Assembly (NCBI GenBank): GCA_963734845.1
Contig: CAVTIS010000018.1
Span: forward strand, 2,482-66,481
Source: an uncultured delta proteobacterium
Lineage (GTDB): Bacteria > Desulfobacterota > Binatia > Binatales > Binataceae
DNA: 64,000 nucleotides
Direction: 5' to 3'
Part shown: one piece after another, positions 1 through 64,000 of the stretch
Position numbering within the stretch: the stretch's first letter is position 1
How the letters are laid out: each line of letters starts with the position of its first letter
Notes under the pieces: generated by a model
What the model saw: the letters and a program-made list of their open reading frames with translations, nothing else
What the model was told of the DNA's origin: nothing
The model's database searches: none
Position numbers and translations under genes: made by a program

Positions 1-155
1 GCGCGGGTTTTTCACAAATGCCGGGATTCGGCGGTGGATTCGGCCATAGGTAGGCGCTTGCGGCGGTCATCTACTTTTGTGAAGCCACAGAACTATGTCA
101 TCTCGAAAATTAGTGATGGCAGCATTCGTGATGATGGCGCCATGCTGGTAGCGCG

Positions 156-965
156 ATGCTGATAGCAATAGATGTCGGCAACACCGACTCCGTAATCGGC
201 ATCTACGAGGGCGACCGCCTGCTCCATCACTGGCGGCTGTCGACCAAGGCCGAACGCACCACTGACGAGCACGGGGTGATGATCGGAGCGCTTTTGCAGA
301 GCGTTGGACTGGAGCCGCCGCTGCGCCCCGAGGGCGTGGCGATCGCTTGTGTGGTGCCTCCGCTCAACCGCACGATGGAAGACCTGGCGCATCGCTACTT
401 CCAGCGCGAGCCGCTGATCGTTGGTCCCGGAATCAAGACCGGGATGCCGATCCTGTACGAAAATCCCAAAGAGGTGGGCGCGGACCGCATCGTCAACGCG
501 GTAGCGGCCTACGATCGCTACACCAGCGCCTCTATCGTGGTCGATTTTGGCACCGCGACCACCTTCGACTACGTCACCGGGCGCGGCGAGTACGTGGGCG
601 GCGCGATCGCGCCGGGATTGGGAATCTCGATGGATGCGCTGGTCAAACACGCGGCCAAGCTTTACGAGGTCGAGCTGGTGCGCCCGCGCGAGGCCGTAGG
701 CCGCACGACCATCGGTGCAATCCAGTCGGGCCTCATCTTCGGCTACACGGCGCTGGTTGACGGACTGGTCGATCGTATCGAGCAGGAACGGGGCGAGCAT
801 GCTCACGTGATCGCGACCGGGGGCCTCGCCAGTCTGATCGCTCCCGAGTCGAAGTCGATCGAGGAGGTCGACGAGTTTCTGACGCTCAAGGGATTGCGCC
901 TGATCTTCGAACGCAACCGGCGCGCGCCTACGCCCTATGCGCCGGGCGGCGCGAGGGACACCTGA
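156..965 (+). CDS. coaX: Type III pantothenate kinase
   Basis: N-terminus MLIAIDVGNTDS and GTATT actin-fold ATPase motifs typical of CoaX. ATG at 156. Confidence 0.9.
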   Translation: MLIAIDVGNTDSVIGIYEGDRLLHHWRLSTKAERTTDEHGVMIGALLQSVGLEPPLRPEGVAIACVVPPLNRTMEDLAHRYFQREPLIVGPGIKTGMPILYENPKEVGADRIVNAVAAYDRYTSASIVVDFGTATTFDYVTGRGEYVGGAIAPGLGISMDALVKHAAKLYEVELVRPREAVGRTTIGAIQSGLIFGYTALVDGLVDRIEQERGEHAHVIATGGLASLIAPESKSIEEVDEFLTLKGLRLIFERNRRAPTPYAPGGARDT

Positions 966-1843
966 TGGCGAAGCCGCAACGCGTCGTTACCGATTCGATG
1001 ATCGGGCTGAAACTGCCCGACTTCGCGCGCCACTCCGATCGCGTCGCCACCGTGCTCGGGCACAATCCGGGTCCGTTCACCGGCCCCGGCACCAACACCT
1101 ACATCGTTGGCGTGGGGCGCAGGCCTCTGCTGCTCGATACCGGCGCCGGCGTCCCGGTGTACGAAGAATTGCTGCCGCATGCGCTCAAGGCGGTCAGTGC
1201 CACGGGCGAGCTCGAACGCGTGGTCTGCACGCACGCACACGGCGACCATATCGGCGGCATCCCCCAGGTCTATCGCCGCTTCGGCGAACTGGAAGTGCTC
1301 AAGAAGCCGTGGCCGGGCAAGGACGAAGCCGCAGGCGCGCCGATTAGCGCGATCGAGGACGGTGCGATAGTCAGGACCGAGGGCGCGACGCTGCGCGCGA
1401 TCCATACGCCGGGCCATGCGCCCGACCATCTTTGCTACTACCTGGAGGAGGAAAGGGCGCTGTTTACGGGCGACGTGGTGCTGGGCGCGGGCACTACGGT
1501 GATTCCCGATGACACGGGCGATCTGTGGCAGTACATGGCGTCGCTCCGGCGACTGCTCGAACTCGACGCGGCGCTGATTTACCCGGCGCACGGCCCGGTG
1601 ATCCGCAATGCGCGTCGGAAGATCGAGGAATACATCGCGCATCGCGAACTGCGCGAGCGCCAGGTGCTCGAGGCGCTGGCCGGCGCCGAGCCGCTTGATC
1701 CGATGCAGATCGTCAAAAAGATTTACGTTGATGTGCCCGAGTATTTGCACGTCGCGGCCTCCAATTCAGTGCGCTCGCATCTAAAAAAGCTCCGCAACGA
1801 AGGACGCGTGGTCGAGCATGAGAGCCGCTGGAGCCTCAACTAG
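965..1843 (+). CDS. MBL-fold metallo-hydrolase
   Basis: THAHGDH metal-binding motif and beta-lactamase fold pattern. Its ATG overlaps the coaX TGA (tgATG), so the two are translationally coupled. Confidence 0.8.
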   Translation: MAKPQRVVTDSMIGLKLPDFARHSDRVATVLGHNPGPFTGPGTNTYIVGVGRRPLLLDTGAGVPVYEELLPHALKAVSATGELERVVCTHAHGDHIGGIPQVYRRFGELEVLKKPWPGKDEAAGAPISAIEDGAIVRTEGATLRAIHTPGHAPDHLCYYLEEERALFTGDVVLGAGTTVIPDDTGDLWQYMASLRRLLELDAALIYPAHGPVIRNARRKIEEYIAHRELRERQVLEALAGAEPLDPMQIVKKIYVDVPEYLHVAASNSVRSHLKKLRNEGRVVEHESRWSLN

Positions 1844-1913
1844 ACGGCCGCGCCGGCCGCGCGTGCGCCGTGGCGGGAAATTATCGACGGATTTACCTGC
1901 CTCCGTGTCGGCG

Positions 1914-3569
1914 ATGCGGTCCGCGATAGCCCCGGCGCTGGCGGCCGGGCTTATCGCGCTCTGCACGATAAGCCCGGCCGCCTTCGCCCAGGACGATGCA
2001 CCCGTCGGCCCGGCCGCGACGATTGGATGGATCGGGGCTGCGCGCGCAGCCGCGGCGCGCGCAGCCGCTGCGCGAGCCGCGCCGCCGCTGCAAGCCGCTC
2101 CCGCCGATGAAGTAGCCACGGCGCCGGCTGCGGCGCCGCCCGTCGCCGCCGCGCCAATCAGAGTGGAAGCCAGGCTGTCGACCGCGGCGCCGGCCGCGCA
2201 GCCGCCGCTGGCGGCCGCGGCGCCAGCCAGAGTAGAGGCCAGGCTGCCGGCTGCGACGTCCTTCCTGCCACCACCGGCTCCGGCCACCCTCGCTCCCGCC
2301 GATGAAGTAGCCCCGGCGCCGGCTGCAGCGCCTGAAAGAGAAAAAACCAAGCTGCCGGCGGCGGCGCCCCAAGCGCCCGCCGCCGCGCCGTCCGCCGCTC
2401 CCGCGCCGGTCGAGGAAGAAGCCGCGTTGCGGGCCCTCGCGCCCGTCGCACCGCTGCCGGCGTCGGCTGAGACGGACGAGGCGCCCGTCGGCCCGGCCGC
2501 CACGATTGGCGCGCTCGCGGTCGCGCATGCTGCTGCGGTCCCCGAGACAGCTCCGGCAGCGGCATCCGCCGCCGCCCCAACCGAAGAGGAAGTCACGTTG
2601 GTCGCGGCGGACCCTGGCGCGACACCAGCGCCGCCCGCCGACGCACCTGCGTCCGCGGCGCCGTCCGCAGGCGTCTCAGCGAGTGGCGATGGGCCGTCCG
2701 CCTCCGGAGGGGCTGCCACACCGGCCGCTCCAGAGGCTGCCGCCGCCACGCCCACGCCGGCTGCGGCGCCAGCGGCGCCCGAGAGCGGCCCCCGGACGTT
2801 TCTCATCGACGACGGCGCACCGCCCGGCGCCACGCCGTCCAAAGGGACTCCGGCGACGCCGCCGGCCGCGCCCGATTCCGATGCGTCCCCGGCGACGGCT
2901 GCCGCGCCGCCGGCCGATGCGTCGACTCCGATCAACAATGCTCCGGCAGGTCAAGAGCGGACCGTAAGGCCCGAGGAAGCTCCGTCGGGAACCACGATCA
3001 TCCCCACGGCGGCACAGCAGCAATCGCTCGAGCCCACGACGGGCGCCGCCTCTCAGGGCTCGCAGGTCATCAATTACGAAGCGAACCAGGAGATGCCGCT
3101 CAACGAGCCGCAGTTGCACAGCCTCCAGGAATTCATGAACGAGGGCGTCAATACCTCGCCGCTTGGAGTTGAGTTGCAGGAAGGCGCGCGGCAGACGAAA
3201 AACGGCCGCGAAGTCGATGGCCTGCTGGTGGTCGCCTTGGAGCCCGGCAGTCCCGCCGAGCGCGCAGGCGTGCAGGCGGGCCACCGCGCGGCCCACGACG
3301 TCCTCGAGGGCGCGGCCGTGGCGGCGTCGCTGGTGTTTCCGCCGGCGGTGCTGGCCGTGCCCGTGATCGAAACCATCCAACTCGGCGAGAACTACGATCT
3401 GATCATCGGAATCGACGGCAATCGGGTCACCAATTTCATGGATTTCCAGGATCAGTTGCGCGACGCGCGGCCGGGCGAGACCGTCTACCTGAACATCCTG
3501 CGCGGCGGCAAACGTCTCCAGATACCGGTCGAGATGCCGGCGCCGAGCTCCGCCAAGCTGCAACCGTAG
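1914..3569 (+). CDS. Secreted Ala/Pro-rich protein with C-terminal PDZ domain
   Basis: ATG at 1914 gives signal peptide MRSAIAPALAAGLIALCTISPAAFA. About 400 aa of low-complexity A/P/E sequence with internal repeats. C-terminal PDZ-like region GLLVVALEPGSPAERAGVQAGH...IIGIDGNRV. Confidence 0.6.
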   Translation: MRSAIAPALAAGLIALCTISPAAFAQDDAPVGPAATIGWIGAARAAAARAAAARAAPPLQAAPADEVATAPAAAPPVAAAPIRVEARLSTAAPAAQPPLAAAAPARVEARLPAATSFLPPPAPATLAPADEVAPAPAAAPEREKTKLPAAAPQAPAAAPSAAPAPVEEEAALRALAPVAPLPASAETDEAPVGPAATIGALAVAHAAAVPETAPAAASAAAPTEEEVTLVAADPGATPAPPADAPASAAPSAGVSASGDGPSASGGAATPAAPEAAAATPTPAAAPAAPESGPRTFLIDDGAPPGATPSKGTPATPPAAPDSDASPATAAAPPADASTPINNAPAGQERTVRPEEAPSGTTIIPTAAQQQSLEPTTGAASQGSQVINYEANQEMPLNEPQLHSLQEFMNEGVNTSPLGVELQEGARQTKNGREVDGLLVVALEPGSPAERAGVQAGHRAAHDVLEGAAVAASLVFPPAVLAVPVIETIQLGENYDLIIGIDGNRVTNFMDFQDQLRDARPGETVYLNILRGGKRLQIPVEMPAPSSAKLQP

Positions 3570-3815
3570 GTTTGGCGCGGCTTCGTCCTGCTCCGGTGCG
3601 GCGAAAATTTACTCAAAGCGCCAGCCGGTCTTTACTCAGGACCAGCATCGTACTAATAGAGGGCTCTCCGTCGAGGCTCAGGCCCGGCGAGACGCAACGA
3701 CGAGGCAGCGAAGACTCCGGCGACGGAGCATTGCGGACATAGGCTTGGCCCAGCGCCTGGATCCTGACCGGACCGGGACCCCGAACGGCTTGAGCGCTCC
3801 TGGAGAGCACGTTTG

Positions 3816-3851
3816 ATGCGGGGTGCCGGTATGCGGTGGCCCCGCATTTTT
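3816..3851 (+). terminator. Hairpin plus T-tract (terminator or attenuator) in the 334-nt leader upstream of panC
   Basis: ATGCGGGG ... CCCCGCAT stem followed by TTTTT. Confidence 0.4.
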
Positions 3852-3903
3852 GTCCGCGGCAAAGCAAAGTTGGCCGGTAACGCGACCTAAGAGGAGGCCT
3901 AAC

Positions 3904-4758
3904 GTGAAAATCATTACCACCCCGGCCGAAATGCAGTGCCGCTCCGATGCGATCCGCCGCGCGGGCAAGCGAATAGCTTTCATCCCCACGATGGGTTTCC
4001 TGCATGAGGGCCATCTCAGCCTGATGCGCGAGGGCCGCCGGCGCGCCGAGGTCGTGGTGGCTTCGATTTTCGTCAATCCCACCCAGTTCGCGCCCAACGA
4101 GGACTTCGGCCGTTATCCGCGCGCCTTCGAGCGCGACTGCGAGATGATGAAGGACGTTCCGGTGGACCTGGTGTTTGCGCCGGAGCCCGACGCGATGTAT
4201 CCGGCGGGCGCACAGACCTGGGTCGAGGCGACGGAGATCACCAAGGGCCTGTGCGGAGCGCATCGAGTGGGGCACTTCCGCGGAGTCACCACGGTGGTCG
4301 CCAAGCTGTTCAATATCGTCAAGCCGCACTACGCGATGTTCGGCGAGAAGGATTTTCAGCAGTTGCGCGCGATCCAGCGGATGGTCAGGGACATGAATTT
4401 CGATCTCGAGATCGTGCCCATGCCGACCGTGCGCGAGTCTGATGGTCTCGCGATGAGTTCGCGCAACGCCTATCTCTCGCCCGACGAGCGAAGGCGCGGA
4501 CTCAGCCTGAGCGCGGCGCTGGAGGCCGCCCGCAGCGAATTCGCCGCCGGTGCGCGCGATCCGCGCGCGCTGGTGCGCGCCGCATGCGCGGTGCTCAGTG
4601 CGACACCGGAGGTCAGGATCGAATACATCGAGGCGGTCGATTCCGAATCGCTCGCGTCGATCGCGCGCATCGAAAGGCCGGTGGTGGTCGCAATCGCGGC
4701 GCACGTCGGCAAGACGCGGCTGATTGACAACGCTGTCTTCTCGCCGCCCGCGGCGTAG
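3904..4758 (+). CDS. panC: Pantoate--beta-alanine ligase
   Basis: HEGHLSL (HxGH) and FQPNEDF-like motifs. Start taken as GTG 3904 (VKIITTPAEM) with AGAGGAGG RBS 6-13 nt upstream. The track ORF extends further upstream to 3823. Confidence 0.9.
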   Translation: MKIITTPAEMQCRSDAIRRAGKRIAFIPTMGFLHEGHLSLMREGRRRAEVVVASIFVNPTQFAPNEDFGRYPRAFERDCEMMKDVPVDLVFAPEPDAMYPAGAQTWVEATEITKGLCGAHRVGHFRGVTTVVAKLFNIVKPHYAMFGEKDFQQLRAIQRMVRDMNFDLEIVPMPTVRESDGLAMSSRNAYLSPDERRRGLSLSAALEAARSEFAAGARDPRALVRAACAVLSATPEVRIEYIEAVDSESLASIARIERPVVVAIAAHVGKTRLIDNAVFSPPAA

Positions 4759-4835
4759 AGCTTTTAAAGGGGCGAGAGTGGACATCAGGTCCGCTCCCGC
4801 CCCTTTGCATCAGCGATTAAAAGCGGCGCGCGCGT

Positions 4836-6161
4836 TTAGTAATAATCGACCGGATCGATCTGCCGCTTCGCGCCGTACCAGAACAGCATGTTCTCGGTCA
4901 GCCCCTGCCAGGTGAACTTGTTCGGCGGCAGCAGCAGGCGCTTGAACATCGATTTGAACGAGTAGAATTCCTTGGTGCAGCGCCATACCCCTTCTTCGAC
5001 CTGCTGCGGCGACAGCTTGTTGGGCACGAACATGCAGCGGAAGTTGTTGGTGTACATGTCGGCGTCGGGGATGATGACGCGGCCTTCCTGTTCGAGCTTG
5101 GTGCGCATCGGCGTGCCCTTGCGCGGGGTGACCGTGTTGAAGAACGCCTCGGGCGCCCTGACCTCGTGAAGAAAGGCTAGGGTGTCGTCGAAAATCTGCG
5201 GATGGTCTTCCTCAAGGCCGAAGAGGAAGTTGAGCGAGTAGTAGATTCCATAGTGCTCCAGGCGCTTGAGCAGTTTCTTGTAGTCCTTGGTGTGGTTCTG
5301 GATCTTGCTCATCGAGAGCAGGCTGTCCTGGCTAATCGATTCCACGCCGATATTGACGTGGAACACGCCGGCCTGCGCCGCGAGGTCGAGCAGGTCCTCA
5401 TCATGGTTGGAATTGATGGTCCACAGGCACGAGAACTTGATGTTGAGCGGAATCAGCGCGCGGAACAGTTCGCGCGCGAACTTGTGCTTGCCGGTTATCT
5501 GGTCGTCGATGAACTGGAAGCGGCGAAAGCCGGTGACCGCGATGACCTGCTTGATTTCCTCGACGATGTCCTCGATCGGCCGCGTGCGATAGCTGCCCTC
5601 ATAGAAGACCGGAATTTCGCAGAACGAGCAGCGATACGGACATCCGCGGCTCGCCTGCACGGGCACCGCCTTGAACAGGTAGCGGTTGAGCTTGAGCAGT
5701 TCGTGACGCGGGCGCGGCAGGTTCTTCAGGTCGTGCAGCTTGTCGGCCTTGTAGATGCGCTTGAGCTTGCCGTCCTGCCAGTCGCGCAGAAGGGGCTCCC
5801 ATACCAGGTCGGCCTCGCCCTGGACCACGGCGTCGGCGTGCTTGAGCGCCTCCTCGGTCTGGAGCGTGGCGTGGAAACCGCCCATCACGACCGGGATTCC
5901 GCGCTTGCGAAACTCATCGCCGAGCTGGTAGGCGCGCAGCGAGGCGCCGATGGTGGTGGTCATGCCGACCAGGTCCCAGCCGCCGTCGAAGTCGAGTTCT
6001 TCCAACCGCTCATCGCAGAGCGTCACGTCAAAGTCATCTGGCGTCAGTCCCGCCAGCAGCGGGATCATCAAACCCATGATCAGGCGCCAGCGGGTTTTAT
6101 GCGGCGTGCCGTCCAGATGGATGGTCGTCGGTTGTACCAGCAGGATTCGCGGTTTCTTCAC
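4836..6161 (-). CDS. B12-binding radical SAM protein (class B, methyltransferase-like)
   Basis: N-terminal cobalamin-binding domain (RILLVQP...VVMGGFHAT) and radical [11 protein letters not shown] motif. GTG start with AGGAGG RBS. GTGA start/stop overlap with the upstream gene. Confidence 0.8.
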
Positions 6162-7351
6162 ACTGCCTCCTGGCGATGCCGCGTTTGCGCGGGCCGCCGT
6201 TGTAGGTCGCTTTGCCGGCCGCCGCGATGGGTGGTCATCCACCACATAACGAAGGCAAAGATGTAAGTGCCAAATGCCGTGCCCCAGGCGAAATAATTAA
6301 TCCGGCCGATCAGCGCCAGCACCACCAGCAGGTACGCGAAATCGCGCCCGCTCACCCGTTCCACCTGCGCGATGAACTGCTCGGCACGCTCGCCGTTGAC
6401 GCGCGTCGCGCGCCAGGTTGTGAGCGCGCACAACCCGAAGCCGACCAGTAAGACGGCGAACAGGTAGATGTAGGCCCGGCTGCCGCTCGCCCGATAGCAC
6501 CCTGTCATGATACCGGCGAAGAGCGCGACGTGCACCAGGTTGTCGGTCGTCACGTCAAGCCGCGCGCCGAAACGCGACTCGGTCATCTTGAGCCGCGCAA
6601 GCTCGCCGTCGACGCCGTCGAAGGTCACCGAAGCCAGGAACATTAGCGCCGCAATCAGGCGCGGCCAGTAGTCCGGAAAACTGAACAGCCACGCGCTTAC
6701 CAATCCGAAAGCCGTGTTGGCGAGTGTAACCTGGTTGGGCGTGATAGCGGTCCGCGCAAGGCGCAAACTGATTCGCCATGAGAGCCGCCGATCGACCCAT
6801 CGCGCCATCAGCGCGTCCTTGTCGGCGCTCTCGCGGCGCAACTCGCACGCGAGGCGGCGCTCGGCCTCCTGGATGTCCGTCGGCCGTCCATCAAGCGCGA
6901 AGGGCAGCTGCCCGCTCGGGCTGAGCTGCGAGGCCGCGGCACCCCAATCCTCGATCAGCCGAGCAAGCGGCCCCGCCGCAAGACTGCCGCCGCTCGCTGC
7001 GTCGGTGCTCCGGAGGTTGACCACCTCGCCCGGTCGGGCCGCCTGAGTGTCGAGCAACCCGCGCAACTGCGAGGCCGCCAGCACCAGATTTCCTCTAAAC
7101 GCTATACAGGGCGCGTCGTGGGGCACTTGCTCAAGGACCTGTGCAAATGAACCGACCAAATTGACCTCGGAATGATCGCGGAATGATCCCAAAGAAGCGC
7201 GCACGTCGCCGTCGCCGGCCGCACCGGTCTCGATAAAGAACCGCTTCACGCCCGCGCGTTGACAAATAAGCATCAGGCGCTCCAGCAGGGATCGCCCGAA
7301 GATCAAATTGCCGGCGCGGGCCGAAATCTCGATTAGAGCTGTATCAATCAA
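6158..7351 (-). CDS. Bifunctional NTP-transferase-like / CDP-alcohol phosphatidyltransferase membrane protein (IPCT/DIPPS-like architecture)
   Basis: C-terminal half has the CDP-OH-P transferase signature [28 protein letters not shown] (D-G-x2-A-R...G-x3-D-x3-D) and several TM helices. N-terminal about 170 aa resemble a degenerate nucleotidyltransferase fold. TTG start. Confidence 0.7.
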
Positions 7352-7353
7352 AT

Positions 7354-7377
7354 AAAGCCTTGTTGAATAAAGGCTTT
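7354..7377. promoter_or_regulatory. Perfect 8-bp inverted repeat AAAGCCTT-n8-AAGGCTTT abutting the start codon of the minus-strand fusion gene
   Basis: Seen directly in the sequence. Candidate operator or 5'-UTR hairpin in the divergent promoter region 7352-7550. Confidence 0.35.
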
Positions 7378-7550
7378 TAGACTAATTGGAGACCAGAGTC
7401 AACGAACTGACCGTGCGGTCTGTCCGCTCGGTCACCCCTGCGCCAGCCCGCTGCCTGTTCATAACTCTTAACTTTCACGCAACCTTGCCGATTCAGTTCT
7501 TAACGGTCTCATTTGTAGAGGCCCAATGCGAGGGCTGATAAGCTGGCCCC

Positions 7551-8300
7551 GTGGCCAGTCCGACCCGGGCGATTTTATTCGACTTCGGCGGCACGCTCGA
7601 CCATCCACATCATTGGTTGGACCGTTTCGTGCGCCATTACCATGCCGCCGGCTTACGGCTTAGCCGTGCCGAGCTCGACGTGGCGTATTCCCATGGCACC
7701 CGCACTGCCTACCAGGCTGGTGATGAACTGCATCACCACAGCCTGCGCGAGCTGGTGCAGCATCTCGTCGCTCACCAATTCGACCATCTACATCGCCACG
7801 GACCCGACAGCGTTCGCGGGCATCTCACGGGCCTCGGGGGCGAACGCGATAACCTCGCCGATCGTATCGCGGCCGGCTTCGCCGAAGAATCGGCCGAAGG
7901 GCTCGCGCGCAGCCGCGCCCTGCTCAAGGAACTGTCGCACGACTTCAAACTTGGCGTGGTTTCCAATTTTTACGGCAACCTGCAAGTGGTCCTGTTCGAG
8001 GCCGGCATCCGGGAACTCATCCAGGTCGCGATCGATTCCAAGCACATGCGCGTCTTCAAACCTGACGAACGTATCTTCGTCGCCGCGCTCAAGGTGCTCG
8101 ACCTGCCGCACAACCAGGTCGCGATGGTGGGGGACTCGCTGCACAAGGATTGCGCACCTGCGCGAAAACTCGGCATGCGCTCGATCTGGCTGCGCGGACA
8201 TCCGGCGGGTGGCGGCGAGCATCCGCAGGCGAGCGAGGAAGCGGCGCTCGCCGACCATACGATCGGCGCGCTCGATGAACTGAGGAACCTCAAATGGTAG
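7551..8300 (+). CDS. HAD-superfamily hydrolase (subfamily IA-like phosphatase)
   Basis: Motif I ILFDFGGTLD, motif III K, motif IV VGDSLHKD. GTG start. Confidence 0.75.
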   Translation: MASPTRAILFDFGGTLDHPHHWLDRFVRHYHAAGLRLSRAELDVAYSHGTRTAYQAGDELHHHSLRELVQHLVAHQFDHLHRHGPDSVRGHLTGLGGERDNLADRIAAGFAEESAEGLARSRALLKELSHDFKLGVVSNFYGNLQVVLFEAGIRELIQVAIDSKHMRVFKPDERIFVAALKVLDLPHNQVAMVGDSLHKDCAPARKLGMRSIWLRGHPAGGGEHPQASEEAALADHTIGALDELRNLKW

Positions 8301-9049
8301 CCGGACCTGCGACAGCCGGATTTCGCGGGGCGATTATTGCAGCCGGCCGCGGCGAACGCCTGCGTGGCGCGGTCGACGACCTGCCCAAGCCGTTGGTCGA
8401 GCTTGGCGGCGAGACGATGCTTGTGCGGCAGGCGCGGATGTTGCACGAGGTGGGGGCAGACACCGTCGTGGCGCTGGTCAACTCGGAGACCGCCGGGCTT
8501 ATCGCGGCCCGCGCTGTGCGGATTCCGCCGTGGATGAAACTCAAGGCTCGCGATACGCCGAGTTCGATGGAATCGCTATTCACGCTGGGCGAGCATCTGC
8601 GCGGCGCCCATCGTTTTTTGCTTGCCACGGTTGACGCGGTGGCTGAGGCCTCTGAGCTCCGTCGATTCGCCGCACGTGCGCTGGAACTGACCGGCGGCGC
8701 GGGAGCACGCTTCGACGGCGCGCTCGCGGTGGTGCGATGGCGCGGCGACAAGCGGCCGCTGTTCGCCGAGGTCGCGCCCGACGGCGCGATCGCGGCGTTG
8801 GGCGAGCGCCAGTGCGCGACCGTCACAGCAGGCTTCTATTACTTGCCCGCGGCGATTTTCGATCTTGCCGACCGCGCGCGCGCTGAGCGGCTGGACGCGA
8901 TGCGCAAGCTGCTCGCGATGGCGATCGCCAGTGGAATGCGCCTTGCCGCGGTCGAGCTTGAGACCACGATCGACGTCGACGAATCGGCGGACCTGGCTGC
9001 CGCGCGCGCGATGATCGCCGGCGGTGACGCCGGCCGGAGCCGTGGCTGA
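8294..9049 (+). CDS. Nucleotidyltransferase (sugar/alcohol-phosphate cytidylyl/guanylyl-transferase family)
   Basis: AIIAAGRGERLRG...PKPLVELGGETML G-loop typical of the NTP_transferase fold. Its ATG overlaps the HAD stop by 7 nt. Confidence 0.75.
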   Translation: MVAGPATAGFRGAIIAAGRGERLRGAVDDLPKPLVELGGETMLVRQARMLHEVGADTVVALVNSETAGLIAARAVRIPPWMKLKARDTPSSMESLFTLGEHLRGAHRFLLATVDAVAEASELRRFAARALELTGGAGARFDGALAVVRWRGDKRPLFAEVAPDGAIAALGERQCATVTAGFYYLPAAIFDLADRARAERLDAMRKLLAMAIASGMRLAAVELETTIDVDESADLAAARAMIAGGDAGRSRG

Positions 9050-9051
9050 CG

Positions 9052-9888
9052 ATGCGCGCGCTAGGGGTTTATCGCGAGCCCGAGTTCTCGCCGGGCAAGG
9101 TCGAGCACGACGCTGCAATTCTCGACGCGGTGATGGCCGAGCTCAAGCGCCAGGGGCTTGAAATCTCCGTGATGAGCGCGGCCGGCTTCGTTGCCGATCC
9201 GCTCGTCAGCGCCGACCTGGTGCTCGCGATGTGCCAAGGCGAGCGCGCGCTGGGCCGCCTGGTAGCGCTCGAACAGCAGGGTGCGGTCGCGGTCAATTCG
9301 GCGCTCGCGATCCGCAACTGCTACCGCGACCTACTGTGCGCCGGCCTCGTACATGCCGGCGTGCCGGTGCCGACCGGCGCGCTGGTCCGTACCGGTTCGC
9401 GCCCGCCGGACCTGACGCCGCTCGGCGTGCTTGACCTAGACTCTCCGATGTTCGTCAAGCGCGGTGACCTGCATGCGCTTGCGCCCGACGACGTTCAGCG
9501 GGTAGAAAGCCGTGGCGCGCTGCGCTCGGCGCTTAACGGGATGGCCGAGCGCGGAGTGCCGGTCGCCTACGTGCAGCAGGCGGTCGAGGGCAGGGTGGTA
9601 AAGTTTTACGGGGTCAGCGGCGGCGAGTACTTCGCGGCGCTGGACGAGGACGGAGGCGAGGGATCGCTGTCCGAGCAGGTGCGGCTCGATCTAGCCCGCG
9701 CCGCCGCGGCGGCCGCCGCCACGCTCGGTCTGGAGGCGTGGGGTGGCGACGCGGTTATCGACGGCGAAAGTTTCATGATGGTCGATTTCAACGACTGGCC
9801 GAGCTTCAGCCGAGTGCGCGAGGCTGCCGCGCGCGCGATTGCGCGGCGCTGCCTGATGCTCGCGCGTCGGCCGCGCCAGAGCGCCTGA
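9052..9888 (+). CDS. ATP-grasp fold protein (RimK/ITPK1-like)
   Basis: VVKFYGV...GGDAVIDGESFMMVDFNDWPSFS resembles ATP-grasp C-terminal nucleotide-binding strands. ATG sits 2 nt after the previous stop. Confidence 0.5.
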   Translation: MRALGVYREPEFSPGKVEHDAAILDAVMAELKRQGLEISVMSAAGFVADPLVSADLVLAMCQGERALGRLVALEQQGAVAVNSALAIRNCYRDLLCAGLVHAGVPVPTGALVRTGSRPPDLTPLGVLDLDSPMFVKRGDLHALAPDDVQRVESRGALRSALNGMAERGVPVAYVQQAVEGRVVKFYGVSGGEYFAALDEDGGEGSLSEQVRLDLARAAAAAAATLGLEAWGGDAVIDGESFMMVDFNDWPSFSRVREAAARAIARRCLMLARRPRQSA

Positions 9889-9924
9889 GCGCTATTTCCC
9901 AGGAGGGCCCTCGCGGGCCGTAGG

Positions 9925-11421
9925 ATGAGCAAACCGCAAACGCCAATGCCGCGAACCGGCGGCGCGTCGAAAACCGCAGGTGCGTCGAAGGCCGGCAATG
10001 GATCGGCAACCGCCAACGGTCCGAAGGCTTCCAATGGATCTGTCAGCGAAGCGAACCCTGCGCGCGGGCCCGGCCTCCAGCCGAAAATCTCCACCGCCGT
10101 GCCTGGACCGAACTCGCGCGCGCTGTTCGCCGACGAGCAGAGCCATATCGCGCCCGGCCGCCAGCGTATCTCGCTGCTCGCCGGCCTCGCGTTCGACCAT
10201 GGCGAGGGCGCGACGCTCACTGATGTCGACGGCAACGTGTACGTTGATTTTTTCGCCGGCGTCGCAGTTGCGAGCCTCGGCCACGGCCATCCGGCACTCG
10301 CGCAAGCGCTCGCGCATCAGGCCTCGCGGCTCATCGTCGGCACCTTCGCCACGCCCGAGCGCGCCGAGGCCTTCAGGATGCTCGGCGAGGCCGCGCCCGC
10401 CGGCCTCAATCGCGCTCATCTATATAGTGGCGGCGCCGAGGCGGTCGAGGCTGCGCTCCGGCTCGCGCGATCGAAGACCAAGCGGCACGAAGTGCTGAGC
10501 TTCTGGGGCGGCTTTCATGGCAAGACCGGCGGCGTGATCGGGCTCATCGGGGACGAATCCAAGCAGGGCTACGGTCCGCTACCCGGCGGCCAGTACGTCG
10601 TGCCTTATGCCGACTGCTATCGATGCCCGTTCAAGCTGGAATATCCCGAGTGCGGAATGTACTGCGTCGATTTCGCGCGCCAGCAGCTCAAACACAGCTC
10701 CGCCGGCGCGCTGGCCGCCGTGATTGTCGAGCCGATGCAGGGGACGGCGGGCAACGTGATTCCGCCCGACGACTACATGCCCGCAGTAAAGCAACTCGCA
10801 CACGAGCATGGCGCGATGCTCATCGCAGACGAAATGATCACCGGCTTCGGCCGCACCGGCCGGATGTGGGGAGTCGAGCACAGCGGCGTCGCGCCTGACA
10901 TCATGACGGTGGGCAAGGGGATGGGCTCAGGCTTTCCGGTCTCTGGGGTGCTGCTCAGCGACGAATTGGGAAAGAGCGAGCCGTTTGGCAAACCGAGCGC
11001 GTCGTCGTCGAGTTACGGTGGCAATCCGCTGGCCGCGGTGGCGGTCGCCGAGACGCTACGCACGATCGAGCGCGAAGGGCTGGTCGAAAACTCGGCCGTG
11101 GTCGGCGCGTTCATGCTCGAGCGCCTGATGCGGCTCAAAGAGAAGTACGAATTCGTCGGTGACGTGCGCGGCAGGGGTCTGATGATCGGGCTTGACCTGG
11201 TGTGCGATCGCAAGACCAAAGAGCTGCTCGGCCGTTCAGTGACTGAAGCCATCTTCACCGAGGCGCTCAGGCGGGGCCTGCTGGTGATGGGCTATTTTCC
11301 GCGGATGCGGATCAATCCGCCGCTGGTAATCACGCGCGAACAGGCCGCCGCGGGCGTCGAGATTCTCGACGAGGTTTTCGCCCACGTTCGCGATCATCTC
11401 GACTGGCGCAACGCTCCCTGA
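9925..11421 (+). CDS. Class III PLP-dependent aminotransferase (omega-aminotransferase family) with low-complexity N-terminal extension
   Basis: GHGHPAL, EPMQGTAGNVIPP, DEMITGFGRTG, PLP-lysine in MTVGKGMGSG. About 60 aa Ala/Ser/Gly-rich N-terminus. Confidence 0.85.
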   Translation: MSKPQTPMPRTGGASKTAGASKAGNGSATANGPKASNGSVSEANPARGPGLQPKISTAVPGPNSRALFADEQSHIAPGRQRISLLAGLAFDHGEGATLTDVDGNVYVDFFAGVAVASLGHGHPALAQALAHQASRLIVGTFATPERAEAFRMLGEAAPAGLNRAHLYSGGAEAVEAALRLARSKTKRHEVLSFWGGFHGKTGGVIGLIGDESKQGYGPLPGGQYVVPYADCYRCPFKLEYPECGMYCVDFARQQLKHSSAGALAAVIVEPMQGTAGNVIPPDDYMPAVKQLAHEHGAMLIADEMITGFGRTGRMWGVEHSGVAPDIMTVGKGMGSGFPVSGVLLSDELGKSEPFGKPSASSSSYGGNPLAAVAVAETLRTIEREGLVENSAVVGAFMLERLMRLKEKYEFVGDVRGRGLMIGLDLVCDRKTKELLGRSVTEAIFTEALRRGLLVMGYFPRMRINPPLVITREQAAAGVEILDEVFAHVRDHLDWRNAP

Positions 11422-11464
11422 AACGGCGCCTGCGATCCCAAGTTGCCGCCGCCGTATCCGGCGG

Positions 11465-12232
11465 TCACTTCGACGCCAGCACCTTACCCGAGGATGTGTC
11501 GATATGAATGATCCAGAACGCGGTCGCGTCTTCCTGGCTGATCATCGCGACCACGCCGACGCTAGGTGCGAAAAAGTAGTACGCCGCGTCTTTCGTTTCG
11601 GCTGGACCCACTTTGCCCGTACACTTCAGTCGTAACAGGACTGCTTCGTAGGTGCCGGCGGGCACGGTCACTTTATAAGTGCCCACATAGGTGTAGGCGC
11701 CGTTCAGCGATCCCGAGTATTCCTGGTCCGTCGGATCGTCCAGCGGGATCACGGCGACCTGTTGCGTGTAAGATCGCGTCTCGCCCGGCTTCATGCCCTT
11801 GAGCACGAATGGATTGGCCGGCGTGGTTATCACCACCACGCCCTCGCCCGTGTCGGTTACCGAAGGCATCATCAGATCGCCGTCGACCGTCTGATGGACA
11901 AATCCCGACAGGGTGGGCGAAAACTGAAAGCGCCAGGCCGACCTGCCATTGGAGCGCCTGGCCTTTGAGAGGCCAAGCCGCTGCGTCTTCCCGCCATTAG
12001 GTCCGGCGGTCACGTGGTAGGTCAGGACCTGCGCGCGCAGTGGAAGATAAGTGGAAGTATCTTCGATCGGCTTGCTGGGCAGCGCCTGACCGACGATGCC
12101 CGTACCAAGCTCGGTGGTTATTTTTTGTTGGTCCTCGGGCGGTAACGGTAACACGGGGTCGCCGGCCCACGCCGAACCTGCGGCCAGCAGTAGCAATGCG
12201 AGCGTTACAACCATGAATGTTCGCGTCACCAT
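11465..12232 (-). CDS. Secreted hypothetical protein
   Basis: ATG (complement of 12230-12232) gives signal peptide MVTRTFMVVTLALLLLAAGSAWA, with a GAGGA RBS. Co-oriented downstream of the sulfatase. Confidence 0.5.
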   Translation of the reverse strand: MVTRTFMVVTLALLLLAAGSAWAGDPVLPLPPEDQQKITTELGTGIVGQALPSKPIEDTSTYLPLRAQVLTYHVTAGPNGGKTQRLGLSKARRSNGRSAWRFQFSPTLSGFVHQTVDGDLMMPSVTDTGEGVVVITTPANPFVLKGMKPGETRSYTQQVAVIPLDDPTDQEYSGSLNGAYTYVGTYKVTVPAGTYEAVLLRLKCTGKVGPAETKDAAYYFFAPSVGVVAMISQEDATAFWIIHIDTSSGKVLASK

Positions 12233-12320
12233 ACTATCCTCATCCGGCGAGACGACTACGTCGCTGAACTCGCGCACGGCGGGCGGCCCCAAGGGCCGCC
12301 CGCCGCAATCGCAGATCGGT

Positions 12321-14006
12321 TTATTGGCCTTCGTGCTCTTTGATAGCTTCTTCGATCTTGGCCTTGATGGCTGACAGGTTGAAGGACGCCGGCGCTTGCA
12401 TCGGCGGGTACTCGATAGCCGTCTGCGCAAGCTTGCCCACGTACTGCTGCACCATCACGAAGCGCCAGAACTCGCGCGCATAGAAGTCGTTCACGTAACC
12501 TCCGCCGGAATCGTTCAAGGTCTGGCCTCGCGTAGCAGGCGTGCGCTCGAACGGATCCTGCCGGAGGTTCACGATGGTCGGCATGTCGGTGGTGACCTTT
12601 TCTCCGGGCCAGCCGTAGGGCTGCTGGAAGAACTGGAATTTGAAGTCATCGATGCGCAGCGCTCCGAGGTGCGGTCCGCCGAAGTAGAAGATTTCGTGAC
12701 GTCTGGACGGTCCCTTGCCGGTCAGCAGATCCATCTGGTTATAGCCGTCAAGATGATTTTTGTATTCCCGGCCTCCCAGCGTCACCCCTTTCAGGAGTTG
12801 ATCGGTGATCTCGGAATTGCCGGCAGCGGCCGCCAGCGTGGGCAACCAGTCGAGGCCAGAGAAGATGCCATTCTCGACGGCACCGGGTTTAACGTGTCCT
12901 GGCCAACGGATAATCGCCGGCACGCGGAACCCGCCCTCGAAGACTGTGCCCTTGGTCGCCTTGAACGGCGTCATGCCGCCGTCGGGCCAGGTGAAGACTT
13001 CGGCGCCGTTGTCGGTGGTGAAGATAACGATGGTGTTGTCGGCCTCGCCGATATCCTCGATGTGCTGCAAAAGGGCGCCGACGCTGTCATCCATCTGCGC
13101 CATCCCGGCTTCTTCGATGTTGTAGTTGTTGGTCGAGTTCATCATCGCCTGGTACTTCGGCGGGATGTAGCTGAAGACGTGCATGCGAGTGGTGTTATGC
13201 CAGATGAAGAACGGCTTGCCGTCCTTCTTGGCTTTGTCCATGAAGCCCTTGGAATGCTCGACCAGCACATTGTCGAAAGTTTCCATGTCGTACTTGGCTT
13301 TGCGGCCTTCCTGCCAGTTCTGCATGTCCTTCATGTTGGGGAATGGCGCGAGCGGTCCCTCATCCACGATTTTCTGCTTGCCGACCTTGCCCCAGCGCGG
13401 CATCACGGTTGAGTCATCGTCATTCGCCGCCCAGCAGTGAGTGAGGTTGCGGGGCCCGGTCTTGTCTATCCAGCTCTGCGGGTAGTCGAACCAATAAGGG
13501 TCCGACATCGCGTCGAGGTGGTACAAATAGCCGAAGAATTCGTCAAAGCCGTGTGCGCACGGCAGATATTTGTTCATGTCCCCCAGATGGTTCTTGCCGA
13601 ATTGCCCGGTTTCGTAGCCCTGCGCCTTGAGCACGGTGGCGAGGGTCACTGCCTGATCCGGCAATCCTACGTCAGCGCCGGCCTGGCCCACGGTCGTCAA
13701 CCCGGTGCGGATCGGCAACTCGCCGGTGATGAAATTGGCGCGGCCCGCGGTGCAGCTCGCTTCGGCGTAATAGTCAGTGAAACGCATGCCCTGGGCGGCC
13801 AGCTTGTCGAGGTTCGGCGTCTTGCCGGACATGATTCCCTGGTGGTACGCGCCGATATTGAACCAGCCGACGTCGTCGCCCATGATTACGAGGATGTTGG
13901 GCTTCTTTTCCTGCGCCAGTGCAGGAGATCCGGCGACGTAAATCGCGGCGCCGAGCAGGATAGCCACTGCGGCTAACCCACGCCATTTGTAGCCTGATGT
14001 TTTCAT
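12321..14006 (-). CDS. Arylsulfatase-family sulfatase (Cys-type, formylglycine-dependent)
   Basis: Sulfatase signature CTAGRANFITG (C-x-A-x-R), NILVIMGDDVGW, GKNHLG. ATG (complement of 14004-14006) with GGAGGG RBS gives signal peptide MKTSGYKWRGLAAVAILLGAAIYVAGSPALA. Confidence 0.85.
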   Translation of the reverse strand: MKTSGYKWRGLAAVAILLGAAIYVAGSPALAQEKKPNILVIMGDDVGWFNIGAYHQGIMSGKTPNLDKLAAQGMRFTDYYAEASCTAGRANFITGELPIRTGLTTVGQAGADVGLPDQAVTLATVLKAQGYETGQFGKNHLGDMNKYLPCAHGFDEFFGYLYHLDAMSDPYWFDYPQSWIDKTGPRNLTHCWAANDDDSTVMPRWGKVGKQKIVDEGPLAPFPNMKDMQNWQEGRKAKYDMETFDNVLVEHSKGFMDKAKKDGKPFFIWHNTTRMHVFSYIPPKYQAMMNSTNNYNIEEAGMAQMDDSVGALLQHIEDIGEADNTIVIFTTDNGAEVFTWPDGGMTPFKATKGTVFEGGFRVPAIIRWPGHVKPGAVENGIFSGLDWLPTLAAAAGNSEITDQLLKGVTLGGREYKNHLDGYNQMDLLTGKGPSRRHEIFYFGGPHLGALRIDDFKFQFFQQPYGWPGEKVTTDMPTIVNLRQDPFERTPATRGQTLNDSGGGYVNDFYAREFWRFVMVQQYVGKLAQTAIEYPPMQAPASFNLSAIKAKIEEAIKEHEGQ

Positions 14007-14275
14007 TGCGATACACCCTCCAGCTGCGATTTCATTTATGACTATGTGACCGATGCGCACCGCTCTTATTCGCATGCGGCCGCTGCGCCGTTGCCGGCAA
14101 CCAAAAGTTTTGTCGGGCCTCCCCGACGCGGCGATCAGTACCACTCAGCCGCGCGAGGCAACAATTGGACCTTAGTCCGATATGCTGCCGGGAGTTTTAC
14201 TGTACTAACATCGACGCGTAGACTGGCCGGAGGCGAATCGAACCGCGATGAAAAATCACTTACCAAGAGTTGGCG

Positions 14276-14752
14276 ATGGCTGAAGATGCTGGAAACCGCG
14301 GGCTGTTCTGCGATCTTGCGGGGACGTTGGTGAAGATGGACGACACTCGCCAGCTGCCGCTTGGCCCCGACGGAAAAATCATCGTCGAATTGCTGCCCGG
14401 CGTAGTCGAAAAGCTGTGCCCGATTCGCGACCATCTGATCTTTGTCGTCACCAACCAGGCCGGTATCGCGCGCGGGCGGCTAAGGATCGAACAGGTCGAG
14501 GCCGCGATCGCCGAGCTCGACCGCCAGCTCGGCGACATCCTGACCGGATGGCAAATCTGTCCGCACGACGACCCCGACCACTGCGCCTGCCGCAAGCCCA
14601 AGGGCGGGATGCTGACTGAGTTGGGTGCGACCTATGGCGTGGACATGGCGGGCTCGACGATGGTTGGCGATCAGGAAGTGGACGCCGCGGCGGCGCGCGC
14701 GGCGGGTATCGGCCATTTCGTCTTTGCGCACGACTTCTTCGTCTGGAAATAA
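14276..14752 (+). CDS. HAD-IIIA phosphatase, GmhB/HisB-N-like (D,D-heptose-1,7-bisphosphate phosphatase family) with atypical DxA motif I
   Basis: VVTNQAGIARG, zinc-loop CPHDDPDHCACRKPKGGML, MVGDQEVD. Motif I reads LFCDLAGTL (DxA instead of DxD). Confidence 0.65.
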   Translation: MAEDAGNRGLFCDLAGTLVKMDDTRQLPLGPDGKIIVELLPGVVEKLCPIRDHLIFVVTNQAGIARGRLRIEQVEAAIAELDRQLGDILTGWQICPHDDPDHCACRKPKGGMLTELGATYGVDMAGSTMVGDQEVDAAAARAAGIGHFVFAHDFFVWK

Positions 14753-14983
14753 CCGCTCAATCAGATATTGCAGATATTGCTCAGCACGCCACGGCAGTGG
14801 CACTTCTTTCCCGCAATGAAGGGCGGGGTGGCGATCGATTGCGCTTCCGACGTGCGAATTCCGATCACGGTTCAGTGAACGATTTTTTCGGCTGGCATTT
14901 GCGGCCGCTTTTTGACAGAAATCGCCCCAAGGGTCGAGCGCTGTACCGCGGTTCTCATGTGACTACGCAGGAGAGATGACAGC

Positions 14984-15841
14984 ATGAAAATCGGATTGCT
15001 GATGCCATTTACCGAGGATACCGCCAACCCGGCCGAGTTCTGCCGCGCCGCCGAGGCCCTAGGTTTCGAATCGATGTGGGTGCCGGAGCATCCGATTCTC
15101 CCAGCCAACCCCAAGACTCCCTTCCCGGCGGGCGGACCGATTCCGCCGGTCTACGCGCACATGGGTGACCAGTTCGTCGCGCTCAGCATGGCTGCCGCCG
15201 CCACCAAAAAATTGAAGCTCGCCACTGGTATCTGTCTGGTGCCCGAGCACAACCCGATGATCCTGGCCAAGCAGATCGGCAGCCTCGATAATTTCTCGGG
15301 CGGCCGCTTCATCTTCGGCATCGGCGCCGGATGGCTGCGCGAGGAAACCGAACTGCTCGGCGGTGACTTTCCGCATCGCTGGACGCAGACCGCCGAGTAC
15401 GTCGCCGCGATGCGCGCGCTGTGGACCAAGGGCGAAGCGTCGTTCGAGGGCAAGTACGTCAAGTTTCCCGCAATCCGTTCGTATCCGCGCCCCGCGCAGC
15501 CGGCCGGGCCGCCGGTACTGCTCGGCAGCCGCGACAAGAACGCGCTCAAACGCGTCGCCAAGTGGGGCGACGGATGGTGCCCGATTCGGATCAGCGTCGA
15601 CGAGATGAAAAACGCGACCGCCGAATTGCGCGAGGAGTGCCACAAGGCCGGCCGCGACTACGCCAGGCTCGATCTCACCGTGATGGGCTCGGTCGGTGAC
15701 GAGCGCGCCAAGGCCCAGGAGGAACTCGGTAGGTACGCGGCGCTCGGGGTCGGTCGCTTTGTGATCGCGCTGGTCGCCGGCGCGTTGGGACCGGACAAGT
15801 ACGCTCCGGAACTTGAGCGGCTCGCCAAGGCGTACATCTGA
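14984..15841 (+). CDS. LLM-class (luciferase-like) flavin/F420-dependent oxidoreductase
   Basis: Bacterial-luciferase TIM-barrel pattern (GFESMWVPEH, LATGICLVPEHNP, GRFIFGIGAGW). AGGAGAG RBS. Confidence 0.75.
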   Translation: MKIGLLMPFTEDTANPAEFCRAAEALGFESMWVPEHPILPANPKTPFPAGGPIPPVYAHMGDQFVALSMAAAATKKLKLATGICLVPEHNPMILAKQIGSLDNFSGGRFIFGIGAGWLREETELLGGDFPHRWTQTAEYVAAMRALWTKGEASFEGKYVKFPAIRSYPRPAQPAGPPVLLGSRDKNALKRVAKWGDGWCPIRISVDEMKNATAELREECHKAGRDYARLDLTVMGSVGDERAKAQEELGRYAALGVGRFVIALVAGALGPDKYAPELERLAKAYI

Positions 15842-15892
15842 AGGCACACATTCGAAGGACTGCCGGGTGAAGGACCGCCGGGACTGAGCAAG

Positions 15893-16927
15893 ATGCTGCG
15901 CGGAGCGATTTCGGGCTTCGGCGAAGTCGCCGCACAGGCGCATCTCGTCGGATGGCGTTCGCGGCCCGAGGTCAATATCGTCGCGATCCACGACCCGGTC
16001 TCCGAGCGCCGTCATCATGCGATGCGCCTCATGCCGAACATTCGCGTCTACGACGATCTCGAGCTGATGCTTGACGGCGAGCGCCTGGATTTCGTCGACG
16101 TCGCGAGCCCGCCCGCTTATCATGCGGCGACGGCGCGGATGGCGCTTGAGGCTGGTGCTCACGTGCTGGTCGAGAAGCCGCTCTGCCTTGCGCGCGACGA
16201 GTTCGATTCCCTGCGCGCCGCCGCCGCGGACTGCGGGCGCGTGCTGATGTGCGTGCATAACTGGAAACACGCCGCGACCTACCGGCTCGCCCACCATCTC
16301 ATCAGCGCAGGTCGGCTCGGCGAGATTCGCTACCTCGCGCTCGACCGCTTGCGCACCGCGCCCGCCGGCATCGGAACCGGCGCGAGCGGGCGGTGGCGGA
16401 TGGGGGGGACGAGCGGCGGCGGAATCCTGGTCGATCACGGATGGCACGTTTTCTACTTGATGCGCTGGCTGATGGGTGGTGTGGACCCGGCAGCAATCAC
16501 TGCGTTCCTGAGCGTCGGCTCGCAGGCGAGCCAGAACGACAGCGCGGTCGAAGAAGTGGCCGACCTCCGGGTGCTTTTCCCTGGCAACCGGATCGCCTCG
16601 GCGCATCTGAGTTGGCGCTCGCCCGTCAGGCGCACGCGTGCGACGATCTATGGTAGCGACGCGGCGCTCGAAATCGACGGCGACCGCGTGATCCTGACCG
16701 TGCGGTCCGCAGGCCCCGAAGATCTCTCTCCGACGCCTGAGGCCGACGATTCCTACCATGCCGCCTGGTTCGCCGGGATGGCCGCCGAGTTCGAGCGCGC
16801 TATTAGTGAAGGCGTCGGCTCGCTGATGGCGGCGGAAAATCTCGCCGAAGCGCGCGCCGCCTTGGCCCTCACTCTTGGCGCTCAGGAATCGAGCCGGCAG
16901 GGTGGCGGTCGGGTTAAACTTGTATGA
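15893..16927 (+). CDS. Gfo/Idh/MocA-family NAD(P)-dependent oxidoreductase
   Basis: N-terminal Rossmann fold GFGEVAAQAHL and EKPLCLARDE motif characteristic of the family. Confidence 0.8.
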   Translation: MLRGAISGFGEVAAQAHLVGWRSRPEVNIVAIHDPVSERRHHAMRLMPNIRVYDDLELMLDGERLDFVDVASPPAYHAATARMALEAGAHVLVEKPLCLARDEFDSLRAAAADCGRVLMCVHNWKHAATYRLAHHLISAGRLGEIRYLALDRLRTAPAGIGTGASGRWRMGGTSGGGILVDHGWHVFYLMRWLMGGVDPAAITAFLSVGSQASQNDSAVEEVADLRVLFPGNRIASAHLSWRSPVRRTRATIYGSDAALEIDGDRVILTVRSAGPEDLSPTPEADDSYHAAWFAGMAAEFERAISEGVGSLMAAENLAEARAALALTLGAQESSRQGGGRVKLV

Positions 16928-17117
16928 ACTGCCTGTTACTTCGGGCTTCCAACCCCTATTGACTTTAAGCAATCGGCCTATAAAGTGCTCATTGACCGGT
17001 AGGTTAGCGAGTGCCGAGGGCCATTTTTTACGCCCTCCCGTGATTTTCCGCCGTCCGGCCGAGAAATCGGCGTGAATGGTCGGTTGAGAAAGTTAGAGCG
17101 CACACCCGCCGGAGTAT

Positions 17118-17765
17118 ATGACATCCGATTCGCGTCCGATTTCGCAGGACAAACCTCAGGATTCGCGGGATGAAATCCTCAAGGCAGGTATCCGTCTTTT
17201 CGCCCGCCGTGGCTTTCATGAGACCTCGATGTCCGAGGTGGCGCGCGACGCCAAGGTCAGCAAGGCGCTGATTTTTTGGCATTTTAAGACCAAAGAGGAA
17301 TTGTTCCTCGCAGTACTGAACCGGTTGCTGGAGCCGTATTTTATCGATTTTGCCGAGGAGGTCGGGGCGCTGGATGAGCGCGCGCAGTTGCGCAAGCTGG
17401 TGCAGTCATACCTGCTCTTTGTGCGCGACAATGCTCCATCCGTGCGTTTTTTCCTCGGTCAACTGCTCCATGGCGAAAAGGTTCCCGAGGAATTAGCCGC
17501 GCAGGTGATGAAACTGTACGACGGTTATCGCGAACTGATGGTCGACATTGTCCGCCGTGCCCAGGGCAAGAATCTTTGCTCGCGCGACCTCGCGCCTGAG
17601 GCGGCCGCCGGTTTCATGATATCCGCGCTCAATGGGGCGCTTATCGGCTTCCTATTCACCGGCGGTACGACCGACGAATCGAGCGGAGCAGTCACAATGA
17701 TCGAGGAATGGCTCTTCCGCGATTTCGCGCAACGCTCCACCGAGGGCGGCAAGGCCGTCGCTTAA
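17118..17765 (+). CDS. TetR/AcrR-family transcriptional regulator
   Basis: HTH ILKAGIRLFARRGFHETSMSEVARDAKVSKALIFWHFKTKEELF. Confidence 0.85.
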   Translation: MTSDSRPISQDKPQDSRDEILKAGIRLFARRGFHETSMSEVARDAKVSKALIFWHFKTKEELFLAVLNRLLEPYFIDFAEEVGALDERAQLRKLVQSYLLFVRDNAPSVRFFLGQLLHGEKVPEELAAQVMKLYDGYRELMVDIVRRAQGKNLCSRDLAPEAAAGFMISALNGALIGFLFTGGTTDESSGAVTMIEEWLFRDFAQRSTEGGKAVA

Positions 17766-17805
17766 CCCTGCTTTTCAGGAACTGGACCGGGGGGAAACTA
17801 CTGAG

Positions 17806-18807
17806 ATGCGAGTACCGCTGAAGTTGATGCTGGACCTTGGCCGCTACATGCGCCGCAAGCGGCGCGCGGGCGAGAAGTACTTCCCGCTGGTGCTCATGCT
17901 GGAACCTTTGCACGCATGCAACCTCGCCTGCATCGGGTGCGGCCGAATCGTTGAATACAAGGACACCATCCGCGACCAGATGCCGCTGGAGGAGGCGCTC
18001 GGCGCCGCCGAAGAAGCCGACGCGCCAATCGTTTCGATCTGCGGCGGCGAGCCGCTGATGTACAAGCATATAGTGCCGCTCACCAAGGGGTTGCTCGAAT
18101 ACAAGCGCCACGTCCAGATCTGCACCAACGCGCTCCTGCTCGAACGCTTTGTGCGAAGCGTGGAGCCCAGCCCCTACCTGAGTTTCAACGTGCATATCGA
18201 CGGCATGCGCGAGACCCACGACCGCGTGGTCGATCGCAACGGCGTTTTCGACATCTGCGTACGCATGATCAAGATGCTCAAGGAGCGGGGCTATCGCGTG
18301 CAGACCAACTCGACCATCTTCCGCGAGACTGGCGCGGAGGAGATCGAGGAGCTGGTCAAGATGCTCGGCGGACTCGGCGTCGACGGGATGCTGCTCACGC
18401 CCGGATACCACTACCAGGTACTGACCAACGACGACATCTATTTGAAGCGCGAGGAGATGCCGCTGAAGTTCAAGCGCGTGCGCAAGCTCGCCGAGGACTA
18501 CAAGATCATTAATACCCCGATCTATCTCGACTACCTGGTCGGCGACCGCGACCTCTTGTGCAGCCCCTGGACCACCGTCACGCGCAATCCGCAAGGCTGG
18601 AAGGGCCCCTGCTACTTGATCACCAACGGCCACTACAAGACCTTCGGACAGATGCACGAGGCGACCGATTGGGAGTACTACCGCACCAAGCAGGATATTC
18701 GATGCCGCGATTGCAAGCTGCACTCCGGCTTCGAGGGCACCGCGGCGCTGCAGTTCGGCGAGAATCTGAAGGACTCGTGGCGGATGGTGCGGCACTATAT
18801 GTCCTGA
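17806..18807 (+). CDS. hpnH: Adenosyl-hopene transferase, radical SAM
   Basis: PLVLMLEPLHACNLACIGCG radical SAM cluster motif. Full-length similarity to HpnH (CTNALLLE, GYxYQ, PCYLI). Confidence 0.9.
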   Translation: MRVPLKLMLDLGRYMRRKRRAGEKYFPLVLMLEPLHACNLACIGCGRIVEYKDTIRDQMPLEEALGAAEEADAPIVSICGGEPLMYKHIVPLTKGLLEYKRHVQICTNALLLERFVRSVEPSPYLSFNVHIDGMRETHDRVVDRNGVFDICVRMIKMLKERGYRVQTNSTIFRETGAEEIEELVKMLGGLGVDGMLLTPGYHYQVLTNDDIYLKREEMPLKFKRVRKLAEDYKIINTPIYLDYLVGDRDLLCSPWTTVTRNPQGWKGPCYLITNGHYKTFGQMHEATDWEYYRTKQDIRCRDCKLHSGFEGTAALQFGENLKDSWRMVRHYMS

Positions 18808-18896
18808 CCGTGGATGCCGCGCCGCGTACTGGGCGCGGCCGCGCCCATGGGCAGTACGAAGACGACCTTGCGATAAGGACAGAGTAGAGAGCCTCG

Positions 18897-19916
18897 ATGG
18901 CGGAAGTGAAATCCGATCGGTCCGACCATGCGCGAACCCAAGGCGGCGCGCTCGCCGCGAACGCCGACCCGCGTGCCACGGCGGCCGACGGACATTCCCA
19001 CGCGCACGCCGGTGCGCCGCCGTTCGAAATCGATCGCTACCTGCGCGAGCGCGCGGCTATGGTCGAGCGCGCGCTCGCCAGCGTGGTCGCCGGTCCCGGC
19101 ACTCCAGCCGCCCGACTGTTCGAGTCGATGCGCTACAGCCTGCTCGCGGGCGGCAAGCGGCTGCGCCCGGTGCTGGCCCTGGCAGCGTGCGAAGCGGTCG
19201 GCGGCAGCCTTGAATCCGCGATGGGGTTCGCGTGCGCGATCGAGATGATTCATACCTACTCTCTTATCCACGACGACCTGCCCTGCATGGACGACGACGA
19301 TCTGCGCCGCGGCCGCTCGACCAATCACAAGATTTATGGCGAGGCGATTGCAACTCTGGCCGGTGATGCGCTCCTGACCGACGCTTTCTGGATCCTCGCC
19401 AGATCGGGATCGTCGTCCGCCAGCGTGGCTCCCGCGGCCCTGCTCGCGACCGTCGCCGAACTGGCCGAGGCGGCGGGCTCGGCCGGAATGGTCGCGGGGC
19501 AAGCGATCGATCTGCTCGGTGAAGGCCGCACCATGACGGTCGAGGAACTGGAATATCTGCATCGCAGAAAAACCGGCGCGCTTTTCGTCGCCGCGGTGCG
19601 CGGCGGGGCGCGCCTGGGCGGCGCTCGCGAGGCTGAACTTGAGGCGCTGGAGACCTATGCGCGCGCGCTTGGCCTTGCCTTCCAGGTGATCGATGACATC
19701 CTCGACGTCGAGGCCTCGACCGCGCAGATGGGCAAGCGCACGGGCAAGGACGCCGCGCACGGCAAAAACACTTATCCCGCCCGAATCGGCCTGGACAAGT
19801 CATGGCAGCTCGCGCGCGATCTCGAGCGCCGCGCGCGTCACGCACTCGACGGTTTCGATCATCGCGCCGAACCGCTGCGGGCGCTTGCGAGTTTTGCCGT
19901 GGAGCGCAGGTTGTGA
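18897..19916 (+). CDS. Polyprenyl diphosphate synthase (FPP/GGPP synthase, IspA-like)
   Basis: First aspartate-rich motif IHDDLPCMDDDDLRRG and GKRLRP. About 40-aa His-rich N-terminal extension, so the start is uncertain. Confidence 0.85.
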   Translation: MAEVKSDRSDHARTQGGALAANADPRATAADGHSHAHAGAPPFEIDRYLRERAAMVERALASVVAGPGTPAARLFESMRYSLLAGGKRLRPVLALAACEAVGGSLESAMGFACAIEMIHTYSLIHDDLPCMDDDDLRRGRSTNHKIYGEAIATLAGDALLTDAFWILARSGSSSASVAPAALLATVAELAEAAGSAGMVAGQAIDLLGEGRTMTVEELEYLHRRKTGALFVAAVRGGARLGGAREAELEALETYARALGLAFQVIDDILDVEASTAQMGKRTGKDAAHGKNTYPARIGLDKSWQLARDLERRARHALDGFDHRAEPLRALASFAVERRL

Positions 19917-21007
19917 AGTTAGCCGGGGCTGAAAATTTTTCTCCGCCGTCCGCGCCCACGCCGGACGCGCGCCACGGCGTGGCACGCCGGGCCGTGCTGT
20001 TCGCGCCGGGCGATCTGCGCCTCTGCGAGTTCACGCCGCCGCGCCCGGGCCTCGGCGAGCTTTTGTTGCGCGTCAAATGCGCGCTCAGTTGCGGCACCGA
20101 TCTCAAGACCTATCGCCGCGGCCATCCGATGTGGCGTCTGCCCACGCCGTTCGGTCACGAGTTTGCAGGCGTGGTGGTCGAAGCGGGCGAGGGCGTGACC
20201 CGCTTCAAGGCTGGCGACGAGTTGATGGCCGCGCCCACCGCGCCGTGCGAAAAGTGCTTCTTTTGCCTGCGCGGACAGGAAAATCTTTGTCCGCAGGCGA
20301 TGGAAAAAATGGTGATGGGGGCGTATGCGGACTTCTTGCTGTTGCCCGCACACGTGGTTGCGTGCAACGCCTTTCGCAAGCCCCCGGCGCTCGCCTTCGA
20401 AGAGGCCGCGCTGCTCGAACCGCTTTCCTGCATCGTTCATGCGCAGGCCCTGGCGCGGCCCGAGCCCGCCGAGAGCGTGCTGATAATCGGCGCGGGAGCC
20501 TTCGGTTTGCTCCACTTGCTTGCCCTTCGCGCGAACGGGGTGCGCGAGGTCGCGGTCGCGGGACGTGGCGCGAATCGTCTGGAATGGGCGGGACGGCTCG
20601 GCGCCGGCCGCGTGATCGATACTGCCACGGGCGATCCCGCGGCCGAAGTTGCGCGGCTCAATGGGGGCTTCGGCCCTGACCTGGTGATCGAGTGCACCGG
20701 CCAGGTCGAAGGATGGCGCGACGCGTTCGCGCGCGTTCGCCGCGGCGGCCGAGTGGTGTTCTTCGGCGGATGTGCCGCGGGCACCGCGCTCGAAGTCGAC
20801 ACGCGCCGCATGCACTACGACAATCTTACGCTGATCGCTCCGTTTCATTTTCGTCCGCGCGACGTGCGCAGCGCCTACGATTTGCTCGCGGACGGCCGCC
20901 TCGGCGCCGGACGCATCATCAGTGCGCATCGGCCGCTCGCGGATATCGCGGGAGTTTTTGAGCTGCTCGAGCGGGGTACGGTGTTGAAATGCGCGGTCAT
21001 TCCTTAG
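19913..21007 (+). CDS. Zinc-type medium-chain dehydrogenase/reductase (alcohol dehydrogenase family)
   Basis: CGTDLKTYRRGH, GHEFAGVV, and GAGAFGLL Rossmann motif. GTG start overlaps the polyprenyl synthase TGA (GTGA). Confidence 0.75.
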   Translation: MKLAGAENFSPPSAPTPDARHGVARRAVLFAPGDLRLCEFTPPRPGLGELLLRVKCALSCGTDLKTYRRGHPMWRLPTPFGHEFAGVVVEAGEGVTRFKAGDELMAAPTAPCEKCFFCLRGQENLCPQAMEKMVMGAYADFLLLPAHVVACNAFRKPPALAFEEAALLEPLSCIVHAQALARPEPAESVLIIGAGAFGLLHLLALRANGVREVAVAGRGANRLEWAGRLGAGRVIDTATGDPAAEVARLNGGFGPDLVIECTGQVEGWRDAFARVRRGGRVVFFGGCAAGTALEVDTRRMHYDNLTLIAPFHFRPRDVRSAYDLLADGRLGAGRIISAHRPLADIAGVFELLERGTVLKCAVIP

Positions 21008-21108
21008 GGCTTCGCGCCCCGAGGGTATGACGGCACGAGGTGGCGAGGGTGTTGAGAAGTCCGAATCCAGCGCTCCGATCTAAATAACCGGCAGGAATCT
21101 CGAATCCT

Positions 21109-23124
21109 ATGAGTGAAGCTATCGAAATCACCAACGGCAGAGTCCCGGAACAAACGCCCGAGCAGACCCTGGACCAGACGCCGAAACAGACAGGGGCCGC
21201 GCTTGCGCCGCGCGACGATACCGCCGCAAAGGTCCAGTCCTGTCTCGACCGCTCGCAGCGCGCGTTGCTCGCCCTTCAGCATCCGGAGGGCTACTGGCAG
21301 GCGGCGCTCGAGGCCAACGCGGAGATGAACGCCGAGTTCATCATCTTTAATCGCTTCATGGGCGTCAGCGACCCGGAGATGGATGCCAAGCTCAAGCGCC
21401 ATCTGCTCGATCTCCAGCAGGCCGATGGCAGCTGGAACCTGTTTCCTGGCGGCGAGGGCGATCTCTCGACCTCGATCGAGGCCTACTTCGCGCTCAAGCT
21501 GACCGGGATGCGCGCCGGCGACGAACAGATGATGCAGGCGCGCCGCTGGATTCTCGCGCGTGGCGGGATCGCTCGCTCGGGCACGCTCGCCCGCGTTTAT
21601 CTCGCGGCCATGAACCAGGTGCCGTGGGATTGCACGACCGCGCTGCCGGTGGAATGGATTCTCACCCCCGACTGGCTCCCGGTTAATATCTACGAACTTT
21701 CTTCATGGGCGCGTGGCACGCTGGTCGCGCTGATGCTGCTCCGCGCGGGGCGTCCGATCGTCGAGATCGATTGGCGCGAAGGCGTACTTGAGCTTTACAT
21801 CCAGCCGCCGCATTTTACCAAGTTCGAACAGCCGCGTCCGGCGCACTGGTATTCGCCGCGCCGGTTCTTCAATCTCGCCGATCGACTGCTGCGCCTGTAC
21901 GACCGCCATCATCTGAAGCGCCTACGCCGCGACGCCATCGCACGCGCCGAGCGCTGGCTACTCGACCATCAGGACGCCAACGGATCGTGGGGCGGAATAC
22001 AGCCCTGCTACCTGCTGAGCACGATGGCGCTTAAGGGTCTCGGCTATCGCAACGACCATCCGGTGATCAAAAAAGCGCTCGCCGCAACCCACGAGCTGAT
22101 TTGGGATCAGGGCGACTCGATCCTCTTCCAACCATGCGTATCGCCCAACTGGGACACCGCGCTCGCCGCCAAGGCGTTGATCGATTCGGGCCTCCCGCCC
22201 GAACATCCGGCGCTGCGCGACGCCTCGAAGTGGCTCATCGATCACCAGATATTCAAGCGGGGCGATTGGTCGATCAAGCGGCCCGACCTCGAGCCCGGCG
22301 GATGGGCCTTCGAGTTTTTCAATGACTGGTATCCCGACGTCGACGATGCCGCGGTCATCCTGATGGTGCTCGCGGATTCCGCCAGCGACGATGCGGCTGC
22401 GTGCGAGCGCGCGATCAGCCGCGGTGCGAATTGGGTGATGGGCATGCAGTCGAAGGACGGCGGCTTCGCCGCTTTCGATGTCGACAACAAAGCGACCTGG
22501 TTCAACTACGCGACCTTCGCGGCCGACACTGAGTCGGCAACCGACCCGACCTGCCCCGACCTCACCGGCCGCGTGCTCGAGATGATGGCGGCAACGGGCT
22601 ATCGGGCCGACCATGCGGTGGCCCGCCGCGCGATCGATTGGCTCAAACGCGAGCAGGAGGATGACGGTTCGTGGTGGGGGCGCTGGGGGGTCAACTATAT
22701 CTACGGCACCAGCACCGCGCTTTCGGGCTTGCGCGCGATTGGCCTCAGCCCGAGCGAGCCGTGGATTCAGCGCTCGGTCGCCTGGATCAAGTCGAAACAG
22801 AACGAGGACGGCGGATGGGGCGAGAGCTGTCTTAGCGACAAGGACCCGGCCTGGCGCGGGCGCGGCACCAGTACGCCTTCCCAAACCGCATGGGCGATGA
22901 TCGCGTTGTTGGCCGGCGAGGACGGTATCAGCCCGCAGCTGATGCGTGGCTTGCAGTGGCTGGTGGAGCGGCAGCGCGAAACCGGCGATTGGGAGGAGAC
23001 CGAGTTCACCGGCACCGGCTTTCCCAATCATTTTTACCTGCGTTATCATCTTTATGCGCACTACTTTCCGCTGATGGCGCTCGGGCGTTTGCGCAAGCGG
23101 ATGATCGAACTCGCCGCTAACTGA
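21109..23124 (+). CDS. shc: Squalene-hopene cyclase
   Basis: DVDDAAV catalytic motif, multiple QW repeats (QxxDGSW/GGW), about 670 aa. Confidence 0.95.
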   Translation: MSEAIEITNGRVPEQTPEQTLDQTPKQTGAALAPRDDTAAKVQSCLDRSQRALLALQHPEGYWQAALEANAEMNAEFIIFNRFMGVSDPEMDAKLKRHLLDLQQADGSWNLFPGGEGDLSTSIEAYFALKLTGMRAGDEQMMQARRWILARGGIARSGTLARVYLAAMNQVPWDCTTALPVEWILTPDWLPVNIYELSSWARGTLVALMLLRAGRPIVEIDWREGVLELYIQPPHFTKFEQPRPAHWYSPRRFFNLADRLLRLYDRHHLKRLRRDAIARAERWLLDHQDANGSWGGIQPCYLLSTMALKGLGYRNDHPVIKKALAATHELIWDQGDSILFQPCVSPNWDTALAAKALIDSGLPPEHPALRDASKWLIDHQIFKRGDWSIKRPDLEPGGWAFEFFNDWYPDVDDAAVILMVLADSASDDAAACERAISRGANWVMGMQSKDGGFAAFDVDNKATWFNYATFAADTESATDPTCPDLTGRVLEMMAATGYRADHAVARRAIDWLKREQEDDGSWWGRWGVNYIYGTSTALSGLRAIGLSPSEPWIQRSVAWIKSKQNEDGGWGESCLSDKDPAWRGRGTSTPSQTAWAMIALLAGEDGISPQLMRGLQWLVERQRETGDWEETEFTGTGFPNHFYLRYHLYAHYFPLMALGRLRKRMIELAAN

Positions 23125-23141
23125 CGCTCAAGGGGCAAAGC

Positions 23142-24317
23142 GTGAAGTCGATCGCAATACTCGGCTCCACGGGCTCGGTCGGGGTAACCACGCTCGACGT
23201 GGTGGATCGCTTCCGTGACCGTTTTCGCGTGGTCGCGATGGCCGCCGGGAACAATCTCGATCTCCTGGTTCGCCAGGTCGAACGTCATCGCCCCGAGCTG
23301 GTTTCGGTCGCGACGGCCGAATTAGCAGGCGAATTGAAGCGGCGGCTCGGCCCGTCGTGTAAAATCGAAATTCATCATGGACGCGAAGGCGCGGTCGCAG
23401 TGGCGACTCATCCTGCGGCCGCGATCGTTGTTTCGGCTCTGGTGGGCGCGCTCGGACTCGGTCCCACGCTCGCCGCTATTGCTGCCGGCAAGGATATCGC
23501 GTTCGCCAACAAGGAAGTGCTGGTAATCGGGGGCGAGATGATGACCGCCGCGGTGCGCCAGCGCGGCGTGCGCCTGCTCCCGGTCGATAGCGAGCACAAT
23601 GCGATTTTCCAGTGCCTGGAAGGACGTGGCCGCGCCTCGCTCAAGCGCATCATCCTAACCGCCTCAGGTGGCCCGTTTCTTCGCCTGCCGGCCAATAGTT
23701 TTGCGTCGATAACCGTCGCCGAGGCGCTCAACCATCCTACCTGGCGGATGGGCAACAAGATCACGATCGATTCCGCGACCCTAATGAACAAGGGGCTCGA
23801 AGTGATCGAGGCGCACTGGCTATTCGATCTTCCCGCTGAACGCATCGACGTCGTCATCCATCCGCAAAGCGTCATCCATTCGATGGTCGAGATGATCGAC
23901 GGCTCCGTGATCGCGGAAATGGCGGAGCCGGACATGGCAATCCCGGTCGCCTACGCACTCGCGTTTCCCGATCGCCTGCCGCTCGACCATCTGAAATCGC
24001 TTTCGCTGGTCGAGCGCGGCAACCTGACTTTCGAAGAGCCCGATCCGGCGCGTTTTCCGTGTCTTGGCCTCGCCTACCAGGCGCTCGAGGCCGGCGGCAC
24101 GATGGCGGCCTGCCTCAACGCCGCCAATGAGGAACTCGTTGCAGCCTTCCTCGGCGGCCGCGCGCGCTTCGCCGACATTCCACGCCATATCGAGACCGTG
24201 ATGACCCGTCATAAAAATGGCCCTGCGCGCACCCTGGAGGATCTCTACGAGGTCGACGGATGGGCCCGCGCCCAGGCGCAGGAACTGATCGGACAGGCGC
24301 CTGCCGCGAGCCTCTGA
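23142..24317 (+). CDS. dxr: 1-deoxy-D-xylulose-5-phosphate reductoisomerase
   Basis: ILGSTGSVG NADPH loop, LANKE, DSEHNAIFQ. GTG start with AAGGGG RBS. Confidence 0.95.
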   Translation: MKSIAILGSTGSVGVTTLDVVDRFRDRFRVVAMAAGNNLDLLVRQVERHRPELVSVATAELAGELKRRLGPSCKIEIHHGREGAVAVATHPAAAIVVSALVGALGLGPTLAAIAAGKDIAFANKEVLVIGGEMMTAAVRQRGVRLLPVDSEHNAIFQCLEGRGRASLKRIILTASGGPFLRLPANSFASITVAEALNHPTWRMGNKITIDSATLMNKGLEVIEAHWLFDLPAERIDVVIHPQSVIHSMVEMIDGSVIAEMAEPDMAIPVAYALAFPDRLPLDHLKSLSLVERGNLTFEEPDPARFPCLGLAYQALEAGGTMAACLNAANEELVAAFLGGRARFADIPRHIETVMTRHKNGPARTLEDLYEVDGWARAQAQELIGQAPAASL

Positions 24318-24318
24318 C

Positions 24319-25236
24319 GTGGACGCCGAAGGCGCCGACAATTCAACTTCAGCGCTCACGCGCAATGCGCGCGCTGCGGTTCCGTCTTCCGACGCCGCGA
24401 TGCTCGCTGAGGCCTATGAGTTCTGCGCACGTGTCGCACGGTCGCACTACGAAAATTTCACCGTCGCGTCGTGGCTGATGCCACGTGCGATGCGCAAGCA
24501 CATGCACGCTATTTACGCTTACGCCCGCATGGCCGACGACTTTGCCGACGAGGAGCACAATCCGGCCAAGCTCGATGAATGGGAACGCGAACTCGATTTC
24601 GCCTACGCCGGCGCGCCGCGCCATCCGGTATTCGTTGCGCTGGCCGACACCGTGCGCTGTTTCGACATTCCGCGCGAACCGTTCGCCGATCTGCTGCGTG
24701 CGTTTCGCTCCGACCTGGATTTTCGCGGCTTCGAGACTATCGACGACCTCCTCCAATACTCACGCTACTCGGCCGATCCCGTCGGCCGGCTGGTGCTCTA
24801 TTTATTCGGCTATCGCGACCTCGGGCGCCAGGGTCTCTCCGACCAGGTGTGCAGCGGGCTTCAACTCGCGAACTTCTGGCAGGACATCGCGATCGATCTC
24901 GAGAAGGGGCGCGTCTATCTGCCGCGCCAGGACATGACGCGCTTCGGCGTGAGCGTCGAGGATCTGCGCCTGCGCAACGCGAACTCGAACTTCGCTGCGC
25001 TGATGCGCCATGAGGTCGCGCGCGCGCGCGAATTGCTGATGTCGGGCGGGCCGCTTGCTGCGATGGTGGACAAGCGGCTCTCGCGCGACATCATGATGTT
25101 CGCCGGCGGCGGACTCGCGATCCTGCGTGCTATCGAGCGGGCGGATTACGACGTCTTTCGCCATCGCCCGGCCCTCGGCAAAATGGACTACCTGCGCCTG
25201 GGCTGGCGAGCATTGCGGGGGCGCCTTGAAACCTGA
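24319..25236 (+). CDS. hpnC: Squalene synthase-family enzyme (hydroxysqualene synthase, HpnC-like by position)
   Basis: SQS/PSY family: YENFTV, YAYARMADDFADE (DxxxD). GTG start 1 nt after the dxr stop; an alternative ATG exists at 24400. Confidence 0.8.
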   Translation: MDAEGADNSTSALTRNARAAVPSSDAAMLAEAYEFCARVARSHYENFTVASWLMPRAMRKHMHAIYAYARMADDFADEEHNPAKLDEWERELDFAYAGAPRHPVFVALADTVRCFDIPREPFADLLRAFRSDLDFRGFETIDDLLQYSRYSADPVGRLVLYLFGYRDLGRQGLSDQVCSGLQLANFWQDIAIDLEKGRVYLPRQDMTRFGVSVEDLRLRNANSNFAALMRHEVARARELLMSGGPLAAMVDKRLSRDIMMFAGGGLAILRAIERADYDVFRHRPALGKMDYLRLGWRALRGRLET

Positions 25237-25255
25237 GAGCATCGCGGTTGCATCG

Positions 25256-26155
25256 ATGCCCGCGGCGGATGCGGCGCTGCGGGAAGACTACGCGCGTTGC
25301 GCGTCGATCACGCGACGCTCTTCGTCAAATTTCTATTATGCGTTTATGCTGTTGCCGGCCGAGCGCCGCCAGGCGCTTTACTCGGTCTATGCGTTTTGCC
25401 GCTTTGTCGATGATATTGCCGATGACGCCGTCGGCGACGAAGCGGGCGGCAAGCCCGCGAAACTGCTGGCGCGCTGGCGCGAGGAGCTCGAGCGCGTGTT
25501 CAACGGCTCCCCGACTCATGCGATATCCCGTGCGCTCGCCTACAACGTGCGCCGCTTCGCGATCCCGCGTCGCTACTTCGAAGAGATAATCGACGGTGTC
25601 GAAATGGACCTGGGACGCACGCGCTATGCGACTTTCGAGGAGCTTCGCCTGTACTGCTACCGCGTCGCCTCGGCGGTCGGCCTCGTGTGCATTGAAATTT
25701 TCGGCTATCGCAACCCGCGCACTCGCGAGTACGCGGAAAATCTCGGTATCGCCTTCCAGCTCACCAACATCATCCGCGACTTGAGCGAAGATGCCGCCCG
25801 CGGCCGTATCTATCTGCCGCTGGAAGACCTCGCCCGCTTCGATGTCAGCGAGGACGAAATCCTGCGCGGCGCCGACACGCTCGAGCTTCGCCGCCTGCTG
25901 GAGCATGAGGTCGAACGGGCGCGCTCGTTTTACGCTCAGGCGGAAAACGCGCTGGCAGCCGAAGATCGCGCCGCGATGGTGTGTGCAGAGGCGATGCGTT
26001 CGATCTACCGTGCGCTGCTCGAGCGGATCGCGAGCAAAGGCTGCGGCGTGGTCGGCCGGCGCCATCGCATCTCCACCCCCCGCAAGCTTTACCTGGTCGG
26101 CCGCACCTGGGCCGGTACGCGGTTGCGGGCGCGCGGCCAGGAGCGCGATGGTTGA
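25256..26155 (+). CDS. hpnD: Squalene synthase-family enzyme (presqualene diphosphate synthase, HpnD-like by position)
   Basis: FYYAFMLLP, YAFCRFVDDIADD, NIIRDLSEDAARGRIYLP. Confidence 0.8.
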   Translation: MPAADAALREDYARCASITRRSSSNFYYAFMLLPAERRQALYSVYAFCRFVDDIADDAVGDEAGGKPAKLLARWREELERVFNGSPTHAISRALAYNVRRFAIPRRYFEEIIDGVEMDLGRTRYATFEELRLYCYRVASAVGLVCIEIFGYRNPRTREYAENLGIAFQLTNIIRDLSEDAARGRIYLPLEDLARFDVSEDEILRGADTLELRRLLEHEVERARSFYAQAENALAAEDRAAMVCAEAMRSIYRALLERIASKGCGVVGRRHRISTPRKLYLVGRTWAGTRLRARGQERDG

Positions 26156-27521
26156 GCCGCGCGACGTCGTCGTAATCGGCGGCGGATTCGCCGGACTGAG
26201 CGCTGCCGTCGCACTTTCCAACCGGGGCTTTCGCGTCGCGGTGCTGGAAAGCAAACCGGCCCTGGGCGGCCGCGCTTATTCGTTCGCCGACAGCGAGACC
26301 GGCGATTTCGTCGATAACGGCCAGCATGTCCTGATGGGATGTTACGCCGAGACGTTCAGGTTTCTCGATCGTATCGGTCAAGGCGGCCAGCTGGTTTTCC
26401 ACCCCGACCTCGCAATCGAGATGCTCGAGCGCGACGGGCGCGCCGGCGTGCTCAAAACCGCGCGCTTGCCGGGGCCGCTACACATGGTCGCCGCGCTGAT
26501 GCGTTATGGGCTGCTGACGCCGCGCGAGCGGCTCGGCGCGATGGTCGCGGGGCTCAGAATGCTGCGGATGCATCGTTATGACCGCGGACGTCTGGGCCAG
26601 ATGACCGTAAGGACGGTGATGGATGTGCTGGGGCAGGGTGAACGCGCGCGGCAATGTCTGTGGTATCCGCTGGCGATTGCGACGCTTAACGAGGATCCCG
26701 ATCTTGCCTCGGCGGCTTTGCTGGCGGAAGTCTTAAAGCGCGCGTTTTTTTCGCGCCGCTCCGATTCCGCCTTCGTTTACGCCAGGGTCGGGCTCAGCGA
26801 CCTTTATTGCCCGGGCTCCGTTCGGATGATCGAATCGAGCGGAGGACTGGTCGAGACTCGTGCGGTGGTCGAGATGCTGGAGTTCGGTGCGGAGGGCAAG
26901 ATTGAGGGCGTGCGGCTCCGCGACGGCCGGCGTTTGCAGGCCGCCAACTTTATCGCCGCGGTGCCTCCCGCGCAGCTCGCGCGCCTTCTGCCTGAAGGGG
27001 CAAGCGCTGATCCATTCTTTGCACATCTGGGCGAGATTACTTCGTCGCCAATCGTTTGCGTTCATGCGTGGTTCGATCGCGAAATCACTGACGCGCCTTT
27101 TGTCGGCTTCGTCGGCACGGCTACCCAATGGCTATTCAACAAGCGCCGGATCTTTGCTGAAAATGGCGCACGGGCCAATGGCTATTTGAGTTTCGTCATC
27201 AGCGGCGCGCGCAGGCTGGTTGACGCGGGCAATGAAGAACTGCTCGACCTGGTCACCGGTGATTTGCACGCGATGATTCCCGCCTCGCGCGGCGCGCGCC
27301 TGCTCAAGGCCTTGGTGCTCAAGGAGAAACAGGCGACCATGGCGCCGTCGCCAGAGTGCGACCGCTTGCGTCCAGGTTTGGCGACGCCGATCGCAAACTT
27401 TTTCCTTGCCGGCGATTGGATTCAGACCGGGCTGCCGGCGACGATCGAGAGCGCAGTTACGTCGGGACATGCCGCGGCAGCTGCCATAGCCGAGCGGGTT
27501 GGCGACGCGGTGACGGTCTGA
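26148..27521 (+). CDS. hpnE: Hydroxysqualene dehydroxylase / FAD-dependent desaturase
   Basis: FAD-binding N-terminus DVVVIGGGFAGLSAAVAL and amine-oxidase-like fold. ATG overlaps the hpnD stop by 8 nt. Confidence 0.85.
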   Translation: MVEPRDVVVIGGGFAGLSAAVALSNRGFRVAVLESKPALGGRAYSFADSETGDFVDNGQHVLMGCYAETFRFLDRIGQGGQLVFHPDLAIEMLERDGRAGVLKTARLPGPLHMVAALMRYGLLTPRERLGAMVAGLRMLRMHRYDRGRLGQMTVRTVMDVLGQGERARQCLWYPLAIATLNEDPDLASAALLAEVLKRAFFSRRSDSAFVYARVGLSDLYCPGSVRMIESSGGLVETRAVVEMLEFGAEGKIEGVRLRDGRRLQAANFIAAVPPAQLARLLPEGASADPFFAHLGEITSSPIVCVHAWFDREITDAPFVGFVGTATQWLFNKRRIFAENGARANGYLSFVISGARRLVDAGNEELLDLVTGDLHAMIPASRGARLLKALVLKEKQATMAPSPECDRLRPGLATPIANFFLAGDWIQTGLPATIESAVTSGHAAAAAIAERVGDAVTV

Positions 27522-27526
27522 AGCGT

Positions 27527-28558
27527 ATGGCTACGCGAATCGCTCTGGTCACGGGCGCCAACGGCTTCGTGGGATGCTACGTGGTGCGTGCGTTGCTCGC
27601 GCGTGGAACCCCGGTGCGCGCGATGGTGCGCAAGGGGGCAGACTTGCGCGCGCTCGAAGGTTTGTCGTGCGAGTTTGTCTGGGGTGACTTGCGCGATGCC
27701 GCGGCAGTGGAGCAGGCGACGCGCGGATGCGACGAGGTCTATCATGTCGCCGCGGACTATCGGCTGTGGGTCCTCGATCCTGCGCCTATGTATGCCTCGA
27801 ACGTCGAGGGCACGCGCAACGTGCTTGCCGCGGCGCATCGCGCCAAAGTCCGCCGAGTCGTCCATACCAGCACGGTCGGTGCTATCGGTATCCCGCACGG
27901 CGAATCCGGGCGCGAGGACACGCCGGTGTCGCTGGGAGACATGGTCGGTCCTTACAAGCGATCGAAGTTTCTGGCCGAGCAGGAAGCGCTCAAGGCGGCG
28001 CGTGAAGGCGTACCGGTCGTGATCGTCAATCCGTCCACACCGGTCGGCGCGCACGATTATAAGCCGACTCCCACCGGACGGATAATCGTCGATTTCCTCA
28101 ATCGGCGGATGCCCGCCTTCATGGACACGGGGCTGAACCTGGTCGACGTCGAGGACGCGGCAGCGGGCCATCTGCTGGCCGCAGAGCGCGGCGTGGTCGG
28201 CGAGAAATATATTCTCGGTGGCGAAAACCTGACGCTGGAGCAGACGCTGGGGCGCCTGGCGAAGCTATCCGGCCTGAGCGCTCCGAGAATTCGCGTTCCC
28301 TATGCGGTCGCGTGGACTTTCGCGCTGGGGGCCGAGGCGGTAGCGCGCACCATCACCCGGCGCCCGCCGCGCGCGAGCCTGACCGAGGTCCGGATGGCGC
28401 GCAAGGTAATGTTTTTCGATTCTTCCAAGGCGCGCACGGCGCTGGGATACGAGCCGCGTCCGATCGATGATGCGCTTGCGCGCGCGATCGAATTCTTCCG
28501 CTCAATCGGCGCCGTGCAGGAAGCGGCGCATCGCGGTCGGGATGAGCGTCCGGCTTAA
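27527..28558 (+). CDS. hpnA: NAD-dependent epimerase/dehydratase (hopanoid-associated sugar epimerase)
   Basis: LVTGANGFVGCYVV Rossmann motif and YKRSK catalytic motif. Sits immediately after hpnE. Confidence 0.8.
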   Translation: MATRIALVTGANGFVGCYVVRALLARGTPVRAMVRKGADLRALEGLSCEFVWGDLRDAAAVEQATRGCDEVYHVAADYRLWVLDPAPMYASNVEGTRNVLAAAHRAKVRRVVHTSTVGAIGIPHGESGREDTPVSLGDMVGPYKRSKFLAEQEALKAAREGVPVVIVNPSTPVGAHDYKPTPTGRIIVDFLNRRMPAFMDTGLNLVDVEDAAAGHLLAAERGVVGEKYILGGENLTLEQTLGRLAKLSGLSAPRIRVPYAVAWTFALGAEAVARTITRRPPRASLTEVRMARKVMFFDSSKARTALGYEPRPIDDALARAIEFFRSIGAVQEAAHRGRDERPA

Positions 28559-28576
28559 GGCGGACTGGCATCTGCG

Positions 28577-29476
28577 ATGCATCTCTTGTTTTCGACAATC
28601 GCGCTGCGGCCGTATGTGTTCGTGTTCCTGGGATTTTACCTGGCGATCGCGATCGTCAACTTCGGTATGCGCACGACCGTCCTTTTCACCGTACTGACAT
28701 ACGCGGTCGCGTTGGCCTGCGAATGGAGCTCGGTGCACAACGGCTTTCCGTTCGGGCTCTACCATTACATCCCGGCCACGCGTGGGCGCGAGATCTGGGT
28801 CCTCGGCGTGCCGTTCATGGACTCGATCTCCTTCACCTTTCTCTCGTTTGCGAGCTACACGCTCGCTCTGTTGCTGAGCGCGCCGCTTTACCGGCGTGGT
28901 CTTGACCTGCGAACGCTCGACACGTGGGAAATCAGGCGCTCGCCGAGGGTTTGGTTGATGGCCGCGCTATTCATGGTGATGATCGACATGGTGGCTGACC
29001 CGCTAAGCGTGCTCGGCGACCGTTGGTTTCTCGGCAGAATTTTCTGGTATGACCCGCCGGGGCCGCATTTCGGCGTTCCAATCAGCAACTATCTCGGATG
29101 GTATTTCGTCGCGGCGGTAAGCGTGGCGATCTTCCAATGGCTGGATCGGCGGCTCAATCGCGCCGGCGCCAAACCGCTGGGCGCTGCACCGGCGGCGCCG
29201 TCGCGCGCGTTGTGGGGCCCGGGGCTGTACGCGGGAATCGTCGGCTTCGCGATCGTGATGCTGTTTCGCGTCGGCGCGGCTGAAATCGCGTGGGCGGGAA
29301 TTTTTATTTTCCTTCCTCTGATGGCGCTGACGCTCCATATAACGACTCGCGCCGAGTGTTGGGGCGACGACGCCGCGGTGGAGCGTCATCTGGGGGACTT
29401 TCCCTACGAGCGATCGCTCGCGGTGTGGAGTGCGGCCACGCGACGTCCTTCGGCTCGGCACCGGGGCGCCGCGTAA
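28577..29476 (+). CDS. Integral membrane protein, carotenoid-biosynthesis-associated (CruF-like) family
   Basis: About 7 TM helices, W/Y-rich. Resembles the Caroten_synth/CruF hydratase family. Located in the hpn cluster. Confidence 0.5.
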   Translation: MHLLFSTIALRPYVFVFLGFYLAIAIVNFGMRTTVLFTVLTYAVALACEWSSVHNGFPFGLYHYIPATRGREIWVLGVPFMDSISFTFLSFASYTLALLLSAPLYRRGLDLRTLDTWEIRRSPRVWLMAALFMVMIDMVADPLSVLGDRWFLGRIFWYDPPGPHFGVPISNYLGWYFVAAVSVAIFQWLDRRLNRAGAKPLGAAPAAPSRALWGPGLYAGIVGFAIVMLFRVGAAEIAWAGIFIFLPLMALTLHITTRAECWGDDAAVERHLGDFPYERSLAVWSAATRRPSARHRGAA

Positions 29477-29493
29477 CTGGGCAATCTAATGTC

Positions 29494-30243
29494 TCATGCG
29501 TCCGGCCGGCTAAGCGCCTCGAGCGCGGCGGCCAGCGCCGCAGTCGCGCGATTGAGGCTCCGCATCATGCGCGCGAGCCCGACGACCGCCTTCGGATTGC
29601 GCAGCACGAAGCCCATGGCCGCCCGCGGCCTTACCTCGCCGTCGGGCCCCGCCAGTTCCGCGCCGACGATTTCCTCGTCGACGGTGTCGAGCACGGCGCG
29701 TATGCAAGCGAAGCGCAGGCCGAAGCGATGAGCCTCGGCGGCGACGGCGGCGCTTTCCATATCAACCGCGAGAGCGCCGGTCCTTGCTCGTGCGTCGCGC
29801 TTGGCAACGCCGTCTTTGAGAATCCGTCGGGCGGTCAGGATGGGGCCGGTTGCGAACGTGAGCCGATGCGCCATAAGCGCGGCTTTGTAGGAGGCGAGGT
29901 CGGCAGGAGGAATCGCGATCGTCTCCGACTCGAGTTCGGCGCGCTCGGTATCAAGGATGAGGCTATCCGCGAGCACCAGATCGCCGGGTTTAAGTTCCGC
30001 GCTCAGCGCTCCCACAAGGCCGGCCGCGATCACGAGATTCGCCGACGCGAACGATTGCATCGCGCGGCGAGCCGTGTCGGCAGCCCGACGGACCCCGAGC
30101 CCGGTGGCGATACCGACGATTTCAGCGGCACCGAGCCGGGCGCGGAACCCTCGCAAGCCGTCGATTCCGAGCGCGCTGCGGTCTTCAAGGCGGCGCCTGA
30201 AAGCGGCGGCTTCGCGCGCGAATGCGTAAAAGATCAGGATCAC
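29494..30243 (-). CDS. hpnG: Hopanoid-associated phosphorylase (PNP/MTA nucleosidase family)
   Basis: PNP_UDP_1 family pattern including VDMESAAVA. Start taken at GTG (complement of 30241-30243); the track ORF extends to 30324. Confidence 0.7.
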   Translation of the reverse strand: MILIFYAFAREAAAFRRRLEDRSALGIDGLRGFRARLGAAEIVGIATGLGVRRAADTARRAMQSFASANLVIAAGLVGALSAELKPGDLVLADSLILDTERAELESETIAIPPADLASYKAALMAHRLTFATGPILTARRILKDGVAKRDARARTGALAVDMESAAVAAEAHRFGLRFACIRAVLDTVDEEIVGAELAGPDGEVRPRAAMGFVLRNPKAVVGLARMMRSLNRATAALAAALEALSRPDA

Positions 30244-30356
30244 CGGGATTTCAGCTTGAGCCGTGCCGCGTTTGCCAGCAAAATTGCGCCAGTGGGGGCG
30301 CGCGTCAACAGGATTGTGACACAAGCGCGGCGGATTGTGCGCGCGCGATCGAGCCG

Positions 30357-31244
30357 ATGACGGAAGGGAGGTCGGTCATCTTTACCGCCGACGATTTTGG
30401 CGCTTCCGCCGAGGTCAACGCTGGTATCCTTCGTGCCCACCGCGACGGCGTGCTGCGCGGAGCGAGCCTGATGGTCGCGGCGCCGGCGCGCGAAGCGGCG
30501 GCGGCTGCGGCCCGCGAATGTCCCGGCCTGGACGTTGGCCTTCATCTCGTCGTGTGCAAGGGACAAAGCGTGCTGCCGCCCGCGCGGCTCGGCGGGCTGG
30601 TCGATAGCGCCGGGCGCTTTGTGGAAAACCCGGTGCAGGGCGGGATGCGTTATTTTTTCAACCGCGGCCTGCGCACCAAAATCGCGGACGAATGCCGCGC
30701 GCAGATCGAGCTGCATCTCAGGCTTGTCGGCTACCTCAACCATATCGATGGCCATTTGAACTTCCACGTTCATCCGGTGATCAATGACATTCTGCTCAAC
30801 CTCGCCTCGGAGTATCGCGTGCCCTGCATCCGACTGCCGCGTGAGCCGGTGATTACGACGCTGGCGCTGGCGCGCGACAACGCGCCGCGCAAGCTGGTCG
30901 AAGCGGTTATCTTTCGCGCGCTCTCCAGACGGGCGCGGCGAAAGATGGCCGAGCGCGGAATAAAATCCACCGATTGGCTCTTCGGACTCCATCAGAGCGG
31001 CAATCTGACCGAGCATTATATCCTCGACGTGATCGGGCGGCTGCGTCCCGGCACCACCGAAATCTATGCCCATCCGGCGACCGACATCGGCGGCACTCCG
31101 CCGTCGGCGGCGGCACAGCGCGAAGTCGAAATTCTGACCAGCCCGCTGGTGCCGCTTGCATTGGCGGGCGCGGGCGCTCGTCTGACGAACTTCGCCGAAT
31201 TCGCGCGCACCGATGGGCGCGATACGGCCGCGATTGGCCGCTGA
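30357..31244 (+). CDS. hpnK: Hopanoid biosynthesis-associated YdjC-family deacetylase
   Basis: YdjC signature SVIFTADDFGASAEVNAGI and HxDGH (HIDGHLNFH). ATG at 30357. Confidence 0.8.
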   Translation: MTEGRSVIFTADDFGASAEVNAGILRAHRDGVLRGASLMVAAPAREAAAAAARECPGLDVGLHLVVCKGQSVLPPARLGGLVDSAGRFVENPVQGGMRYFFNRGLRTKIADECRAQIELHLRLVGYLNHIDGHLNFHVHPVINDILLNLASEYRVPCIRLPREPVITTLALARDNAPRKLVEAVIFRALSRRARRKMAERGIKSTDWLFGLHQSGNLTEHYILDVIGRLRPGTTEIYAHPATDIGGTPPSAAAQREVEILTSPLVPLALAGAGARLTNFAEFARTDGRDTAAIGR

Positions 31245-31337
31245 CGCGCCGCGCGGTACTGTATCTCGAACGCGGCCGCGGCGGCTGGGCCTCGGCTCGT
31301 CAATCGGACAAGCTCAAACATCAGGAAGGCACTAGCA

Positions 31338-33923
31338 ATGATAGACCAGGAGGGCGCGCCGCTCGCCGCCGACAAAACTACCGAACACAGGCTTCCGTCG
31401 AACGTGGTGCCGGAGCGCTACGAAATAAGCCTGACGCCTGATCTGCGAGCGTTCACCTTCGCGGGTGAAGAGAACGTGGCGGTGCGGGTCATCGCGGCGA
31501 CCGCCGAGGTCGTGCTCAACGCGCTCGAGTTGGAGATCGATAAGGTCAGCGCCGAGCGCGTTGGCGTCATCGTCACTGGCAAGGCCGCACTCGAGCCGAC
31601 GCATGAGCGAGCGCGCTTCACCTTTGAGCGCGCACTGGAACCGGGCGAATGGACTCTGCGCATCGCGTTTCGCGGCATCCTCAACGACAAGCTGCACGGC
31701 TTCTATCGCAGCAACTACAAAGACGCCAAGGGTACGACCCATCTGGTGGCGAGCACGCAGTTCGAAGCGACTGACGCGCGCCGCGCGATCCCCTGCTGGG
31801 ACGAGCCGGCGCTCAAGGCCCGCTTCAAGGTGCGGCTGGTGATCGACGAAGGCTTGAGTGCTTTTTCCAACGCCGGGATAGAGACCGAACGCAGCCTTGG
31901 CGGCGGCAAAAAAGAGGTCGTCTACAAAGAGACGATCAAGATGTCGACCTACCTGCTTGCCTTCATCGTCGGCGAGTTCGAGGTGACCGAGCCGACCGAC
32001 GCGGGGACTCCGCTCCGCGTCGCGCATGTGCCGGGCAAGCGGGCGTTGACCGCGTGGGCGAGAGAGATCGGAGCATTCTCGCTCAAATGGTTCGCGAACT
32101 ATTACGAATTGCCTTACCCAGGCGACAAGCTCGACCTGATCGCGATTCCCGACTTCGCCTCGGGCGCGATGGAGAACCTGGGCGCGATCACCTTCCGCGA
32201 GACCGCCTTGCTGATCGACGACAAAAGCGCGTCGCGTGCCGAACTCGAGCGCGTGGCCGACGTCGTCGCGCATGAGAACGCCCACATGTGGTTCGGCGAC
32301 CTGGTCACGATGGAGTGGTGGAACGGGATCTGGCTTAACGAGGCGTTCGCGACTTTCATGGAAATGCTCGCGGTCGACGCCTGGAAGCCGCATTGGAAAC
32401 GCTGGGAAAGTTTCTCGGTCTCGCGCACGGCGGCGATGGCGATCGACGCGCTGAGCAGCACGCGGCCGATCGAATTCACCGTGCTGAGTCCCGAGGATGC
32501 GCGCGCGATGTTCGACGTGCTGACCTACGAGAAGGGCGCGTCGGTGCTCCGGATGCTCGAGCAGTACCTGGGCGCGGAACGCTTCCGCAAAGGCATCGCC
32601 GCTTATCTGCGCAAGCATCAGTTCGCCAACGCCGAGACCGGCGATCTGTGGGACGCGTTGGAACGGGCCTCCGACGAGCCGGTGCGCAAATTGATGGACT
32701 CGTGGATTTTCCAGCCCGGTTTTCCGATGGTCGAAGCAGCCCTGGCAGCCGACGGCCGCTCGCTGACGGTGCGCCAGCGGCGTTTTTTCTACCTCTCCGA
32801 GAACGCCACCGCCGCCGGGCACGACCAGCTCTGGCAGGTGCCTGTGATGGTGCGGGCGAAAACCGAAAAGGGCGTCGCGACGCATCGGCTTTTGCTCGAT
32901 GGCCGCGAGGCCACGCTCGATTTGGGCGGCCGCGTGGAATGGGCGCTGCTCAACGAAGGAGGCCACGGGTTTTACCGCGTGCGCTATGCACCTGACCTGC
33001 TCGCCGTACTGGGCCGCAACCTGGGCGAGCTCAAGGCGGTGGAGCGCTACGCGCTGGTCAGCGATTCGTGGGCCGCGACGGTCGCCGGGATGATGCCGCT
33101 TGCGGAGTTTCTCCCGATGCTGCGTGCGATGCGCGGCGAGACCGATCTCAACGTGTGGCGCGCGATGCTTTCGCCGCTCGGCTACCTCGACATGATCGTC
33201 AGGGAGAGTGAGCGTCCTGCGTTGGCCGCGGCGGTGCGCGAGATAGTAAGCGACGCGGCGGCGCGCCTGGGATGGAATCCGCGTCCGGGCGAAGACGAAC
33301 TGGTACGCCAGTTGCGCGGCACGCTATGGGGTTCGCTTGGGACTCTCGGCGACGACGGCGAGGTCCAGCGGCGCGCGGCCGAGGTCTACGCGCGATACTT
33401 AAAGGATCCGGCCGCGGTGGATCGCGACATGGTGCCGCCAGTGATTGGTGTACTGGCTTATGCCGGCGATCGGGCGCGCTACGAAGAATTCAAGCAACAC
33501 TTTAAGTCCGCCCGGACTCCGCAGGAAGAGCAGCGCTACCTGTTTTCGCTCGCCAGTTTTCGCCGAATTGAGCTTTTGCGTGCGACGATGGAGATGACGC
33601 TGAACGGCGAGGTCCGTACCCAGAACGCGCCTTACCTGATGCACTCATTGTTGCTCAACAACATCTGCCGCTATGAGGCGTGGGACTTCGTCAAGAAGCA
33701 TTGGGAGGAAATGATCCGCAAATTTCCCGACGCCGCGCTGCCCCGGATGTGTGAAGCGGTGGTCGGGCTGCTCGAGCGCGAGTCTGAGGTGCATGAATTC
33801 TTTCAGGCCCATCGGGTAAGACTCGGCGGTAAGATAATCGACCAGCATCTGGAGCGGTTGCGCGTGGCAGTGGCATTTCGCAAGCGCGAGGACGCGAACC
33901 TGACCGCCACGCTCAAAGGGTAA
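31338..33923 (+). CDS. pepN: Aminopeptidase N (M1 family zinc metallopeptidase)
   Basis: GAMEN exopeptidase motif and HENAHMWFGDLVTMEWWNGIWLNE (HExxH-x18-E). Confidence 0.9.
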   Translation: MIDQEGAPLAADKTTEHRLPSNVVPERYEISLTPDLRAFTFAGEENVAVRVIAATAEVVLNALELEIDKVSAERVGVIVTGKAALEPTHERARFTFERALEPGEWTLRIAFRGILNDKLHGFYRSNYKDAKGTTHLVASTQFEATDARRAIPCWDEPALKARFKVRLVIDEGLSAFSNAGIETERSLGGGKKEVVYKETIKMSTYLLAFIVGEFEVTEPTDAGTPLRVAHVPGKRALTAWAREIGAFSLKWFANYYELPYPGDKLDLIAIPDFASGAMENLGAITFRETALLIDDKSASRAELERVADVVAHENAHMWFGDLVTMEWWNGIWLNEAFATFMEMLAVDAWKPHWKRWESFSVSRTAAMAIDALSSTRPIEFTVLSPEDARAMFDVLTYEKGASVLRMLEQYLGAERFRKGIAAYLRKHQFANAETGDLWDALERASDEPVRKLMDSWIFQPGFPMVEAALAADGRSLTVRQRRFFYLSENATAAGHDQLWQVPVMVRAKTEKGVATHRLLLDGREATLDLGGRVEWALLNEGGHGFYRVRYAPDLLAVLGRNLGELKAVERYALVSDSWAATVAGMMPLAEFLPMLRAMRGETDLNVWRAMLSPLGYLDMIVRESERPALAAAVREIVSDAAARLGWNPRPGEDELVRQLRGTLWGSLGTLGDDGEVQRRAAEVYARYLKDPAAVDRDMVPPVIGVLAYAGDRARYEEFKQHFKSARTPQEEQRYLFSLASFRRIELLRATMEMTLNGEVRTQNAPYLMHSLLLNNICRYEAWDFVKKHWEEMIRKFPDAALPRMCEAVVGLLERESEVHEFFQAHRVRLGGKIIDQHLERLRVAVAFRKREDANLTATLKG

Positions 33924-33965
33924 GCCGAGTAAAAGCAATTCACGCCGCCGAATTGAAACGGCAAC

Positions 33966-33999
33966 GGCGCCCGGTTTTTTTTGACCGGGCGCCGTTTTG
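33966..33999 (+). terminator. Rho-independent terminator after pepN
   Basis: GGCGCCCGG-loop-CCGGGCGCC followed by GTTTTGC. Confidence 0.7.
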
Positions 34000-34149
34000 C
34001 TTCAGCCGCAGGCCGCAGGAAGCGTTCACAGGGTGTGAAGTTCTTAACCTGGTCCTGTGGAGTGTAATGCGTATTCTCCCTTGCTTTGCTTATCGGCTGC
34101 GGCTATTTTGCGTTCGTTCTTCATAATTCTGTTCGAGGGGGAGAATTCT

Positions 34150-35499
34150 ATGTCGGAAGGTTTCAGCCGGCCTCGGCTGACTGCTTCGCTCGCGCTGTGT
34201 ATCGGCATGGCGATCGCTTTGGGCGCTTGTGGGGGTGACCATAACGGGAACGGGGTGAAGCACGCCGCCGCCGTGGTGGTTCCCACGGCCACGCCTACTC
34301 CAAATCCGGCGGTCGCGTCGGCTTGCGTACCATCGGGAGCGATGGCGGTCGACGTCAATGCGACAAATGGACAAGTTAGCGTCTACGCGCCGGCGGGCGA
34401 CTGGGGCAGCAGCACTACGGGCGTCTTTCTGGTGCCAGTTGAGGCTGGCGGAGTAATCGGAGCCGGAGTGACACGCGCCACTGTCGCGACAGCGAACCCT
34501 GTCAACTCGTGCTCGGCTAACAGCGCTACCGGAAGAGTAATCTGCAGTGCGAACAATCATGATGCTTACCTGATCGATCGTACGACGCTGACGGCATTCA
34601 CACTCACCAGCGCGGGCGTCGGGACGGAGAGTTTCAGCGGCGGCACTTGCACCAACTGCAATGCCATCGCAGATCCGGTGATGAACCTGGGCATCATCGG
34701 CATTGCGGGCACGCCTGCCGGGTATCAGTTCTTCAATCTTTCCAGCGGCCTTTCAGACGGAGTGGTAGGGGTACCCGGTTCGGGATCGGTCCTGTCGGAA
34801 TCGCCCGCGATTGAGCCGACCAAGCATCTTCTGCTCTCGGCCAACGAGGATCAGGACTTCCAGATCATCAACTTCAGCACTACCGCTCCGGGGGGATTCC
34901 GCTACGCCCAGCGGTCGACGGTTCTCGCTGCGAGCGAACTCGATGGCACGGCTATCGACTGCACCACGGATATCGCACTTGCCGCCGACGAGTTTAACAA
35001 CCAGGTCTTCGTCACCGACCTGACGCAGGCTACTTTCACCCCGGGCTCAGGCGCGACTTTCGGCACCTGGAACGCCCCGGCTCAGCTACAGCCGACCCCA
35101 GGACTGCTTGGCATTACCACCACCGGTTTGGCGGTCGCGCCGTCCGGCCACGTCGGGATCATGCAACAGGAATTTGGTACCAATAACTTTGCGGCGTTCA
35201 GCCTGCCCGCCACATCGGGGACAGGGACGCCCGGGCTTACGGATTGGGTGGCGGCTCTGGTGCCGACTCAGCCGGATAAGGCTACGTGGAGCAACACTTT
35301 TGACCCCCATGGTCTCACGGCCTACACGAGTCCTACGACGGGCTCACCGATGGGCGTGCTGTTGAATGCTGCGCGAACCTTCATCCTGGTCATCGACATC
35401 AACAAGCTGCTCGCTGCGCCACGGACCGGAGCGCATACGGTGCAAGCGAGCTATGACCTGGTAGCGAACGGAGTGGTGACCTTCGTCAGCGTCCATTAG
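34150..35499 (+). CDS. Lipoprotein, Thr/Gly/Ala-rich, unknown function
   Basis: ATG at 34150 with GGGGGAGA RBS. Lipobox LGAC in MSEGFSRPRLTASLALCIGMAIALGACGG. Confidence 0.6.
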   Translation: MSEGFSRPRLTASLALCIGMAIALGACGGDHNGNGVKHAAAVVVPTATPTPNPAVASACVPSGAMAVDVNATNGQVSVYAPAGDWGSSTTGVFLVPVEAGGVIGAGVTRATVATANPVNSCSANSATGRVICSANNHDAYLIDRTTLTAFTLTSAGVGTESFSGGTCTNCNAIADPVMNLGIIGIAGTPAGYQFFNLSSGLSDGVVGVPGSGSVLSESPAIEPTKHLLLSANEDQDFQIINFSTTAPGGFRYAQRSTVLAASELDGTAIDCTTDIALAADEFNNQVFVTDLTQATFTPGSGATFGTWNAPAQLQPTPGLLGITTTGLAVAPSGHVGIMQQEFGTNNFAAFSLPATSGTGTPGLTDWVAALVPTQPDKATWSNTFDPHGLTAYTSPTTGSPMGVLLNAARTFILVIDINKLLAAPRTGAHTVQASYDLVANGVVTFVSVH

Positions 35500-35525
35500 G
35501 AGCGGACATCGGTCCGGGAATCTAA

Positions 35526-35565
35526 GGGCGTGGGGGCGATTGACGGCCTCCACGCCCTTTTTATT
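35526..35565 (+). terminator. Rho-independent terminator between convergent genes
   Basis: 11-bp stem GGGCGTGGGGG/CCTCCACGCCC plus TTTTT. Confidence 0.65.
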
Positions 35566-35582
35566 GTCTCGACGGACAGCCG

Positions 35583-36377
35583 CTATTCGCCTTTGAATTT
35601 CGGCGGGCGCTTTTCCAGAAACGACGCGATACCCTCCGAGCCGTCGGCGGTGCGCGCCATGTCGGCGATCCACTCGGTCTCCAGCTCCATCTGATCTTCG
35701 AGCGTCCTGGTCGAGCTCTCGGCGAACAAACGCTTTACGCCCAGGTACGCGCGCGTGGGTCCCTGCGCGAAGCCCTTGGCCAGCCCCTCCGCAGTCGCCG
35801 TCAATTCATCATCAGGCACCACGCGGGTTAGGATGCCCATCTCGTAGGCTTCGCGCGCCGAGAGCACGCGGTTGGTGAGCGTCAGGTCCATCGCGCGTCG
35901 AAGCCCGACGATTCGCGGCAGGAAGTAGGTTGACGATCCGTCGGGGGTGAGCCCCGCTCGCGTGTACGCCATCGTAAACCGCGCCGACTCGCCGGCGATC
36001 ACGATGTCGCCCGCGCACGCGAGACTCATCCCGGCGCCGCCCGCGGCGCCGTGGATCGCCAGCACGACCGGCGCCTTCATCCGGTTGAAGCGCGAGATCG
36101 CCTTGTGCAGATGAAAAGTCACCTTCTTCAGATACGTCGGCAGCATCTCCTTGGGCTGCGCGGCGAAGCTCTTGAGGTCGCCGCCGGCGCAGAAGATTTT
36201 GCCTGCCGCGTTGATCAACACCGCGCGCACGCTGGGGTCTTCTTCGCAGCGCAGCGACACTTCCATCAGGTCGTGCGCGAGTTCGGCGTTGAGCGCGTTG
36301 GCGGCCTCGGCCCGGTTGAGCGTGATGTAGGCGACATTGCTGCGCACGTCGAAAAGGATCGTTGAATACTCAGCCAT
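35583..36377 (-). CDS. Enoyl-CoA hydratase/isomerase (crotonase family)
   Basis: ITLNRAEAANAL, AAGKIFCAGGDL, and AAGGAGMSLACAGD oxyanion-hole motifs. GGAGG RBS. Confidence 0.85.
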   Translation of the reverse strand: MAEYSTILFDVRSNVAYITLNRAEAANALNAELAHDLMEVSLRCEEDPSVRAVLINAAGKIFCAGGDLKSFAAQPKEMLPTYLKKVTFHLHKAISRFNRMKAPVVLAIHGAAGGAGMSLACAGDIVIAGESARFTMAYTRAGLTPDGSSTYFLPRIVGLRRAMDLTLTNRVLSAREAYEMGILTRVVPDDELTATAEGLAKGFAQGPTRAYLGVKRLFAESSTRTLEDQMELETEWIADMARTADGSEGIASFLEKRPPKFKGE

Positions 36378-36478
36378 GGTTTCCTCCGGTCCGGTCGAAT
36401 TCCCTGGTGGAATTCGTTGATTCGATCTCTGGCGTAATTAGATCAACCGCGCCGCATTCATGCAACCAGCGCGATCCG

Positions 36479-37363
36479 TCAGAGCGCGCGGTACCAACCG
36501 GCAATCGCCGCTCCGATCTCGTGCGGCGAATCCTCCTGGACGAAGTGGATTCCCTTGACGGTCACCTCGCGCTGGTTGGGCCATTTCCGGCAAAACTCAC
36601 GGGGCGCGCCAATCAGGATTGCGCCCGGCTCGGCGTTAATGAAAAGTTTCGGTACCGGACTCTGTGATAACCACGCGGCGTATTCATTGACGAGCGCGAC
36701 CACGTCGGGCGGCTCGCCGTCGAGCGGGATCTGCCGCGGCCACGTCAGCATCGGACGGCGCGACTCGCCCGGCTCAAGGAAGGGACGGCGATAGACGTCC
36801 ATTTCGGCGCCGTCGAGTTTCCGTATCACACTGCCGGGCAGGATCCGTTCGACGAAAGTGTTGCGCTGCAGGATGAGGTCTTCGCCGGCCGGCGAGCGCA
36901 TCGCCTGGAACAAGGGGCGCGCCTGCTCGTTGAACTCGCTCCACCTAAGCGGCCGTACGATCGCTTCCATGTAAACGATGCCCTTGATCGCAGCGGGATT
37001 GCGCCTCGCCCAATGAAAGCCCAGCGAAGATCCCCAATCGTGAACCACCAGCGTCACTTTCTGCCGGGCGAGATCGAGCGCGGCGAACCATGCGTCCAGG
37101 TAACGGATATGGTCCGCCAGTCGGTACGAGCCGTCGGGCGCCTTGCCCGAATCGCCCATCCCGGCGAGGTCCGGCGCGAGGCATCGAGCGTGCGGCGCCA
37201 GGTGCGGGATGATATTGCGCCACAGGTAGGACGAAGTCGGGTTGCCGTGCAGAAACACGATGGGGTCGCCTGCACCCTCGTCGACGTAAGCCATCTCGAC
37301 GCCGGCCGCATCGAGGCGCTTGCGCGGATGGGAATCGGTGGACGAAATTGAAGCGTCGCTCAT
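36479..37363 (-). CDS. Haloalkane dehalogenase-like alpha/beta hydrolase
   Basis: IVFLHGNPTSSYLWRN and nucleophile elbow VHDWGS. ATG (complement of 37361-37363) with AAGGA RBS; the track ORF extends to 37582. Confidence 0.8.
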   Translation of the reverse strand: MSDASISSTDSHPRKRLDAAGVEMAYVDEGAGDPIVFLHGNPTSSYLWRNIIPHLAPHARCLAPDLAGMGDSGKAPDGSYRLADHIRYLDAWFAALDLARQKVTLVVHDWGSSLGFHWARRNPAAIKGIVYMEAIVRPLRWSEFNEQARPLFQAMRSPAGEDLILQRNTFVERILPGSVIRKLDGAEMDVYRRPFLEPGESRRPMLTWPRQIPLDGEPPDVVALVNEYAAWLSQSPVPKLFINAEPGAILIGAPREFCRKWPNQREVTVKGIHFVQEDSPHEIGAAIAGWYRAL

Positions 37364-37604
37364 GTTGTTATTCCTTTTGTCGCACTCGGCCGCTTTTTTT
37401 CGACGGATGCTTCGCAGTTTCTTTTGCGGAATCATCCGCGGCTCTCTCGACAGATATGACCCGGCGGCGCGGCGCGCAAGTCGCACGCACCGCATCATGC
37501 TTTTAGCGCTTCGTCGGGAGCGGCGAATCGCGCGATTCGGTTTGCCTCGCGAGGGCGTGCGGTTGCACAATTGTCGCCTCACGAGCAGTGGAGGGCGATG
37601 AACG

Positions 37605-39221
37605 ATGGCCGAGCAGCGAAGGCGCAGCTTCTGGGGATGGGGCTACGAGGATCAGCAGCCCAACGCGGAGCAGCTGAAAAATCTCGCGGAGCGGATGGCC
37701 AAGCGGTTCGGGCTAACGCCGCTGACCATCGTGCCGCTGCCGCGCGAAGAGGAACTCAAGTTGCGAGCGCCGCGAATAAAGCCGCCCGACGCGCTCGCGA
37801 CCATCTTCTCGACCAGTACCTATGATCGCGCCGGCCATAGTTATGGCCGCAGCTATCGCGACGTGGTGCGCGCGTTTCGCCACTTCTACCCCAATCCGTT
37901 CGACGCGGTCGCCTTTCCCCACGACGAGGCCGAGCTCACCCGCGTGCTTGAATGGTGCGATAAGGAGCGTATCGCGGCGACGCCGTACGGCGGCGGTTCG
38001 AGCGTGGTAGGCGGCGTCGAACCGCCCGCGGGCGGCGACTGGCGCGGCTCCGTGTCGATCGACCTGACCCGGCTCGACCGCGTGCTCGAAGTCGACCATA
38101 CCTCGCGCGCGGCGCGGATCCAGGGCGGCGTGCTTGGCCCCTCGCTCGAGGACCAGTTACGCCCGCACAACTACACGCTCCGTCACTACCCGCAGTCTTT
38201 CGAATTTTCCACGCTGGGGGGATGGATCGCGACGCGCTCGGGCGGTCATTTTGCGACGCTGTACACGCATATCGACGATTTCGTGGAATCGGTTCGAGTG
38301 CTTACGCCGACTGGCGTTATCGAATCGCGCCGTCTGCCCGGCTCAGGCGCCGGGCCGAGTCCCGACCGGATGTTTATCGGATCGGAAGGAATTCTCGGCA
38401 TCATCACCGAGGCCTGGATGCGCCTGCAGGACCGGCCGAAGTTTCGCGCCGGCGCTTCGGTCGCGTTTGCTGATTTTATGGCCGGCGCCGATGCGGTACG
38501 CGCGGTCGCTCAGGCCGCGCTCTATCCGGCCAACTGCCGCCTGCTCGACGCGGGCGAGGCGGCCAATGCCGGCGCCAACCAGGGCGAGGCTGCCGTGCTG
38601 GTGCTGGCCTTTGAGTCGGCCGACCATGAGTTGGAGCCGTGGATGAAGCGCGCGCTCGAAATATGCGCCGACCTTGGAGGAAAAATTCCCGAGGGCGCGG
38701 GCCGCACGCGCACCGACACCGCCGCTACGCATGAGGGCGCGGCCGGAGCCTGGCGCGAGGCCTTCATCAAGGCGCCATACCTACGCAACTCGCTGGCTGC
38801 GATGGGAATCGTGACCGACACCTTCGAGACCGCGATCACCTGGGACCGTTTTCCCGCCTATCACGCGCAATTGATGGAAACCGGGACCGACGCGATAAGG
38901 CGCATCTGCGGCCAGGGCACGATGACTTGCCGTTTCACGCATGCTTATCCGGACGGTCCCGCGCCGTACTACACGATTCTGGCGCCGGGCAAACCGGGCT
39001 CAGAACTGGAACAATGGGACGAAATCAAGGCGGCAGTGTCAGAGGTGATCGTGAAGTTCGGCGGCACGATCACGCATCATCATTCGGTCGGCCGCGACCA
39101 TCGGCCATGGTACGATCGGCAGCGGCCTGAGGGCTTCGCGCGGGCTCTGAAAGCGGCCAAGCGGGCGCTCGACCCGCATGCGATTCTCAATCCGGGAGTG
39201 CTGATTGATCCTGAGCGCTAG
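37605..39221 (+). CDS. FAD-linked oxidase (PCMH-type FAD-binding; alkyl-DHAP synthase-like)
   Basis: N-terminal WGWGY segment, FAD-binding-4 domain (PYGGGSSVVGG), and C-terminal FAD-oxidase domain ending in a HHHSVGRDH-like motif. GGAGGG RBS. Confidence 0.75.
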   Translation: MAEQRRRSFWGWGYEDQQPNAEQLKNLAERMAKRFGLTPLTIVPLPREEELKLRAPRIKPPDALATIFSTSTYDRAGHSYGRSYRDVVRAFRHFYPNPFDAVAFPHDEAELTRVLEWCDKERIAATPYGGGSSVVGGVEPPAGGDWRGSVSIDLTRLDRVLEVDHTSRAARIQGGVLGPSLEDQLRPHNYTLRHYPQSFEFSTLGGWIATRSGGHFATLYTHIDDFVESVRVLTPTGVIESRRLPGSGAGPSPDRMFIGSEGILGIITEAWMRLQDRPKFRAGASVAFADFMAGADAVRAVAQAALYPANCRLLDAGEAANAGANQGEAAVLVLAFESADHELEPWMKRALEICADLGGKIPEGAGRTRTDTAATHEGAAGAWREAFIKAPYLRNSLAAMGIVTDTFETAITWDRFPAYHAQLMETGTDAIRRICGQGTMTCRFTHAYPDGPAPYYTILAPGKPGSELEQWDEIKAAVSEVIVKFGGTITHHHSVGRDHRPWYDRQRPEGFARALKAAKRALDPHAILNPGVLIDPER

Positions 39222-39263
39222 CGCGCAGAGGCCGGAGCGCTGACTCGCGTAAGCGGCGCGCGG

Positions 39264-39569
39264 TCAGTCGTCGTCGAGACCGAGCGCCTTGCGCGCCGCC
39301 GAACTCATCATGTGCGGAGTCCATGGCGGGTCCCACACCATCTCGACATTGGCCTCTTCGCAGCCCGGGATGCCGAGCAGCTTGTCCTGGATTTCGCTCG
39401 CGATCATCGCGCCCATCGAGCACCCCGGCGCCGTCAGCGTCATCTCGACCGTAATCACTGCGCCTTTAATGTCGACGTGGTAGACGAGGCCGAGGTCAAC
39501 GATGTTGACCGGCATCTCGGGGTCGTAGCACTCGCGCAGAACTTCAAAGACTTCTTCTTCGTTGTACAT
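39264..39569 (-). CDS. sufT: Fe-S cluster assembly protein SufT / DUF59 (MIP18 family)
   Basis: YDPEMPVNIVDLGLVY and TLTAPGCSMG motifs. Confidence 0.75.
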   Translation of the reverse strand: MYNEEEVFEVLRECYDPEMPVNIVDLGLVYHVDIKGAVITVEMTLTAPGCSMGAMIASEIQDKLLGIPGCEEANVEMVWDPPWTPHMMSSAARKALGLDDD

Positions 39570-39734
39570 TCAGGCGCGCTCTCAGTCGCAGCGCCCTTTA
39601 TCCGTGATCGTTCGGAAAGCGGACGCTAATATCTGTAGTATATAGGATGGACGCGGTCGGCAAGGATGGCTCTCTGCGCCCGCAGGCGCAATCCGGACGC
39701 ACTTCCGGGCGCAATCGACACGGAGGTTTAAGGC

Positions 39735-40082
39735 ATGCCTGACAAGGAGGATCTTTACGACGCGGCGATCGATCTCTACGCCGACGACAAGTTCGACGAG
39801 GCGATCGAACTCTATGCGCGCGCGCTCGAACAGGATCCGCGCTACGCCGACGCTATGCACGGGCTGGTGATGTGCTACCAGGCCAAGGGCGACCTCGACA
39901 GCGCGATCGAGCTGACTAAAAAATATATAGCGCAGGAGCCCGACGACATCCTCGCGTTCACCAACCTGAGCATGTTCTACCAGAAGAAAGGGATGATAAA
40001 GGAAGCCGAGGAAGCGGGCGCCGAGGCGCGGCGCCTGGATTGGAAGCGCCAACTCAAGGAAGGTGTGGCTGGGAAGAAATAG
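39735..40082 (+). CDS. Small tetratricopeptide-repeat protein
   Basis: Three TPR-like helices (AIELYARALEQDPRYADA...). GGAGG RBS. Confidence 0.6.
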   Translation: MPDKEDLYDAAIDLYADDKFDEAIELYARALEQDPRYADAMHGLVMCYQAKGDLDSAIELTKKYIAQEPDDILAFTNLSMFYQKKGMIKEAEEAGAEARRLDWKRQLKEGVAGKK

Positions 40083-40093
40083 GGGGGGCTCGG

Positions 40094-40852
40094 ATGAAAC
40101 TCAAAGACAAGGCCGTGCTGATAACCGGGGCAGGTTCCGGGCTGGGGCGTGAGATGGCGCTCGTGTTCGCGCGCGAGGGCGCGAAAATCGGGGTTAACGA
40201 CGTGCGGCCCGAGGCCGCGCACAACGTGGTGACCGAGGTTGAACGGGCGGGCGGGCGCGCGGTGCGGCTGGTCGCCGACGTTACGGATAGCGCGGCGGTC
40301 AGAAACATTTTCGCCGAGTTCGTCGCGGCCTTCGGCACCATCGACGTGCTGATCAATAACGCCGGCATCGGCCGCGTGCGTCCCGGCAGCGAGGCGACTC
40401 CCACCGTCGACAAGACCGACGCGGACTGGCACCGGATGATCGCCACGCATCTGGATGCGACCTTCTACTGCACGCGCGAGGCGCTCAAGGTGATGACCCC
40501 GAAGCAGTCCGGCCGGATCATCAATCTGGGCTCGATCGTTGGTCTGACCGGTATCGAACTGGCTGCCGACTATGGCGCGGCCAAGGGCGGAATAATTTCC
40601 TTCACCAAGTGCGTTGCGCGCGAAGTCGCCCGTCACGGCATCCTGGTCAACTGCATCGCGCCCGGTTTTATCGAAACGCCGATGACCGCGCCGCTGACGC
40701 CCGAGCTGCGGAATTTGGTGATAGCGCGAACGCCGATCGGACGTTTCGGCGAGCCGCGCGACATCGCGGCCGCGGCGCTGTACCTCGCCAGCGACGACTC
40801 GTCGTTCATGGTCGGGCAGGTGATCAGCCCCAACGGCGGCTACGTTATCTGA
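40094..40852 (+). CDS. SDR-family 3-oxoacyl-ACP reductase-like oxidoreductase
   Basis: TGAGSGLG, NNAG, and YGAAK motifs. ATG at 40094. Confidence 0.85.
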   Translation: MKLKDKAVLITGAGSGLGREMALVFAREGAKIGVNDVRPEAAHNVVTEVERAGGRAVRLVADVTDSAAVRNIFAEFVAAFGTIDVLINNAGIGRVRPGSEATPTVDKTDADWHRMIATHLDATFYCTREALKVMTPKQSGRIINLGSIVGLTGIELAADYGAAKGGIISFTKCVAREVARHGILVNCIAPGFIETPMTAPLTPELRNLVIARTPIGRFGEPRDIAAAALYLASDDSSFMVGQVISPNGGYVI

Positions 40853-40882
40853 ACAATCTGATTTGAATACTTCCCCTGCGTC

Positions 40883-42433
40883 ATGAATTCGCGACCTGTG
40901 ATCGAGCGCATCGCCGGCGTAATGGTGCCGTTGTTTTCCCTGCGCGCGCGTGCGGACGCGGGGATCGGCGATATCGCGGCGCTTGATGCGATGACCGATC
41001 TCGCGGCCGCGATGGGCCATCGCGCGGTCCTGCTTTTGCCGATCGATGAGACTTCGCCCGGCGAGTCGAGTCCGTATAGCGCGCTCAGCCTGTTTGCCAT
41101 CGATCCGGTCTATATCGGGCTCGACGGACTCGGTGGCGTCGAGCAGCCGCAGGTGGAAGCCGTGCGACACGCGCTGTCGCGCGTGCCGCTTAGCGATCGC
41201 CTGACGATTCGCGCTGCGCGGATCGCACTGCTCGAGGCCGCGTTCGCTCATTTCGTGGCGCACGGCGAAGGGCGAGAGGCCGTGGCGGACTTTGCCGCGC
41301 GCCATCGCGACTGGCTCGATGACTACGCGCTCTTCCGCGCGCTCAAAGATCATTTCAATTTCGTCGCGTGGGAGCAGTGGCCCGACGAACTGCGCCGGCG
41401 CGAACCTGGTGCGCTCGCGCGCGCGAAAGGGGATACGAAACTCGCGCAGGCGATCGCCAAGTACGTTTACTGGCAGTTTCTCGCTCATCGCCAGTGGGCG
41501 GAGCTTCGCGTCCGCGCTGGCGGCGTGATGCTGGGCCGGGATCTAGCCTTTTCGCCCGGCCGCGACAGCGCGGAGGTATGGGCCAACCAGGAACTGTTTG
41601 ATCTGGAACGCACGGTGGGGGCGCCGCCCGACGGCTTCAACCCGCTGGGCCAGCATTGGGGCCTGCCGGCGCCGCGCTGGGAACGGATTCGCGCCGAGGG
41701 ATTCGGCCTGTTGAGAAAAAGGATCCGGCATGCGTGCTCGCTCTACGATTTCATCCGCATCGATCATGTGGTCGGGCTCTATCGCACTTTTTCGTTTGGA
41801 CTCGCGCTCGGAGAACCAGGCGGCTTCTGGCCGGCGGCCGTGCCTGAGCAACGCGCACAGGGCGAAGAAGTGCTCGCCGCGATACTGGATGAAGCGGGCG
41901 CGATGATCGTCGTCGCCGAGGACCTTGGCCTGATACCGCAGTTCGTACGCGCCTCGCTGAGCTCGTTGGGCGTGCCGGGTTACAAGGTCATGCGCTGGGA
42001 GAAAATCGGGGAGGGCGGGGCGACGGAGGCCTTCGTTTCGCCGGCGGAGTATCCCGAGCTTTCGCTTGCCACGACCGGAACGCACGACACGGATACGCTG
42101 GCCGAATGGTGGGACGAGGCGCCGGCGGACGAGCGTGCGCGGATGCTCAAGCTGCTCGCGCTTGCGCCTGCAGTCGCAGCCGACGCACAAGTTGCATTCG
42201 ACCAAGTGCGCGACGCGATGCTAGCGGCATTGTACGCGGCGCCGTCGCGGATAGTGATGATCCCGATTCAGGATCTTTTCGGATGGCGCGAGCGGATCAA
42301 TCTCCCCGGAACGGTTGGGCCGGCGAACTGGTCGTGGCGTATGCCGATAGCAATCGAAGACCTGCGCCGCGATCCCGCTCTGACGGCCCGACTGGCGGAA
42401 TTGCGAAGCCTCGTCGCACGGACGGGCAGATAG
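40883..42433 (+). CDS. malQ: 4-alpha-glucanotransferase (amylomaltase, GH77)
   Basis: GH77 pattern including SPYSALS and DHVVGLYR. Confidence 0.9.
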   Translation: MNSRPVIERIAGVMVPLFSLRARADAGIGDIAALDAMTDLAAAMGHRAVLLLPIDETSPGESSPYSALSLFAIDPVYIGLDGLGGVEQPQVEAVRHALSRVPLSDRLTIRAARIALLEAAFAHFVAHGEGREAVADFAARHRDWLDDYALFRALKDHFNFVAWEQWPDELRRREPGALARAKGDTKLAQAIAKYVYWQFLAHRQWAELRVRAGGVMLGRDLAFSPGRDSAEVWANQELFDLERTVGAPPDGFNPLGQHWGLPAPRWERIRAEGFGLLRKRIRHACSLYDFIRIDHVVGLYRTFSFGLALGEPGGFWPAAVPEQRAQGEEVLAAILDEAGAMIVVAEDLGLIPQFVRASLSSLGVPGYKVMRWEKIGEGGATEAFVSPAEYPELSLATTGTHDTDTLAEWWDEAPADERARMLKLLALAPAVAADAQVAFDQVRDAMLAALYAAPSRIVMIPIQDLFGWRERINLPGTVGPANWSWRMPIAIEDLRRDPALTARLAELRSLVARTGR

Positions 42434-42612
42434 GCCGCTCCAAACCGTCTCAGGTCATACGTCAACACCGCATTGCGTCTCTAGCTTGTCTAAGTAATTA
42501 TCGTGAGCAAGGCGTTCGACGCCCGCGTGAGGGCCGCAAACGCACGGCAGTCGGAATCGCGAAGGGGGGCGGGGCCGTCGAATCCACTGATCAAAGAGAG
42601 CCGCAACGCAGC

Positions 42613-43923
42613 TTGCTGCTTCGAGCGGCGGTGCTGGTCCCGCTATGGGCGGCGGTCGTAATCGGAGTGGTGATTTTGATCGCCGCGCTGCCCGCCCGCG
42701 CCAACAAATGGGACTACAGTATCTATTACAGCTCGGCACTCGCGATGCGCGAGGGGATGAACCCTTACACGACCAACCTGACGCCGCTCGCGCATTCGCT
42801 TGGTTTCGATCTGGACAAGATCAACCACGCGACCGATCCGCCAACCTTCGTGATGTGCTTCGTGCCGCTGACCCTGTTGGCGCCGCGGCCGGGGTTCTAC
42901 GTATGGACAGCAATCAATGCTGCCTCGTTTCTGCTCGCGCTCGTCCTGCTTTTTCGATGGACGCCGGCTCTCGGTCGCGACGGCGCACTGGCGCTCGCCG
43001 CCGTGACGATTCTCTTCCCGCCGGTGCTCGATCACCTGGTCTTCGGCCAGAACAAAATGCTGGTTCTGTTGATGTTCGTGCTGATGCTGCGGTGGATGGA
43101 ACGCGGGCGCGACGGCGCGGCGGGCCTGATGCTCGCGTTTGCAACCCTTTTGCGCGCCTTTCCATTACTGCTCGTCGGCTACCTGATCCTGATGAAACGA
43201 TGGCGCGTGGTCGCTTACACCATCGCCGGACTCGCCGTCGGCGGCGCGCTCACGATCGCGTTGGCGGGCATGGGAACGACTCTGAGCTTTGTGCTGGCGC
43301 CGACTTATCTGACCGAGCAATGGAGACAGGCGCTGCCGGGAAATATCGCTATCGGCCCGACAGTGACGCGGATGTTCTGGTACTTCTTCGGCATGCATCT
43401 CGGAACCGCACTTCAATGGGCGGCGAAAGCTGCGTCGCTGGCGGCTGAGCTTGCATTGCTGGTTTTCACGATCAAAGCCACCGTATCGAGGCCTCGCGAC
43501 GACGATCCCGACGGCCGCCTGTTCATCCTGTGGATCATGACGGCGATCCTGATCTCGCCGACCTCGTGGTTCTACTACCTAGTACTGTTGACCATTCCGA
43601 TGGTTAAGCTGAGCGCAGCCGCGGCCAACAACCGAACCAGCGCGCGGGCGCTGTGGATCGGAGTCGCTTGTTACACGCTCGCCTGGCTCTATTTCACCCT
43701 GGTCGACATGCGCTCGCAAACGCTCGCTCTGCATCCGGATGCGCTGGTTTGGCGGCTTGGAGCTTCGCCGGTGGCGCTGCTCGCCTATCTCTCGCTCTAC
43801 TGGTTCGCGACCGATTTCGGTTCAGTCGATCAGGCGTCGACGCGGCCGCACGCTTCGCAATCGGTCGTTTCGGCAGCGCCGCCCTCCTCAGATGTGGTGC
43901 AGACGGCGCGCACCGCGGTCTGA
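42613..43923 (+). CDS. DUF2029 / GT87-like polytopic membrane glycosyltransferase (paralog A)
   Basis: About 11 TM helices. YYSSALAMREGMNPYTT motif is shared with the paralog at 46870. Start is TTG 42613 or GTG 42631; the track ORF extends upstream into malQ. Confidence 0.55.
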   Translation: MLLRAAVLVPLWAAVVIGVVILIAALPARANKWDYSIYYSSALAMREGMNPYTTNLTPLAHSLGFDLDKINHATDPPTFVMCFVPLTLLAPRPGFYVWTAINAASFLLALVLLFRWTPALGRDGALALAAVTILFPPVLDHLVFGQNKMLVLLMFVLMLRWMERGRDGAAGLMLAFATLLRAFPLLLVGYLILMKRWRVVAYTIAGLAVGGALTIALAGMGTTLSFVLAPTYLTEQWRQALPGNIAIGPTVTRMFWYFFGMHLGTALQWAAKAASLAAELALLVFTIKATVSRPRDDDPDGRLFILWIMTAILISPTSWFYYLVLLTIPMVKLSAAAANNRTSARALWIGVACYTLAWLYFTLVDMRSQTLALHPDALVWRLGASPVALLAYLSLYWFATDFGSVDQASTRPHASQSVVSAAPPSSDVVQTARTAV

Positions 43924-44043
43924 CAATCGCGTGCCGTTTAAGCGCCCGCTACGGATCGCATTGCGGCCCTGTTGATGACATGGTAACCGGGATCGATCAC
44001 GCACGGTAAAAACCGGCACGCGATACGCGGATAATTTTGGCGA

Positions 44044-45603
44044 ATGGAACCGGACGCGGCGGCCACGTATCGGCGGGGCGGCGGCGCGTGGGGAGAGCGG
44101 ATACGCACGGGTAAAATGGAGGCAGCACGGCAAGAATCAGCGGTTGAAAACGATGGCGCGTCGGCGCGTGCGGACGGCGGCGAAAAATCGGCTGCTAAGC
44201 TCTATCGCGCAGAGCGTATCAGGTTCTGGAATGGCTACGATCGTAAGCGAGCCAGCGCCGGCTACTATCGGCGCCTGGCGGAAATTTACCGTTACCTCGT
44301 GCCGCCGCGAAGCCGGGTGCTGGAACTCGGCTGCGGCACGGGCGATTTGCTGGCCGCGCTCGAGCCGTCGCTCGGCGTCGGCGTCGATTTTTCGCCGAAG
44401 ATGCTCGAGCGGGCCGCACGAAAGCATCCGCAGCTCCGTTTCATGCGGGGCGACGTCGATCAGCTCAGTCTGAAAACCAGGTTCGACTACGTCATCCTCT
44501 CCGACCTGATTAACGATCTGTGGGACGTGCAAACAACGGTCGAGCGGCTCGCGTCCGTATGCACGCCAGCCACTCGCGTGATCATCAACAGCTTCAGCCG
44601 TCTCTGGGAACTGCCGCTGCGGATGGCCGGGCGCATGAATCTGGCCAATCCGGCCTTGAACCAGAACTGGATGACGCTCGAGGATCTCGACAACATGCTC
44701 GCGCTCGGCGGCTTCGAGGTCGTTCGCCAGTGGCAGGAGGTGCTCTTGCCGCTCGCGCTGCCGCTGCTGGGGCCGTTTTGCAATCGTTACCTGGTGAAAC
44801 TCTGGCCGTTTCGGCATCTGGCGCTTACCAACTTGATCGTCGCTCGACTCGCGCCGCAAGCCGGCAGCGAAACGCACGACCCCGAGCCCGTGGTAAGCGT
44901 AATCGTGCCGGCTCGCAATGAGGCCGGCAATATCGAAAATGTCGTGCAGCGCGTCCCCGAGATGGGCGCCGGCACCGAGATCGTCTTCGTCGAAGGCCAC
45001 TCGCGCGACGACACCTATGCTGCGATCGAGGCGGCAATCGCGCGCCATCCGGAACGCCGGATGCGGCTGATGCGTCAAAGCGGCGCGGGCAAGGGCGACG
45101 CAGTACGCCTGGGTTTTGCCGAGGCCGCGGGCGGGGTGTTGATGATCCTCGACGCCGACCTTACGGTTGCGCCGGAGGATTTGCCGCGCTTTTATCGCGC
45201 GCTACGTTCGGGCCGCGGCGATTTCATCAATGGCGTGCGCTTCGTCTACCCGATGGAGGAGCAGGCGATGCGCTTTCTTAATTTCCTGGGCAACAAGTTC
45301 TTCAGCCTCGCTTTTTCCTGGCTACTGGGGCAGAACGTCAAGGACACACTGTGCGGGACCAAGGTTTTGAGCCGGGCCGACTACGACACGATCGCCGCCA
45401 ATCGCGCCTACTTCGGCGACTTCGATCCGTTCGGCGACTTCGATCTCATCTTCGGCGCGGCCAAACTTGACCTCAAGATCGTCGATATGCCGGTGCGCTA
45501 TCACGAACGAACCTACGGTCAAACCAATATCCAGCGCTGGTCGCACGGGTTGTTGCTGCTGCGGATGTTCGGTTTCGCGCTGCGGCGGCTGAAATTCGTG
45601 TGA
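44044..45603 (+). CDS. Bifunctional class I SAM-methyltransferase / GT2 polyprenyl-phosphate sugar synthase-like glycosyltransferase
   Basis: N-terminal VLELGCGTGDL methyltransferase motif. C-terminal GT2 motifs VSVIVPARNEAGNI, ILDADL, and DTLCGTK (Dpm1/GtrB-like). Start is uncertain (44044 or 44116). Confidence 0.7.
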   Translation: MEPDAAATYRRGGGAWGERIRTGKMEAARQESAVENDGASARADGGEKSAAKLYRAERIRFWNGYDRKRASAGYYRRLAEIYRYLVPPRSRVLELGCGTGDLLAALEPSLGVGVDFSPKMLERAARKHPQLRFMRGDVDQLSLKTRFDYVILSDLINDLWDVQTTVERLASVCTPATRVIINSFSRLWELPLRMAGRMNLANPALNQNWMTLEDLDNMLALGGFEVVRQWQEVLLPLALPLLGPFCNRYLVKLWPFRHLALTNLIVARLAPQAGSETHDPEPVVSVIVPARNEAGNIENVVQRVPEMGAGTEIVFVEGHSRDDTYAAIEAAIARHPERRMRLMRQSGAGKGDAVRLGFAEAAGGVLMILDADLTVAPEDLPRFYRALRSGRGDFINGVRFVYPMEEQAMRFLNFLGNKFFSLAFSWLLGQNVKDTLCGTKVLSRADYDTIAANRAYFGDFDPFGDFDLIFGAAKLDLKIVDMPVRYHERTYGQTNIQRWSHGLLLLRMFGFALRRLKFV

Positions 45604-46722
<1,119 letters not shown>

Positions 46723-46869
46723 CCGGTTCCACCTCGGCGGCCAGGGTTGGTGACTCTCGGCGATTGCGCAGATCGATCGGATCGCTCAGGCGATAGCCCC
46801 GCTTGACCGCGCCTTGGCGCGACGGTGTCCGCGTGATGGTGGTGGTGGAATTGGGAGGGGGGAGTTTTG

Positions 46870-48189
46870 ATGGCTGAACCTGCGCAGAGCGCAGACGTCC
46901 ACCGCGAGTCTGCTTTGCCTGGGCCGCGAGCGGGGCGGCCGGTGCTGTCGATCGACGGGATCCTGCGCGCGATGCGCCATCCGCTGATGGTGGCGTTTCT
47001 CGTGATTGCTGCCCTGATTCAAGTCTATAGAGTCACCGCGGCATTGCCTGGCCGAATTCACGAGGAAGACTTCGCCGACTACTATGCCGCCGCCACGATC
47101 ATGCGGCAGGGAGAGAACCCGTATCACACGTCCCTGGTACCTTTTGGCGCCAAGCTCGGCCTGCATACCAAGACTTTCAAACACGACGAAGTCATCCCGG
47201 AGACGCCCGCTTTTCTGCTGTGCCTGAAAGCTTTGGGAGCGTTGCCGCTGACACGGGCCTACTGGACCTGGATCGCGATCAATTTCGCGGCCCTGATCGC
47301 GTCCTTCTACCTGCTGCTTGGACCCACAAGCGGTCTGCGGCCAGTGGATGCTTGCCTGATGATCTCTTTGGGCCTGATTTATCCGCCGCTGATCGATCTT
47401 TTCTTGACCGCGCAGAGCCAGGTCCTCGTGATCCTTGGGTTGGCGCTGAGTGTCCGATGCCTGGCGACACGGCGCGACGGCTTTGCCGGCCTGATCTTGG
47501 CGGCGCTGACCCTTTTACGCGGCTATCCGTGTCTGATGGGCCTCTATCTTTTGTTGACGCGCAAGTGGCGTGCGCTCGCCTTCATGGCTGCGGGCGGTGC
47601 GATTGGAATAGTGGCGTGTGCAGCCATGATGGGTTGGCGGGCGGTTGTGGATTTTCCGCTCGGTCTTGCCGCGGCCGGTGGAGATCGCGCGCTGTTCAAA
47701 CTGGGATGGAACACCGCGCCCGCGTCGTTCGTCTGGCGCATGTGCCTGTATCTCAATGGATGGAATCTCGGACCTGCAGGCGATCGCTTTGCGCATGCCT
47801 TGGGGTACGCGGCTTCGTTAGGCCTGATGGCGTTCACTTTGAAGGCGACGTTCAAGGGCGGATCCGCTCCCGATCGCGATTGGCGGCTGTTCGCTCTATG
47901 GGTAGTTACATCGATCGAGGTTCTGCCGGTCTCATGGCTCAACTACAACACTTTATTGTTTGTCCCGTTCGCGCTGATCGCTTCGGCGGGAGTACGCAAC
48001 CGGGTCAGTAACCGCGCGATATGGGCGGCTATGCTGAGCTACTTCCTTAGCGTATTTGCCTTCGGCGGTTTGCTCTTCCTCGATCCGCGCATGCCGATCG
48101 CATTCGTGGTGGTAGTGGGCGAGAGCAAGTCAGTTGCGGTGATGGTCGGCTACCTGTCAGCGTATTGGTTCGCCGTCGACGAGACCTGA
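46870..48189 (+). CDS. DUF2029 / GT87-like polytopic membrane glycosyltransferase (paralog B)
   Basis: ATG at 46870 with GGGGGGAG RBS. YYAAATIMRQGENPYHTSL motif and polytopic topology. Paralogous to 42613-43923. Confidence 0.65.
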   Translation: MAEPAQSADVHRESALPGPRAGRPVLSIDGILRAMRHPLMVAFLVIAALIQVYRVTAALPGRIHEEDFADYYAAATIMRQGENPYHTSLVPFGAKLGLHTKTFKHDEVIPETPAFLLCLKALGALPLTRAYWTWIAINFAALIASFYLLLGPTSGLRPVDACLMISLGLIYPPLIDLFLTAQSQVLVILGLALSVRCLATRRDGFAGLILAALTLLRGYPCLMGLYLLLTRKWRALAFMAAGGAIGIVACAAMMGWRAVVDFPLGLAAAGGDRALFKLGWNTAPASFVWRMCLYLNGWNLGPAGDRFAHALGYAASLGLMAFTLKATFKGGSAPDRDWRLFALWVVTSIEVLPVSWLNYNTLLFVPFALIASAGVRNRVSNRAIWAAMLSYFLSVFAFGGLLFLDPRMPIAFVVVVGESKSVAVMVGYLSAYWFAVDET

Positions 48190-48222
48190 ATCATTAGTCA
48201 CTACACGACCACAGCTAAGACC

Positions 48223-49302
48223 ATGCTTTCCGCAGCAGGCGCGCTGCTCCTGACGATACTGATCGCGTGCGGCACTTCCGGTTGCGGTACGGCGCCGCCG
48301 CAAGCCGCGATGAATCAGCTTGGCAACCGGATCGAGGCTGGCCGCGACACCAGTACGCCCGCCTTCGCGCATCCCCCGTCAAATCGTGGCGGAATCCACG
48401 CTCCATACGCTATCGCGTCTGGCGCCGCCGGCGTCTGGTTTACCGAGTATAGCGCTCCGATGCTGGGGTTGATGGAACCCGGGGGTGCTGTCCGGCGCGT
48501 GGACCTAGACCTCGAGGGCTTTCCGGAGCGCCTGACGGTCGCGCGCGACGGCGCGGTATGGTTCACCGATCCGCAGGGCGACCGCATCGGACGCATCTTT
48601 CCCGGTAACAGCAAGGCGGACTATTACTTCGTACCGACGCCAAAGAGCGGCCCGGCAGGTATCGCGGCCGCCCGCGACGGTTCCATCTGGTTCACCGAAC
48701 ACGCCGCTGACCGGATAGGCATCTTCGTCCCACCCGGAGCCGACCGTCCCGCTCCCGGGACTCACGGTTTCAAAGAGTTTGCGCTGCCCAGGGGCGGCGG
48801 ACCGGCCGATATAGTCGCCGCTCCCGACGGCAGCCTGTGGTTCGCCGAGAATTCCGGCAATCGGATCGGCCGAATCACGCTGGCGCACAATGCCGAGGAA
48901 GCGGTGATAAAAGAGTATCCACTGCCCGTTCCGCATAGCCATCCCAATGGTGTTGCGCTCGGCGCCGACGGCAGTGTCTATTTCACCGAACTGGCGGCTA
49001 GCCGGATAGGCAGAGTCACGCCGCAGGGGCAGATCTCCGAGATGGTCCTGCCGGTCGCTGGCCCCGCGCTCGACATCGTTGCGGGCAGCGACGGTACTAT
49101 CTGGACAACCGTGCCCAAGGCCCACGCGATTTGTCGCCTGCGTCCCGGCACCCCGATAACCGCCTTCTATTTGCCCGAAACGGCTACCCCCGCCTTCATC
49201 ACCGACGGCAGAGACGGCAATCTGTATTTCACCGAGCCGACCGGAAAGATCGCCCGCTTCACGCCGATTGGTGTGATGACCGAGTTCAGTCTCGCGGACT
49301 AG
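48223..49302 (+). CDS. Lipoprotein with Vgb (streptogramin B lyase)-like beta-propeller repeats
   Basis: LIAC lipobox. At least 6 repeats of G-x-W/Y-F-T/A-E ... RIGR (for example GSIWFTEHAADRIGIF, GSLWFAENSGNRIGRIT). Confidence 0.7.
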   Translation: MLSAAGALLLTILIACGTSGCGTAPPQAAMNQLGNRIEAGRDTSTPAFAHPPSNRGGIHAPYAIASGAAGVWFTEYSAPMLGLMEPGGAVRRVDLDLEGFPERLTVARDGAVWFTDPQGDRIGRIFPGNSKADYYFVPTPKSGPAGIAAARDGSIWFTEHAADRIGIFVPPGADRPAPGTHGFKEFALPRGGGPADIVAAPDGSLWFAENSGNRIGRITLAHNAEEAVIKEYPLPVPHSHPNGVALGADGSVYFTELAASRIGRVTPQGQISEMVLPVAGPALDIVAGSDGTIWTTVPKAHAICRLRPGTPITAFYLPETATPAFITDGRDGNLYFTEPTGKIARFTPIGVMTEFSLAD

Positions 49303-49430
49303 CGCTTTTTCGCGCCCCTCGTCATCGCTGGCAAGGATGCTCCAGCGCGGCCGCGCGGGACTGTTCCGGCGACGAAGATTTGCGCTATAAGCGGATTCAG
49401 TTCTTTCGAAAATAAAATCGAGGAATAGCG

Positions 49431-50330
49431 ATGGGCAAGCTTGACGGTAAAGTTGCCGCGGTCACCGGCGGCGGACGCGGCATCGGCCGCGGAGTGGCGC
49501 GAACGCTCGCCGCCCAGGGTGCGGCGGTCGTAGTTAACGACCTCGGCGTGAGCCTCGCGGGGCAGAAGGAGACCGTCTCGCCCGCCGACGACGTGGTCAA
49601 GGAGATCGTGGCAGCCGGCGGCAAAGCCGTCTCCAATCACATGGATATCGCGACCGTGGTCGGCGGCGAGGGCCTCGTCAAACAGGCGATCAAGGAGTTC
49701 GGCCAACTCGACATCCTGGTCAACGTCGCGGGAATCCTGCGCGACCGGATGATCTTCAACATGAGCGAGCAGGAGTGGGACGACGTCATCCGGGTCCACC
49801 TCAAGGGCCACTACTGCACGATTCGCCCGGCCAGCGCCCATATGCGAGAGCGCAGGACCGGACGCATCATCAACTTCTCCTCGAACTCCGCGCTCGGCAG
49901 TCCGGGCCAGCCCAACTACGCGGCGGCCAAGGCGGGAATTCTGGGGCTCACCTACAGTTGCGCGACTTCGCTGCAGAAGTACGGCATCACCGTAAACGCC
50001 ATCATGCCCGGCGCGGCGACCCGGATGACCGACTCGATTCCGGCGGGCCGGATGCCTGGAGTGAGCGGCCTGGCAGTGAGCGAGAGCGCCGAGGGCACGC
50101 CGCGCGACCCGGCCAATGTCGCGCCGATAATCGCCTATCTGGCTAGCGACCAGGCGGCCGAAGTAACGGGGCAGTGCTTCGGCGCGTCCGGCTACCGCAT
50201 CACGCGCTATACCCACATCAGGACGGACCGCGCGATATTTAGCGACGGCCCATGGGACATCGACAAACTGTTCGAGGTTTTCAAATCGACACTCGGACAG
50301 GGTCTCGAACCGGTGAACATGTTCGCCTGA
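49431..50330 (+). CDS. SDR-family oxidoreductase
   Basis: VTGGGRGIGRG, NVAG, and YAAAKAG motifs. GAGGA RBS. Confidence 0.8.
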   Translation: MGKLDGKVAAVTGGGRGIGRGVARTLAAQGAAVVVNDLGVSLAGQKETVSPADDVVKEIVAAGGKAVSNHMDIATVVGGEGLVKQAIKEFGQLDILVNVAGILRDRMIFNMSEQEWDDVIRVHLKGHYCTIRPASAHMRERRTGRIINFSSNSALGSPGQPNYAAAKAGILGLTYSCATSLQKYGITVNAIMPGAATRMTDSIPAGRMPGVSGLAVSESAEGTPRDPANVAPIIAYLASDQAAEVTGQCFGASGYRITRYTHIRTDRAIFSDGPWDIDKLFEVFKSTLGQGLEPVNMFA

Positions 50331-50389
50331 CGCCGCCATACGGGCGCCGCGGCCCGCGCGCATCGCCGCTGTGCTAATCTCTGCCCGGT

Positions 50390-51277
50390 ATGCCGTCGCG
50401 GCCGCAATTTCTGGTCGGTACCGCCTCGTGGACCGATCCCACGCTGGTGAAGTCGGACACGTTCTATCCGCCCGCGCTCAAGACCGCCGAGGAGCGCCTG
50501 CGCTTTTACGCCGCGCAGTTCAACACGGTAGAGGTCGACGCCACCTACTACGCGCTGATCTCGGAGCGCAACGCCGAACTATGGGCCGAACGCACGCCGC
50601 CCGGATTTGTCTTCAACGTCAAAGCTTTTGCGATGCTGACGCAGCATCCGGTGGACACGGCGCGGTTGCCGGCTGCACTGAAGGCGATTCTGCCGGCGGA
50701 CGATCGCGCTGCCGCGCGCCTGCGCCATCCGCCGCACGAGGCCCTGGAGATGGCCTTCGGGATGTTCTGGAGTGCGCTCGGGCCGGTGCGCGCCGCCGGC
50801 AAACTCGGCCATTTGCTGTTCCAGTTTCCGCCATATTTCACTGCGCGCCCCGCCAACTTCGACTATATCGCCGGGCTCAAGGAGCGGATGCCGGGAGCGG
50901 CGATCGCGATCGAGTTTCGCCACAATAGCTGGTTCGAAGGCGCGCAGAGGGCCGCGACAGTTCGCTTTCTCGAGTGCCACGGACTGACCTTTGTTTCGAT
51001 CGACACGCCGCCTGCAACCGTGGAGTCGGTGTTCGCGGTTACTGGCGCGGAAGCCTACGTGCGCTTCCATGGCCGCAACCGCGAGAACTGGTACAAGCGC
51101 GACGGAGGCGCCGCCGAGCGTTTCAAATACCTGTATGCGGAAGCTGAACTGGCGCCGTGGGCCGAGCGGTTGAAGTCGCTTTCCGACGTGCGCCGCGCGA
51201 GCGTCATCTTCAATAACTGCTACAGCAACTTCGGCGTGATGAACGCGGCGACGATGGCGCAGATGCTCAGGCACTGA
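50390..51277 (+). CDS. DUF72-family protein
   Basis: GTASWTD and FYPP motifs and overall DUF72 pattern. Confidence 0.7.
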   Translation: MPSRPQFLVGTASWTDPTLVKSDTFYPPALKTAEERLRFYAAQFNTVEVDATYYALISERNAELWAERTPPGFVFNVKAFAMLTQHPVDTARLPAALKAILPADDRAAARLRHPPHEALEMAFGMFWSALGPVRAAGKLGHLLFQFPPYFTARPANFDYIAGLKERMPGAAIAIEFRHNSWFEGAQRAATVRFLECHGLTFVSIDTPPATVESVFAVTGAEAYVRFHGRNRENWYKRDGGAAERFKYLYAEAELAPWAERLKSLSDVRRASVIFNNCYSNFGVMNAATMAQMLRH

Positions 51278-51369
51278 CGGAAGAAAAGGCAGCGCGGCGA
51301 AAATCGGCAGAAGAAAAAGAAACCAGCAGGACAAATCAAACCGGACCAACAAACCCGGACAAATAAAAA

Positions 51370-52068
51370 ATGAAGGCCACGCTCTATCAGTTCGCAACCA
51401 GCCCCTTCTGCTCCAAGGTGCGCAAGATTCTCGACTACAAGGGCGTCGACTACCAGAGAGTCGAGGTCGACTACGTCGAACGCAAGGAATTGATCGCGGC
51501 CTCGGGCCAAATCATGGTTCCGGCGCTCAGGCTCGAGCATCTCCAGGGCGAAGGCGAGGGCGGCGATGTCGAGACGGTCATTGACTCCGACCGGATCGCG
51601 ATGCGCCTGGAGGAGTTGTGCCCCGAGCCGACGATTTTGCCGGCGCGCAGCCGCGGTCTGCACCTGGCGCTCGCCCGCTACATCGACAGCGCAGTCGAGG
51701 AGGCGCTTTTTTGCGCCGCGGTCCCTGACGAGGAAAAATACTTCACCCGCCAGGGCGCCGATCGCCGCGCGATGTTTCGCTTCATTCGCGACCGCAAGTA
51801 CGGCGCCGGATTCTGCGACCGGATGGAGCGCGAGCACGAGGCCAACATGGTCCGCGTGCGCGACATACTGGAGCCGTTCGAGATGGCGCTCGAGCACGGC
51901 GCGTTTCTGCTCGGTGGCCCCGGGCTGGCCGACTTTGCACTCTATGGCCAGCTACATTTCCTCGCGCTTACGGATGTGCTCAAGATTCCGCACGAGCTTG
52001 CGCGCCTGCGCGAATTCTACGGTCGCGTCGATCGGATCACAGCGGCGCTGGAGGATGCGGGAACCTAG
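51370..52068 (+). CDS. Glutathione S-transferase-like protein
   Basis: N-terminal thioredoxin-like GST domain (LYQFATSPFCSKVRKIL ... VPAL) plus helical C-terminal domain. Confidence 0.65.
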   Translation: MKATLYQFATSPFCSKVRKILDYKGVDYQRVEVDYVERKELIAASGQIMVPALRLEHLQGEGEGGDVETVIDSDRIAMRLEELCPEPTILPARSRGLHLALARYIDSAVEEALFCAAVPDEEKYFTRQGADRRAMFRFIRDRKYGAGFCDRMEREHEANMVRVRDILEPFEMALEHGAFLLGGPGLADFALYGQLHFLALTDVLKIPHELARLREFYGRVDRITAALEDAGT

Positions 52069-52508
52069 GCTATTTCGACCACTGCGGCATGTAGAAAGCG
52101 GCTGAACAGTGCGCCGGTCGAGTCCAGCGCCACGTCATAGAGCGACGGCCCGCGGCTCGGCACGAACAGCTGATGACCCTCGTCCAGTAGCGCGTAGAAC
52201 ACGCACAGTCCGAAAGCGAAGTAGGGGCGCCCGCGCAACGGCCCACTCACCAACAGCCAGAACAGAATCGCGTAGTTGGTGAAATGCGCGGCCTTGCGCA
52301 CGAAGCCGTGTGCGAGCGCGATCGTCGCCGCCGAGGCGCCCGGCATCAAAAAGCGCAGGATCGGATCGATGAATTTCGAAGTATTATCAGCCGAGAAATA
52401 CGAGGTCGAAAAGACGAAGATGATGATCGCCCACGCCACCACCGGCGTCCACTTGGTCAACGAGCGTTCGACTGTTTCACCCGAATTCACCGCGACGGCG
52501 CCGCTCAT
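52065..52508 (-). CDS. VanZ-family membrane protein
   Basis: KAAHFTNYAILFWLL and DEGHQLFVPSRGPSLYDVALDSTGA motifs. Confidence 0.7.
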   Translation of the reverse strand: MSGAVAVNSGETVERSLTKWTPVVAWAIIIFVFSTSYFSADNTSKFIDPILRFLMPGASAATIALAHGFVRKAAHFTNYAILFWLLVSGPLRGRPYFAFGLCVFYALLDEGHQLFVPSRGPSLYDVALDSTGALFSRFLHAAVVEIA

Positions 52509-52705
52509 GCAAGAGTCCTTGTCATAATTTGATTATTCAGCCGAGCGCGTTGGCAGCTGCTGCGAGCGCATTGTTACTGTTCCGTTGCACCGGCGGTCAA
52601 GGCTAGCATGGGTGGGAGAACGGTCAAACTCGGGAGATTAAAAGCTGGACATAAAGGTAAGTTCCTGACCGCGGATCTCGTTATCTACCAAAGGAATTAA
52701 CGCGT

Positions 52706-54223
52706 ATGAGCCAGATCTGGACTATCGCCGAGACCCATCCGGTACCGCCCTGCACGATCGTGATCTTCGGCGCCTCGGGCGATCTTGCCGCACGCAAGTT
52801 GCTGCCGGCGCTCTACAACCTCGAGCATTGCGGCCAGGAGGCGATACCGCCCAAGAGCGCAATCCTGGGTTTCGCGCGCCGCGAGATGTCGACCGATGCA
52901 TTTCGCACCAAGGCACGCGAGGCAGCTGAACGCTACTCGCGCCTGAAGATCGATGAGGCGTGCTGGCAGCGTTTCGCGAATAACCTCGACTACCTGTCGG
53001 GAATGGATCGCCCCGACGGTTTCGCGCGCCTCAAGAGCCGCCTGGAGGAAATCGAACGCAAGCGCGGCTTGCCGCCCAACCGCATCTATTACCTCTCGGT
53101 GCCGCCCGAGGCGATCACCGAGACGGTCGCAAAACTTCACGGCGCCGGCCTGATCGCGCCCTCCGAGTCTCCGCATTTCACCCGTATCGTGGTCGAGAAG
53201 CCGATCGGTCACGACCTGCACAGTGCGCTCCATATCATCAGCTCGATGCGCAAGTTTTTCGCCGAGAGCCAGATCTTTCGCATCGACCACTACCTCGGCA
53301 AAGAGACGGTGCAGAACCTGATGGTGCTGCGGTTCGCCAACAGCATCTTCGAGGAGCTCTGGAACAATCGCCGCGTCGACCACGTCCAGATAACCGTCTC
53401 CGAAGAGGAAGGGCTGGGCACGCGCGCGATGTACTACGACGGCGCCGGCGCACTGCGCGACATGGTGCAGAACCACATGCTGCAAGTGATGGCGCTGACC
53501 GGGATGGAACCGCCGGTGTCGCTCGCCGCCGACGCCGTGAGCGACGCCAAGAGCAACGTCATCCGCTCGTTGCGGCCCTTCGATCCGGAGGATGTGCGCA
53601 AGCTGGTGGTGCGCGGCCAGTACGCCGCGGGCGAACTCGGCGGCAAACAGGTTCCCGGCTACTTGCAGGAGGAAGGCATCCGCGAGACCTCGCGCACCGA
53701 GACCTTCGTCGCGCTAAAGGCGCTGGTCGACAACTGGCGATGGGCCAGCGTGCCGTTCTACCTGCGCACGGGCAAGCGTCTGCCGCGGCGCGCGAGCACC
53801 ATATTCGTGCAGTTCAAGCGGGTGCCGGAAATCCTGTTCAACCGCCGCGTCAGGTTATCGCCGGACGTGCTGGCGATCCGAATCCAGCCCGACGAAGGCT
53901 TCTCGCTCGAAGTGCTCGCCAAGCGGCCCGGCCTGGACATTACCATTCAGCCGGTGCGGATGGACCTTCACTACGCAGCGGAGTTCGGCAACGACTCTCC
54001 CGACGCCTACGAGCGTCTGCTGCTCGACGTTATGGCGGGCGACCATACGCTGTTCCTGGGATCCCGTTTCGTCCAGCGCTCGTGGGAATTCGTCCAGGGA
54101 ATTCTCGATCAATGGCAGGCCGACCAGGGAATTCCCTTGGAGCCTTACGCGGCCGGAACCTGGGGGCCTAAAGCAGCCGACGATCTGATTCAAGCCGACG
54201 GCCGCGAGTGGTTTGAACCGTAG
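52706..54223 (+). CDS. zwf: Glucose-6-phosphate 1-dehydrogenase
   Basis: IFGASGDLAARKL, RIDHYLGKE, and EKP motifs. AAAGGAA RBS. Confidence 0.95.
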   Translation: MSQIWTIAETHPVPPCTIVIFGASGDLAARKLLPALYNLEHCGQEAIPPKSAILGFARREMSTDAFRTKAREAAERYSRLKIDEACWQRFANNLDYLSGMDRPDGFARLKSRLEEIERKRGLPPNRIYYLSVPPEAITETVAKLHGAGLIAPSESPHFTRIVVEKPIGHDLHSALHIISSMRKFFAESQIFRIDHYLGKETVQNLMVLRFANSIFEELWNNRRVDHVQITVSEEEGLGTRAMYYDGAGALRDMVQNHMLQVMALTGMEPPVSLAADAVSDAKSNVIRSLRPFDPEDVRKLVVRGQYAAGELGGKQVPGYLQEEGIRETSRTETFVALKALVDNWRWASVPFYLRTGKRLPRRASTIFVQFKRVPEILFNRRVRLSPDVLAIRIQPDEGFSLEVLAKRPGLDITIQPVRMDLHYAAEFGNDSPDAYERLLLDVMAGDHTLFLGSRFVQRSWEFVQGILDQWQADQGIPLEPYAAGTWGPKAADDLIQADGREWFEP

Positions 54224-54408
54224 AGAGGCTACGCAGGGCGGCCAAATCGGGAGCGGTCAGCCTTGTCGCCATTTCCTCTGGAATTTCAAGAGCTTAACGA
54301 CAGTACCCTCGTTTATTCGGTAAGCGTGTCCACAGACTGTCGACAGAGTTATCAACAGGCGAAATCCGCCTCTGAGCGCAGCGAAATTTGCGCTGGGATG
54401 CGGGCTTT

Positions 54409-54600
54409 CTAGGCGTGCCGATGCATCGGGCACTGCGCCCCGTGGCTGCCGCCCTTGCAGCACGACTGTGACGGGCAGCATGCCTGCTTGCTCTGGCAGC
54501 AAGCCGGCGTATCGTTGCGGCCGGCCATTACATATCCGCCCGTGCCCAGAACTCCGATCAACGCGACGGCAGCGATTGCTCTAAGCGACATCCGTTTCAT
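54409..54600 (-). CDS. Small secreted cysteine-rich peptide (putative periplasmic metal-binding protein)
   Basis: 63 aa. Sec-type signal peptide MKRMSLRAIAAVALIGVLGTGGYVMA; mature about 36 aa with 7 Cys (three CC pairs), 3 His, 1 Met. AAGGGAG RBS 7 nt upstream. Confidence 0.5.
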   Translation of the reverse strand: MKRMSLRAIAAVALIGVLGTGGYVMAGRNDTPACCQSKQACCPSQSCCKGGSHGAQCPMHRHA

Positions 54601-54891
54601 AGCCCGCTCCCTTGGCCCGCTCCCTTGGTTAGTTCGCGAATCCGTGGCTCACTGTTTCCACCCGGCCGCCCAGTATAAGCCCGGCGCAGCGCTTAGGGCA
54701 AAGCCGCCGCTCCGCTCACGAACTTTCATGAACTTTCGCTCCGGTGGCGCGAAAGGCGCAGCGTGCGCTAACCTAGATTGTTAACGATGAAGCGCGCGCG
54801 CACTTTATTTCGACCGCCCGATTTTCGATCGCGGCCGCCCGTTCGGGGCGCATAACGAAGCGGAGCGCGCTTGAGCGCAAGGAGATTTACC

Positions 54892-56130
54892 ATGGCCAAC
54901 TCACAGAGCGTCTATATCCTCGGCGGTGGGCAGAGCGACTTCGCCCGCAACTGGAATAAAGAGGGCAAGCATTTTTCCGCCGTCATGCGCGAGACCGTGA
55001 ACGGCGCAATGGAGCGGGCGCGAATCGAACCGCGCGAAATTCAGACCGCGCACGTCGGCAATTTTGCCGCGGAACTCTACGGCAAGCAGGGCCAGCTCAA
55101 CGCTTTTTTTCTCGAGGTCGATCCGCAATTCTCGGGCATCCCGACCTCGCGTCACGAAGCCGCCTGCGCCTCGGGTTCGATTGCGATCCTCGCGGCGTCG
55201 GCCGATATCGAAGCCGGCCACTACGACCTGGCTGCCGTGGTCGGCCTGGAACAGATGAAGACCGTCGATTCCGCGACTGGCGGCGACTTCCTCGGCACCG
55301 CGGGATGGTACGAGCGCGAGTGCAAGGGCGTTGCATATCCGTTCCCGGCGCTGTTCGGGCGCCTGGGCGACGAATACGACAAGCGCTACGGGCTCAAGGA
55401 CGAATACCTGGCGCGCATCTCGTCGATCAATTTCTCCAACGCCCGGCGCAACCCGCTCGCGCAGACGCGCGGTTGGCCTCACAGCGAAAGCGATCCGCAG
55501 CAGGCGAAAAAATTCGATCAGCCGATCGCCGGCCGAATCAAGGTGCGCGATTGCTCGCAGGTGACCGACGGCATCGCGGTGCTATTCCTGGCCTCGGAAA
55601 AATTCGCCGCCGAATACGCTAAGCGGCGCGATCTGAAACTCGAGGAATTACCGCGCATCCTCGGTTGGGGCCATCACACCGCGCCGATCGAATTCGACAA
55701 GAAGGTCGCCGAGAGCCGCGAGGACCTCTACGTGCTGCCGCATACGCGCGAGGCAATTCTCGACGCGTTTCGCCGCGCCGGGCTTTCCGGAGTCACCGAG
55801 GTCTCGGGGATCGAGACCCACGACTGCTTCACCACTTCCGAGTACATGGCGATTGACCACTTCGGCATCACCAAGCCCGGCGAATCGTGGAAGGCGATCG
55901 AGGAAGGCGCGATCGAAATGGGCGGCAAGATGCCGATCAATCCCAGCGGCGGTCTTATCGGCGTGGGCCATCCGGTCGGCGGCACCGGCGTGCGCCAGAT
56001 GCTCGATTGCTATCGTCAGGTGACCGACACGGCGGGTGAGTACCAGGTCAAGGACGCCAAGCGTTTCGCGATGCTCAATATTGGCGGCAGCGGCACGACC
56101 AGTTGCTCGTTCGTGGTAGGCAAGAACTAG
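54892..56130 (+). CDS. Thiolase-like protein (SCP-x / nonspecific lipid-transfer thiolase family)
   Basis: Active-site Cys context EAACASGSIAI, C-terminal GHPVGGTG and NIGGSGTT. AAGGAG RBS. Confidence 0.85.
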   Translation: MANSQSVYILGGGQSDFARNWNKEGKHFSAVMRETVNGAMERARIEPREIQTAHVGNFAAELYGKQGQLNAFFLEVDPQFSGIPTSRHEAACASGSIAILAASADIEAGHYDLAAVVGLEQMKTVDSATGGDFLGTAGWYERECKGVAYPFPALFGRLGDEYDKRYGLKDEYLARISSINFSNARRNPLAQTRGWPHSESDPQQAKKFDQPIAGRIKVRDCSQVTDGIAVLFLASEKFAAEYAKRRDLKLEELPRILGWGHHTAPIEFDKKVAESREDLYVLPHTREAILDAFRRAGLSGVTEVSGIETHDCFTTSEYMAIDHFGITKPGESWKAIEEGAIEMGGKMPINPSGGLIGVGHPVGGTGVRQMLDCYRQVTDTAGEYQVKDAKRFAMLNIGGSGTTSCSFVVGKN

Positions 56131-56154
56131 AGGAGCGCGGGCGGCAGGTAGAAA

Positions 56155-57747
56155 ATGCCCGACACATTGCCGAGTTTCTCGCTCGACGACCAGCATCGCC
56201 GCGCACATTCGTTCCCCGGCGGGCGGCCCGCGCTGCTCTGCTTCGTCAAGGAAGATTGCCCGACTTGCGGCCTGACGATGCCGCTGATCGAGGCGGCGGC
56301 GCAGGCCTTTCGCGGTAAAGTCGATGTGGTCGCGATCGGCCAGGACGCGGCCGGCAATGCGCTTCTCGTCGAGCGGCACAAGTTCACGGCGCCGATGCTC
56401 GATGATTCGGATCTGAAAATCTCTTACGCCTACAATGTCGAGATCGTTCCGACGATCATCCTCGCGGACGGCCGCGGAGCCGAATTGCGCCGCTTCGAAG
56501 GCTTCGACAAGTCCGATTGGCAGCGCGCGCTCGCGGATATAGCGCATCTGGCTGGTGGATCCGAGGCGCAAATCGATTGGAGCGCCTTCCCTAAATCGCG
56601 TCCCGGATGCGGCTCGAAATCGGTCGAACCCGGGGTGGCAGAGCGGCTCGCCGCCGCAGCGTCGGGCTCGCGCCTGCGCGCCCGTCAGATCGAGCTTGGC
56701 GCTGACGAAGACCCGTTCGAATTCATGTTCGAGCGTGGACTCACCGACGGCCTGCCGGTGGTGCCGCCGACGCCCGAGCGCGTGATGCGGATGCTCACCG
56801 GGACGCCGCGCGATCCGCAGGAAGTGATCGCGACCGTGCCGCCGAATCTGGCGCCGCTCACGATTGAGAAGGTTGCCGCCAACGCCGTGATGGCCGGGTG
56901 CAGGCCCGAATATTTGCCGGTAGTGATCGCGGTTCTCGAAGGGGTGTGCACCGACGAGTTCAATATTCATGGCGTGATGGCGACTACGGCAGGCGCCACA
57001 CCGATCGTCGTAGTCAACGGTCCGATCCGCCATCGGCTCGGCATGAACATGAAGGTCGGCGCGCTGGGCTCCGGCAATCGCGCGAACGCGACCATCGGGC
57101 GCGCGGTCAAGCTCGCGCTGCGCAACGTTGGCGGCGCGCGGCCGGGCGAGATCGAACGCACTGCGCTCGGCGGCCCGGGCAAGTACACCGCCTGCTATCC
57201 CGAATGGGAGGAGCGCAGCCCGTGGGAGCCGCTCCACGTCGAGCGCGGCTTTCGCGCCGAAGACAGCGTGGTAACGGTTTTCGGCCTGGAGCCGGGTCCG
57301 CGGCTGATCGTCGACCAACTCTCGCGCACCGCTCATGCGCTCGCCGGAAGCCTTGGGATGGCGCTCGAGAGCTGCTGGCATCCCAAGCTTCACGGTTACG
57401 GCGAAGTCCTGCTGGTCATCTCGCCCGAGCACGCCGACACGATCAAACGCGACGGCTGGAGCAAGGCGCAGGTGCGCAATCGAATCCAGGAGGCGAGCGC
57501 GCGGCCGATCCGCGAGCTGTTGCCCGACGCCAACGCCGGCGAAGGGATGGCGCTGCGGAATTTCGGTCTGAGCAATCCGACCCCGGAGCAACTCGAGCAG
57601 CGCATCCCGAAGTTCCGCAAGCCCGAGAATATCAATATCATCGTGACCGGCGGCGAGGCCGGCAAGTTTTCGAGCGCATTCGGTGGATGGTTCAGTGGGC
57701 CGATGGGCTCGATAAGCGTGAGCCGGAAAATCGAGGAGGTGACATGA
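56155..57747 (+). CDS. Thioredoxin-fold (CxxC) domain fused to large uncharacterized domain
   Basis: N-terminal LLCFVKEDCPTCGL thioredoxin-like motif. About 400-aa C-terminal region of unknown family. Its stop overlaps the next start (ATGA). Confidence 0.6.
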   Translation: MPDTLPSFSLDDQHRRAHSFPGGRPALLCFVKEDCPTCGLTMPLIEAAAQAFRGKVDVVAIGQDAAGNALLVERHKFTAPMLDDSDLKISYAYNVEIVPTIILADGRGAELRRFEGFDKSDWQRALADIAHLAGGSEAQIDWSAFPKSRPGCGSKSVEPGVAERLAAAASGSRLRARQIELGADEDPFEFMFERGLTDGLPVVPPTPERVMRMLTGTPRDPQEVIATVPPNLAPLTIEKVAANAVMAGCRPEYLPVVIAVLEGVCTDEFNIHGVMATTAGATPIVVVNGPIRHRLGMNMKVGALGSGNRANATIGRAVKLALRNVGGARPGEIERTALGGPGKYTACYPEWEERSPWEPLHVERGFRAEDSVVTVFGLEPGPRLIVDQLSRTAHALAGSLGMALESCWHPKLHGYGEVLLVISPEHADTIKRDGWSKAQVRNRIQEASARPIRELLPDANAGEGMALRNFGLSNPTPEQLEQRIPKFRKPENINIIVTGGEAGKFSSAFGGWFSGPMGSISVSRKIEEVT

Positions 57748-58262
57748 CTCGAATTGTTGACCCGACCGACGAACGCGTGCCGCTCAGCCGCACGCTCGCG
57801 TCGCGCCCGCAACGTCTGAGCGGCGTGGTGGCGCTGCTCGACATCGTCAAGCCGCGCGGCGACGTCCTGCTTGACCGGATCGAGCAGCGGCTTGCCGAGC
57901 GGGTGCCCGGCCTCGCGCTCAGGCGCTACCGCAAACCGACCTTCGCCAAACCGGCGCCCGACGAGCTGCGCCGCAGGATTGCCGCGGAGAGTGACTTCGT
58001 TATCGAAGCGCTTGCCGATTGAGGGTCGTGTACAACGTGCAGTGTGCACGACTCAGTATGGTTTGAAGTGAACGGCAAGCCCTCGGTGGTGGTAGCGTCC
58101 TCGACCTTCGTAGATGCGGCCGAGGCGCAGGCGCGCGCGCTCGGATTGCCGGAAGTCCGCCGCATTTTCGTGCCCCATCCGATCCAGGATGCGACCGACG
58201 ATGAGATGCGCGGGAAAGCCGACGCGATCGTCGAACGGCTGATCGAGGCGCTGACGAGTTAG
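57744..58262 (+). CDS. UGSC-type selenoprotein (in-frame TGA at 58020-58022 read as selenocysteine)
   Basis: Track ORFs 57744-58022 and 58044-58262 are in the same frame and separated only by a TGA. Readthrough gives ...EALAD-U-GSCTTCSVHDSVWFEV... (U-G-S-C, then a second Cys 3 residues on). GAGGAGG RBS before 57744; no RBS before 58044. Confidence 0.6.
58024..58051 (+). other. Putative SECIS-like hairpin immediately 3' of the in-frame UGA
   Basis: GUCGUGUACA / UGUGCACGAC 10-bp stem (one G-U) with 8-nt apical loop ACGUGCAG, starting 3 nt after the UGA. Confidence 0.45.
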
Positions 58263-58308
58263 CGCGCCGGTAAGCGCGGTCACACGCTCGCCCTTGGCAA
58301 TCCAGACG

Positions 58309-59475
58309 ATGGCTACGAGCAAGCCGCAGTTCTTCGACACCGCCGATCCCGATTCGATGCTGGCGCCGGCGCTGGAGGCCGAATGGTCGCCGGAAGGTGC
58401 GCCGCTTCCGCCAGCGCCCAATCTCCGCCCGCTTCTTTCGCCGCGACCCCATCGCATCATCGTCAAGGCGGTCAATTGGCTCGGCGACCTGGTGATGAGC
58501 GGGCCGGCGCTGCACGCCATCCACGACGCGTTTCCCGGCGCGCATCTCGCGGTGCTTGTCCGCCGCGAGTTGGCGAGCTTCTTCGACGGCGCGATGTGGG
58601 TGAACGAGGTGATTCCCTATCGCCTGCGCGGCGGGGTGGCGGGCCTGGGGGATCAGCTTTCGATCGTCAGACGAATTCGCGCGGGCCACTTCGACCTCGC
58701 GGTGGTTCTTCCCAACAGCTTTCAATCGGCGATGTGGATGCTGATGGCGGGCGTACAGCGGCGTGCCGGCTATGAGGCCGATCGCCGCGGCTTCATGCTG
58801 ACGCACAAAGTTGCGCCGCGCGCCGACGTCGAGCGCGCCCACCAGGTGTATCACTGGCTGACGATGGTCGCGGAGACGCTTGGCGCCAGGGGCGCTGCCG
58901 GCGCATATCATCTGGACGTGAATGTGCAGAGCCGCGACAAGATGCGCGGATGGCTCGCCCAGCGCCGCCTGCGGCCCGAGCGCCCGTTGATCGCGCTTGC
59001 GCCGGTAGCGGCTTATGGGCCGGCGAAGGAATGGCCGGTCGAGCGCTACGCAGCACTGGCCGATATCCTTGCGAAGCGCCACGGCGCCGAGTGCGTGCTG
59101 GTGGGCGGGATCGATGATCGTCCGCAGTGCCAACAGATCGCCGCGCAATGCAAGAGCAGTGCGCTCATCGCCGCCGCCGAGACCACCGTGGGCGAACTGA
59201 TCGCGCTGCTCTCGCTATGCCACGGCTTTGCCGGCAACGACTCGGGCTGTATGCATCTGGCGGGCGCGCTCGGCGTGCCGACCGTGGCGCTGTTCGGCTC
59301 GACCGATCCGATGCGCACGGGCCCGCTGGGGCCGCACTGCACGGTCATCTATCGCGGCCTGGAATGCAGCCCCTGCCTGGAACGGACCTGCCGGTTCGGA
59401 CACTACAACTGCCTGCGCGACATCGCAGCCGAAGAGGCCGCTGGCGCGCTCGAGGCGTACGAAATTTTCGCCTGA
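58309..59475 (+). CDS. Glycosyltransferase family 9 (LPS heptosyltransferase-like)
   Basis: KAVNWLGDLVMSGPAL, LALAPVAAYGPAKEWP, and GNDSGCMHLAGALGVPTVALFG. ATG at 58309; a TTG alternative lies at 58294. Confidence 0.8.
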   Translation: MATSKPQFFDTADPDSMLAPALEAEWSPEGAPLPPAPNLRPLLSPRPHRIIVKAVNWLGDLVMSGPALHAIHDAFPGAHLAVLVRRELASFFDGAMWVNEVIPYRLRGGVAGLGDQLSIVRRIRAGHFDLAVVLPNSFQSAMWMLMAGVQRRAGYEADRRGFMLTHKVAPRADVERAHQVYHWLTMVAETLGARGAAGAYHLDVNVQSRDKMRGWLAQRRLRPERPLIALAPVAAYGPAKEWPVERYAALADILAKRHGAECVLVGGIDDRPQCQQIAAQCKSSALIAAAETTVGELIALLSLCHGFAGNDSGCMHLAGALGVPTVALFGSTDPMRTGPLGPHCTVIYRGLECSPCLERTCRFGHYNCLRDIAAEEAAGALEAYEIFA

Positions 59476-59720
59476 TCGCGCCCTAGCGCCTTCATGCCCC
59501 ACGCCGTCAGCCTCGAGTTTGAACCCACCATTAGCGACCGGGCCGAACTGCTCGCGCTGATCGAAAGAGAGGCCGCTCCGTTCGGCAATCCGGCGAGAAC
59601 GTAGTCAGCCGGAGTGGGGGCGGGCGCGTCGGAAACGAGCGTTGAATTGAAAAACCCGCTACGCTTTGGCTTCGCCTGCTCGGGCCGTGTGTCGGCAGGG
59701 GCGGCGATGGGGGTTGAGCT

Positions 59721-60749
59721 ATGAAACTCAAGGAACTCGCGTCCCGGCTGGGCTTGACGCTGCGCGGCAGCGGCGAGGTCGAAATCGTCTCGCCGGCGCC
59801 GTTGGAGGCCGCGGCGTCGGGGACGATCATCTTCGTCGCCACGCCCAAGTACCTCGACGCGCTGCGCACCACGGCCGCGGCCTGCGCGATCGTACCGGCG
59901 GAGTTCGCCTCCGCCGCACCGTGCGCGGTGTTGCTGAGCGACAATCCTTATTCCGACTTCGCCCGCGTGCTGGAGATATTCTTTCCGCCCTACCGGCCCA
60001 CGGCGGGAATCGATCCGACCGCGCGCATCGCGCCCGACGCGAAGGTGGGCGACGGCGCCTCGGTCGGCGCTTACTGCGTAATTGGTGCGGGCGTGACGAT
60101 CGGCCGCGACGCGGTGATCCATCCCCATGTCACGATCTATCCGGGAGTGCGCGCGGGCGAGCGTTTGGTCTGCCACAGCGGCGTTGCGATTCGCGAGAAC
60201 GTGACGATCGGCAATCGCGTAACGATTCTCAACGGCGCGGTGATCGGCGCCGAGGGCTTCGGCTTTGTCGAGCAGGCGGGTGCGCTGGTGCGGATTCCGC
60301 AGGTCGGCGCGGTTGCGATCGAAGATGACGTGGAAGTCGGCGCGCTGGCCACGATCGATCGCGCGACGATGGGTGCCACGGTGATCCGGCGCGGGGCCAA
60401 GCTCGATAACCACGTGCACATCGGCCACAACTGCGAAGTCGGCGAATACTCGCGCTTCTCCGCCCAGGTCGGCCTCTCCGGCTCGGTCAAGGTCGGACGC
60501 TGGTGCCAGTTCGGAGGACAGGTGGGGGTGGCCGATCATGCGCAGATAGGCGACCGCGTGCGGGTGGTCGCGCAGTCGGGAATCCCGCACGATCTCGCCG
60601 ACGAGGCCACGGTTGGCGGCACCCCGGCGGTCGATGTGCGTATATGGCGGCGGATGGCTGCCATCGTGCCGCGGCTGCCGGCGGCGATGCGCCGCCTGCG
60701 CGCAATCGAGGAAAGGCTGGGGTTGCGCGAGGCGAACCAGGATCGATGA
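59721..60749 (+). CDS. lpxD: UDP-3-O-(3-hydroxyacyl)glucosamine N-acyltransferase
   Basis: Left-handed beta-helix hexapeptide repeats and conserved catalytic His region (HNCEVGEYSRF). Confidence 0.9.
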   Translation: MKLKELASRLGLTLRGSGEVEIVSPAPLEAAASGTIIFVATPKYLDALRTTAAACAIVPAEFASAAPCAVLLSDNPYSDFARVLEIFFPPYRPTAGIDPTARIAPDAKVGDGASVGAYCVIGAGVTIGRDAVIHPHVTIYPGVRAGERLVCHSGVAIRENVTIGNRVTILNGAVIGAEGFGFVEQAGALVRIPQVGAVAIEDDVEVGALATIDRATMGATVIRRGAKLDNHVHIGHNCEVGEYSRFSAQVGLSGSVKVGRWCQFGGQVGVADHAQIGDRVRVVAQSGIPHDLADEATVGGTPAVDVRIWRRMAAIVPRLPAAMRRLRAIEERLGLREANQDR

Positions 60750-60806
60750 GAGGTGAGCCGGCGTGGTATTTTCGAGTGCGAACCGTGTGCGGTCAGGAGG
60801 GGAGAG

Positions 60807-61106
60807 ATGAAATGCCAGGGCAACGAAAATAGCAAGAGCCGCAGCCGTGGATGGGCGCCGGCCGCTATCGCGGGGGCCGCGTTACTGGCGGCGGCCGTGT
60901 GCGGCGGATGTTTGTACACCATCATTCCCGCGATGGCCGGACCCAGCACCACTTATCCGCAATCCGCCGATAACCAGCCAGCAGCGCAGCCGTCGCCGGC
61001 GTCGCAGGCAACGGAGCCGTCGCAGCCGCCAAACGATCAGAACAAACAGCTAAACGGCATGCCGCCAAACGGTGCTCATCCTCATGGCCAGGGCGGCACT
61101 CTATAG
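60807..61106 (+). CDS. Small membrane/secreted protein with C-x-GCLY-x-I-I-P motif and Q/P-rich tail (paralog 1)
   Basis: ATG at 60807 with strong AGGAGGGGAGAG RBS. Hydrophobic segment WAPAAIAGAALLAAAVCGGCLYTIIPAMAG. Confidence 0.45.
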   Translation: MKCQGNENSKSRSRGWAPAAIAGAALLAAAVCGGCLYTIIPAMAGPSTTYPQSADNQPAAQPSPASQATEPSQPPNDQNKQLNGMPPNGAHPHGQGGTL

Positions 61107-61111
61107 CGGGC

Positions 61112-61336
61112 GTGGTGAATCGTTCGAGCAGCGGACGTTCGAAAGTGATCGGCGCATCGGCGATGTTCGCGGTGTTGTTCGCGATGAGCGCCACGTGCAG
61201 CGGATGTCTGTGGATCGCGATCCCCAGTCTCGCCTACGAGGGCTACAAGTACGAGTCAGGCGGCGGCCATCAGGAGAGCCAGGCCAAGCAACATCAAAGC
61301 TCGCAGCCCCCTGCGGCCAACGATGACATCGAGTAG
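61112..61336 (+). CDS. Small membrane/secreted protein with C-x-GCLW-x-A-I-P motif (paralog 2)
   Basis: Hydrophobic segment FAVLFAMSATCSGCLWIAIPSLA. GTG start with no clear RBS. Confidence 0.35.
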   Translation: MVNRSSSGRSKVIGASAMFAVLFAMSATCSGCLWIAIPSLAYEGYKYESGGGHQESQAKQHQSSQPPAANDDIE

Positions 61337-61349
61337 CGGCCGGGCGGTG

Positions 61350-61943
61350 TCAGTTGCAGGCGCAGACGTTGCACGACGTTTGCCCGGTGAGCGCCGGCGA
61401 ATTTTTCAACACACTGGAAGGTAAGGTCGATACGCCTGTGCCGGGCGGCTGGGCCGGGTTGGCCGACGTGCCGGAGGTGGCGGCGTTGGCCGCCGCGCTA
61501 TTGGCGTTGCCGAGCCCGGGTGATTGTCCGGGCGGGATGAAGGGCGATTGCGGAGAGCTCGTGAGGTAGCTGAAACACGCGCCGGAAGCGGCCGAGCGCG
61601 CCGCGGAGTAGCTGGGTGCGGTGACCGTGCCCGACCATTGCGTGCCCGAAACGGTAGTGAAGCAACTGCAATTGAACAGTCGCGCGGCGGGAGTCGGCAG
61701 CGCGGTTGGAATTACCACGGGCGTAGCCAGAGGCGTGGCCACGACGCCCGGAACGCTCACCAGCGGGGACGGCGCGCCGGGCAAGGTGGGCACCGAAGGC
61801 CGAGTCTGGGGCGGCGGGCCGGGCGGTGGCGCCGGCGCCTGCGCGCGTGCCACGGCAGCCAGAGCGGTGAGGGCGAGCGCCGTCGCGATCACGGCTCGGG
61901 CGGCTGCGCAAACGCCTGAAATTAAGGTCGGGAAAATTCTCAT
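61350..61943 (-). CDS. Secreted proline-rich protein with C-terminal Cys cluster
   Basis: Signal peptide MRIFPTLISGVCAAARAVIATALALTALAAVARA. P/A/T-rich. C-terminal ...CNVCACN. Confidence 0.45.
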   Translation of the reverse strand: MRIFPTLISGVCAAARAVIATALALTALAAVARAQAPAPPPGPPPQTRPSVPTLPGAPSPLVSVPGVVATPLATPVVIPTALPTPAARLFNCSCFTTVSGTQWSGTVTAPSYSAARSAASGACFSYLTSSPQSPFIPPGQSPGLGNANSAAANAATSGTSANPAQPPGTGVSTLPSSVLKNSPALTGQTSCNVCACN

Positions 61944-61961
61944 CGCTAAAAGGTTGTCATC

Positions 61962-62007
61962 CTGAAGAAGTTCTTTGCTGAAGAAGTTCTATGCTGAAGA
62001 AGTTTTG
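61962..62007. repeat. Three tandem direct repeats of about 16 bp (CTGAAGAAGTTCTTTG / CTGAAGAAGTTCTATG / CTGAAGAAGTTTTG)
   Basis: Seen directly in the sequence. Lies 19-64 nt upstream of the minus-strand gene start at 61943, in the 363-bp divergent region shared with the TolC-like gene. Confidence 0.6.
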
Positions 62008-62305
62008 CTTCGAGAGTCCTGCGTCGAAAAAATTCTTGTACCAAGAGAAATCTTTGTCCGATCACGCGGCGGCATCTTGCGCGCGCGGGCGCGCCCCCGC
62101 GCGACGCCGGGATGCGCCGCTATGATCCGGAAGCCGGGCCTGCGTTGCAAGCGCGACGCGTTTGGGCAAAAGTGCCCTGTGTATTATTTGGCTCGATTCG
62201 CTCGACGGGCTTGATCTACGAAACGCACCTGCCGCGGTTTCGTCTTTGTGTGAAGTTCCGTTTGCGGAAGTCCTTCACGCTAGTTCAAGGAGGTTCCGAA
62301 TCCTT

Positions 62306-64000
62306 ATGATGTTGCGCAAGATATTTCCCATGCTCGTGATTCTCGTGCTGCCGGTGCTGGCGGAACACCCATTACCCCTGCTCGCGCAGACGGCGCCGAT
62401 GCCGGCCGCGATGCCGACCGCGGCGACCTCGGGTCTGGCCGTCGGTGCGCCCAAGTTGCCGCCTATCGCAACCCCGCGCAACCAACAGGTCATCCCGGTA
62501 CCCGAACAGCCGGCGCCCGATCTCAACACGCCCTCCAGCCAGACCGCGCCCTTCGAGCACGGCGCCTCCGTGTTGTCGCTACCCGGAAGTTTCGCCAGGC
62601 AGATTTCGCCCACCGAACGGGTGGCCCCCGAGAGCATCATCAGCCAATCCTACCTCGGTACGCGCGACGACACGGTGCGCGGGCTCTCGCTCAAGGAGGC
62701 GATTTATATCGGGCTTGCGAACAATCCCAACGTGAAGGTCGCCGAACTCGATCCGCTGGCCAGCGAGGAAGCGGTCGAAGTGGCCAATGGGGCGTTCGAC
62801 CCGGCGTTGACGGCCGAGGGCGACATCATCAAGAGTGTGGTGCCGGTCACCTCGCCGTTCCAGGTCAGCGGCAGCCGGGCGTTCACCAACAAGCTGTATG
62901 ACTGGGACTTCGGGCTCAACAAGGTGTCCGCACTGACCAATGGCACGATCGGGCTCACCTTCAACAACGAGCGCGCATACTCCAACTCGAGCTTCGCGTC
63001 GATCAATCCGTCCTACGTTCCGCAACTCGCGCTGTCGGTATCGCAGCCCCTCCTGCGCAACTTCGGCTGGAACTTCGCCACTCTCAACGTGCGGATCGCC
63101 GAGTCCTCGCAGAAGCAGTCGCAGTGGAACATGGAGCAGAGCATCGAGGACTTCGTGCTGCGAATCGGCACTGACTACTGGAACGTGGTGCAGGCGGAAG
63201 AGAACCTGCAGGTGGCCGAGTACGCGCTCAGGCTGAACAGCGACCTGGTGCGCCAGAACCGAATCGCGCTGCAGGTCGGCACGCTGGCGCCGATCGATCT
63301 GCAGGAGGCGCAATCGGCCGAAGCCACTTCGGCGGCCAACGTCTATACCGCCCAGGCCGCCCAGCGCGCCGCGCGCGCGGCGCTGCGGCAGGACGTGATG
63401 ATGAATCCGGCGTCGACCTTCGTGCCGCAGGAGATCGAGCCCACCGACAAGCCCAATCCGACGCGCGAGATGATTCCTAATGAAGAGGTAGCACTAGAGA
63501 CCGCGATCCAGTATCGGCCTTCGCTGGAGGGGATGCGCGAGGCCATCCGCGGCGCGCTGATGCAGGTGAAATTTTCTGAAAACCAGACCCTGCCGCAGCT
63601 CAACCTGGGCGCGCAGTTCGGCCTCAACTCGACCGCGGGGGCTTCCCATTGCATACGCAACTTCAGCGGGCTCATCAGCGGCAACTGCGCCGCTACTCCG
63701 CTGGTGCCAGGTTCCGGGACCAAGCTGCCGTTTGGCGGGATCTACGGCGACGCGCTCAACCGCCTGTTCGGCACCAGTTTCTATAACTACGCCGCGGTGT
63801 TGAACTTCGCCTATCCGATCGATAACGCCGCCGCGCGCTCGGTGCTGGCGCAGACGCGAGTGCAGTACGAATCGCTCAGGATGCAGTACCGCGCGTCGAT
63901 CTCGACCGCAGTGGTAGCGGTGCAGACCGCGCTCGCCAATCTGGAGGCGGATCACAAGCGCGTGCAGGCGACACGCCAGGCGACTTACTATGCGGCGGAA
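62306..64000 (+). CDS. TolC-family outer-membrane efflux protein (3' partial, runs off window)
   Basis: ATG at 62306 with AAGGAGG RBS and signal peptide MMLRKIFPMLVILVLPVLA. Characteristic TolC repeats (LSLKEAIYIGLANNPNV, LQVAEYALRLNSDL). Open frame continues to 64000. Confidence 0.75.
   Translation, partial: MMLRKIFPMLVILVLPVLAEHPLPLLAQTAPMPAAMPTAATSGLAVGAPKLPPIATPRNQQVIPVPEQPAPDLNTPSSQTAPFEHGASVLSLPGSFARQISPTERVAPESIISQSYLGTRDDTVRGLSLKEAIYIGLANNPNVKVAELDPLASEEAVEVANGAFDPALTAEGDIIKSVVPVTSPFQVSGSRAFTNKLYDWDFGLNKVSALTNGTIGLTFNNERAYSNSSFASINPSYVPQLALSVSQPLLRNFGWNFATLNVRIAESSQKQSQWNMEQSIEDFVLRIGTDYWNVVQAEENLQVAEYALRLNSDLVRQNRIALQVGTLAPIDLQEAQSAEATSAANVYTAQAAQRAARAALRQDVMMNPASTFVPQEIEPTDKPNPTREMIPNEEVALETAIQYRPSLEGMREAIRGALMQVKFSENQTLPQLNLGAQFGLNSTAGASHCIRNFSGLISGNCAATPLVPGSGTKLPFGGIYGDALNRLFGTSFYNYAAVLNFAYPIDNAAARSVLAQTRVQYESLRMQYRASISTAVVAVQTALANLEADHKRVQATRQATYYAAE

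Follow-up and report, generated by a model that had tools for sequence, protein, structure and literature searches.

A Binataceae gene block that may use CDP activation to build a polar head group from inositol

Results

Gene content and conservation of the block

Within the window, the 64-kb stretch of DNA analysed here, which comes from an uncultured soil bacterium of the Binataceae, six open reading frames (ORFs) occupy positions 4836-11421 as two divergent arrays, and further plus-strand genes follow to the right. The six genes and their coupling had been set out in an earlier note on this DNA, and the ORFs, the start-stop overlap, the divergent promoter region and the plus-strand spacing all agree with it.

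4836..6161, minus strand: B12-binding radical SAM protein (Pfam Radical_SAM, weak B12-binding, DUF4070), translationally coupled to the fusion
6158..7351, minus strand: AF2299-like CDP-alcohol phosphotransferase (the fusion), with a degenerate cytidylyltransferase-like N-domain (~residues 1-160) and then a 6-helix membrane domain
7352..7550: divergent intergenic region of 199 bp between the fusion gene and the HAD operon, from ORF coordinates
7551..8300, plus strand: HAD-IA hydrolase of a distinct subfamily (Pfam Hydrolase/HAD_2); motif I DxGGT, no Asp+2
8294..9049, plus strand: stand-alone, IPCT-like NTP transferase (Pfam NTP_transf_3); intact AAGxGxRL...PKPL
9052..9888, plus strand: orphan ATP-grasp-fold protein, the module marker; proposed inositol/inosamine (phosphate) kinase, alternatively a ligase
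9925..11421, plus strand: class-III (PLP) aminotransferase (Pfam Aminotran_3, 327 bits), orthologous throughout the module's amino variant
11465..14144, minus strand: two-gene insertion (hypothetical protein of 321 aa and a sulfatase, Pfam Sulfatase) that interrupts the plus-strand array
14270..14752, plus strand: HAD-IIIA small phosphatase, GmhB/histidinol-phosphatase-like (Pfam Hydrolase_like/PNK3P)
14984..15841, plus strand: luciferase-like oxidoreductase (Pfam Bac_luciferase), a common neighbour in Binataceae only
15893..16927, plus strand: GFO/IDH/MocA NAD-dependent dehydrogenase (Pfam GFO_IDH_MocA), the aminotransferase partner and proposed maker of a keto intermediate

Pfam searches of the six ORFs returned CDP-OH_P_transf, Radical_SAM with weak B12-binding, HAD, NTP_transf_3 and Aminotran_3. 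On the minus strand, the stop codon of the fusion and the GTG start of the radical SAM gene overlap as GTGA (6161..6158), with GGAGG 7 nt upstream. On the plus strand, the HAD and NTP transferase genes overlap by 7 bp, and gaps of 2 bp and 36 bp separate the NTP transferase from the ATP-grasp gene and the ATP-grasp gene from the aminotransferase. A sigma-70 consensus scan of 7352..7550 gave no significant match.

The synteny of the block is kept in ~27 Binataceae-like loci, down to ~50% identity, and thus the arrangement is no accident of chance; the co-occurrence that the earlier note called for is present. Seven genes are syntenic across Binataceae loci, the seventh being the HAD-IIIA phosphatase (HAD-SF-IIIA, 67 bits against a cut-off of 44.6; GmhB, 84 bits, under its cut-off), which lies directly 3' of the aminotransferase in L002-L009, L019-L022 and L027-L049. 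In the window it is displaced: the insertion, restricted to the window and a 97%-identical relative (L001), parts the aminotransferase from the HAD-IIIA and GFO genes and is outside the system. The boundaries 4836-11421 are therefore incomplete at the right, where the HAD-IIIA phosphatase and the GFO dehydrogenase, both missed when the pathway was described as six genes, are pathway members. The luciferase-like gene lies 3' of the HAD-IIIA gene in L020, L028, L031, L032, L035, L037-39, L042, L046 and L055, and none was seen in the distant loci described below; its membership is uncertain.

The radical SAM gene is probably not part of the pathway

At the left, the boundaries are probably over-inclusive. 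The radical SAM protein had been likened to HpnP and HpnR, but its scores against HpnP, HpnR and HpnJ are 45-74 bits against cut-offs of 577-650, and every NCBIfam equivalog falls far under its cut-off. Its identity among loci is 87-100% where its neighbours reach 42-77%, with nucleotide identities of 94/97/63% at codon positions 1/2/3. Orthologs of 52-73% identity occur on their own, in unrelated surroundings, in Geotalea, Desulfobacca, Nitrospirota and other Binatia, and distant modules lack the gene save for weak 25% and 43% matches in L060 and L092. Because of this far higher conservation, its stand-alone occurrence and its absence from distant clusters, the radical SAM protein probably lies outside the head-group pathway, and we treat its gene as co-transcribed yet functionally separate. 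A rival reading keeps the six-gene pathway as first stated: the radical SAM protein would methylate or rearrange the head group or its lipid as an integral tailoring enzyme, and the ATP-grasp protein would be an amide ligase acylating the amine that the aminotransferase introduces. Besides the radical SAM results, the presence of the ATP-grasp gene in gut loci without an aminotransferase speaks against this scheme, which we consider very unlikely.

Probable roles: transfer by the fusion, activation by the stand-alone enzyme

The fusion carries the full CDP-alcohol signature that had been reported for it (D-x2-DG-x2-AR-x8-G-x3-D-x3-D), beginning at residue 245, and scores 49 bits against Pfam CDP-OH_P_transf. 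The NCBIfam IPCT/DIPPS model matches the fusion just in the DIPPS half, at 76 bits where 580 are required, and the top PDB sequence match of the fusion is AF2299 (4o6m, 62 bits). An AF2 model (pLDDT 81) aligned full-length to AF2299 in Foldseek (E 4.5e-10) and also to IPCT-DIPPS 4mnd (TM 0.61). The nearest relatives are thus AF2299, DIPPS and PIP synthases, and the proposed IPCT/DIPPS-like fusion stands as an architecture, more exactly an AF2299-like one. Its N-domain is another matter: no NTP-transferase HMM in Pfam or NCBIfam matches it, and the GxGxR...K signature is absent from 19/19 aligned family members. The earlier view of this domain as nucleotidyltransferase-like survives in the predicted fold, despite the HMM failure.

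Lacking the catalytic signature in its N-domain, the fusion is unlikely to be the cytidylyltransferase. The stand-alone NTP transferase, in contrast, keeps the signature, matches the IPCT half of NF041135 and aligns full-length, yet weakly, to IPCT in the PDB (2xme, 4mnd); it is probably the cytidylyltransferase. CDP-alcohol-dependent phosphodiester chemistry, as first suggested for the block, is supported. In the module HAD, 25 of 27 sequences, taken from Bacteroidales-type to Binataceae loci, have FD(F/Y)GGT as motif I, and the remaining two have DFGG. Since it lacks the Asp+2 acid/base residue, this HAD may be other than a simple phosphatase.

The core genes recur beside inositol and lipid genes

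Many metagenomic loci carry, at 30-40% identity, a core set of DxGGT HAD, IPCT-like cytidylyltransferase, orphan ATP-grasp protein and CDP-alcohol phosphotransferase. Beside it lie genes for myo-inositol-1-phosphate synthase (MIPS) and an LPG-synthase-like membrane protein and, in some cases, Mla lipid-transport genes. Among 28 distant loci, each 8 kb or longer, we found the HAD in 26, the NTP transferase in 26, a CDP-alcohol transferase in 25, LPG_synthase_TM in 23, MIPS in 13, the aminotransferase in 10 and GFO in 9. Gene orders include MlaF-MlaD-ATPgrasp-AT3-CDPOH-GFO-LPGs-HAD-MIPS (L082), and L070 holds MlaE, MlaF and MlaD. The core proteins are also fused to one another: NTP transferase with ATP-grasp in six representative clusters (one from Planctomycetota), HAD, NTP transferase and ATP-grasp in P0451 (Elusimicrobiota), and ATP-grasp with CDP-alcohol transferase in P0489. 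Fusion proteins and conserved neighbourhoods thus link the four functionally, and in relatives the module is linked to MIPS, LPG-synthase-like and Mla genes. One Binataceae metagenome-assembled genome has an Ino1-type MIPS 4.9 kb from the block. Against an inositol-lipid role, the window contains neither MIPS nor an LPG-synthase-like gene, and most Binataceae loci have neither of the two within 10 kb.

A human-gut version (L074, NTP-ATPgrasp-CDPOH-LPGs-HAD-MFS-x-MIPS), in which the CDP-alcohol transferase is longer and different from the Binataceae fusion, matches the "alternative inositol-lipid cluster" proposed but not confirmed for Bacteroides vulgatus (PMC9246714). That NTP transferase, CDP-alcohol transferase and HAD core near MIPS was proposed for B. 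vulgatus and Prevotella, whose strains with the cluster produce plain phosphoinositol dihydroceramide (PMC9246714); the ATP-grasp gene, present in our gut version, is never mentioned there. Rhodothermus marinus has been shown to make lipid from CDP-inositol by a MIPS-IPCT-BEPIS route (cited in PMC4587543), and its IPCT and BEPIS are an experimental precedent for CDP-inositol as head-group donor to a lipid alcohol. The earlier view that the combination was undescribed is thus only half right.

The fusion falls in the AF2299/DIPPS subclass, whose solved members use soluble donors and acceptors and process no lipids, and 6-TM CDP-alcohol transferases are associated with soluble acceptors (PMC4634129). 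These facts speak against a lipid acceptor and suit a compatible solute like di-myo-inositol phosphate (DIP) or diglycerol phosphate, in which the AF2299-like enzyme would join the CDP-alcohol from the NTP transferase to a second soluble alcohol phosphate and a HAD would remove the terminal phosphate. Two phosphatases in the block would fit, MIPS adjacency suits DIP synthesis equally well as lipid synthesis, and no flippase-like or Mla gene adjoins the Binataceae block. However, the LPG-synthase-like gene is tightly linked in 23 of the 28 distant loci, the module sometimes lies inside Mla operons, 60%-identical fusion homologs have MlaA, HpnI, an LPG-synthase-like gene and a transporter resembling HpnN as neighbours, and the gut version goes together with an inositol sphingolipid (PMC9246714). 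We therefore regard a soluble product as unlikely.

Hopanoid genes lie nearby, as had been noted: HpnH starts 6.4 kb past the aminotransferase, and the plus-strand array runs co-directionally into TetR-HpnH-FPPS-ZnADH-SHC-Dxr-HpnC-HpnE. The same run-in occurs in divergent Binataceae lineages (L028, L031, L046, L055; ATP-grasp identity down to 53-55%), and L016, from an unrelated lineage, has a fusion homolog of 60% identity within MlaA-HpnI-fusion-LPGs...HpnN-like, where HpnI scores 401 bits (cut-off 310). The AF2299-like enzyme might then move phospho-inositol or phospho-inosamine from the CDP donor to a side-chain hydroxyl of bacteriohopanetetrol (BHT), giving a phospho-cyclitol bacteriohopanepolyol (BHP). 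We know of no phosphodiester-linked BHP and of no hopanoid production in gut Bacteroidales. Amino-cyclitol-bearing BHPs do exist, as BHT cyclitol ether (PMC13459092). On the other hand, many Binataceae loci (L019-L022, L032, L037-39) have no hpn genes within 7-10 kb, a TetR gene stands between the two arrays, most distant modules, gut Bacteroidales included, show no hpn genes in the locus, and neither the HpnL-like nor the HpnN-like neighbour in L016 reaches its cut-off. Hopanoid tailoring is not favoured and seems rather improbable.

An amine-adding variant and a candidate kinase

The aminotransferase reaches no NCBIfam cut-off and so, as suspected, is no ordinary named enzyme. In distant loci it lies directly 3' of the ATP-grasp gene and is 48-63% identical, against only 30-43% for ATP-grasp. 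Aminotransferase and GFO co-occur: all nine GFO-bearing distant loci (at least 8 kb) have both, and the two are adjacent in L056, L060, L064, L070, L077, L081, L082, L087 and L088. The window GFO is 28% identical to that of L082 (E 4e-32) and scores 72 bits against NCBIfam IolG, under its cut-off of 355. Since both enzymes fall under every equivalog cut-off, inositol as their substrate is read from context only.

For the ATP-grasp protein, a kinase is more likely than a ligase. Its Mg site is DxN, not ExN, the best sub-threshold Pfam E-value falls on Ins134_P3_kin, and a profile search of the PDB brought up no ATP-grasp sequences other than ITPK4 and ITPK1, at a non-significant E ~0.5-1. Gut modules without an aminotransferase still carry the gene, so it cannot need the amine for its role, and their lipid product shows no extra mass. 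These matches, the Mg site and the non-aminated gut clusters together suggest a kinase.

The commonest sub-threshold Pfam match in the ATP-grasp family is ATPgrasp_ST, 'sugar-transfer associated' (34/118 members), and GFO with an aminotransferase is the usual route to 3-amino sugars, as in NtdC/NtdA and WbpB/WbpE. The module might accordingly decorate a cell-surface glycan or polymer (capsule, LPS, teichoic-acid-like chain), not bulk membrane lipid, with phospho-inositol or phospho-amino-cyclitol, the LPG-synthase-like protein serving export; in Bacteroides, loss of inositol synthesis altered capsule expression (PMC9246714). Yet the 33 clustered loci share no recurrent genes for glycosyltransferases, Wzx/Wzy or ABC polysaccharide export, and MIPS and Mla linkage indicates lipids. 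We consider this reading very unlikely.

Discussion

We put at about even the chance that this is how Binataceae encode a widespread bacterial module which works through a CDP-activated intermediate to make a polar head group derived from inositol and joined by a phosphodiester link. Most likely, CTP-activated inositol is attached through a phosphate bridge to a membrane lipid; in the variant with dehydrogenase and aminotransferase, inositol is probably converted to amino-inositol before activation. While the domain and fold identities of the module proteins are established, we infer, rather than demonstrate, the identity of the substrate, a kinase role for the ATP-grasp protein, the order of steps and the acceptor.

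In the proposed pathway, MIPS encoded elsewhere in the genome would supply inositol phosphate, from which a HAD phosphatase would release free inositol. The GFO dehydrogenase would then oxidize one ring hydroxyl to a ketone, which the aminotransferase would replace by an amine to yield an amino-cyclitol of the inosamine type. This would be phosphorylated by the ATP-grasp protein and turned into a CDP-alcohol by the IPCT-like nucleotidyltransferase. The AF2299-like membrane enzyme would pass the phospho-alcohol on to a hydroxyl of the acceptor, which is most likely a membrane lipid, and the second HAD would cut off a leftover phosphate. A glycerolipid, a hopanoid and a soluble alcohol are all candidates for this acceptor.

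To our knowledge no amino-inositol phospholipid has been described, and a literature search for one found none, which counts against this reading. On balance we read the Binataceae block as a new and probably amine-adding form of a gene set that is widespread in bacteria.

A conserved gene block with revised boundaries

The layout described in the earlier note, six open reading frames in two divergent, tightly coupled arrays, was borne out. The window has ~63% G+C, and protein identities of 97-99% assign it to an uncultured Candidatus Binataceae bacterium. On the minus strand, the TGA of the fusion, an AF2299-like CDP-alcohol phosphotransferase with a cytidylyltransferase-like N-domain, overlaps the GTG of the radical SAM gene (rSAM) in a GTGA (6161..6158) preceded by a GGAGG. 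A 199-bp spacer separates the fusion from the divergent HAD gene, and neighbouring plus-strand genes either overlap or are 2-36 bp apart. Profile HMMs (Pfam, NCBIfam) confirmed the CDP-OH_P_transf, Radical_SAM, HAD, NTP_transf_3 and Aminotran_3 assignments. A scan for sigma-70 promoters and terminators gave results at or below shuffle expectation.

Genes of the block and of its continuation to the right (coordinates, strand, assignment; the first six entries are open reading frames)
4836..6161, minus: rSAM; Pfam Radical_SAM and a weak B12-binding match
6158..7351, minus: fusion, a two-domain membrane protein of 397 aa; Pfam CDP-OH_P_transf
7551..8300, plus: HAD; Pfam Hydrolase, 59 bits
8294..9049, plus: NTP-transferase; Pfam NTP_transf_3
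9052..9888, plus: ATP-grasp protein, 278 aa
9925..11421, plus: class-III aminotransferase; Pfam Aminotran_3
11465..14144, minus: insertion with a 321-aa hypothetical protein (no Pfam hit) and a sulfatase
14270..14752, plus: HAD-IIIA phosphatase, 158 aa, the seventh gene; Pfam and NCBIfam
15893..16927, plus: GFO/IDH/MocA dehydrogenase (GFO); Pfam, family level

Window proteins were mapped first to 22 related loci and afterwards to 80 from metagenomes. The same gene order recurred in ~27 Binataceae-like loci, across which the fusion drops to ~50% identity and the HAD to 42-49%. In nearly all of these loci the HAD-IIIA gene directly follows the aminotransferase; in the window the two are separated by the insertion at 11465..14144, which was seen only here and in a 97%-identical locus (L001). 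Downstream, many lineages carry a luciferase-like gene and then the GFO dehydrogenase. The pathway limits drawn previously (4836-11421) need correcting: rSAM probably lies outside the pathway, and the dehydrogenase and the second phosphatase belong inside. When contigs were scanned with one protein as the seed, the hits were confined to close relatives among Binataceae plus a single locus from Acidiferrales.

Elsewhere in the window, a PDZ-domain protein (1818..3569, plus strand) carries ~380 aa of low-complexity, Ala/Pro-rich sequence at its N-terminal end; the underlying DNA has 77% G+C and contains short tandem repeats. The protein is far longer than its counterparts of 309-423 aa in related loci.

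The radical SAM gene is an outlier

The earlier note had counted rSAM as a pathway member and likened it to HpnP or HpnR; neither proposal agrees with our comparisons. Among Binataceae lineages (including L020, L031, L037, L039 and L046), rSAM proteins share 87-100% identity, against 42-77% for their neighbours. By codon position (1/2/3), nucleotide identity is 94/97/63% for rSAM versus 63/72/41% for the fusion. Because the third positions have diverged while the first two are nearly identical, the pattern indicates very strong purifying selection, and recent transfer was rejected as its source. Its orthologs share 52-73% identity and are spread over Geotalea, Geobacter, Desulfobacca, Nitrospirota, Elusimicrobia and another Binatia lineage (ortholog loci listed: L023, L024 and L105-L107), and in all four neighbourhoods examined (Geotalea, Desulfobacca, Nitrospirota, Binatia) they stand alone amid unrelated genes. 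The gene is also missing from the distant versions of the module described below.

rSAM scored below every NCBIfam cut-off, the best match being BchE (99 bits vs. 481); HpnR (45 of 650 bits) and HpnJ (74 of 577) were further off, and HpnP lay outside the best 25 families. An identity with lipid radical SAM enzymes of the Mss/Tes type was rejected, as those enzymes are not B12-dependent. The slow evolution, the standalone orthologs, the absence from distant modules and the failure to reach any family cut-off together suggest that rSAM, although co-transcribed with the fusion in Binataceae, is probably functionally independent. It represents an exceptionally constrained orphan B12-radical SAM family, an oddity that merits enzymological study.

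The fusion is a CDP-alcohol phosphotransferase with a degenerate N-domain

The fusion matched Pfam CDP-OH_P_transf (PF01066) at 49.2 bits (threshold 22) and carries, from residue 245, the complete 26-residue motif D-x2-D-G-x2-A-R-x8-G-x3-D-x3-D. The proposal that it resembles IPCT/DIPPS held for this motif and for the predicted fold, and failed for the equivalog score and the N-domain signature. Against the bifunctional IPCT/DIPPS model NF041135, it scored 76.4 bits (cut-off 580) and aligned only with model positions 207-412, the DIPPS half. Its N-domain matched neither NTP_transferase nor NTP_transf_3 in Pfam and failed every NTP-transferase HMM tried (Pfam, NCBIfam), contrary to what the earlier note had expected. 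The GxGxR...K signature is missing from the N-domain of all 19 aligned family members, and a precomputed PF12804 match appeared in 2 of the 120 fusion homologs listed. An active N-domain was also considered for the 430-aa homologs and rejected, since their added length is C-terminal and all lack the N-terminal signature. Ordinary phospholipid synthases fitted poorly (pssA, 27.6 bits, cut-off 107; pgsA, 26.1 bits, cut-off 109), as had been anticipated; the next-best matches were NCBIfam PIP-synthase models at 55-60 bits.

In the AlphaFold2 model (pLDDT 81), a nucleotidyltransferase-like N-domain is packed on a 6-TM CDP-alcohol transferase, which is the fold of IPCT/DIPPS. Foldseek aligned the model full-length with IPCT-DIPPS 4mnd (434 columns, TMq 0.61) and likewise with AF2299, and the N-domain alone matched KdsB, CobY, IspD and GlmU at E ~1e-3. 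The Archaeoglobus fulgidus proteins AF2299 (PDB 4o6m/4o6n/4q7c) and IPCT/DIPPS (4mnd) were the best matches in both sequence and fold, sharing with the fusion the cytidylyltransferase-like cytosolic domain, the 6-TM transferase and the full catalytic motif. However, identity is only 17-20%, and the N-domain of the fusion lacks the nucleotide-binding signature, making bifunctionality unlikely. The model and alignments thus point to an AF2299-like architecture with an N-domain that has probably lost its catalytic activity.

In L016 (7745..19034), a homolog 60% identical to the fusion occurs in the order MlaA-HpnI-fusion-LPG-synthase-like-CopD; next come genes for an HpnN-like RND transporter, a sulfotransferase and a radical SAM protein. 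This lineage is unrelated to Binataceae; one source labels it Bathyarchaeia, and its gene content is bacterial. In the Acidiferrales locus L011, too, a sulfotransferase gene lies before the fusion homolog.

The HAD and the stand-alone nucleotidyltransferase

The stand-alone NTP-transferase keeps the nucleotidyltransferase signature and aligns end-to-end, if weakly, with IPCT. In relatives it is fused to its pathway partners, which implies a soluble CDP-alcohol.

HAD phosphatases typically have motif I DxDx(T/V), in which Asp+2 is the general acid/base. In the module HADs, motif I is a near-invariant FD(F/Y)GGT(L/I)D..HW (window residues 10-16; HADs of L062-L103): all but one of the 27 sequences read D-x-G-G-T, the exception being D-F-G-G-C in L103, so that Asp+2 is absent throughout. 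Motifs II-IV are conserved. Lacking this residue, the module HAD may be no simple phosphatase, and may act as a phosphotransferase or with unusual kinetics. A HAD subfamily without its Asp+2 catalytic residue is an enzymological oddity worth study in itself.

A wider module with an amino variant

A metagenome scan seeded by the invariant [IV]DxNDWPSF motif recovered 80 loci, and HMMs were built from their neighbour clusters. Counts refer to the 28 distant loci that span 8 kb or more.

Gene families in the 28 distant loci
HAD: 26
NTP-transferase: 26
CDP-alcohol transferase of any kind (CDPOH): 25
LPG_synthase_TM-like membrane protein (LPGs): 23
Myo-inositol-1-phosphate synthase (MIPS): 13
Aminotransferase (AT3): 10
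GFO dehydrogenase: 9, all with an aminotransferase

Pfam-based gene orders illustrate the module: MlaF-MlaD-ATPgrasp-AT3-CDPOH-GFO-LPGs-HAD-MIPS in L082, NTP-MlaE-MlaF-MlaD-ATPgrasp-AT3-CDPOH-GFO-LPGs-HAD-MIPS in L070, (HAD)-NTP-ATPgrasp-AT3-GFO-AF2299like-LPGs in L060 and L056, and NTP-ATPgrasp-CDPOH-LPGs-HAD-MFS-x-MIPS in the gut metagenome locus L074. Since every distant locus with GFO also has the aminotransferase, the pair defines an "amino" variant of the module, and the conserved adjacency of GFO marks the window enzyme (28% identical to that of L082, E 4e-32) as part of the conserved system. A GFO/IDH/MocA dehydrogenase followed by an aminotransferase is the standard route from secondary alcohol to amine in amino-cyclitol and 3-amino-sugar pathways. 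No equivalog model matched either window enzyme. GFO reached 71.6 bits against IolG (TIGR04380, cut-off 355) and is assigned at the GFO/IDH/MocA family level only; the best matches of the aminotransferase were generic class-III families, below cut-offs, with no HpnO among the best 25, and an exact-sequence look-up returned nothing on record. A second, divergent class-III aminotransferase lies just upstream of the HAD in some distant modules, L064 (6267..) and L087 (7088..8380, minus strand).

MIPS occurs within Binataceae as well: an Ino1-type gene in the metagenome-assembled genome of L008 (CAWCMA010000004.1, 17381..18496, minus strand; Pfam Inos-1-P_synth, 120 bits) lies 4.9 kb past the rSAM end of the block and encodes a protein 53% identical to the MIPS of L092, where the order is MIPS-HAD-NTP-ATPgrasp-LPGs.

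The ATP-grasp family

A full-library profile search placed the ATP-grasp protein in a family of 1206 clusters at 50% identity that has no Pfam model. The family shows the three-domain fold, the conserved ATP-binding Lys and the acidic-x-Asn metal site of the superfamily. NTP_transf_3 is fused to ATP-grasp in six clusters, one from Planctomycetota; P0451 (Elusimicrobiota) joins HAD, NTP_transf_3 and ATP-grasp in the order seen in the window, and P0489 joins ATP-grasp to an AF2299-like CDP-alcohol transferase.

Among 118 members scanned, Ins134_P3_kin (PF05770) matched 20 below threshold and gave the lowest E-value of any sub-threshold Pfam family (3e-5), in competition with sub-threshold ATPgrasp_ST (34) and RimK (20). 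The family profile retrieved ITPK4 and ITPK1 as the only ATP-grasp sequences from the PDB, at a non-significant E of 0.56-1.1; phmmer against the PDB found no real match, and Pfam was uninformative on close homologs. The metal site is DxN, as in ATP-grasp inositol phosphate kinases. The gene is present with or without the amino pair, and the gut product is plain phosphoinositol dihydroceramide, so the step adds no mass. This tentatively favours a kinase over a ligase, and the metal site, the sub-threshold Ins134_P3_kin matches and the non-significant ITPK matches point the same way; the competing ATPgrasp_ST and RimK matches speak against it. Ligase families score much like ITPK1 and ITPK4, and the expected substrate here would be inositol, inosamine or a monophosphate, not a polyphosphate.

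Relation to known inositol-lipid and amino-cyclitol systems

The closest solved relatives of the fusion, AF2299 and DIPPS, use soluble substrates (PMC4634129), and these archaeal enzymes make soluble solutes in hyperthermophiles. Another parallel is Rhodothermus marinus, in which a CDP-inositol-dependent lipid pathway, MIPS-IPCT-BEPIS, was demonstrated (Jorge et al. 2015, by the account in PMC4587543). As proposed for our module, a cytidylyltransferase, stand-alone or fused, makes a CDP-cyclitol from which a CDP-alcohol phosphotransferase serves an alcohol acceptor, and relatives of our module likewise carry MIPS in the same operon-like cluster. The module differs in adding the orphan ATP-grasp protein and the DxGGT HAD, and the window variant further adds the dehydrogenase and aminotransferase. 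The window membrane enzyme is of the AF2299 subclass, with a probably dead N-domain. The PIP-synthase route (mycobacterial PgsA1; Bacteroides BT_1523 with the BT_1525 phosphatase) also combines a CDP-alcohol phosphotransferase acting on inositol phosphate with a final phosphatase, but its donor is CDP-diacylglycerol and it needs no soluble cytidylyltransferase.

A further precedent comes from Bacteroides vulgatus and Prevotella, for which a putative "alternative inositol lipid cluster" was proposed whose genes, located near MIPS, encode an NTP transferase, a CDP-alcohol phosphatidyltransferase, a HAD hydrolase and an LPG-synthase-like protein; its function was unconfirmed in 2022 (Heaver et al. 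2022, PMC9246714). The earlier note knew of no description of its gene combination; this novelty claim lapses, because the core with MIPS had already been proposed there. The gut loci recovered with the window ATP-grasp family have the same order and share the DxGGT HAD motif, and we infer from gene content that they are B. vulgatus-like. In them, the ATP-grasp gene lies between NTP and transferase. PMC9246714 mentions no ATP-grasp gene or kinase in the cluster; from the tag numbering, we infer that the gene occupies the gap between BVU_RS13095 (NTP) and BVU_RS13105 (transferase), as in L074. The window NTP, CDP-alcohol transferase and HAD are homologous to those of L074 (tblastn, HMM) and, as in the gut cluster, occur together, but neither MIPS nor an LPG_synthase_TM homolog was found in the 64-kb window. 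The gut version, for its part, lacks the aminotransferase and GFO, and its transferase is longer, has no N-domain and is 24-27% identical over the motif region.

For the amino branch, the scyllo-inosamine steps of streptidine and rhizopine biosynthesis and the kanosamine enzymes NtdC/NtdA/NtdB offer a template, in which a dehydrogenase makes a keto intermediate, an aminotransferase follows, and a kinase or phosphatase acts as well. The module would share the GFO/IDH/MocA keto step, PLP-dependent amination and a kinase or HAD phosphatase. Those pathways differ in using DegT-type aminotransferases and unrelated kinases, and they lead to antibiotics or opines, not to CDP-activated head groups. 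A literature search yielded nothing relevant on inosamine phospholipids or on follow-up of the alternative Bacteroides pathway.

A possible hopanoid connection

The window contains a co-directional hopanoid cluster (17118..31244) of TetR, HpnH, FPP synthase (FPPS), a Zn-dependent alcohol dehydrogenase (ZnADH), squalene-hopene cyclase (SHC), Dxr, HpnC, HpnE, a CruF-like membrane protein and HpnK. The best matches of ZnADH were sub-threshold, to threonine dehydrogenase (142 bits, cut-off 380) and then scyllo-inosose 3-dehydrogenase IolM (126 of 450), and its place between FPPS and SHC is kept in L046 and L055.

The earlier note had argued from this proximity, and further loci make that argument stronger than the window alone would. 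The array leads co-directionally into TetR-HpnH-FPPS-ZnADH-SHC both here and in L028, L031, L046 and L055, and in the unrelated L016 the MlaA-HpnI-fusion-LPGs neighbourhood combines an HpnI above cut-off with the HpnN-like transporter. The argument is not decisive, however: many Binataceae loci have no hpn genes nearby, and most of the distant modules show none in their loci. With HpnO, HpnP, HpnR and HpnJ, the block shares broad families (class-III aminotransferase, B12-radical SAM) and a distance of 6 kb to the hpn cluster, but orthologs of the aminotransferase accompany ATP-grasp and GFO at loci where no hpn genes were seen. We regard a hopanoid acceptor as improbable. The LPG-synthase-like, Mla and MlaA neighbours favour a membrane-lipid acceptor.

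Proposed pathway and implications

Much of what the earlier note observed was right, as was the class of chemistry it proposed; its enzyme roles, together with rSAM membership, block limits and novelty, were not. The conserved MIPS, the IPCT-like enzyme and the inositol-type CDP-alcohol transferases point to inositol-derived chemistry. In the proposed sequence, MIPS would supply inositol phosphate, a HAD would dephosphorylate it, GFO would oxidise the inositol and the aminotransferase would aminate the keto product. The ATP-grasp protein would then phosphorylate the aminated cyclitol, the NTP-transferase would convert it to the CDP-alcohol, the AF2299-like enzyme would hand the phospho-cyclitol to its acceptor, and the second HAD would trim residual phosphate.

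We offer, tentatively and as one possibility, that bacteria of several phyla (Binatota, and other lineages seen only as metagenome contigs) may make a new class of membrane lipids with a phosphodiester-linked amino-inositol (inosamine) head group. The route would run from MIPS through the dehydrogenase, the class-III aminotransferase, a new ATP-grasp cyclitol kinase and the cytidylyltransferase to the CDP-alcohol phosphotransferase, and the same kinase would be the missing step of the alternative pathway in gut Bacteroides and Prevotella. Within this reading, the Binataceae acceptor could even be a bacteriohopanepolyol, carrying the phospho-cyclitol.

An unannotated ATP-grasp family emerges as a constant member of a bacterial CDP-inositol module, including the clusters of abundant human-gut Bacteroidales, in which it had been overlooked. 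The module provides a concrete, testable set of genes for a head group, of a lipid or a solute, without assigned biosynthesis, and could explain some of the unidentified amino-phospholipids in environmental lipidomics.

What the first reader, a model, noticed from the sequence alone, without database searches (positions are those of the whole stretch)
57744..58262. In-frame UGA joining two ORFs yields a UGSC-motif selenoprotein, with a hairpin immediately downstream (candidate SECIS)
What the sequence shows:
- ORF 57744-58022 and ORF 58044-58262 share a frame and are separated only by TGA at 58020-58022.
- Reading the TGA as Sec gives ...FVIEALAD-U-GSCTTC-SVHDSVWFEV... That is a U-G-S-C motif with a second Cys three residues later (a U-x-x-C-x-x-C redox arrangement).
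- The second ORF has no RBS of its own. The first has a perfect GAGGAGG.
- A 10-bp stem hairpin begins 3 nt after the UGA.

Established knowledge:
- Bacterial Sec incorporation needs a SECIS hairpin directly 3' of UGA.
- RefSeq uses the name UGSC family (seleno)protein for small proteins with exactly this motif (recalled from memory).

Inference:
- This is a 172-aa selenoprotein. Gene callers will split it or call it a pseudogene.
Basis: partly seen in the sequence, partly recalled or inferred. Interest (0 to 1): 0.7.

Follow-up and report, generated by a model that had tools for sequence, protein, structure and literature searches.

The report
UGSC-family selenoprotein gene, split by callers
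This is one 172-codon gene for a small selenocysteine-containing protein of the already described "UGSC" family, which gene callers wrongly cut in two at the UGA; it is an ordinary member of a known family whose biochemical function is still unknown.

Summary
Window 57744-58262 (+) is a single gene with an in-frame TGA at 58020-58022. With Sec read as Cys, the 172-aa product passes the curated cut-offs of NCBIfam NF041046 "UGSC family (seleno)protein" and Pfam PF24696 over nearly its full length. The TGA sits at the same codon in 23 of 24 homologous loci from at least six bacterial lineages. Cys occupies that column in 66 of 73 full-length homologs. The part after the TGA is as conserved as the part before it. 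It places G23-U24 in its loop in the same register as E. coli fdhF. It is intact in 18/18 Sec forms and 1/66 Cys forms, and it coincides with the only stretch of the gene with no synonymous variation. The family has been known since 2007-2008 with no assigned function. Additions here: the predicted fold is flavodoxin-like, not thioredoxin-like; the third Cys is not family-wide; the overlapping upstream 530-aa gene is an obligate partner, fused to UGSC elsewhere, with an unnamed domain. Sec machinery in this genome could not be checked.

The parts
57744..58262 (+). Complete UGSC-family selenoprotein gene (172 codons including Sec93; TAG stop at 58260-58262)
   Evidence: Translation. NF041046 159.9 bits vs cut-off 125, and PF24696 165 bits over residues 4-171. 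The C-terminal half is as conserved as the N-terminal half in 13 distant loci.
57733..57739 (+). Shine-Dalgarno GAGGAGG, 4 nt before the ATG, lying inside the 3' end of the upstream gene
   Evidence: Read directly. The upstream stop TGA at 57745-57747 overlaps the ATG at 57744-57746 (ATGA), which suggests translational coupling (inference).
58020..58022 (+). In-frame UGA read as selenocysteine (residue 93)
   Evidence: TGA at the same codon in 23 of 24 homologous loci. Cys in this column in 66 of 73 full-length homologs.
58036..58050 (+). Conserved SECIS core, hairpin B: stem CGUGCA/UGCACG (nt 17-22 with 26-31, counting the U of UGA as 1), loop G23 U24 G25 (58042-58044)
   Evidence: 6/6 pairs in 14/14 plus 4/4 unique Sec-form sequences, against 1/66 Cys forms. 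The only run of codons without synonymous variation, codons 98-101. Ser100 is AGU in 14/14 Sec forms and in 0/32 Ser codons of Cys forms. Same register as fdhF nt 15-31 with G23/U24 (PMC8659212).
58025..58052 (+). It shares its 3' arm with hairpin B, so the two exclude each other
   Evidence: It is the MFE fold of the isolated window RNA: -14.9 kcal/mol against -7.4 for B. Only 86% of cells are paired, and pairs 6-33, 9-30, 14-25 and 15-24 are broken in 4-6 of 14 lineages.
58044..58262 (+). Spurious 'second ORF' (GTG start, 72 aa) produced by gene callers; really the C-terminal part of the selenoprotein
   Evidence: Same frame and no RBS. On record as a separate hypothetical protein, sometimes mislabelled SsuD-like.
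56155..57747 (+). Partner gene, 530 aa: N-terminal thioredoxin-like domain (AhpC/TSA, CPTC at 56257-56268) plus an unnamed ~345-aa C-terminal domain (about 56641-57672) with near-invariant Cys249 (56899-56901) and Cys347 (57193-57195)
   Evidence: Pfam and NCBIfam hit only the N-terminal ~117 residues. The gene lies directly upstream in every Sec-form locus with enough DNA. Its C-terminal domain is fused to Cys-form UGSC in P0203, P0262, P0212, P0204 and P0151, with E 1e-47 to 4e-72. It is linked to 31 of 33 Cys-form loci. Cys conservation.

Best explanation
Window 57744-58262 is one gene of a Candidatus Binataceae bacterium encoding a 172-aa UGSC-family selenoprotein. During translation the UGA at 58020 is decoded as selenocysteine. 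The most likely route (inferred) is that SelB carrying Sec-tRNA(Sec) binds a small mRNA hairpin at 58036-58050, which starts 13 nt after the UGA and presents G23 and U24 in its loop, as in the E. coli fdhF SECIS. The product is predicted to be a flavodoxin-like (beta-alpha)5 domain. Sec93 sits immediately after strand 3 at the N-terminus of helix 3, and Cys96 lies one helical turn later, giving a U-x-x-C selenol/thiol redox pair. It most probably works with the protein of the overlapping upstream gene (56155-57747). That protein carries a thioredoxin-like CPTC domain and an unnamed domain with two near-invariant cysteines. Inferred mechanism: reducing equivalents pass through a thiol/selenol relay between the Trx-like domain, the UGSC U-x-x-C site and the partner domain, whose substrate is unknown. 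Shown here: gene structure, family membership, the Sec/Cys pair, RNA conservation, and partner linkage including gene fusion. Inferred: SelB binding, actual Sec insertion in this organism, the redox relay and its direction.
For: Family membership passes curated cut-offs over nearly the full length. TGA is at the identical codon in 23 of 24 loci from Binatia, Gammaproteobacteria, Betaproteobacteria, Dehalococcoidia/Chloroflexi, Acidimicrobiia and Acidobacteria. About 110 of 120 top homologs are truncated exactly at ...VIEALAD. Cys is at the Sec column in 66 of 73 full-length representatives, and C96 is near-invariant. The downstream half is 43-73% identical against 34-70% for the upstream half. 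Hairpin B is 100% paired in all Sec forms, with two pairs changing on one side only, and is fully paired in only 1 of 66 Cys forms. Codons 98-101 are the only run without synonymous change. AGU occurs in 14/14 Sec forms against 0/32 in Cys forms, and G23U24 in 14/14 against 3/66. The fdhF geometry is taken from PMC8659212. TGA is an ordinary stop for many Pfam-confirmed genes in the window, so this is not a genome-wide recoding. AF2 models have pLDDT 92.7 and 93.5. The literature describes the family as a selenoprotein of unknown function (PMC1976440, PMC2398784, PMC13188914).
Against: No selA, selB, selD or tRNA-Sec lies in the 64-kb window or in the flanks of any fetched locus, and the rest of the genome could not be searched. 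No Rfam family matches. Hairpin B has no compensatory double changes, only invariance and two one-sided changes, so support comes from synonymous-site constraint and the Cys-form contrast, not classical covariation. A third hairpin, C (nt 10-14 with 18-22), is also 100% compatible. In the isolated RNA, stem A is more stable than B. There is no bulged U equivalent to fdhF U17. The Sec forms are one related clade, so part of the nucleotide identity is shared ancestry, although free synonymous variation elsewhere in the same genes controls for this. The redox-relay mechanism rests only on motifs, linkage and predicted structure.
Confidence: 0.9

Rival explanations
1. The TGA is a genuine stop. 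The locus then encodes a 92-aa protein plus a separate 72-aa protein, or it is a pseudogene broken by a nonsense mutation or sequencing error.
For: Gene callers in all public sources call it this way. No Sec machinery was seen in the window. One homologous locus, L001, has a sense codon (GGA) together with a frameshifted partner gene, so decay of this locus does happen.
Against: The same TGA is in 23 of 24 loci across phyla, and the exact sequence occurs on 37 contigs, which excludes a sequencing error or a recent mutation. The downstream frame is conserved at protein level as strongly as the upstream one. The second ORF has no RBS, and its GTG lies inside the conserved hairpin. Cys-form homologs are single proteins.
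Confidence: 0.03
2. The UGA is read through, but not as selenocysteine: for example near-cognate Trp or Cys insertion, or an alternative genetic code (UGA = Trp or Gly), as the database entries P0002 (W) and P0001 (G) might suggest.
For: P0002 and P0141 show W, and P0001 shows G, at the Sec column. Sec machinery is untested for this genome.
Against: Many Pfam-confirmed genes in the window end in TGA, including the partner gene itself, squalene-hopene cyclase and Dxr, so the organism uses TGA as a stop. W at the Sec column would be expected from gene calls made under code 4; this was not checked at DNA level. P0001 has a real GGA codon. A hairpin with the fdhF register and GU loop is kept only in UGA forms, which is what SelB-dependent decoding predicts and plain read-through does not.
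Confidence: 0.04
3. The functional SECIS is the first reader's long stem A (58025-58052, 8-nt loop containing G18-U19), not hairpin B. A variant of this rival has A and B alternating as a switch.
For: A is the minimum-free-energy fold in the window and its close relatives: -14.9 to -21.6 kcal/mol, with 9-10 of 10 pairs in Binatia. 86% of cells are paired overall, against 10-57% when the partner columns are slid. Mean A pairing is higher in Sec forms than in Cys forms (8.6 vs 6.2 of 10).
Against: A falls to 6 of 10 pairs in Gammaproteobacteria and Bryobacterales loci, and four of its pairs are broken in 4-6 of 14 lineages. Third-codon positions 6, 9, 12 and 15 in its 5' arm vary freely, while 18, 21, 24 and 27 are fixed. 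Inference from the 11-nt spacer of the E. coli minimal SECIS (PMC8659212): with UGA in the A site, nt 6-15 lie in or at the ribosome's mRNA channel and cannot be paired.
Confidence: 0.15

Closest known systems
UGSC-containing protein / UGSC family (seleno)protein (NCBIfam NF041046, Pfam PF24696; Zhang & Gladyshev 2007-2008, PMC1976440, PMC2398784)
   Same: Same family by curated HMM cut-offs. Same U-G-S-C motif at the same position and the same size (~170 aa). Sec forms outnumber Cys forms, as in GOS (255 vs 21). A fusion to an unknown domain was already noted in 2008. The function is still listed as unknown in a 2026 review (PMC13188914).
   Different: Nothing essential differs. This is a soil-type Candidatus Binataceae member, whereas the family was described from marine and aquatic data and Hyphomonas. 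The 2008 suggestion of a thioredoxin-like fold is not borne out by the AF2 model, which is (beta-alpha)5 flavodoxin-like.
E. coli fdhF bacterial SECIS (minimal 17-nt stem-loop, nt 15-31 after the U of UGA)
   Same: A hairpin inside the coding sequence spanning nt 17-31, with G23 and U24 in the apical loop and a U-A, G-C, C-G, A-U upper stem.
   Different: No bulged U17. The loop has 3 nt (GUG or GUU), or 5 nt if the A-U pair opens, instead of GGUC. The spacer is 13 nt instead of 11. SelB binding is not tested. There is no Rfam model.
TlpA/ResA-type thiol-disulfide oxidoreductases (AhpC/TSA, Redoxin; N-terminal domain of the partner protein)
   Same: The N-terminal ~117 residues of the 530-aa partner hit AhpC/TSA above the Pfam cut-off (31.9 vs 26 bits) and carry a CPTC motif.
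   Different: NCBIfam ResA and TlpA-type models score far below their cut-offs (28.7 vs 170). The protein carries an extra ~345-aa domain with no Pfam, NCBIfam or PDB relative. Many family members lack the Trx-like domain altogether (371-aa forms).
Flavodoxin-like / Rossmann-like three-layer alpha/beta domains (e.g. Mmp7 and McrC in 8s7v, periplasmic-binding-protein subdomains, flavodiiron flavodoxin domains)
   Different: Sequence identity is 5-17%, with no shared motif and no evidence of a flavin or nucleotide site. This is a resemblance of general fold only.

Membership tests
UGSC family (seleno)protein (NF041046 / PF24696) | Whole-protein score above the curated cut-off with near full-length coverage | tested here: met
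   NF041046 scores 159.9 bits vs 125, covering profile positions 4-147 of 147. PF24696 scores 165.3 bits vs 25, covering 2-171 of 172.
UGSC family (seleno)protein (NF041046 / PF24696) | U/C-G-S-C motif at the conserved position following the third beta-strand | tested here: met
   The window reads ALAD-U-GSC. 66 of 73 full-length relatives have C-G-[SAG]-C in the same columns. The position relative to strand 3 and helix 3 comes from the AF2 model of P0001.
Bacterial selenoprotein gene (general criteria) | In-frame UGA aligned with Cys in homologs (Sec/Cys pair) | tested here: met
Bacterial selenoprotein gene (general criteria) | Protein-level conservation continues downstream of the UGA in the same frame | tested here: met
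   The C-half is 43-73% identical in 13 distant loci, comparable with the N-half.
Bacterial selenoprotein gene (general criteria) | SECIS stem-loop shortly 3' of the UGA with G(U) in the apical loop | tested here: met
   Hairpin B at nt 17-31 with loop G23 U24. It is conserved in 18/18 Sec forms, fully paired in only 1 of 66 Cys forms, and under synonymous-site constraint.
Bacterial selenoprotein gene (general criteria) | The genome encodes selA, selB, selD and tRNA-Sec | not testable with these tools
   None in the window or in locus flanks. No paper links Binatia with selenocysteine.
Bacterial selenoprotein gene (general criteria) | Selenium is actually incorporated at the UGA | not testable with these tools
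   Needs 75Se labelling or mass spectrometry.
E. coli fdhF-type SECIS | Minimal stem-loop within nt 15-31, with G23 and U24 in the apical loop | tested here: met
   Alignment A4 has G23, U24 and the stem columns invariant. The reference geometry is from PMC8659212.
E. coli fdhF-type SECIS | Bulged U17 in the 5' strand of the upper stem | tested here: not met
   Position 17 is C (U in one locus) and pairs with G31. No bulge occurs in any of the 14 sequences.
Thioredoxin-fold oxidoreductase (fold suggested for UGSC in PMC2398784) | Thioredoxin fold (mixed beta-sheet, beta-alpha-beta-alpha-beta-beta-alpha core) | tested here: not met
Thioredoxin-fold oxidoreductase (fold suggested for UGSC in PMC2398784) | C/U-x-x-C redox motif at the N-terminus of a helix | tested here: met
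   Sec93 follows strand E85-91 and helix H94-109 begins at the next residue, in P0001 numbering.
GrdB/PrdB reductase selenoprotein B (PF07355); a lead recalled from memory (UxxCxxC, 'PHP' motif) | Detectable sequence similarity to the GRDB profile | tested here: not met
   hmmscan of seven UGSC proteins at E <= 10 returned only PF24696. No solved GrdB or PrdB structure appeared among the fold hits, and the AlphaFold library was unavailable, so a distant structural relationship remains open.

The most novel reading that the evidence does not exclude
The UGSC selenoprotein and the unnamed ~345-370-aa domain of its neighbour form an obligate two-component (seleno)thiol enzyme. Its catalytic partner domain would be a fold and family not yet catalogued: no Pfam or NCBIfam model and no PDB match, despite at least 7,000 members in soil and aquatic bacteria. 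Sec93 or Cys would then act at the interface with the partner's invariant Cys249. The chemistry would be new, not simple disulfide exchange.
Probability: 0.35. Interest if true: 0.5.

Novelty: new member of a known kind. Interest (0 to 1): 0.25.

Why it matters
In practical terms, this gene and hundreds of relatives are split into two "hypothetical proteins" in public metagenome and MAG annotations. One half is sometimes mislabelled as SsuD-like, so selenoproteomes of soil phyla such as Binatia are under-counted. Scientifically, the case is a clean example of a bacterial SECIS dictating the peptide that overlaps it. The T-C-S-V/L-H-D codons are frozen only in Sec forms, which explains why the third Cys looks conserved in Sec forms but not across the family. 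The near-universal linkage, and occasional fusion, of UGSC with an uncharacterised large domain gives a concrete handle for finding the function of one of the most abundant orphan selenoprotein families. None of this would surprise a specialist in selenoproteins.

Tried and rejected
- **Rfam.** The scan at gathering thresholds over the whole window, and at E <= 10 around the site, gave nothing meaningful.
- **Sec machinery.** ARAGORN on the window and on 20 loci found no tRNA-Sec. Pfam annotation of 20 large window genes found no selA, selB or selD; they are hopanoid/isoprenoid, LPS and sugar-metabolism genes.
- **Second selenoprotein gene.** A scan for another in-frame TGA with coding signal on both sides gave only one other candidate (- strand, 39266). 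I rejected it because its continuation is the antisense of the FAD-oxidase gene at 37605-39221.
- **GrdB/PrdB relationship.** I recalled this from the UxxCxxC and PHP motifs, but no profile hit appeared at E <= 10.
- **P0121.** This 651-aa "fusion" looks like a frameshift-garbled translation and was not used.
- **P0189.** This 5,236-aa protein with 19 "UGSC-like" stretches is a T/A/V/D-rich repeat protein. I treated the match as spurious.
- **Figure S1 of PMC2398784.** It is held only as an image, so I could not confirm that "Unknown_1" is the partner domain.
- **Literature.** A search for Binatia plus selenocysteine found nothing.
Full report
**1. The observation**

- An ATG at 57744 is preceded by GAGGAGG at 57733-57739.
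- The frame runs to a TGA at 58020-58022 and continues without another stop to TAG at 58260-58262.
- The "second ORF" listed at 58044-58262 is in the same frame. It starts at a GTG and has no purine-rich ribosome-binding site.
- Read through, the product is 172 aa: ...FVIEALAD-U-GSCTTCSVHDSVWFE...
- The ATG overlaps the stop of the upstream gene (ATGA at 57744-57747).
- A 10-bp stem starting 3 nt after the UGA is present. In a 62-nt context it folds at -21.6 kcal/mol with z = -2.1, and 6 of 200 shuffles fold as well, so by energy alone it is only modestly unusual.

**2. Family membership**

With Sec written as Cys, the protein scores 159.9 bits against NCBIfam NF041046 "UGSC family (seleno)protein" (an equivalog model, cut-off 125). 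It scores 165.3 bits against Pfam PF24696 "UGSC family", covering residues 4-171 of 172.

The literature describes this family as the "UGSC-containing protein":
- It was first mentioned in 2007 as a selenoprotein of unknown function, also present in Hyphomonas neptunium (PMC1976440).
- It was one of the most abundant selenoprotein families in the GOS metagenomes, with 255 Sec forms and 21 Cys homologs (PMC2398784).
- A 2026 review still lists it among uncharacterised selenoproteins (PMC13188914).

**3. Is the UGA really decoded?**

The window matches a Candidatus Binataceae MAG at 100% identity over the N-terminal half (L006).
- *Same codon across lineages.* I fetched loci from Binatia, Gammaproteobacteria, Betaproteobacteria, Dehalococcoidia, Acidimicrobiia, Bryobacterales and Blastocatellia. 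In 19 of 20 of them TGA sits at the identical codon and is followed by an open, conserved frame of about 80 codons. Four further loci on long contigs show the same.
- *Truncated database homologs.* About 110 of the 120 best homologs are 94-100 aa long and end exactly at ...VIEALAD. This is what gene callers produce when they stop at a conserved UGA.
- *This gene in public sources.* The exact 92-aa and 72-aa halves are on record as separate "hypothetical proteins", some mislabelled SsuD-like.
- *Downstream conservation.* The segment after the UGA is 43-73% identical to the window in 13 distant loci. The segment before it is 34-70% identical.
- *Sec/Cys pair.* An exhaustive profile search found 1,052 relatives. 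Of 73 full-length representatives, 66 have Cys at the Sec column, and the Cys three residues later is almost invariant.
- *Not a recoded genome.* TGA is an ordinary stop for many Pfam-confirmed genes in the window.
- *One exception.* Locus L001 has GGA (Gly) at the site and a frameshifted partner gene. It is either decaying or poorly assembled.

**4. The Sec insertion signal**

The sequence after the UGA can form three mutually exclusive hairpins, because UGC-containing segments repeat. Numbering takes the U of UGA as position 1.
- **A** pairs nt 6-15 with 24-33.
- **B** pairs nt 17-22 with 26-31, with loop G23 U24 G25.
- **C** pairs nt 10-14 with 18-22.

Pair counts on 14 distinct Sec-form sequences:
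- A has 86% of cells paired, and four of its pairs are broken in 4-6 lineages.
- B has 100% paired, with two pairs changing on one side only.
- C has 100% paired.

None shows double compensatory changes, so I used two other tests.

*Synonymous variation along the gene.* Conserved codons vary freely almost everywhere, including codons 94-97 right after the UGA. The single run with zero synonymous variation is codons 98-101 (ACG TGC AGT GTG, nt 16-27), followed by a nearly fixed CAC. This outlines B. It does not fit A, whose 5' arm third positions 6, 9, 12 and 15 all vary. It does not fit C either, because C leaves the invariant U24 and G27 unexplained.

*Cys-form control.* I fetched 80 Cys-form loci.
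- B is fully paired in 1 of 66 distinct Cys forms, with a mean of 3.8 of 6 pairs.
- Where the Cys forms also have Ser at position 100, the codon is AGC (26) or UCN (6) and never AGU. In Sec forms it is AGU in 14 of 14, even in genomes of 69-72% GC.
- G23-U24 is present in 14/14 Sec forms and 3/66 Cys forms.

*Comparison with E. coli fdhF.* A review of the fdhF element places the minimal SelB-binding stem-loop at nt 15-31, 11 nt from the UGA, with G23 and U24 in the apical loop and a bulged U17 (PMC8659212). Hairpin B (window 58036-58050) has the same register and the same loop bases but lacks the bulge.

*Energetics and ribosome position.* In the isolated window RNA, A is more stable than B (-14.9 vs -7.4 kcal/mol). 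However, when the ribosome holds the UGA in its A site, the 5' arm of A lies in or at the mRNA channel. This is an inference from the 11-nt spacer of the minimal E. coli element. I conclude that B is the conserved SECIS core. A is a lineage-specific extension or competitor.

*A consequence for the peptide.* The sequence T-C-S-V/L-H-D after Sec, including the third Cys, is frozen in Sec forms largely because those codons form the hairpin.

**5. The protein and its partner**

*Fold.* AlphaFold2 models are confident:
- Standalone homolog P0001 (58% identical to the window protein): pLDDT 92.7.
- Natural fusion P0262: pLDDT 93.5, pTM 0.93.

*Partner gene.* The upstream 530-aa gene (56155-57747) has an N-terminal AhpC/TSA-type thioredoxin-like domain with a CPTC motif. 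Its ~345-aa C-terminal domain has no Pfam, NCBIfam or PDB relative.
- The gene lies directly upstream of the UGSC gene in every Sec-form locus with enough DNA.
- Its C-terminal domain is fused to Cys-form UGSC domains in several proteins, with E 1e-47 to 4e-72.
- It is linked on the same strand to 31 of 33 Cys-form genes with sufficient flank.
- The family has thousands of members, all unnamed or named only after the Trx-like part.
- Two cysteines are nearly invariant: Cys249 in ANAVMAGC (95 of 96) and Cys347 (85 of 96).
- It is probably the "Unknown_1" domain whose fusion to UGSC was noted in 2008. I could not verify this because the figure is an image.

*Proposed function.* A thiol/selenol relay among the Trx-like CPTC site, the UGSC U-x-x-C site and the partner domain is the most economical hypothesis, but it is inference. 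Other neighbours are not conserved. Acyl-CoA metabolism genes recur nearby, but they are too common in such genomes to carry weight.

**6. What could not be done**

No selA, selB, selD or tRNA-Sec is in the window or in any fetched flank.

**7. Verdict**

This is a new member, from Candidatus Binataceae, of a selenoprotein family known for nearly twenty years and already covered by curated models. Its interest is therefore modest. The points added here are:
- the position of the conserved SECIS core;
- the demonstration by Cys-form contrast and synonymous-site analysis;
- the flavodoxin-like predicted fold, as opposed to the thioredoxin-like fold proposed earlier;
- the near-universal pairing with an uncatalogued partner domain.

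Noticed in passing
window 56641-57672 (C-terminal domain of ORF 56155-57747): A ~345-370-aa domain with no Pfam, NCBIfam or PDB match but thousands of homologs (at least 7,359-7,993 scored). It occurs standalone (~371 aa), behind a Trx-like domain (~530 aa), or fused to UGSC on either side. Motifs include DGLPVVPPT, ANAVMAGC, RANATIGRA, SPWEP, PEH and a GG-rich C-terminal motif.
   Followed up: partly
L001 6001-6543 and 4515-5967: The only homologous locus with a sense codon (GGA, Gly) at the Sec position. Its partner gene is split by a frameshift. It is either a decaying locus or an error-prone assembly.
   Followed up: partly
proteins P0398, P0399, P0409, P0413, P0416, P0426, P0508 (412-434 aa) and P0401, P0406, P0408 (461-464 aa): Products carrying only part of the UGSC domain joined to the partner domain. 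Their ends fit Sec-containing fusion genes, in both domain orders, truncated by gene callers at the UGA. Not checked at DNA level.
   Followed up: no
protein P0223 (285 aa): A Cys-form UGSC domain fused to a C-terminal NifU-like domain (PF01106). This may hint at a link to Fe-S or thiol chemistry.
   Followed up: no
L102 5131-7928: Two partner-type genes lie in tandem upstream of the UGSC gene: a 557-aa one with a faint Redoxin hit and a 375-aa one with no domain hit.
   Followed up: no
window 17806-28558 (+): A hopanoid/isoprenoid cluster: radical SAM with DUF3463, polyprenyl synthetase, squalene-hopene cyclase, DXP reductoisomerase, an amine-oxidase-type flavoprotein and an NAD-dependent epimerase. 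Several listed ORFs overlap (24319-25236, 25127-26155, 25791-27521, 27356-28558), probably because the listed start codons are too far upstream.
   Followed up: no
window 39266 (- strand): The only other in-frame TGA with high GC3 on both sides. Its continuation is antisense to the FAD-oxidase gene at 37605-39221, so it is most likely an artefact of high-GC antisense frames.
   Followed up: partly
cluster of the 72-aa C-terminal fragment (window 58044-58262): Several JGI entries label this fragment 'alkanesulfonate monooxygenase SsuD/methylene tetrahydromethanopterin reductase-like', an annotation with no support here.
   Followed up: no
protein P0189 (5,236 aa): A giant T/A/V/D-rich repeat protein reported with 19 stretches matching the N-terminal part of the UGSC profile. 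It looks like a compositional or repeat artefact.
   Followed up: partly
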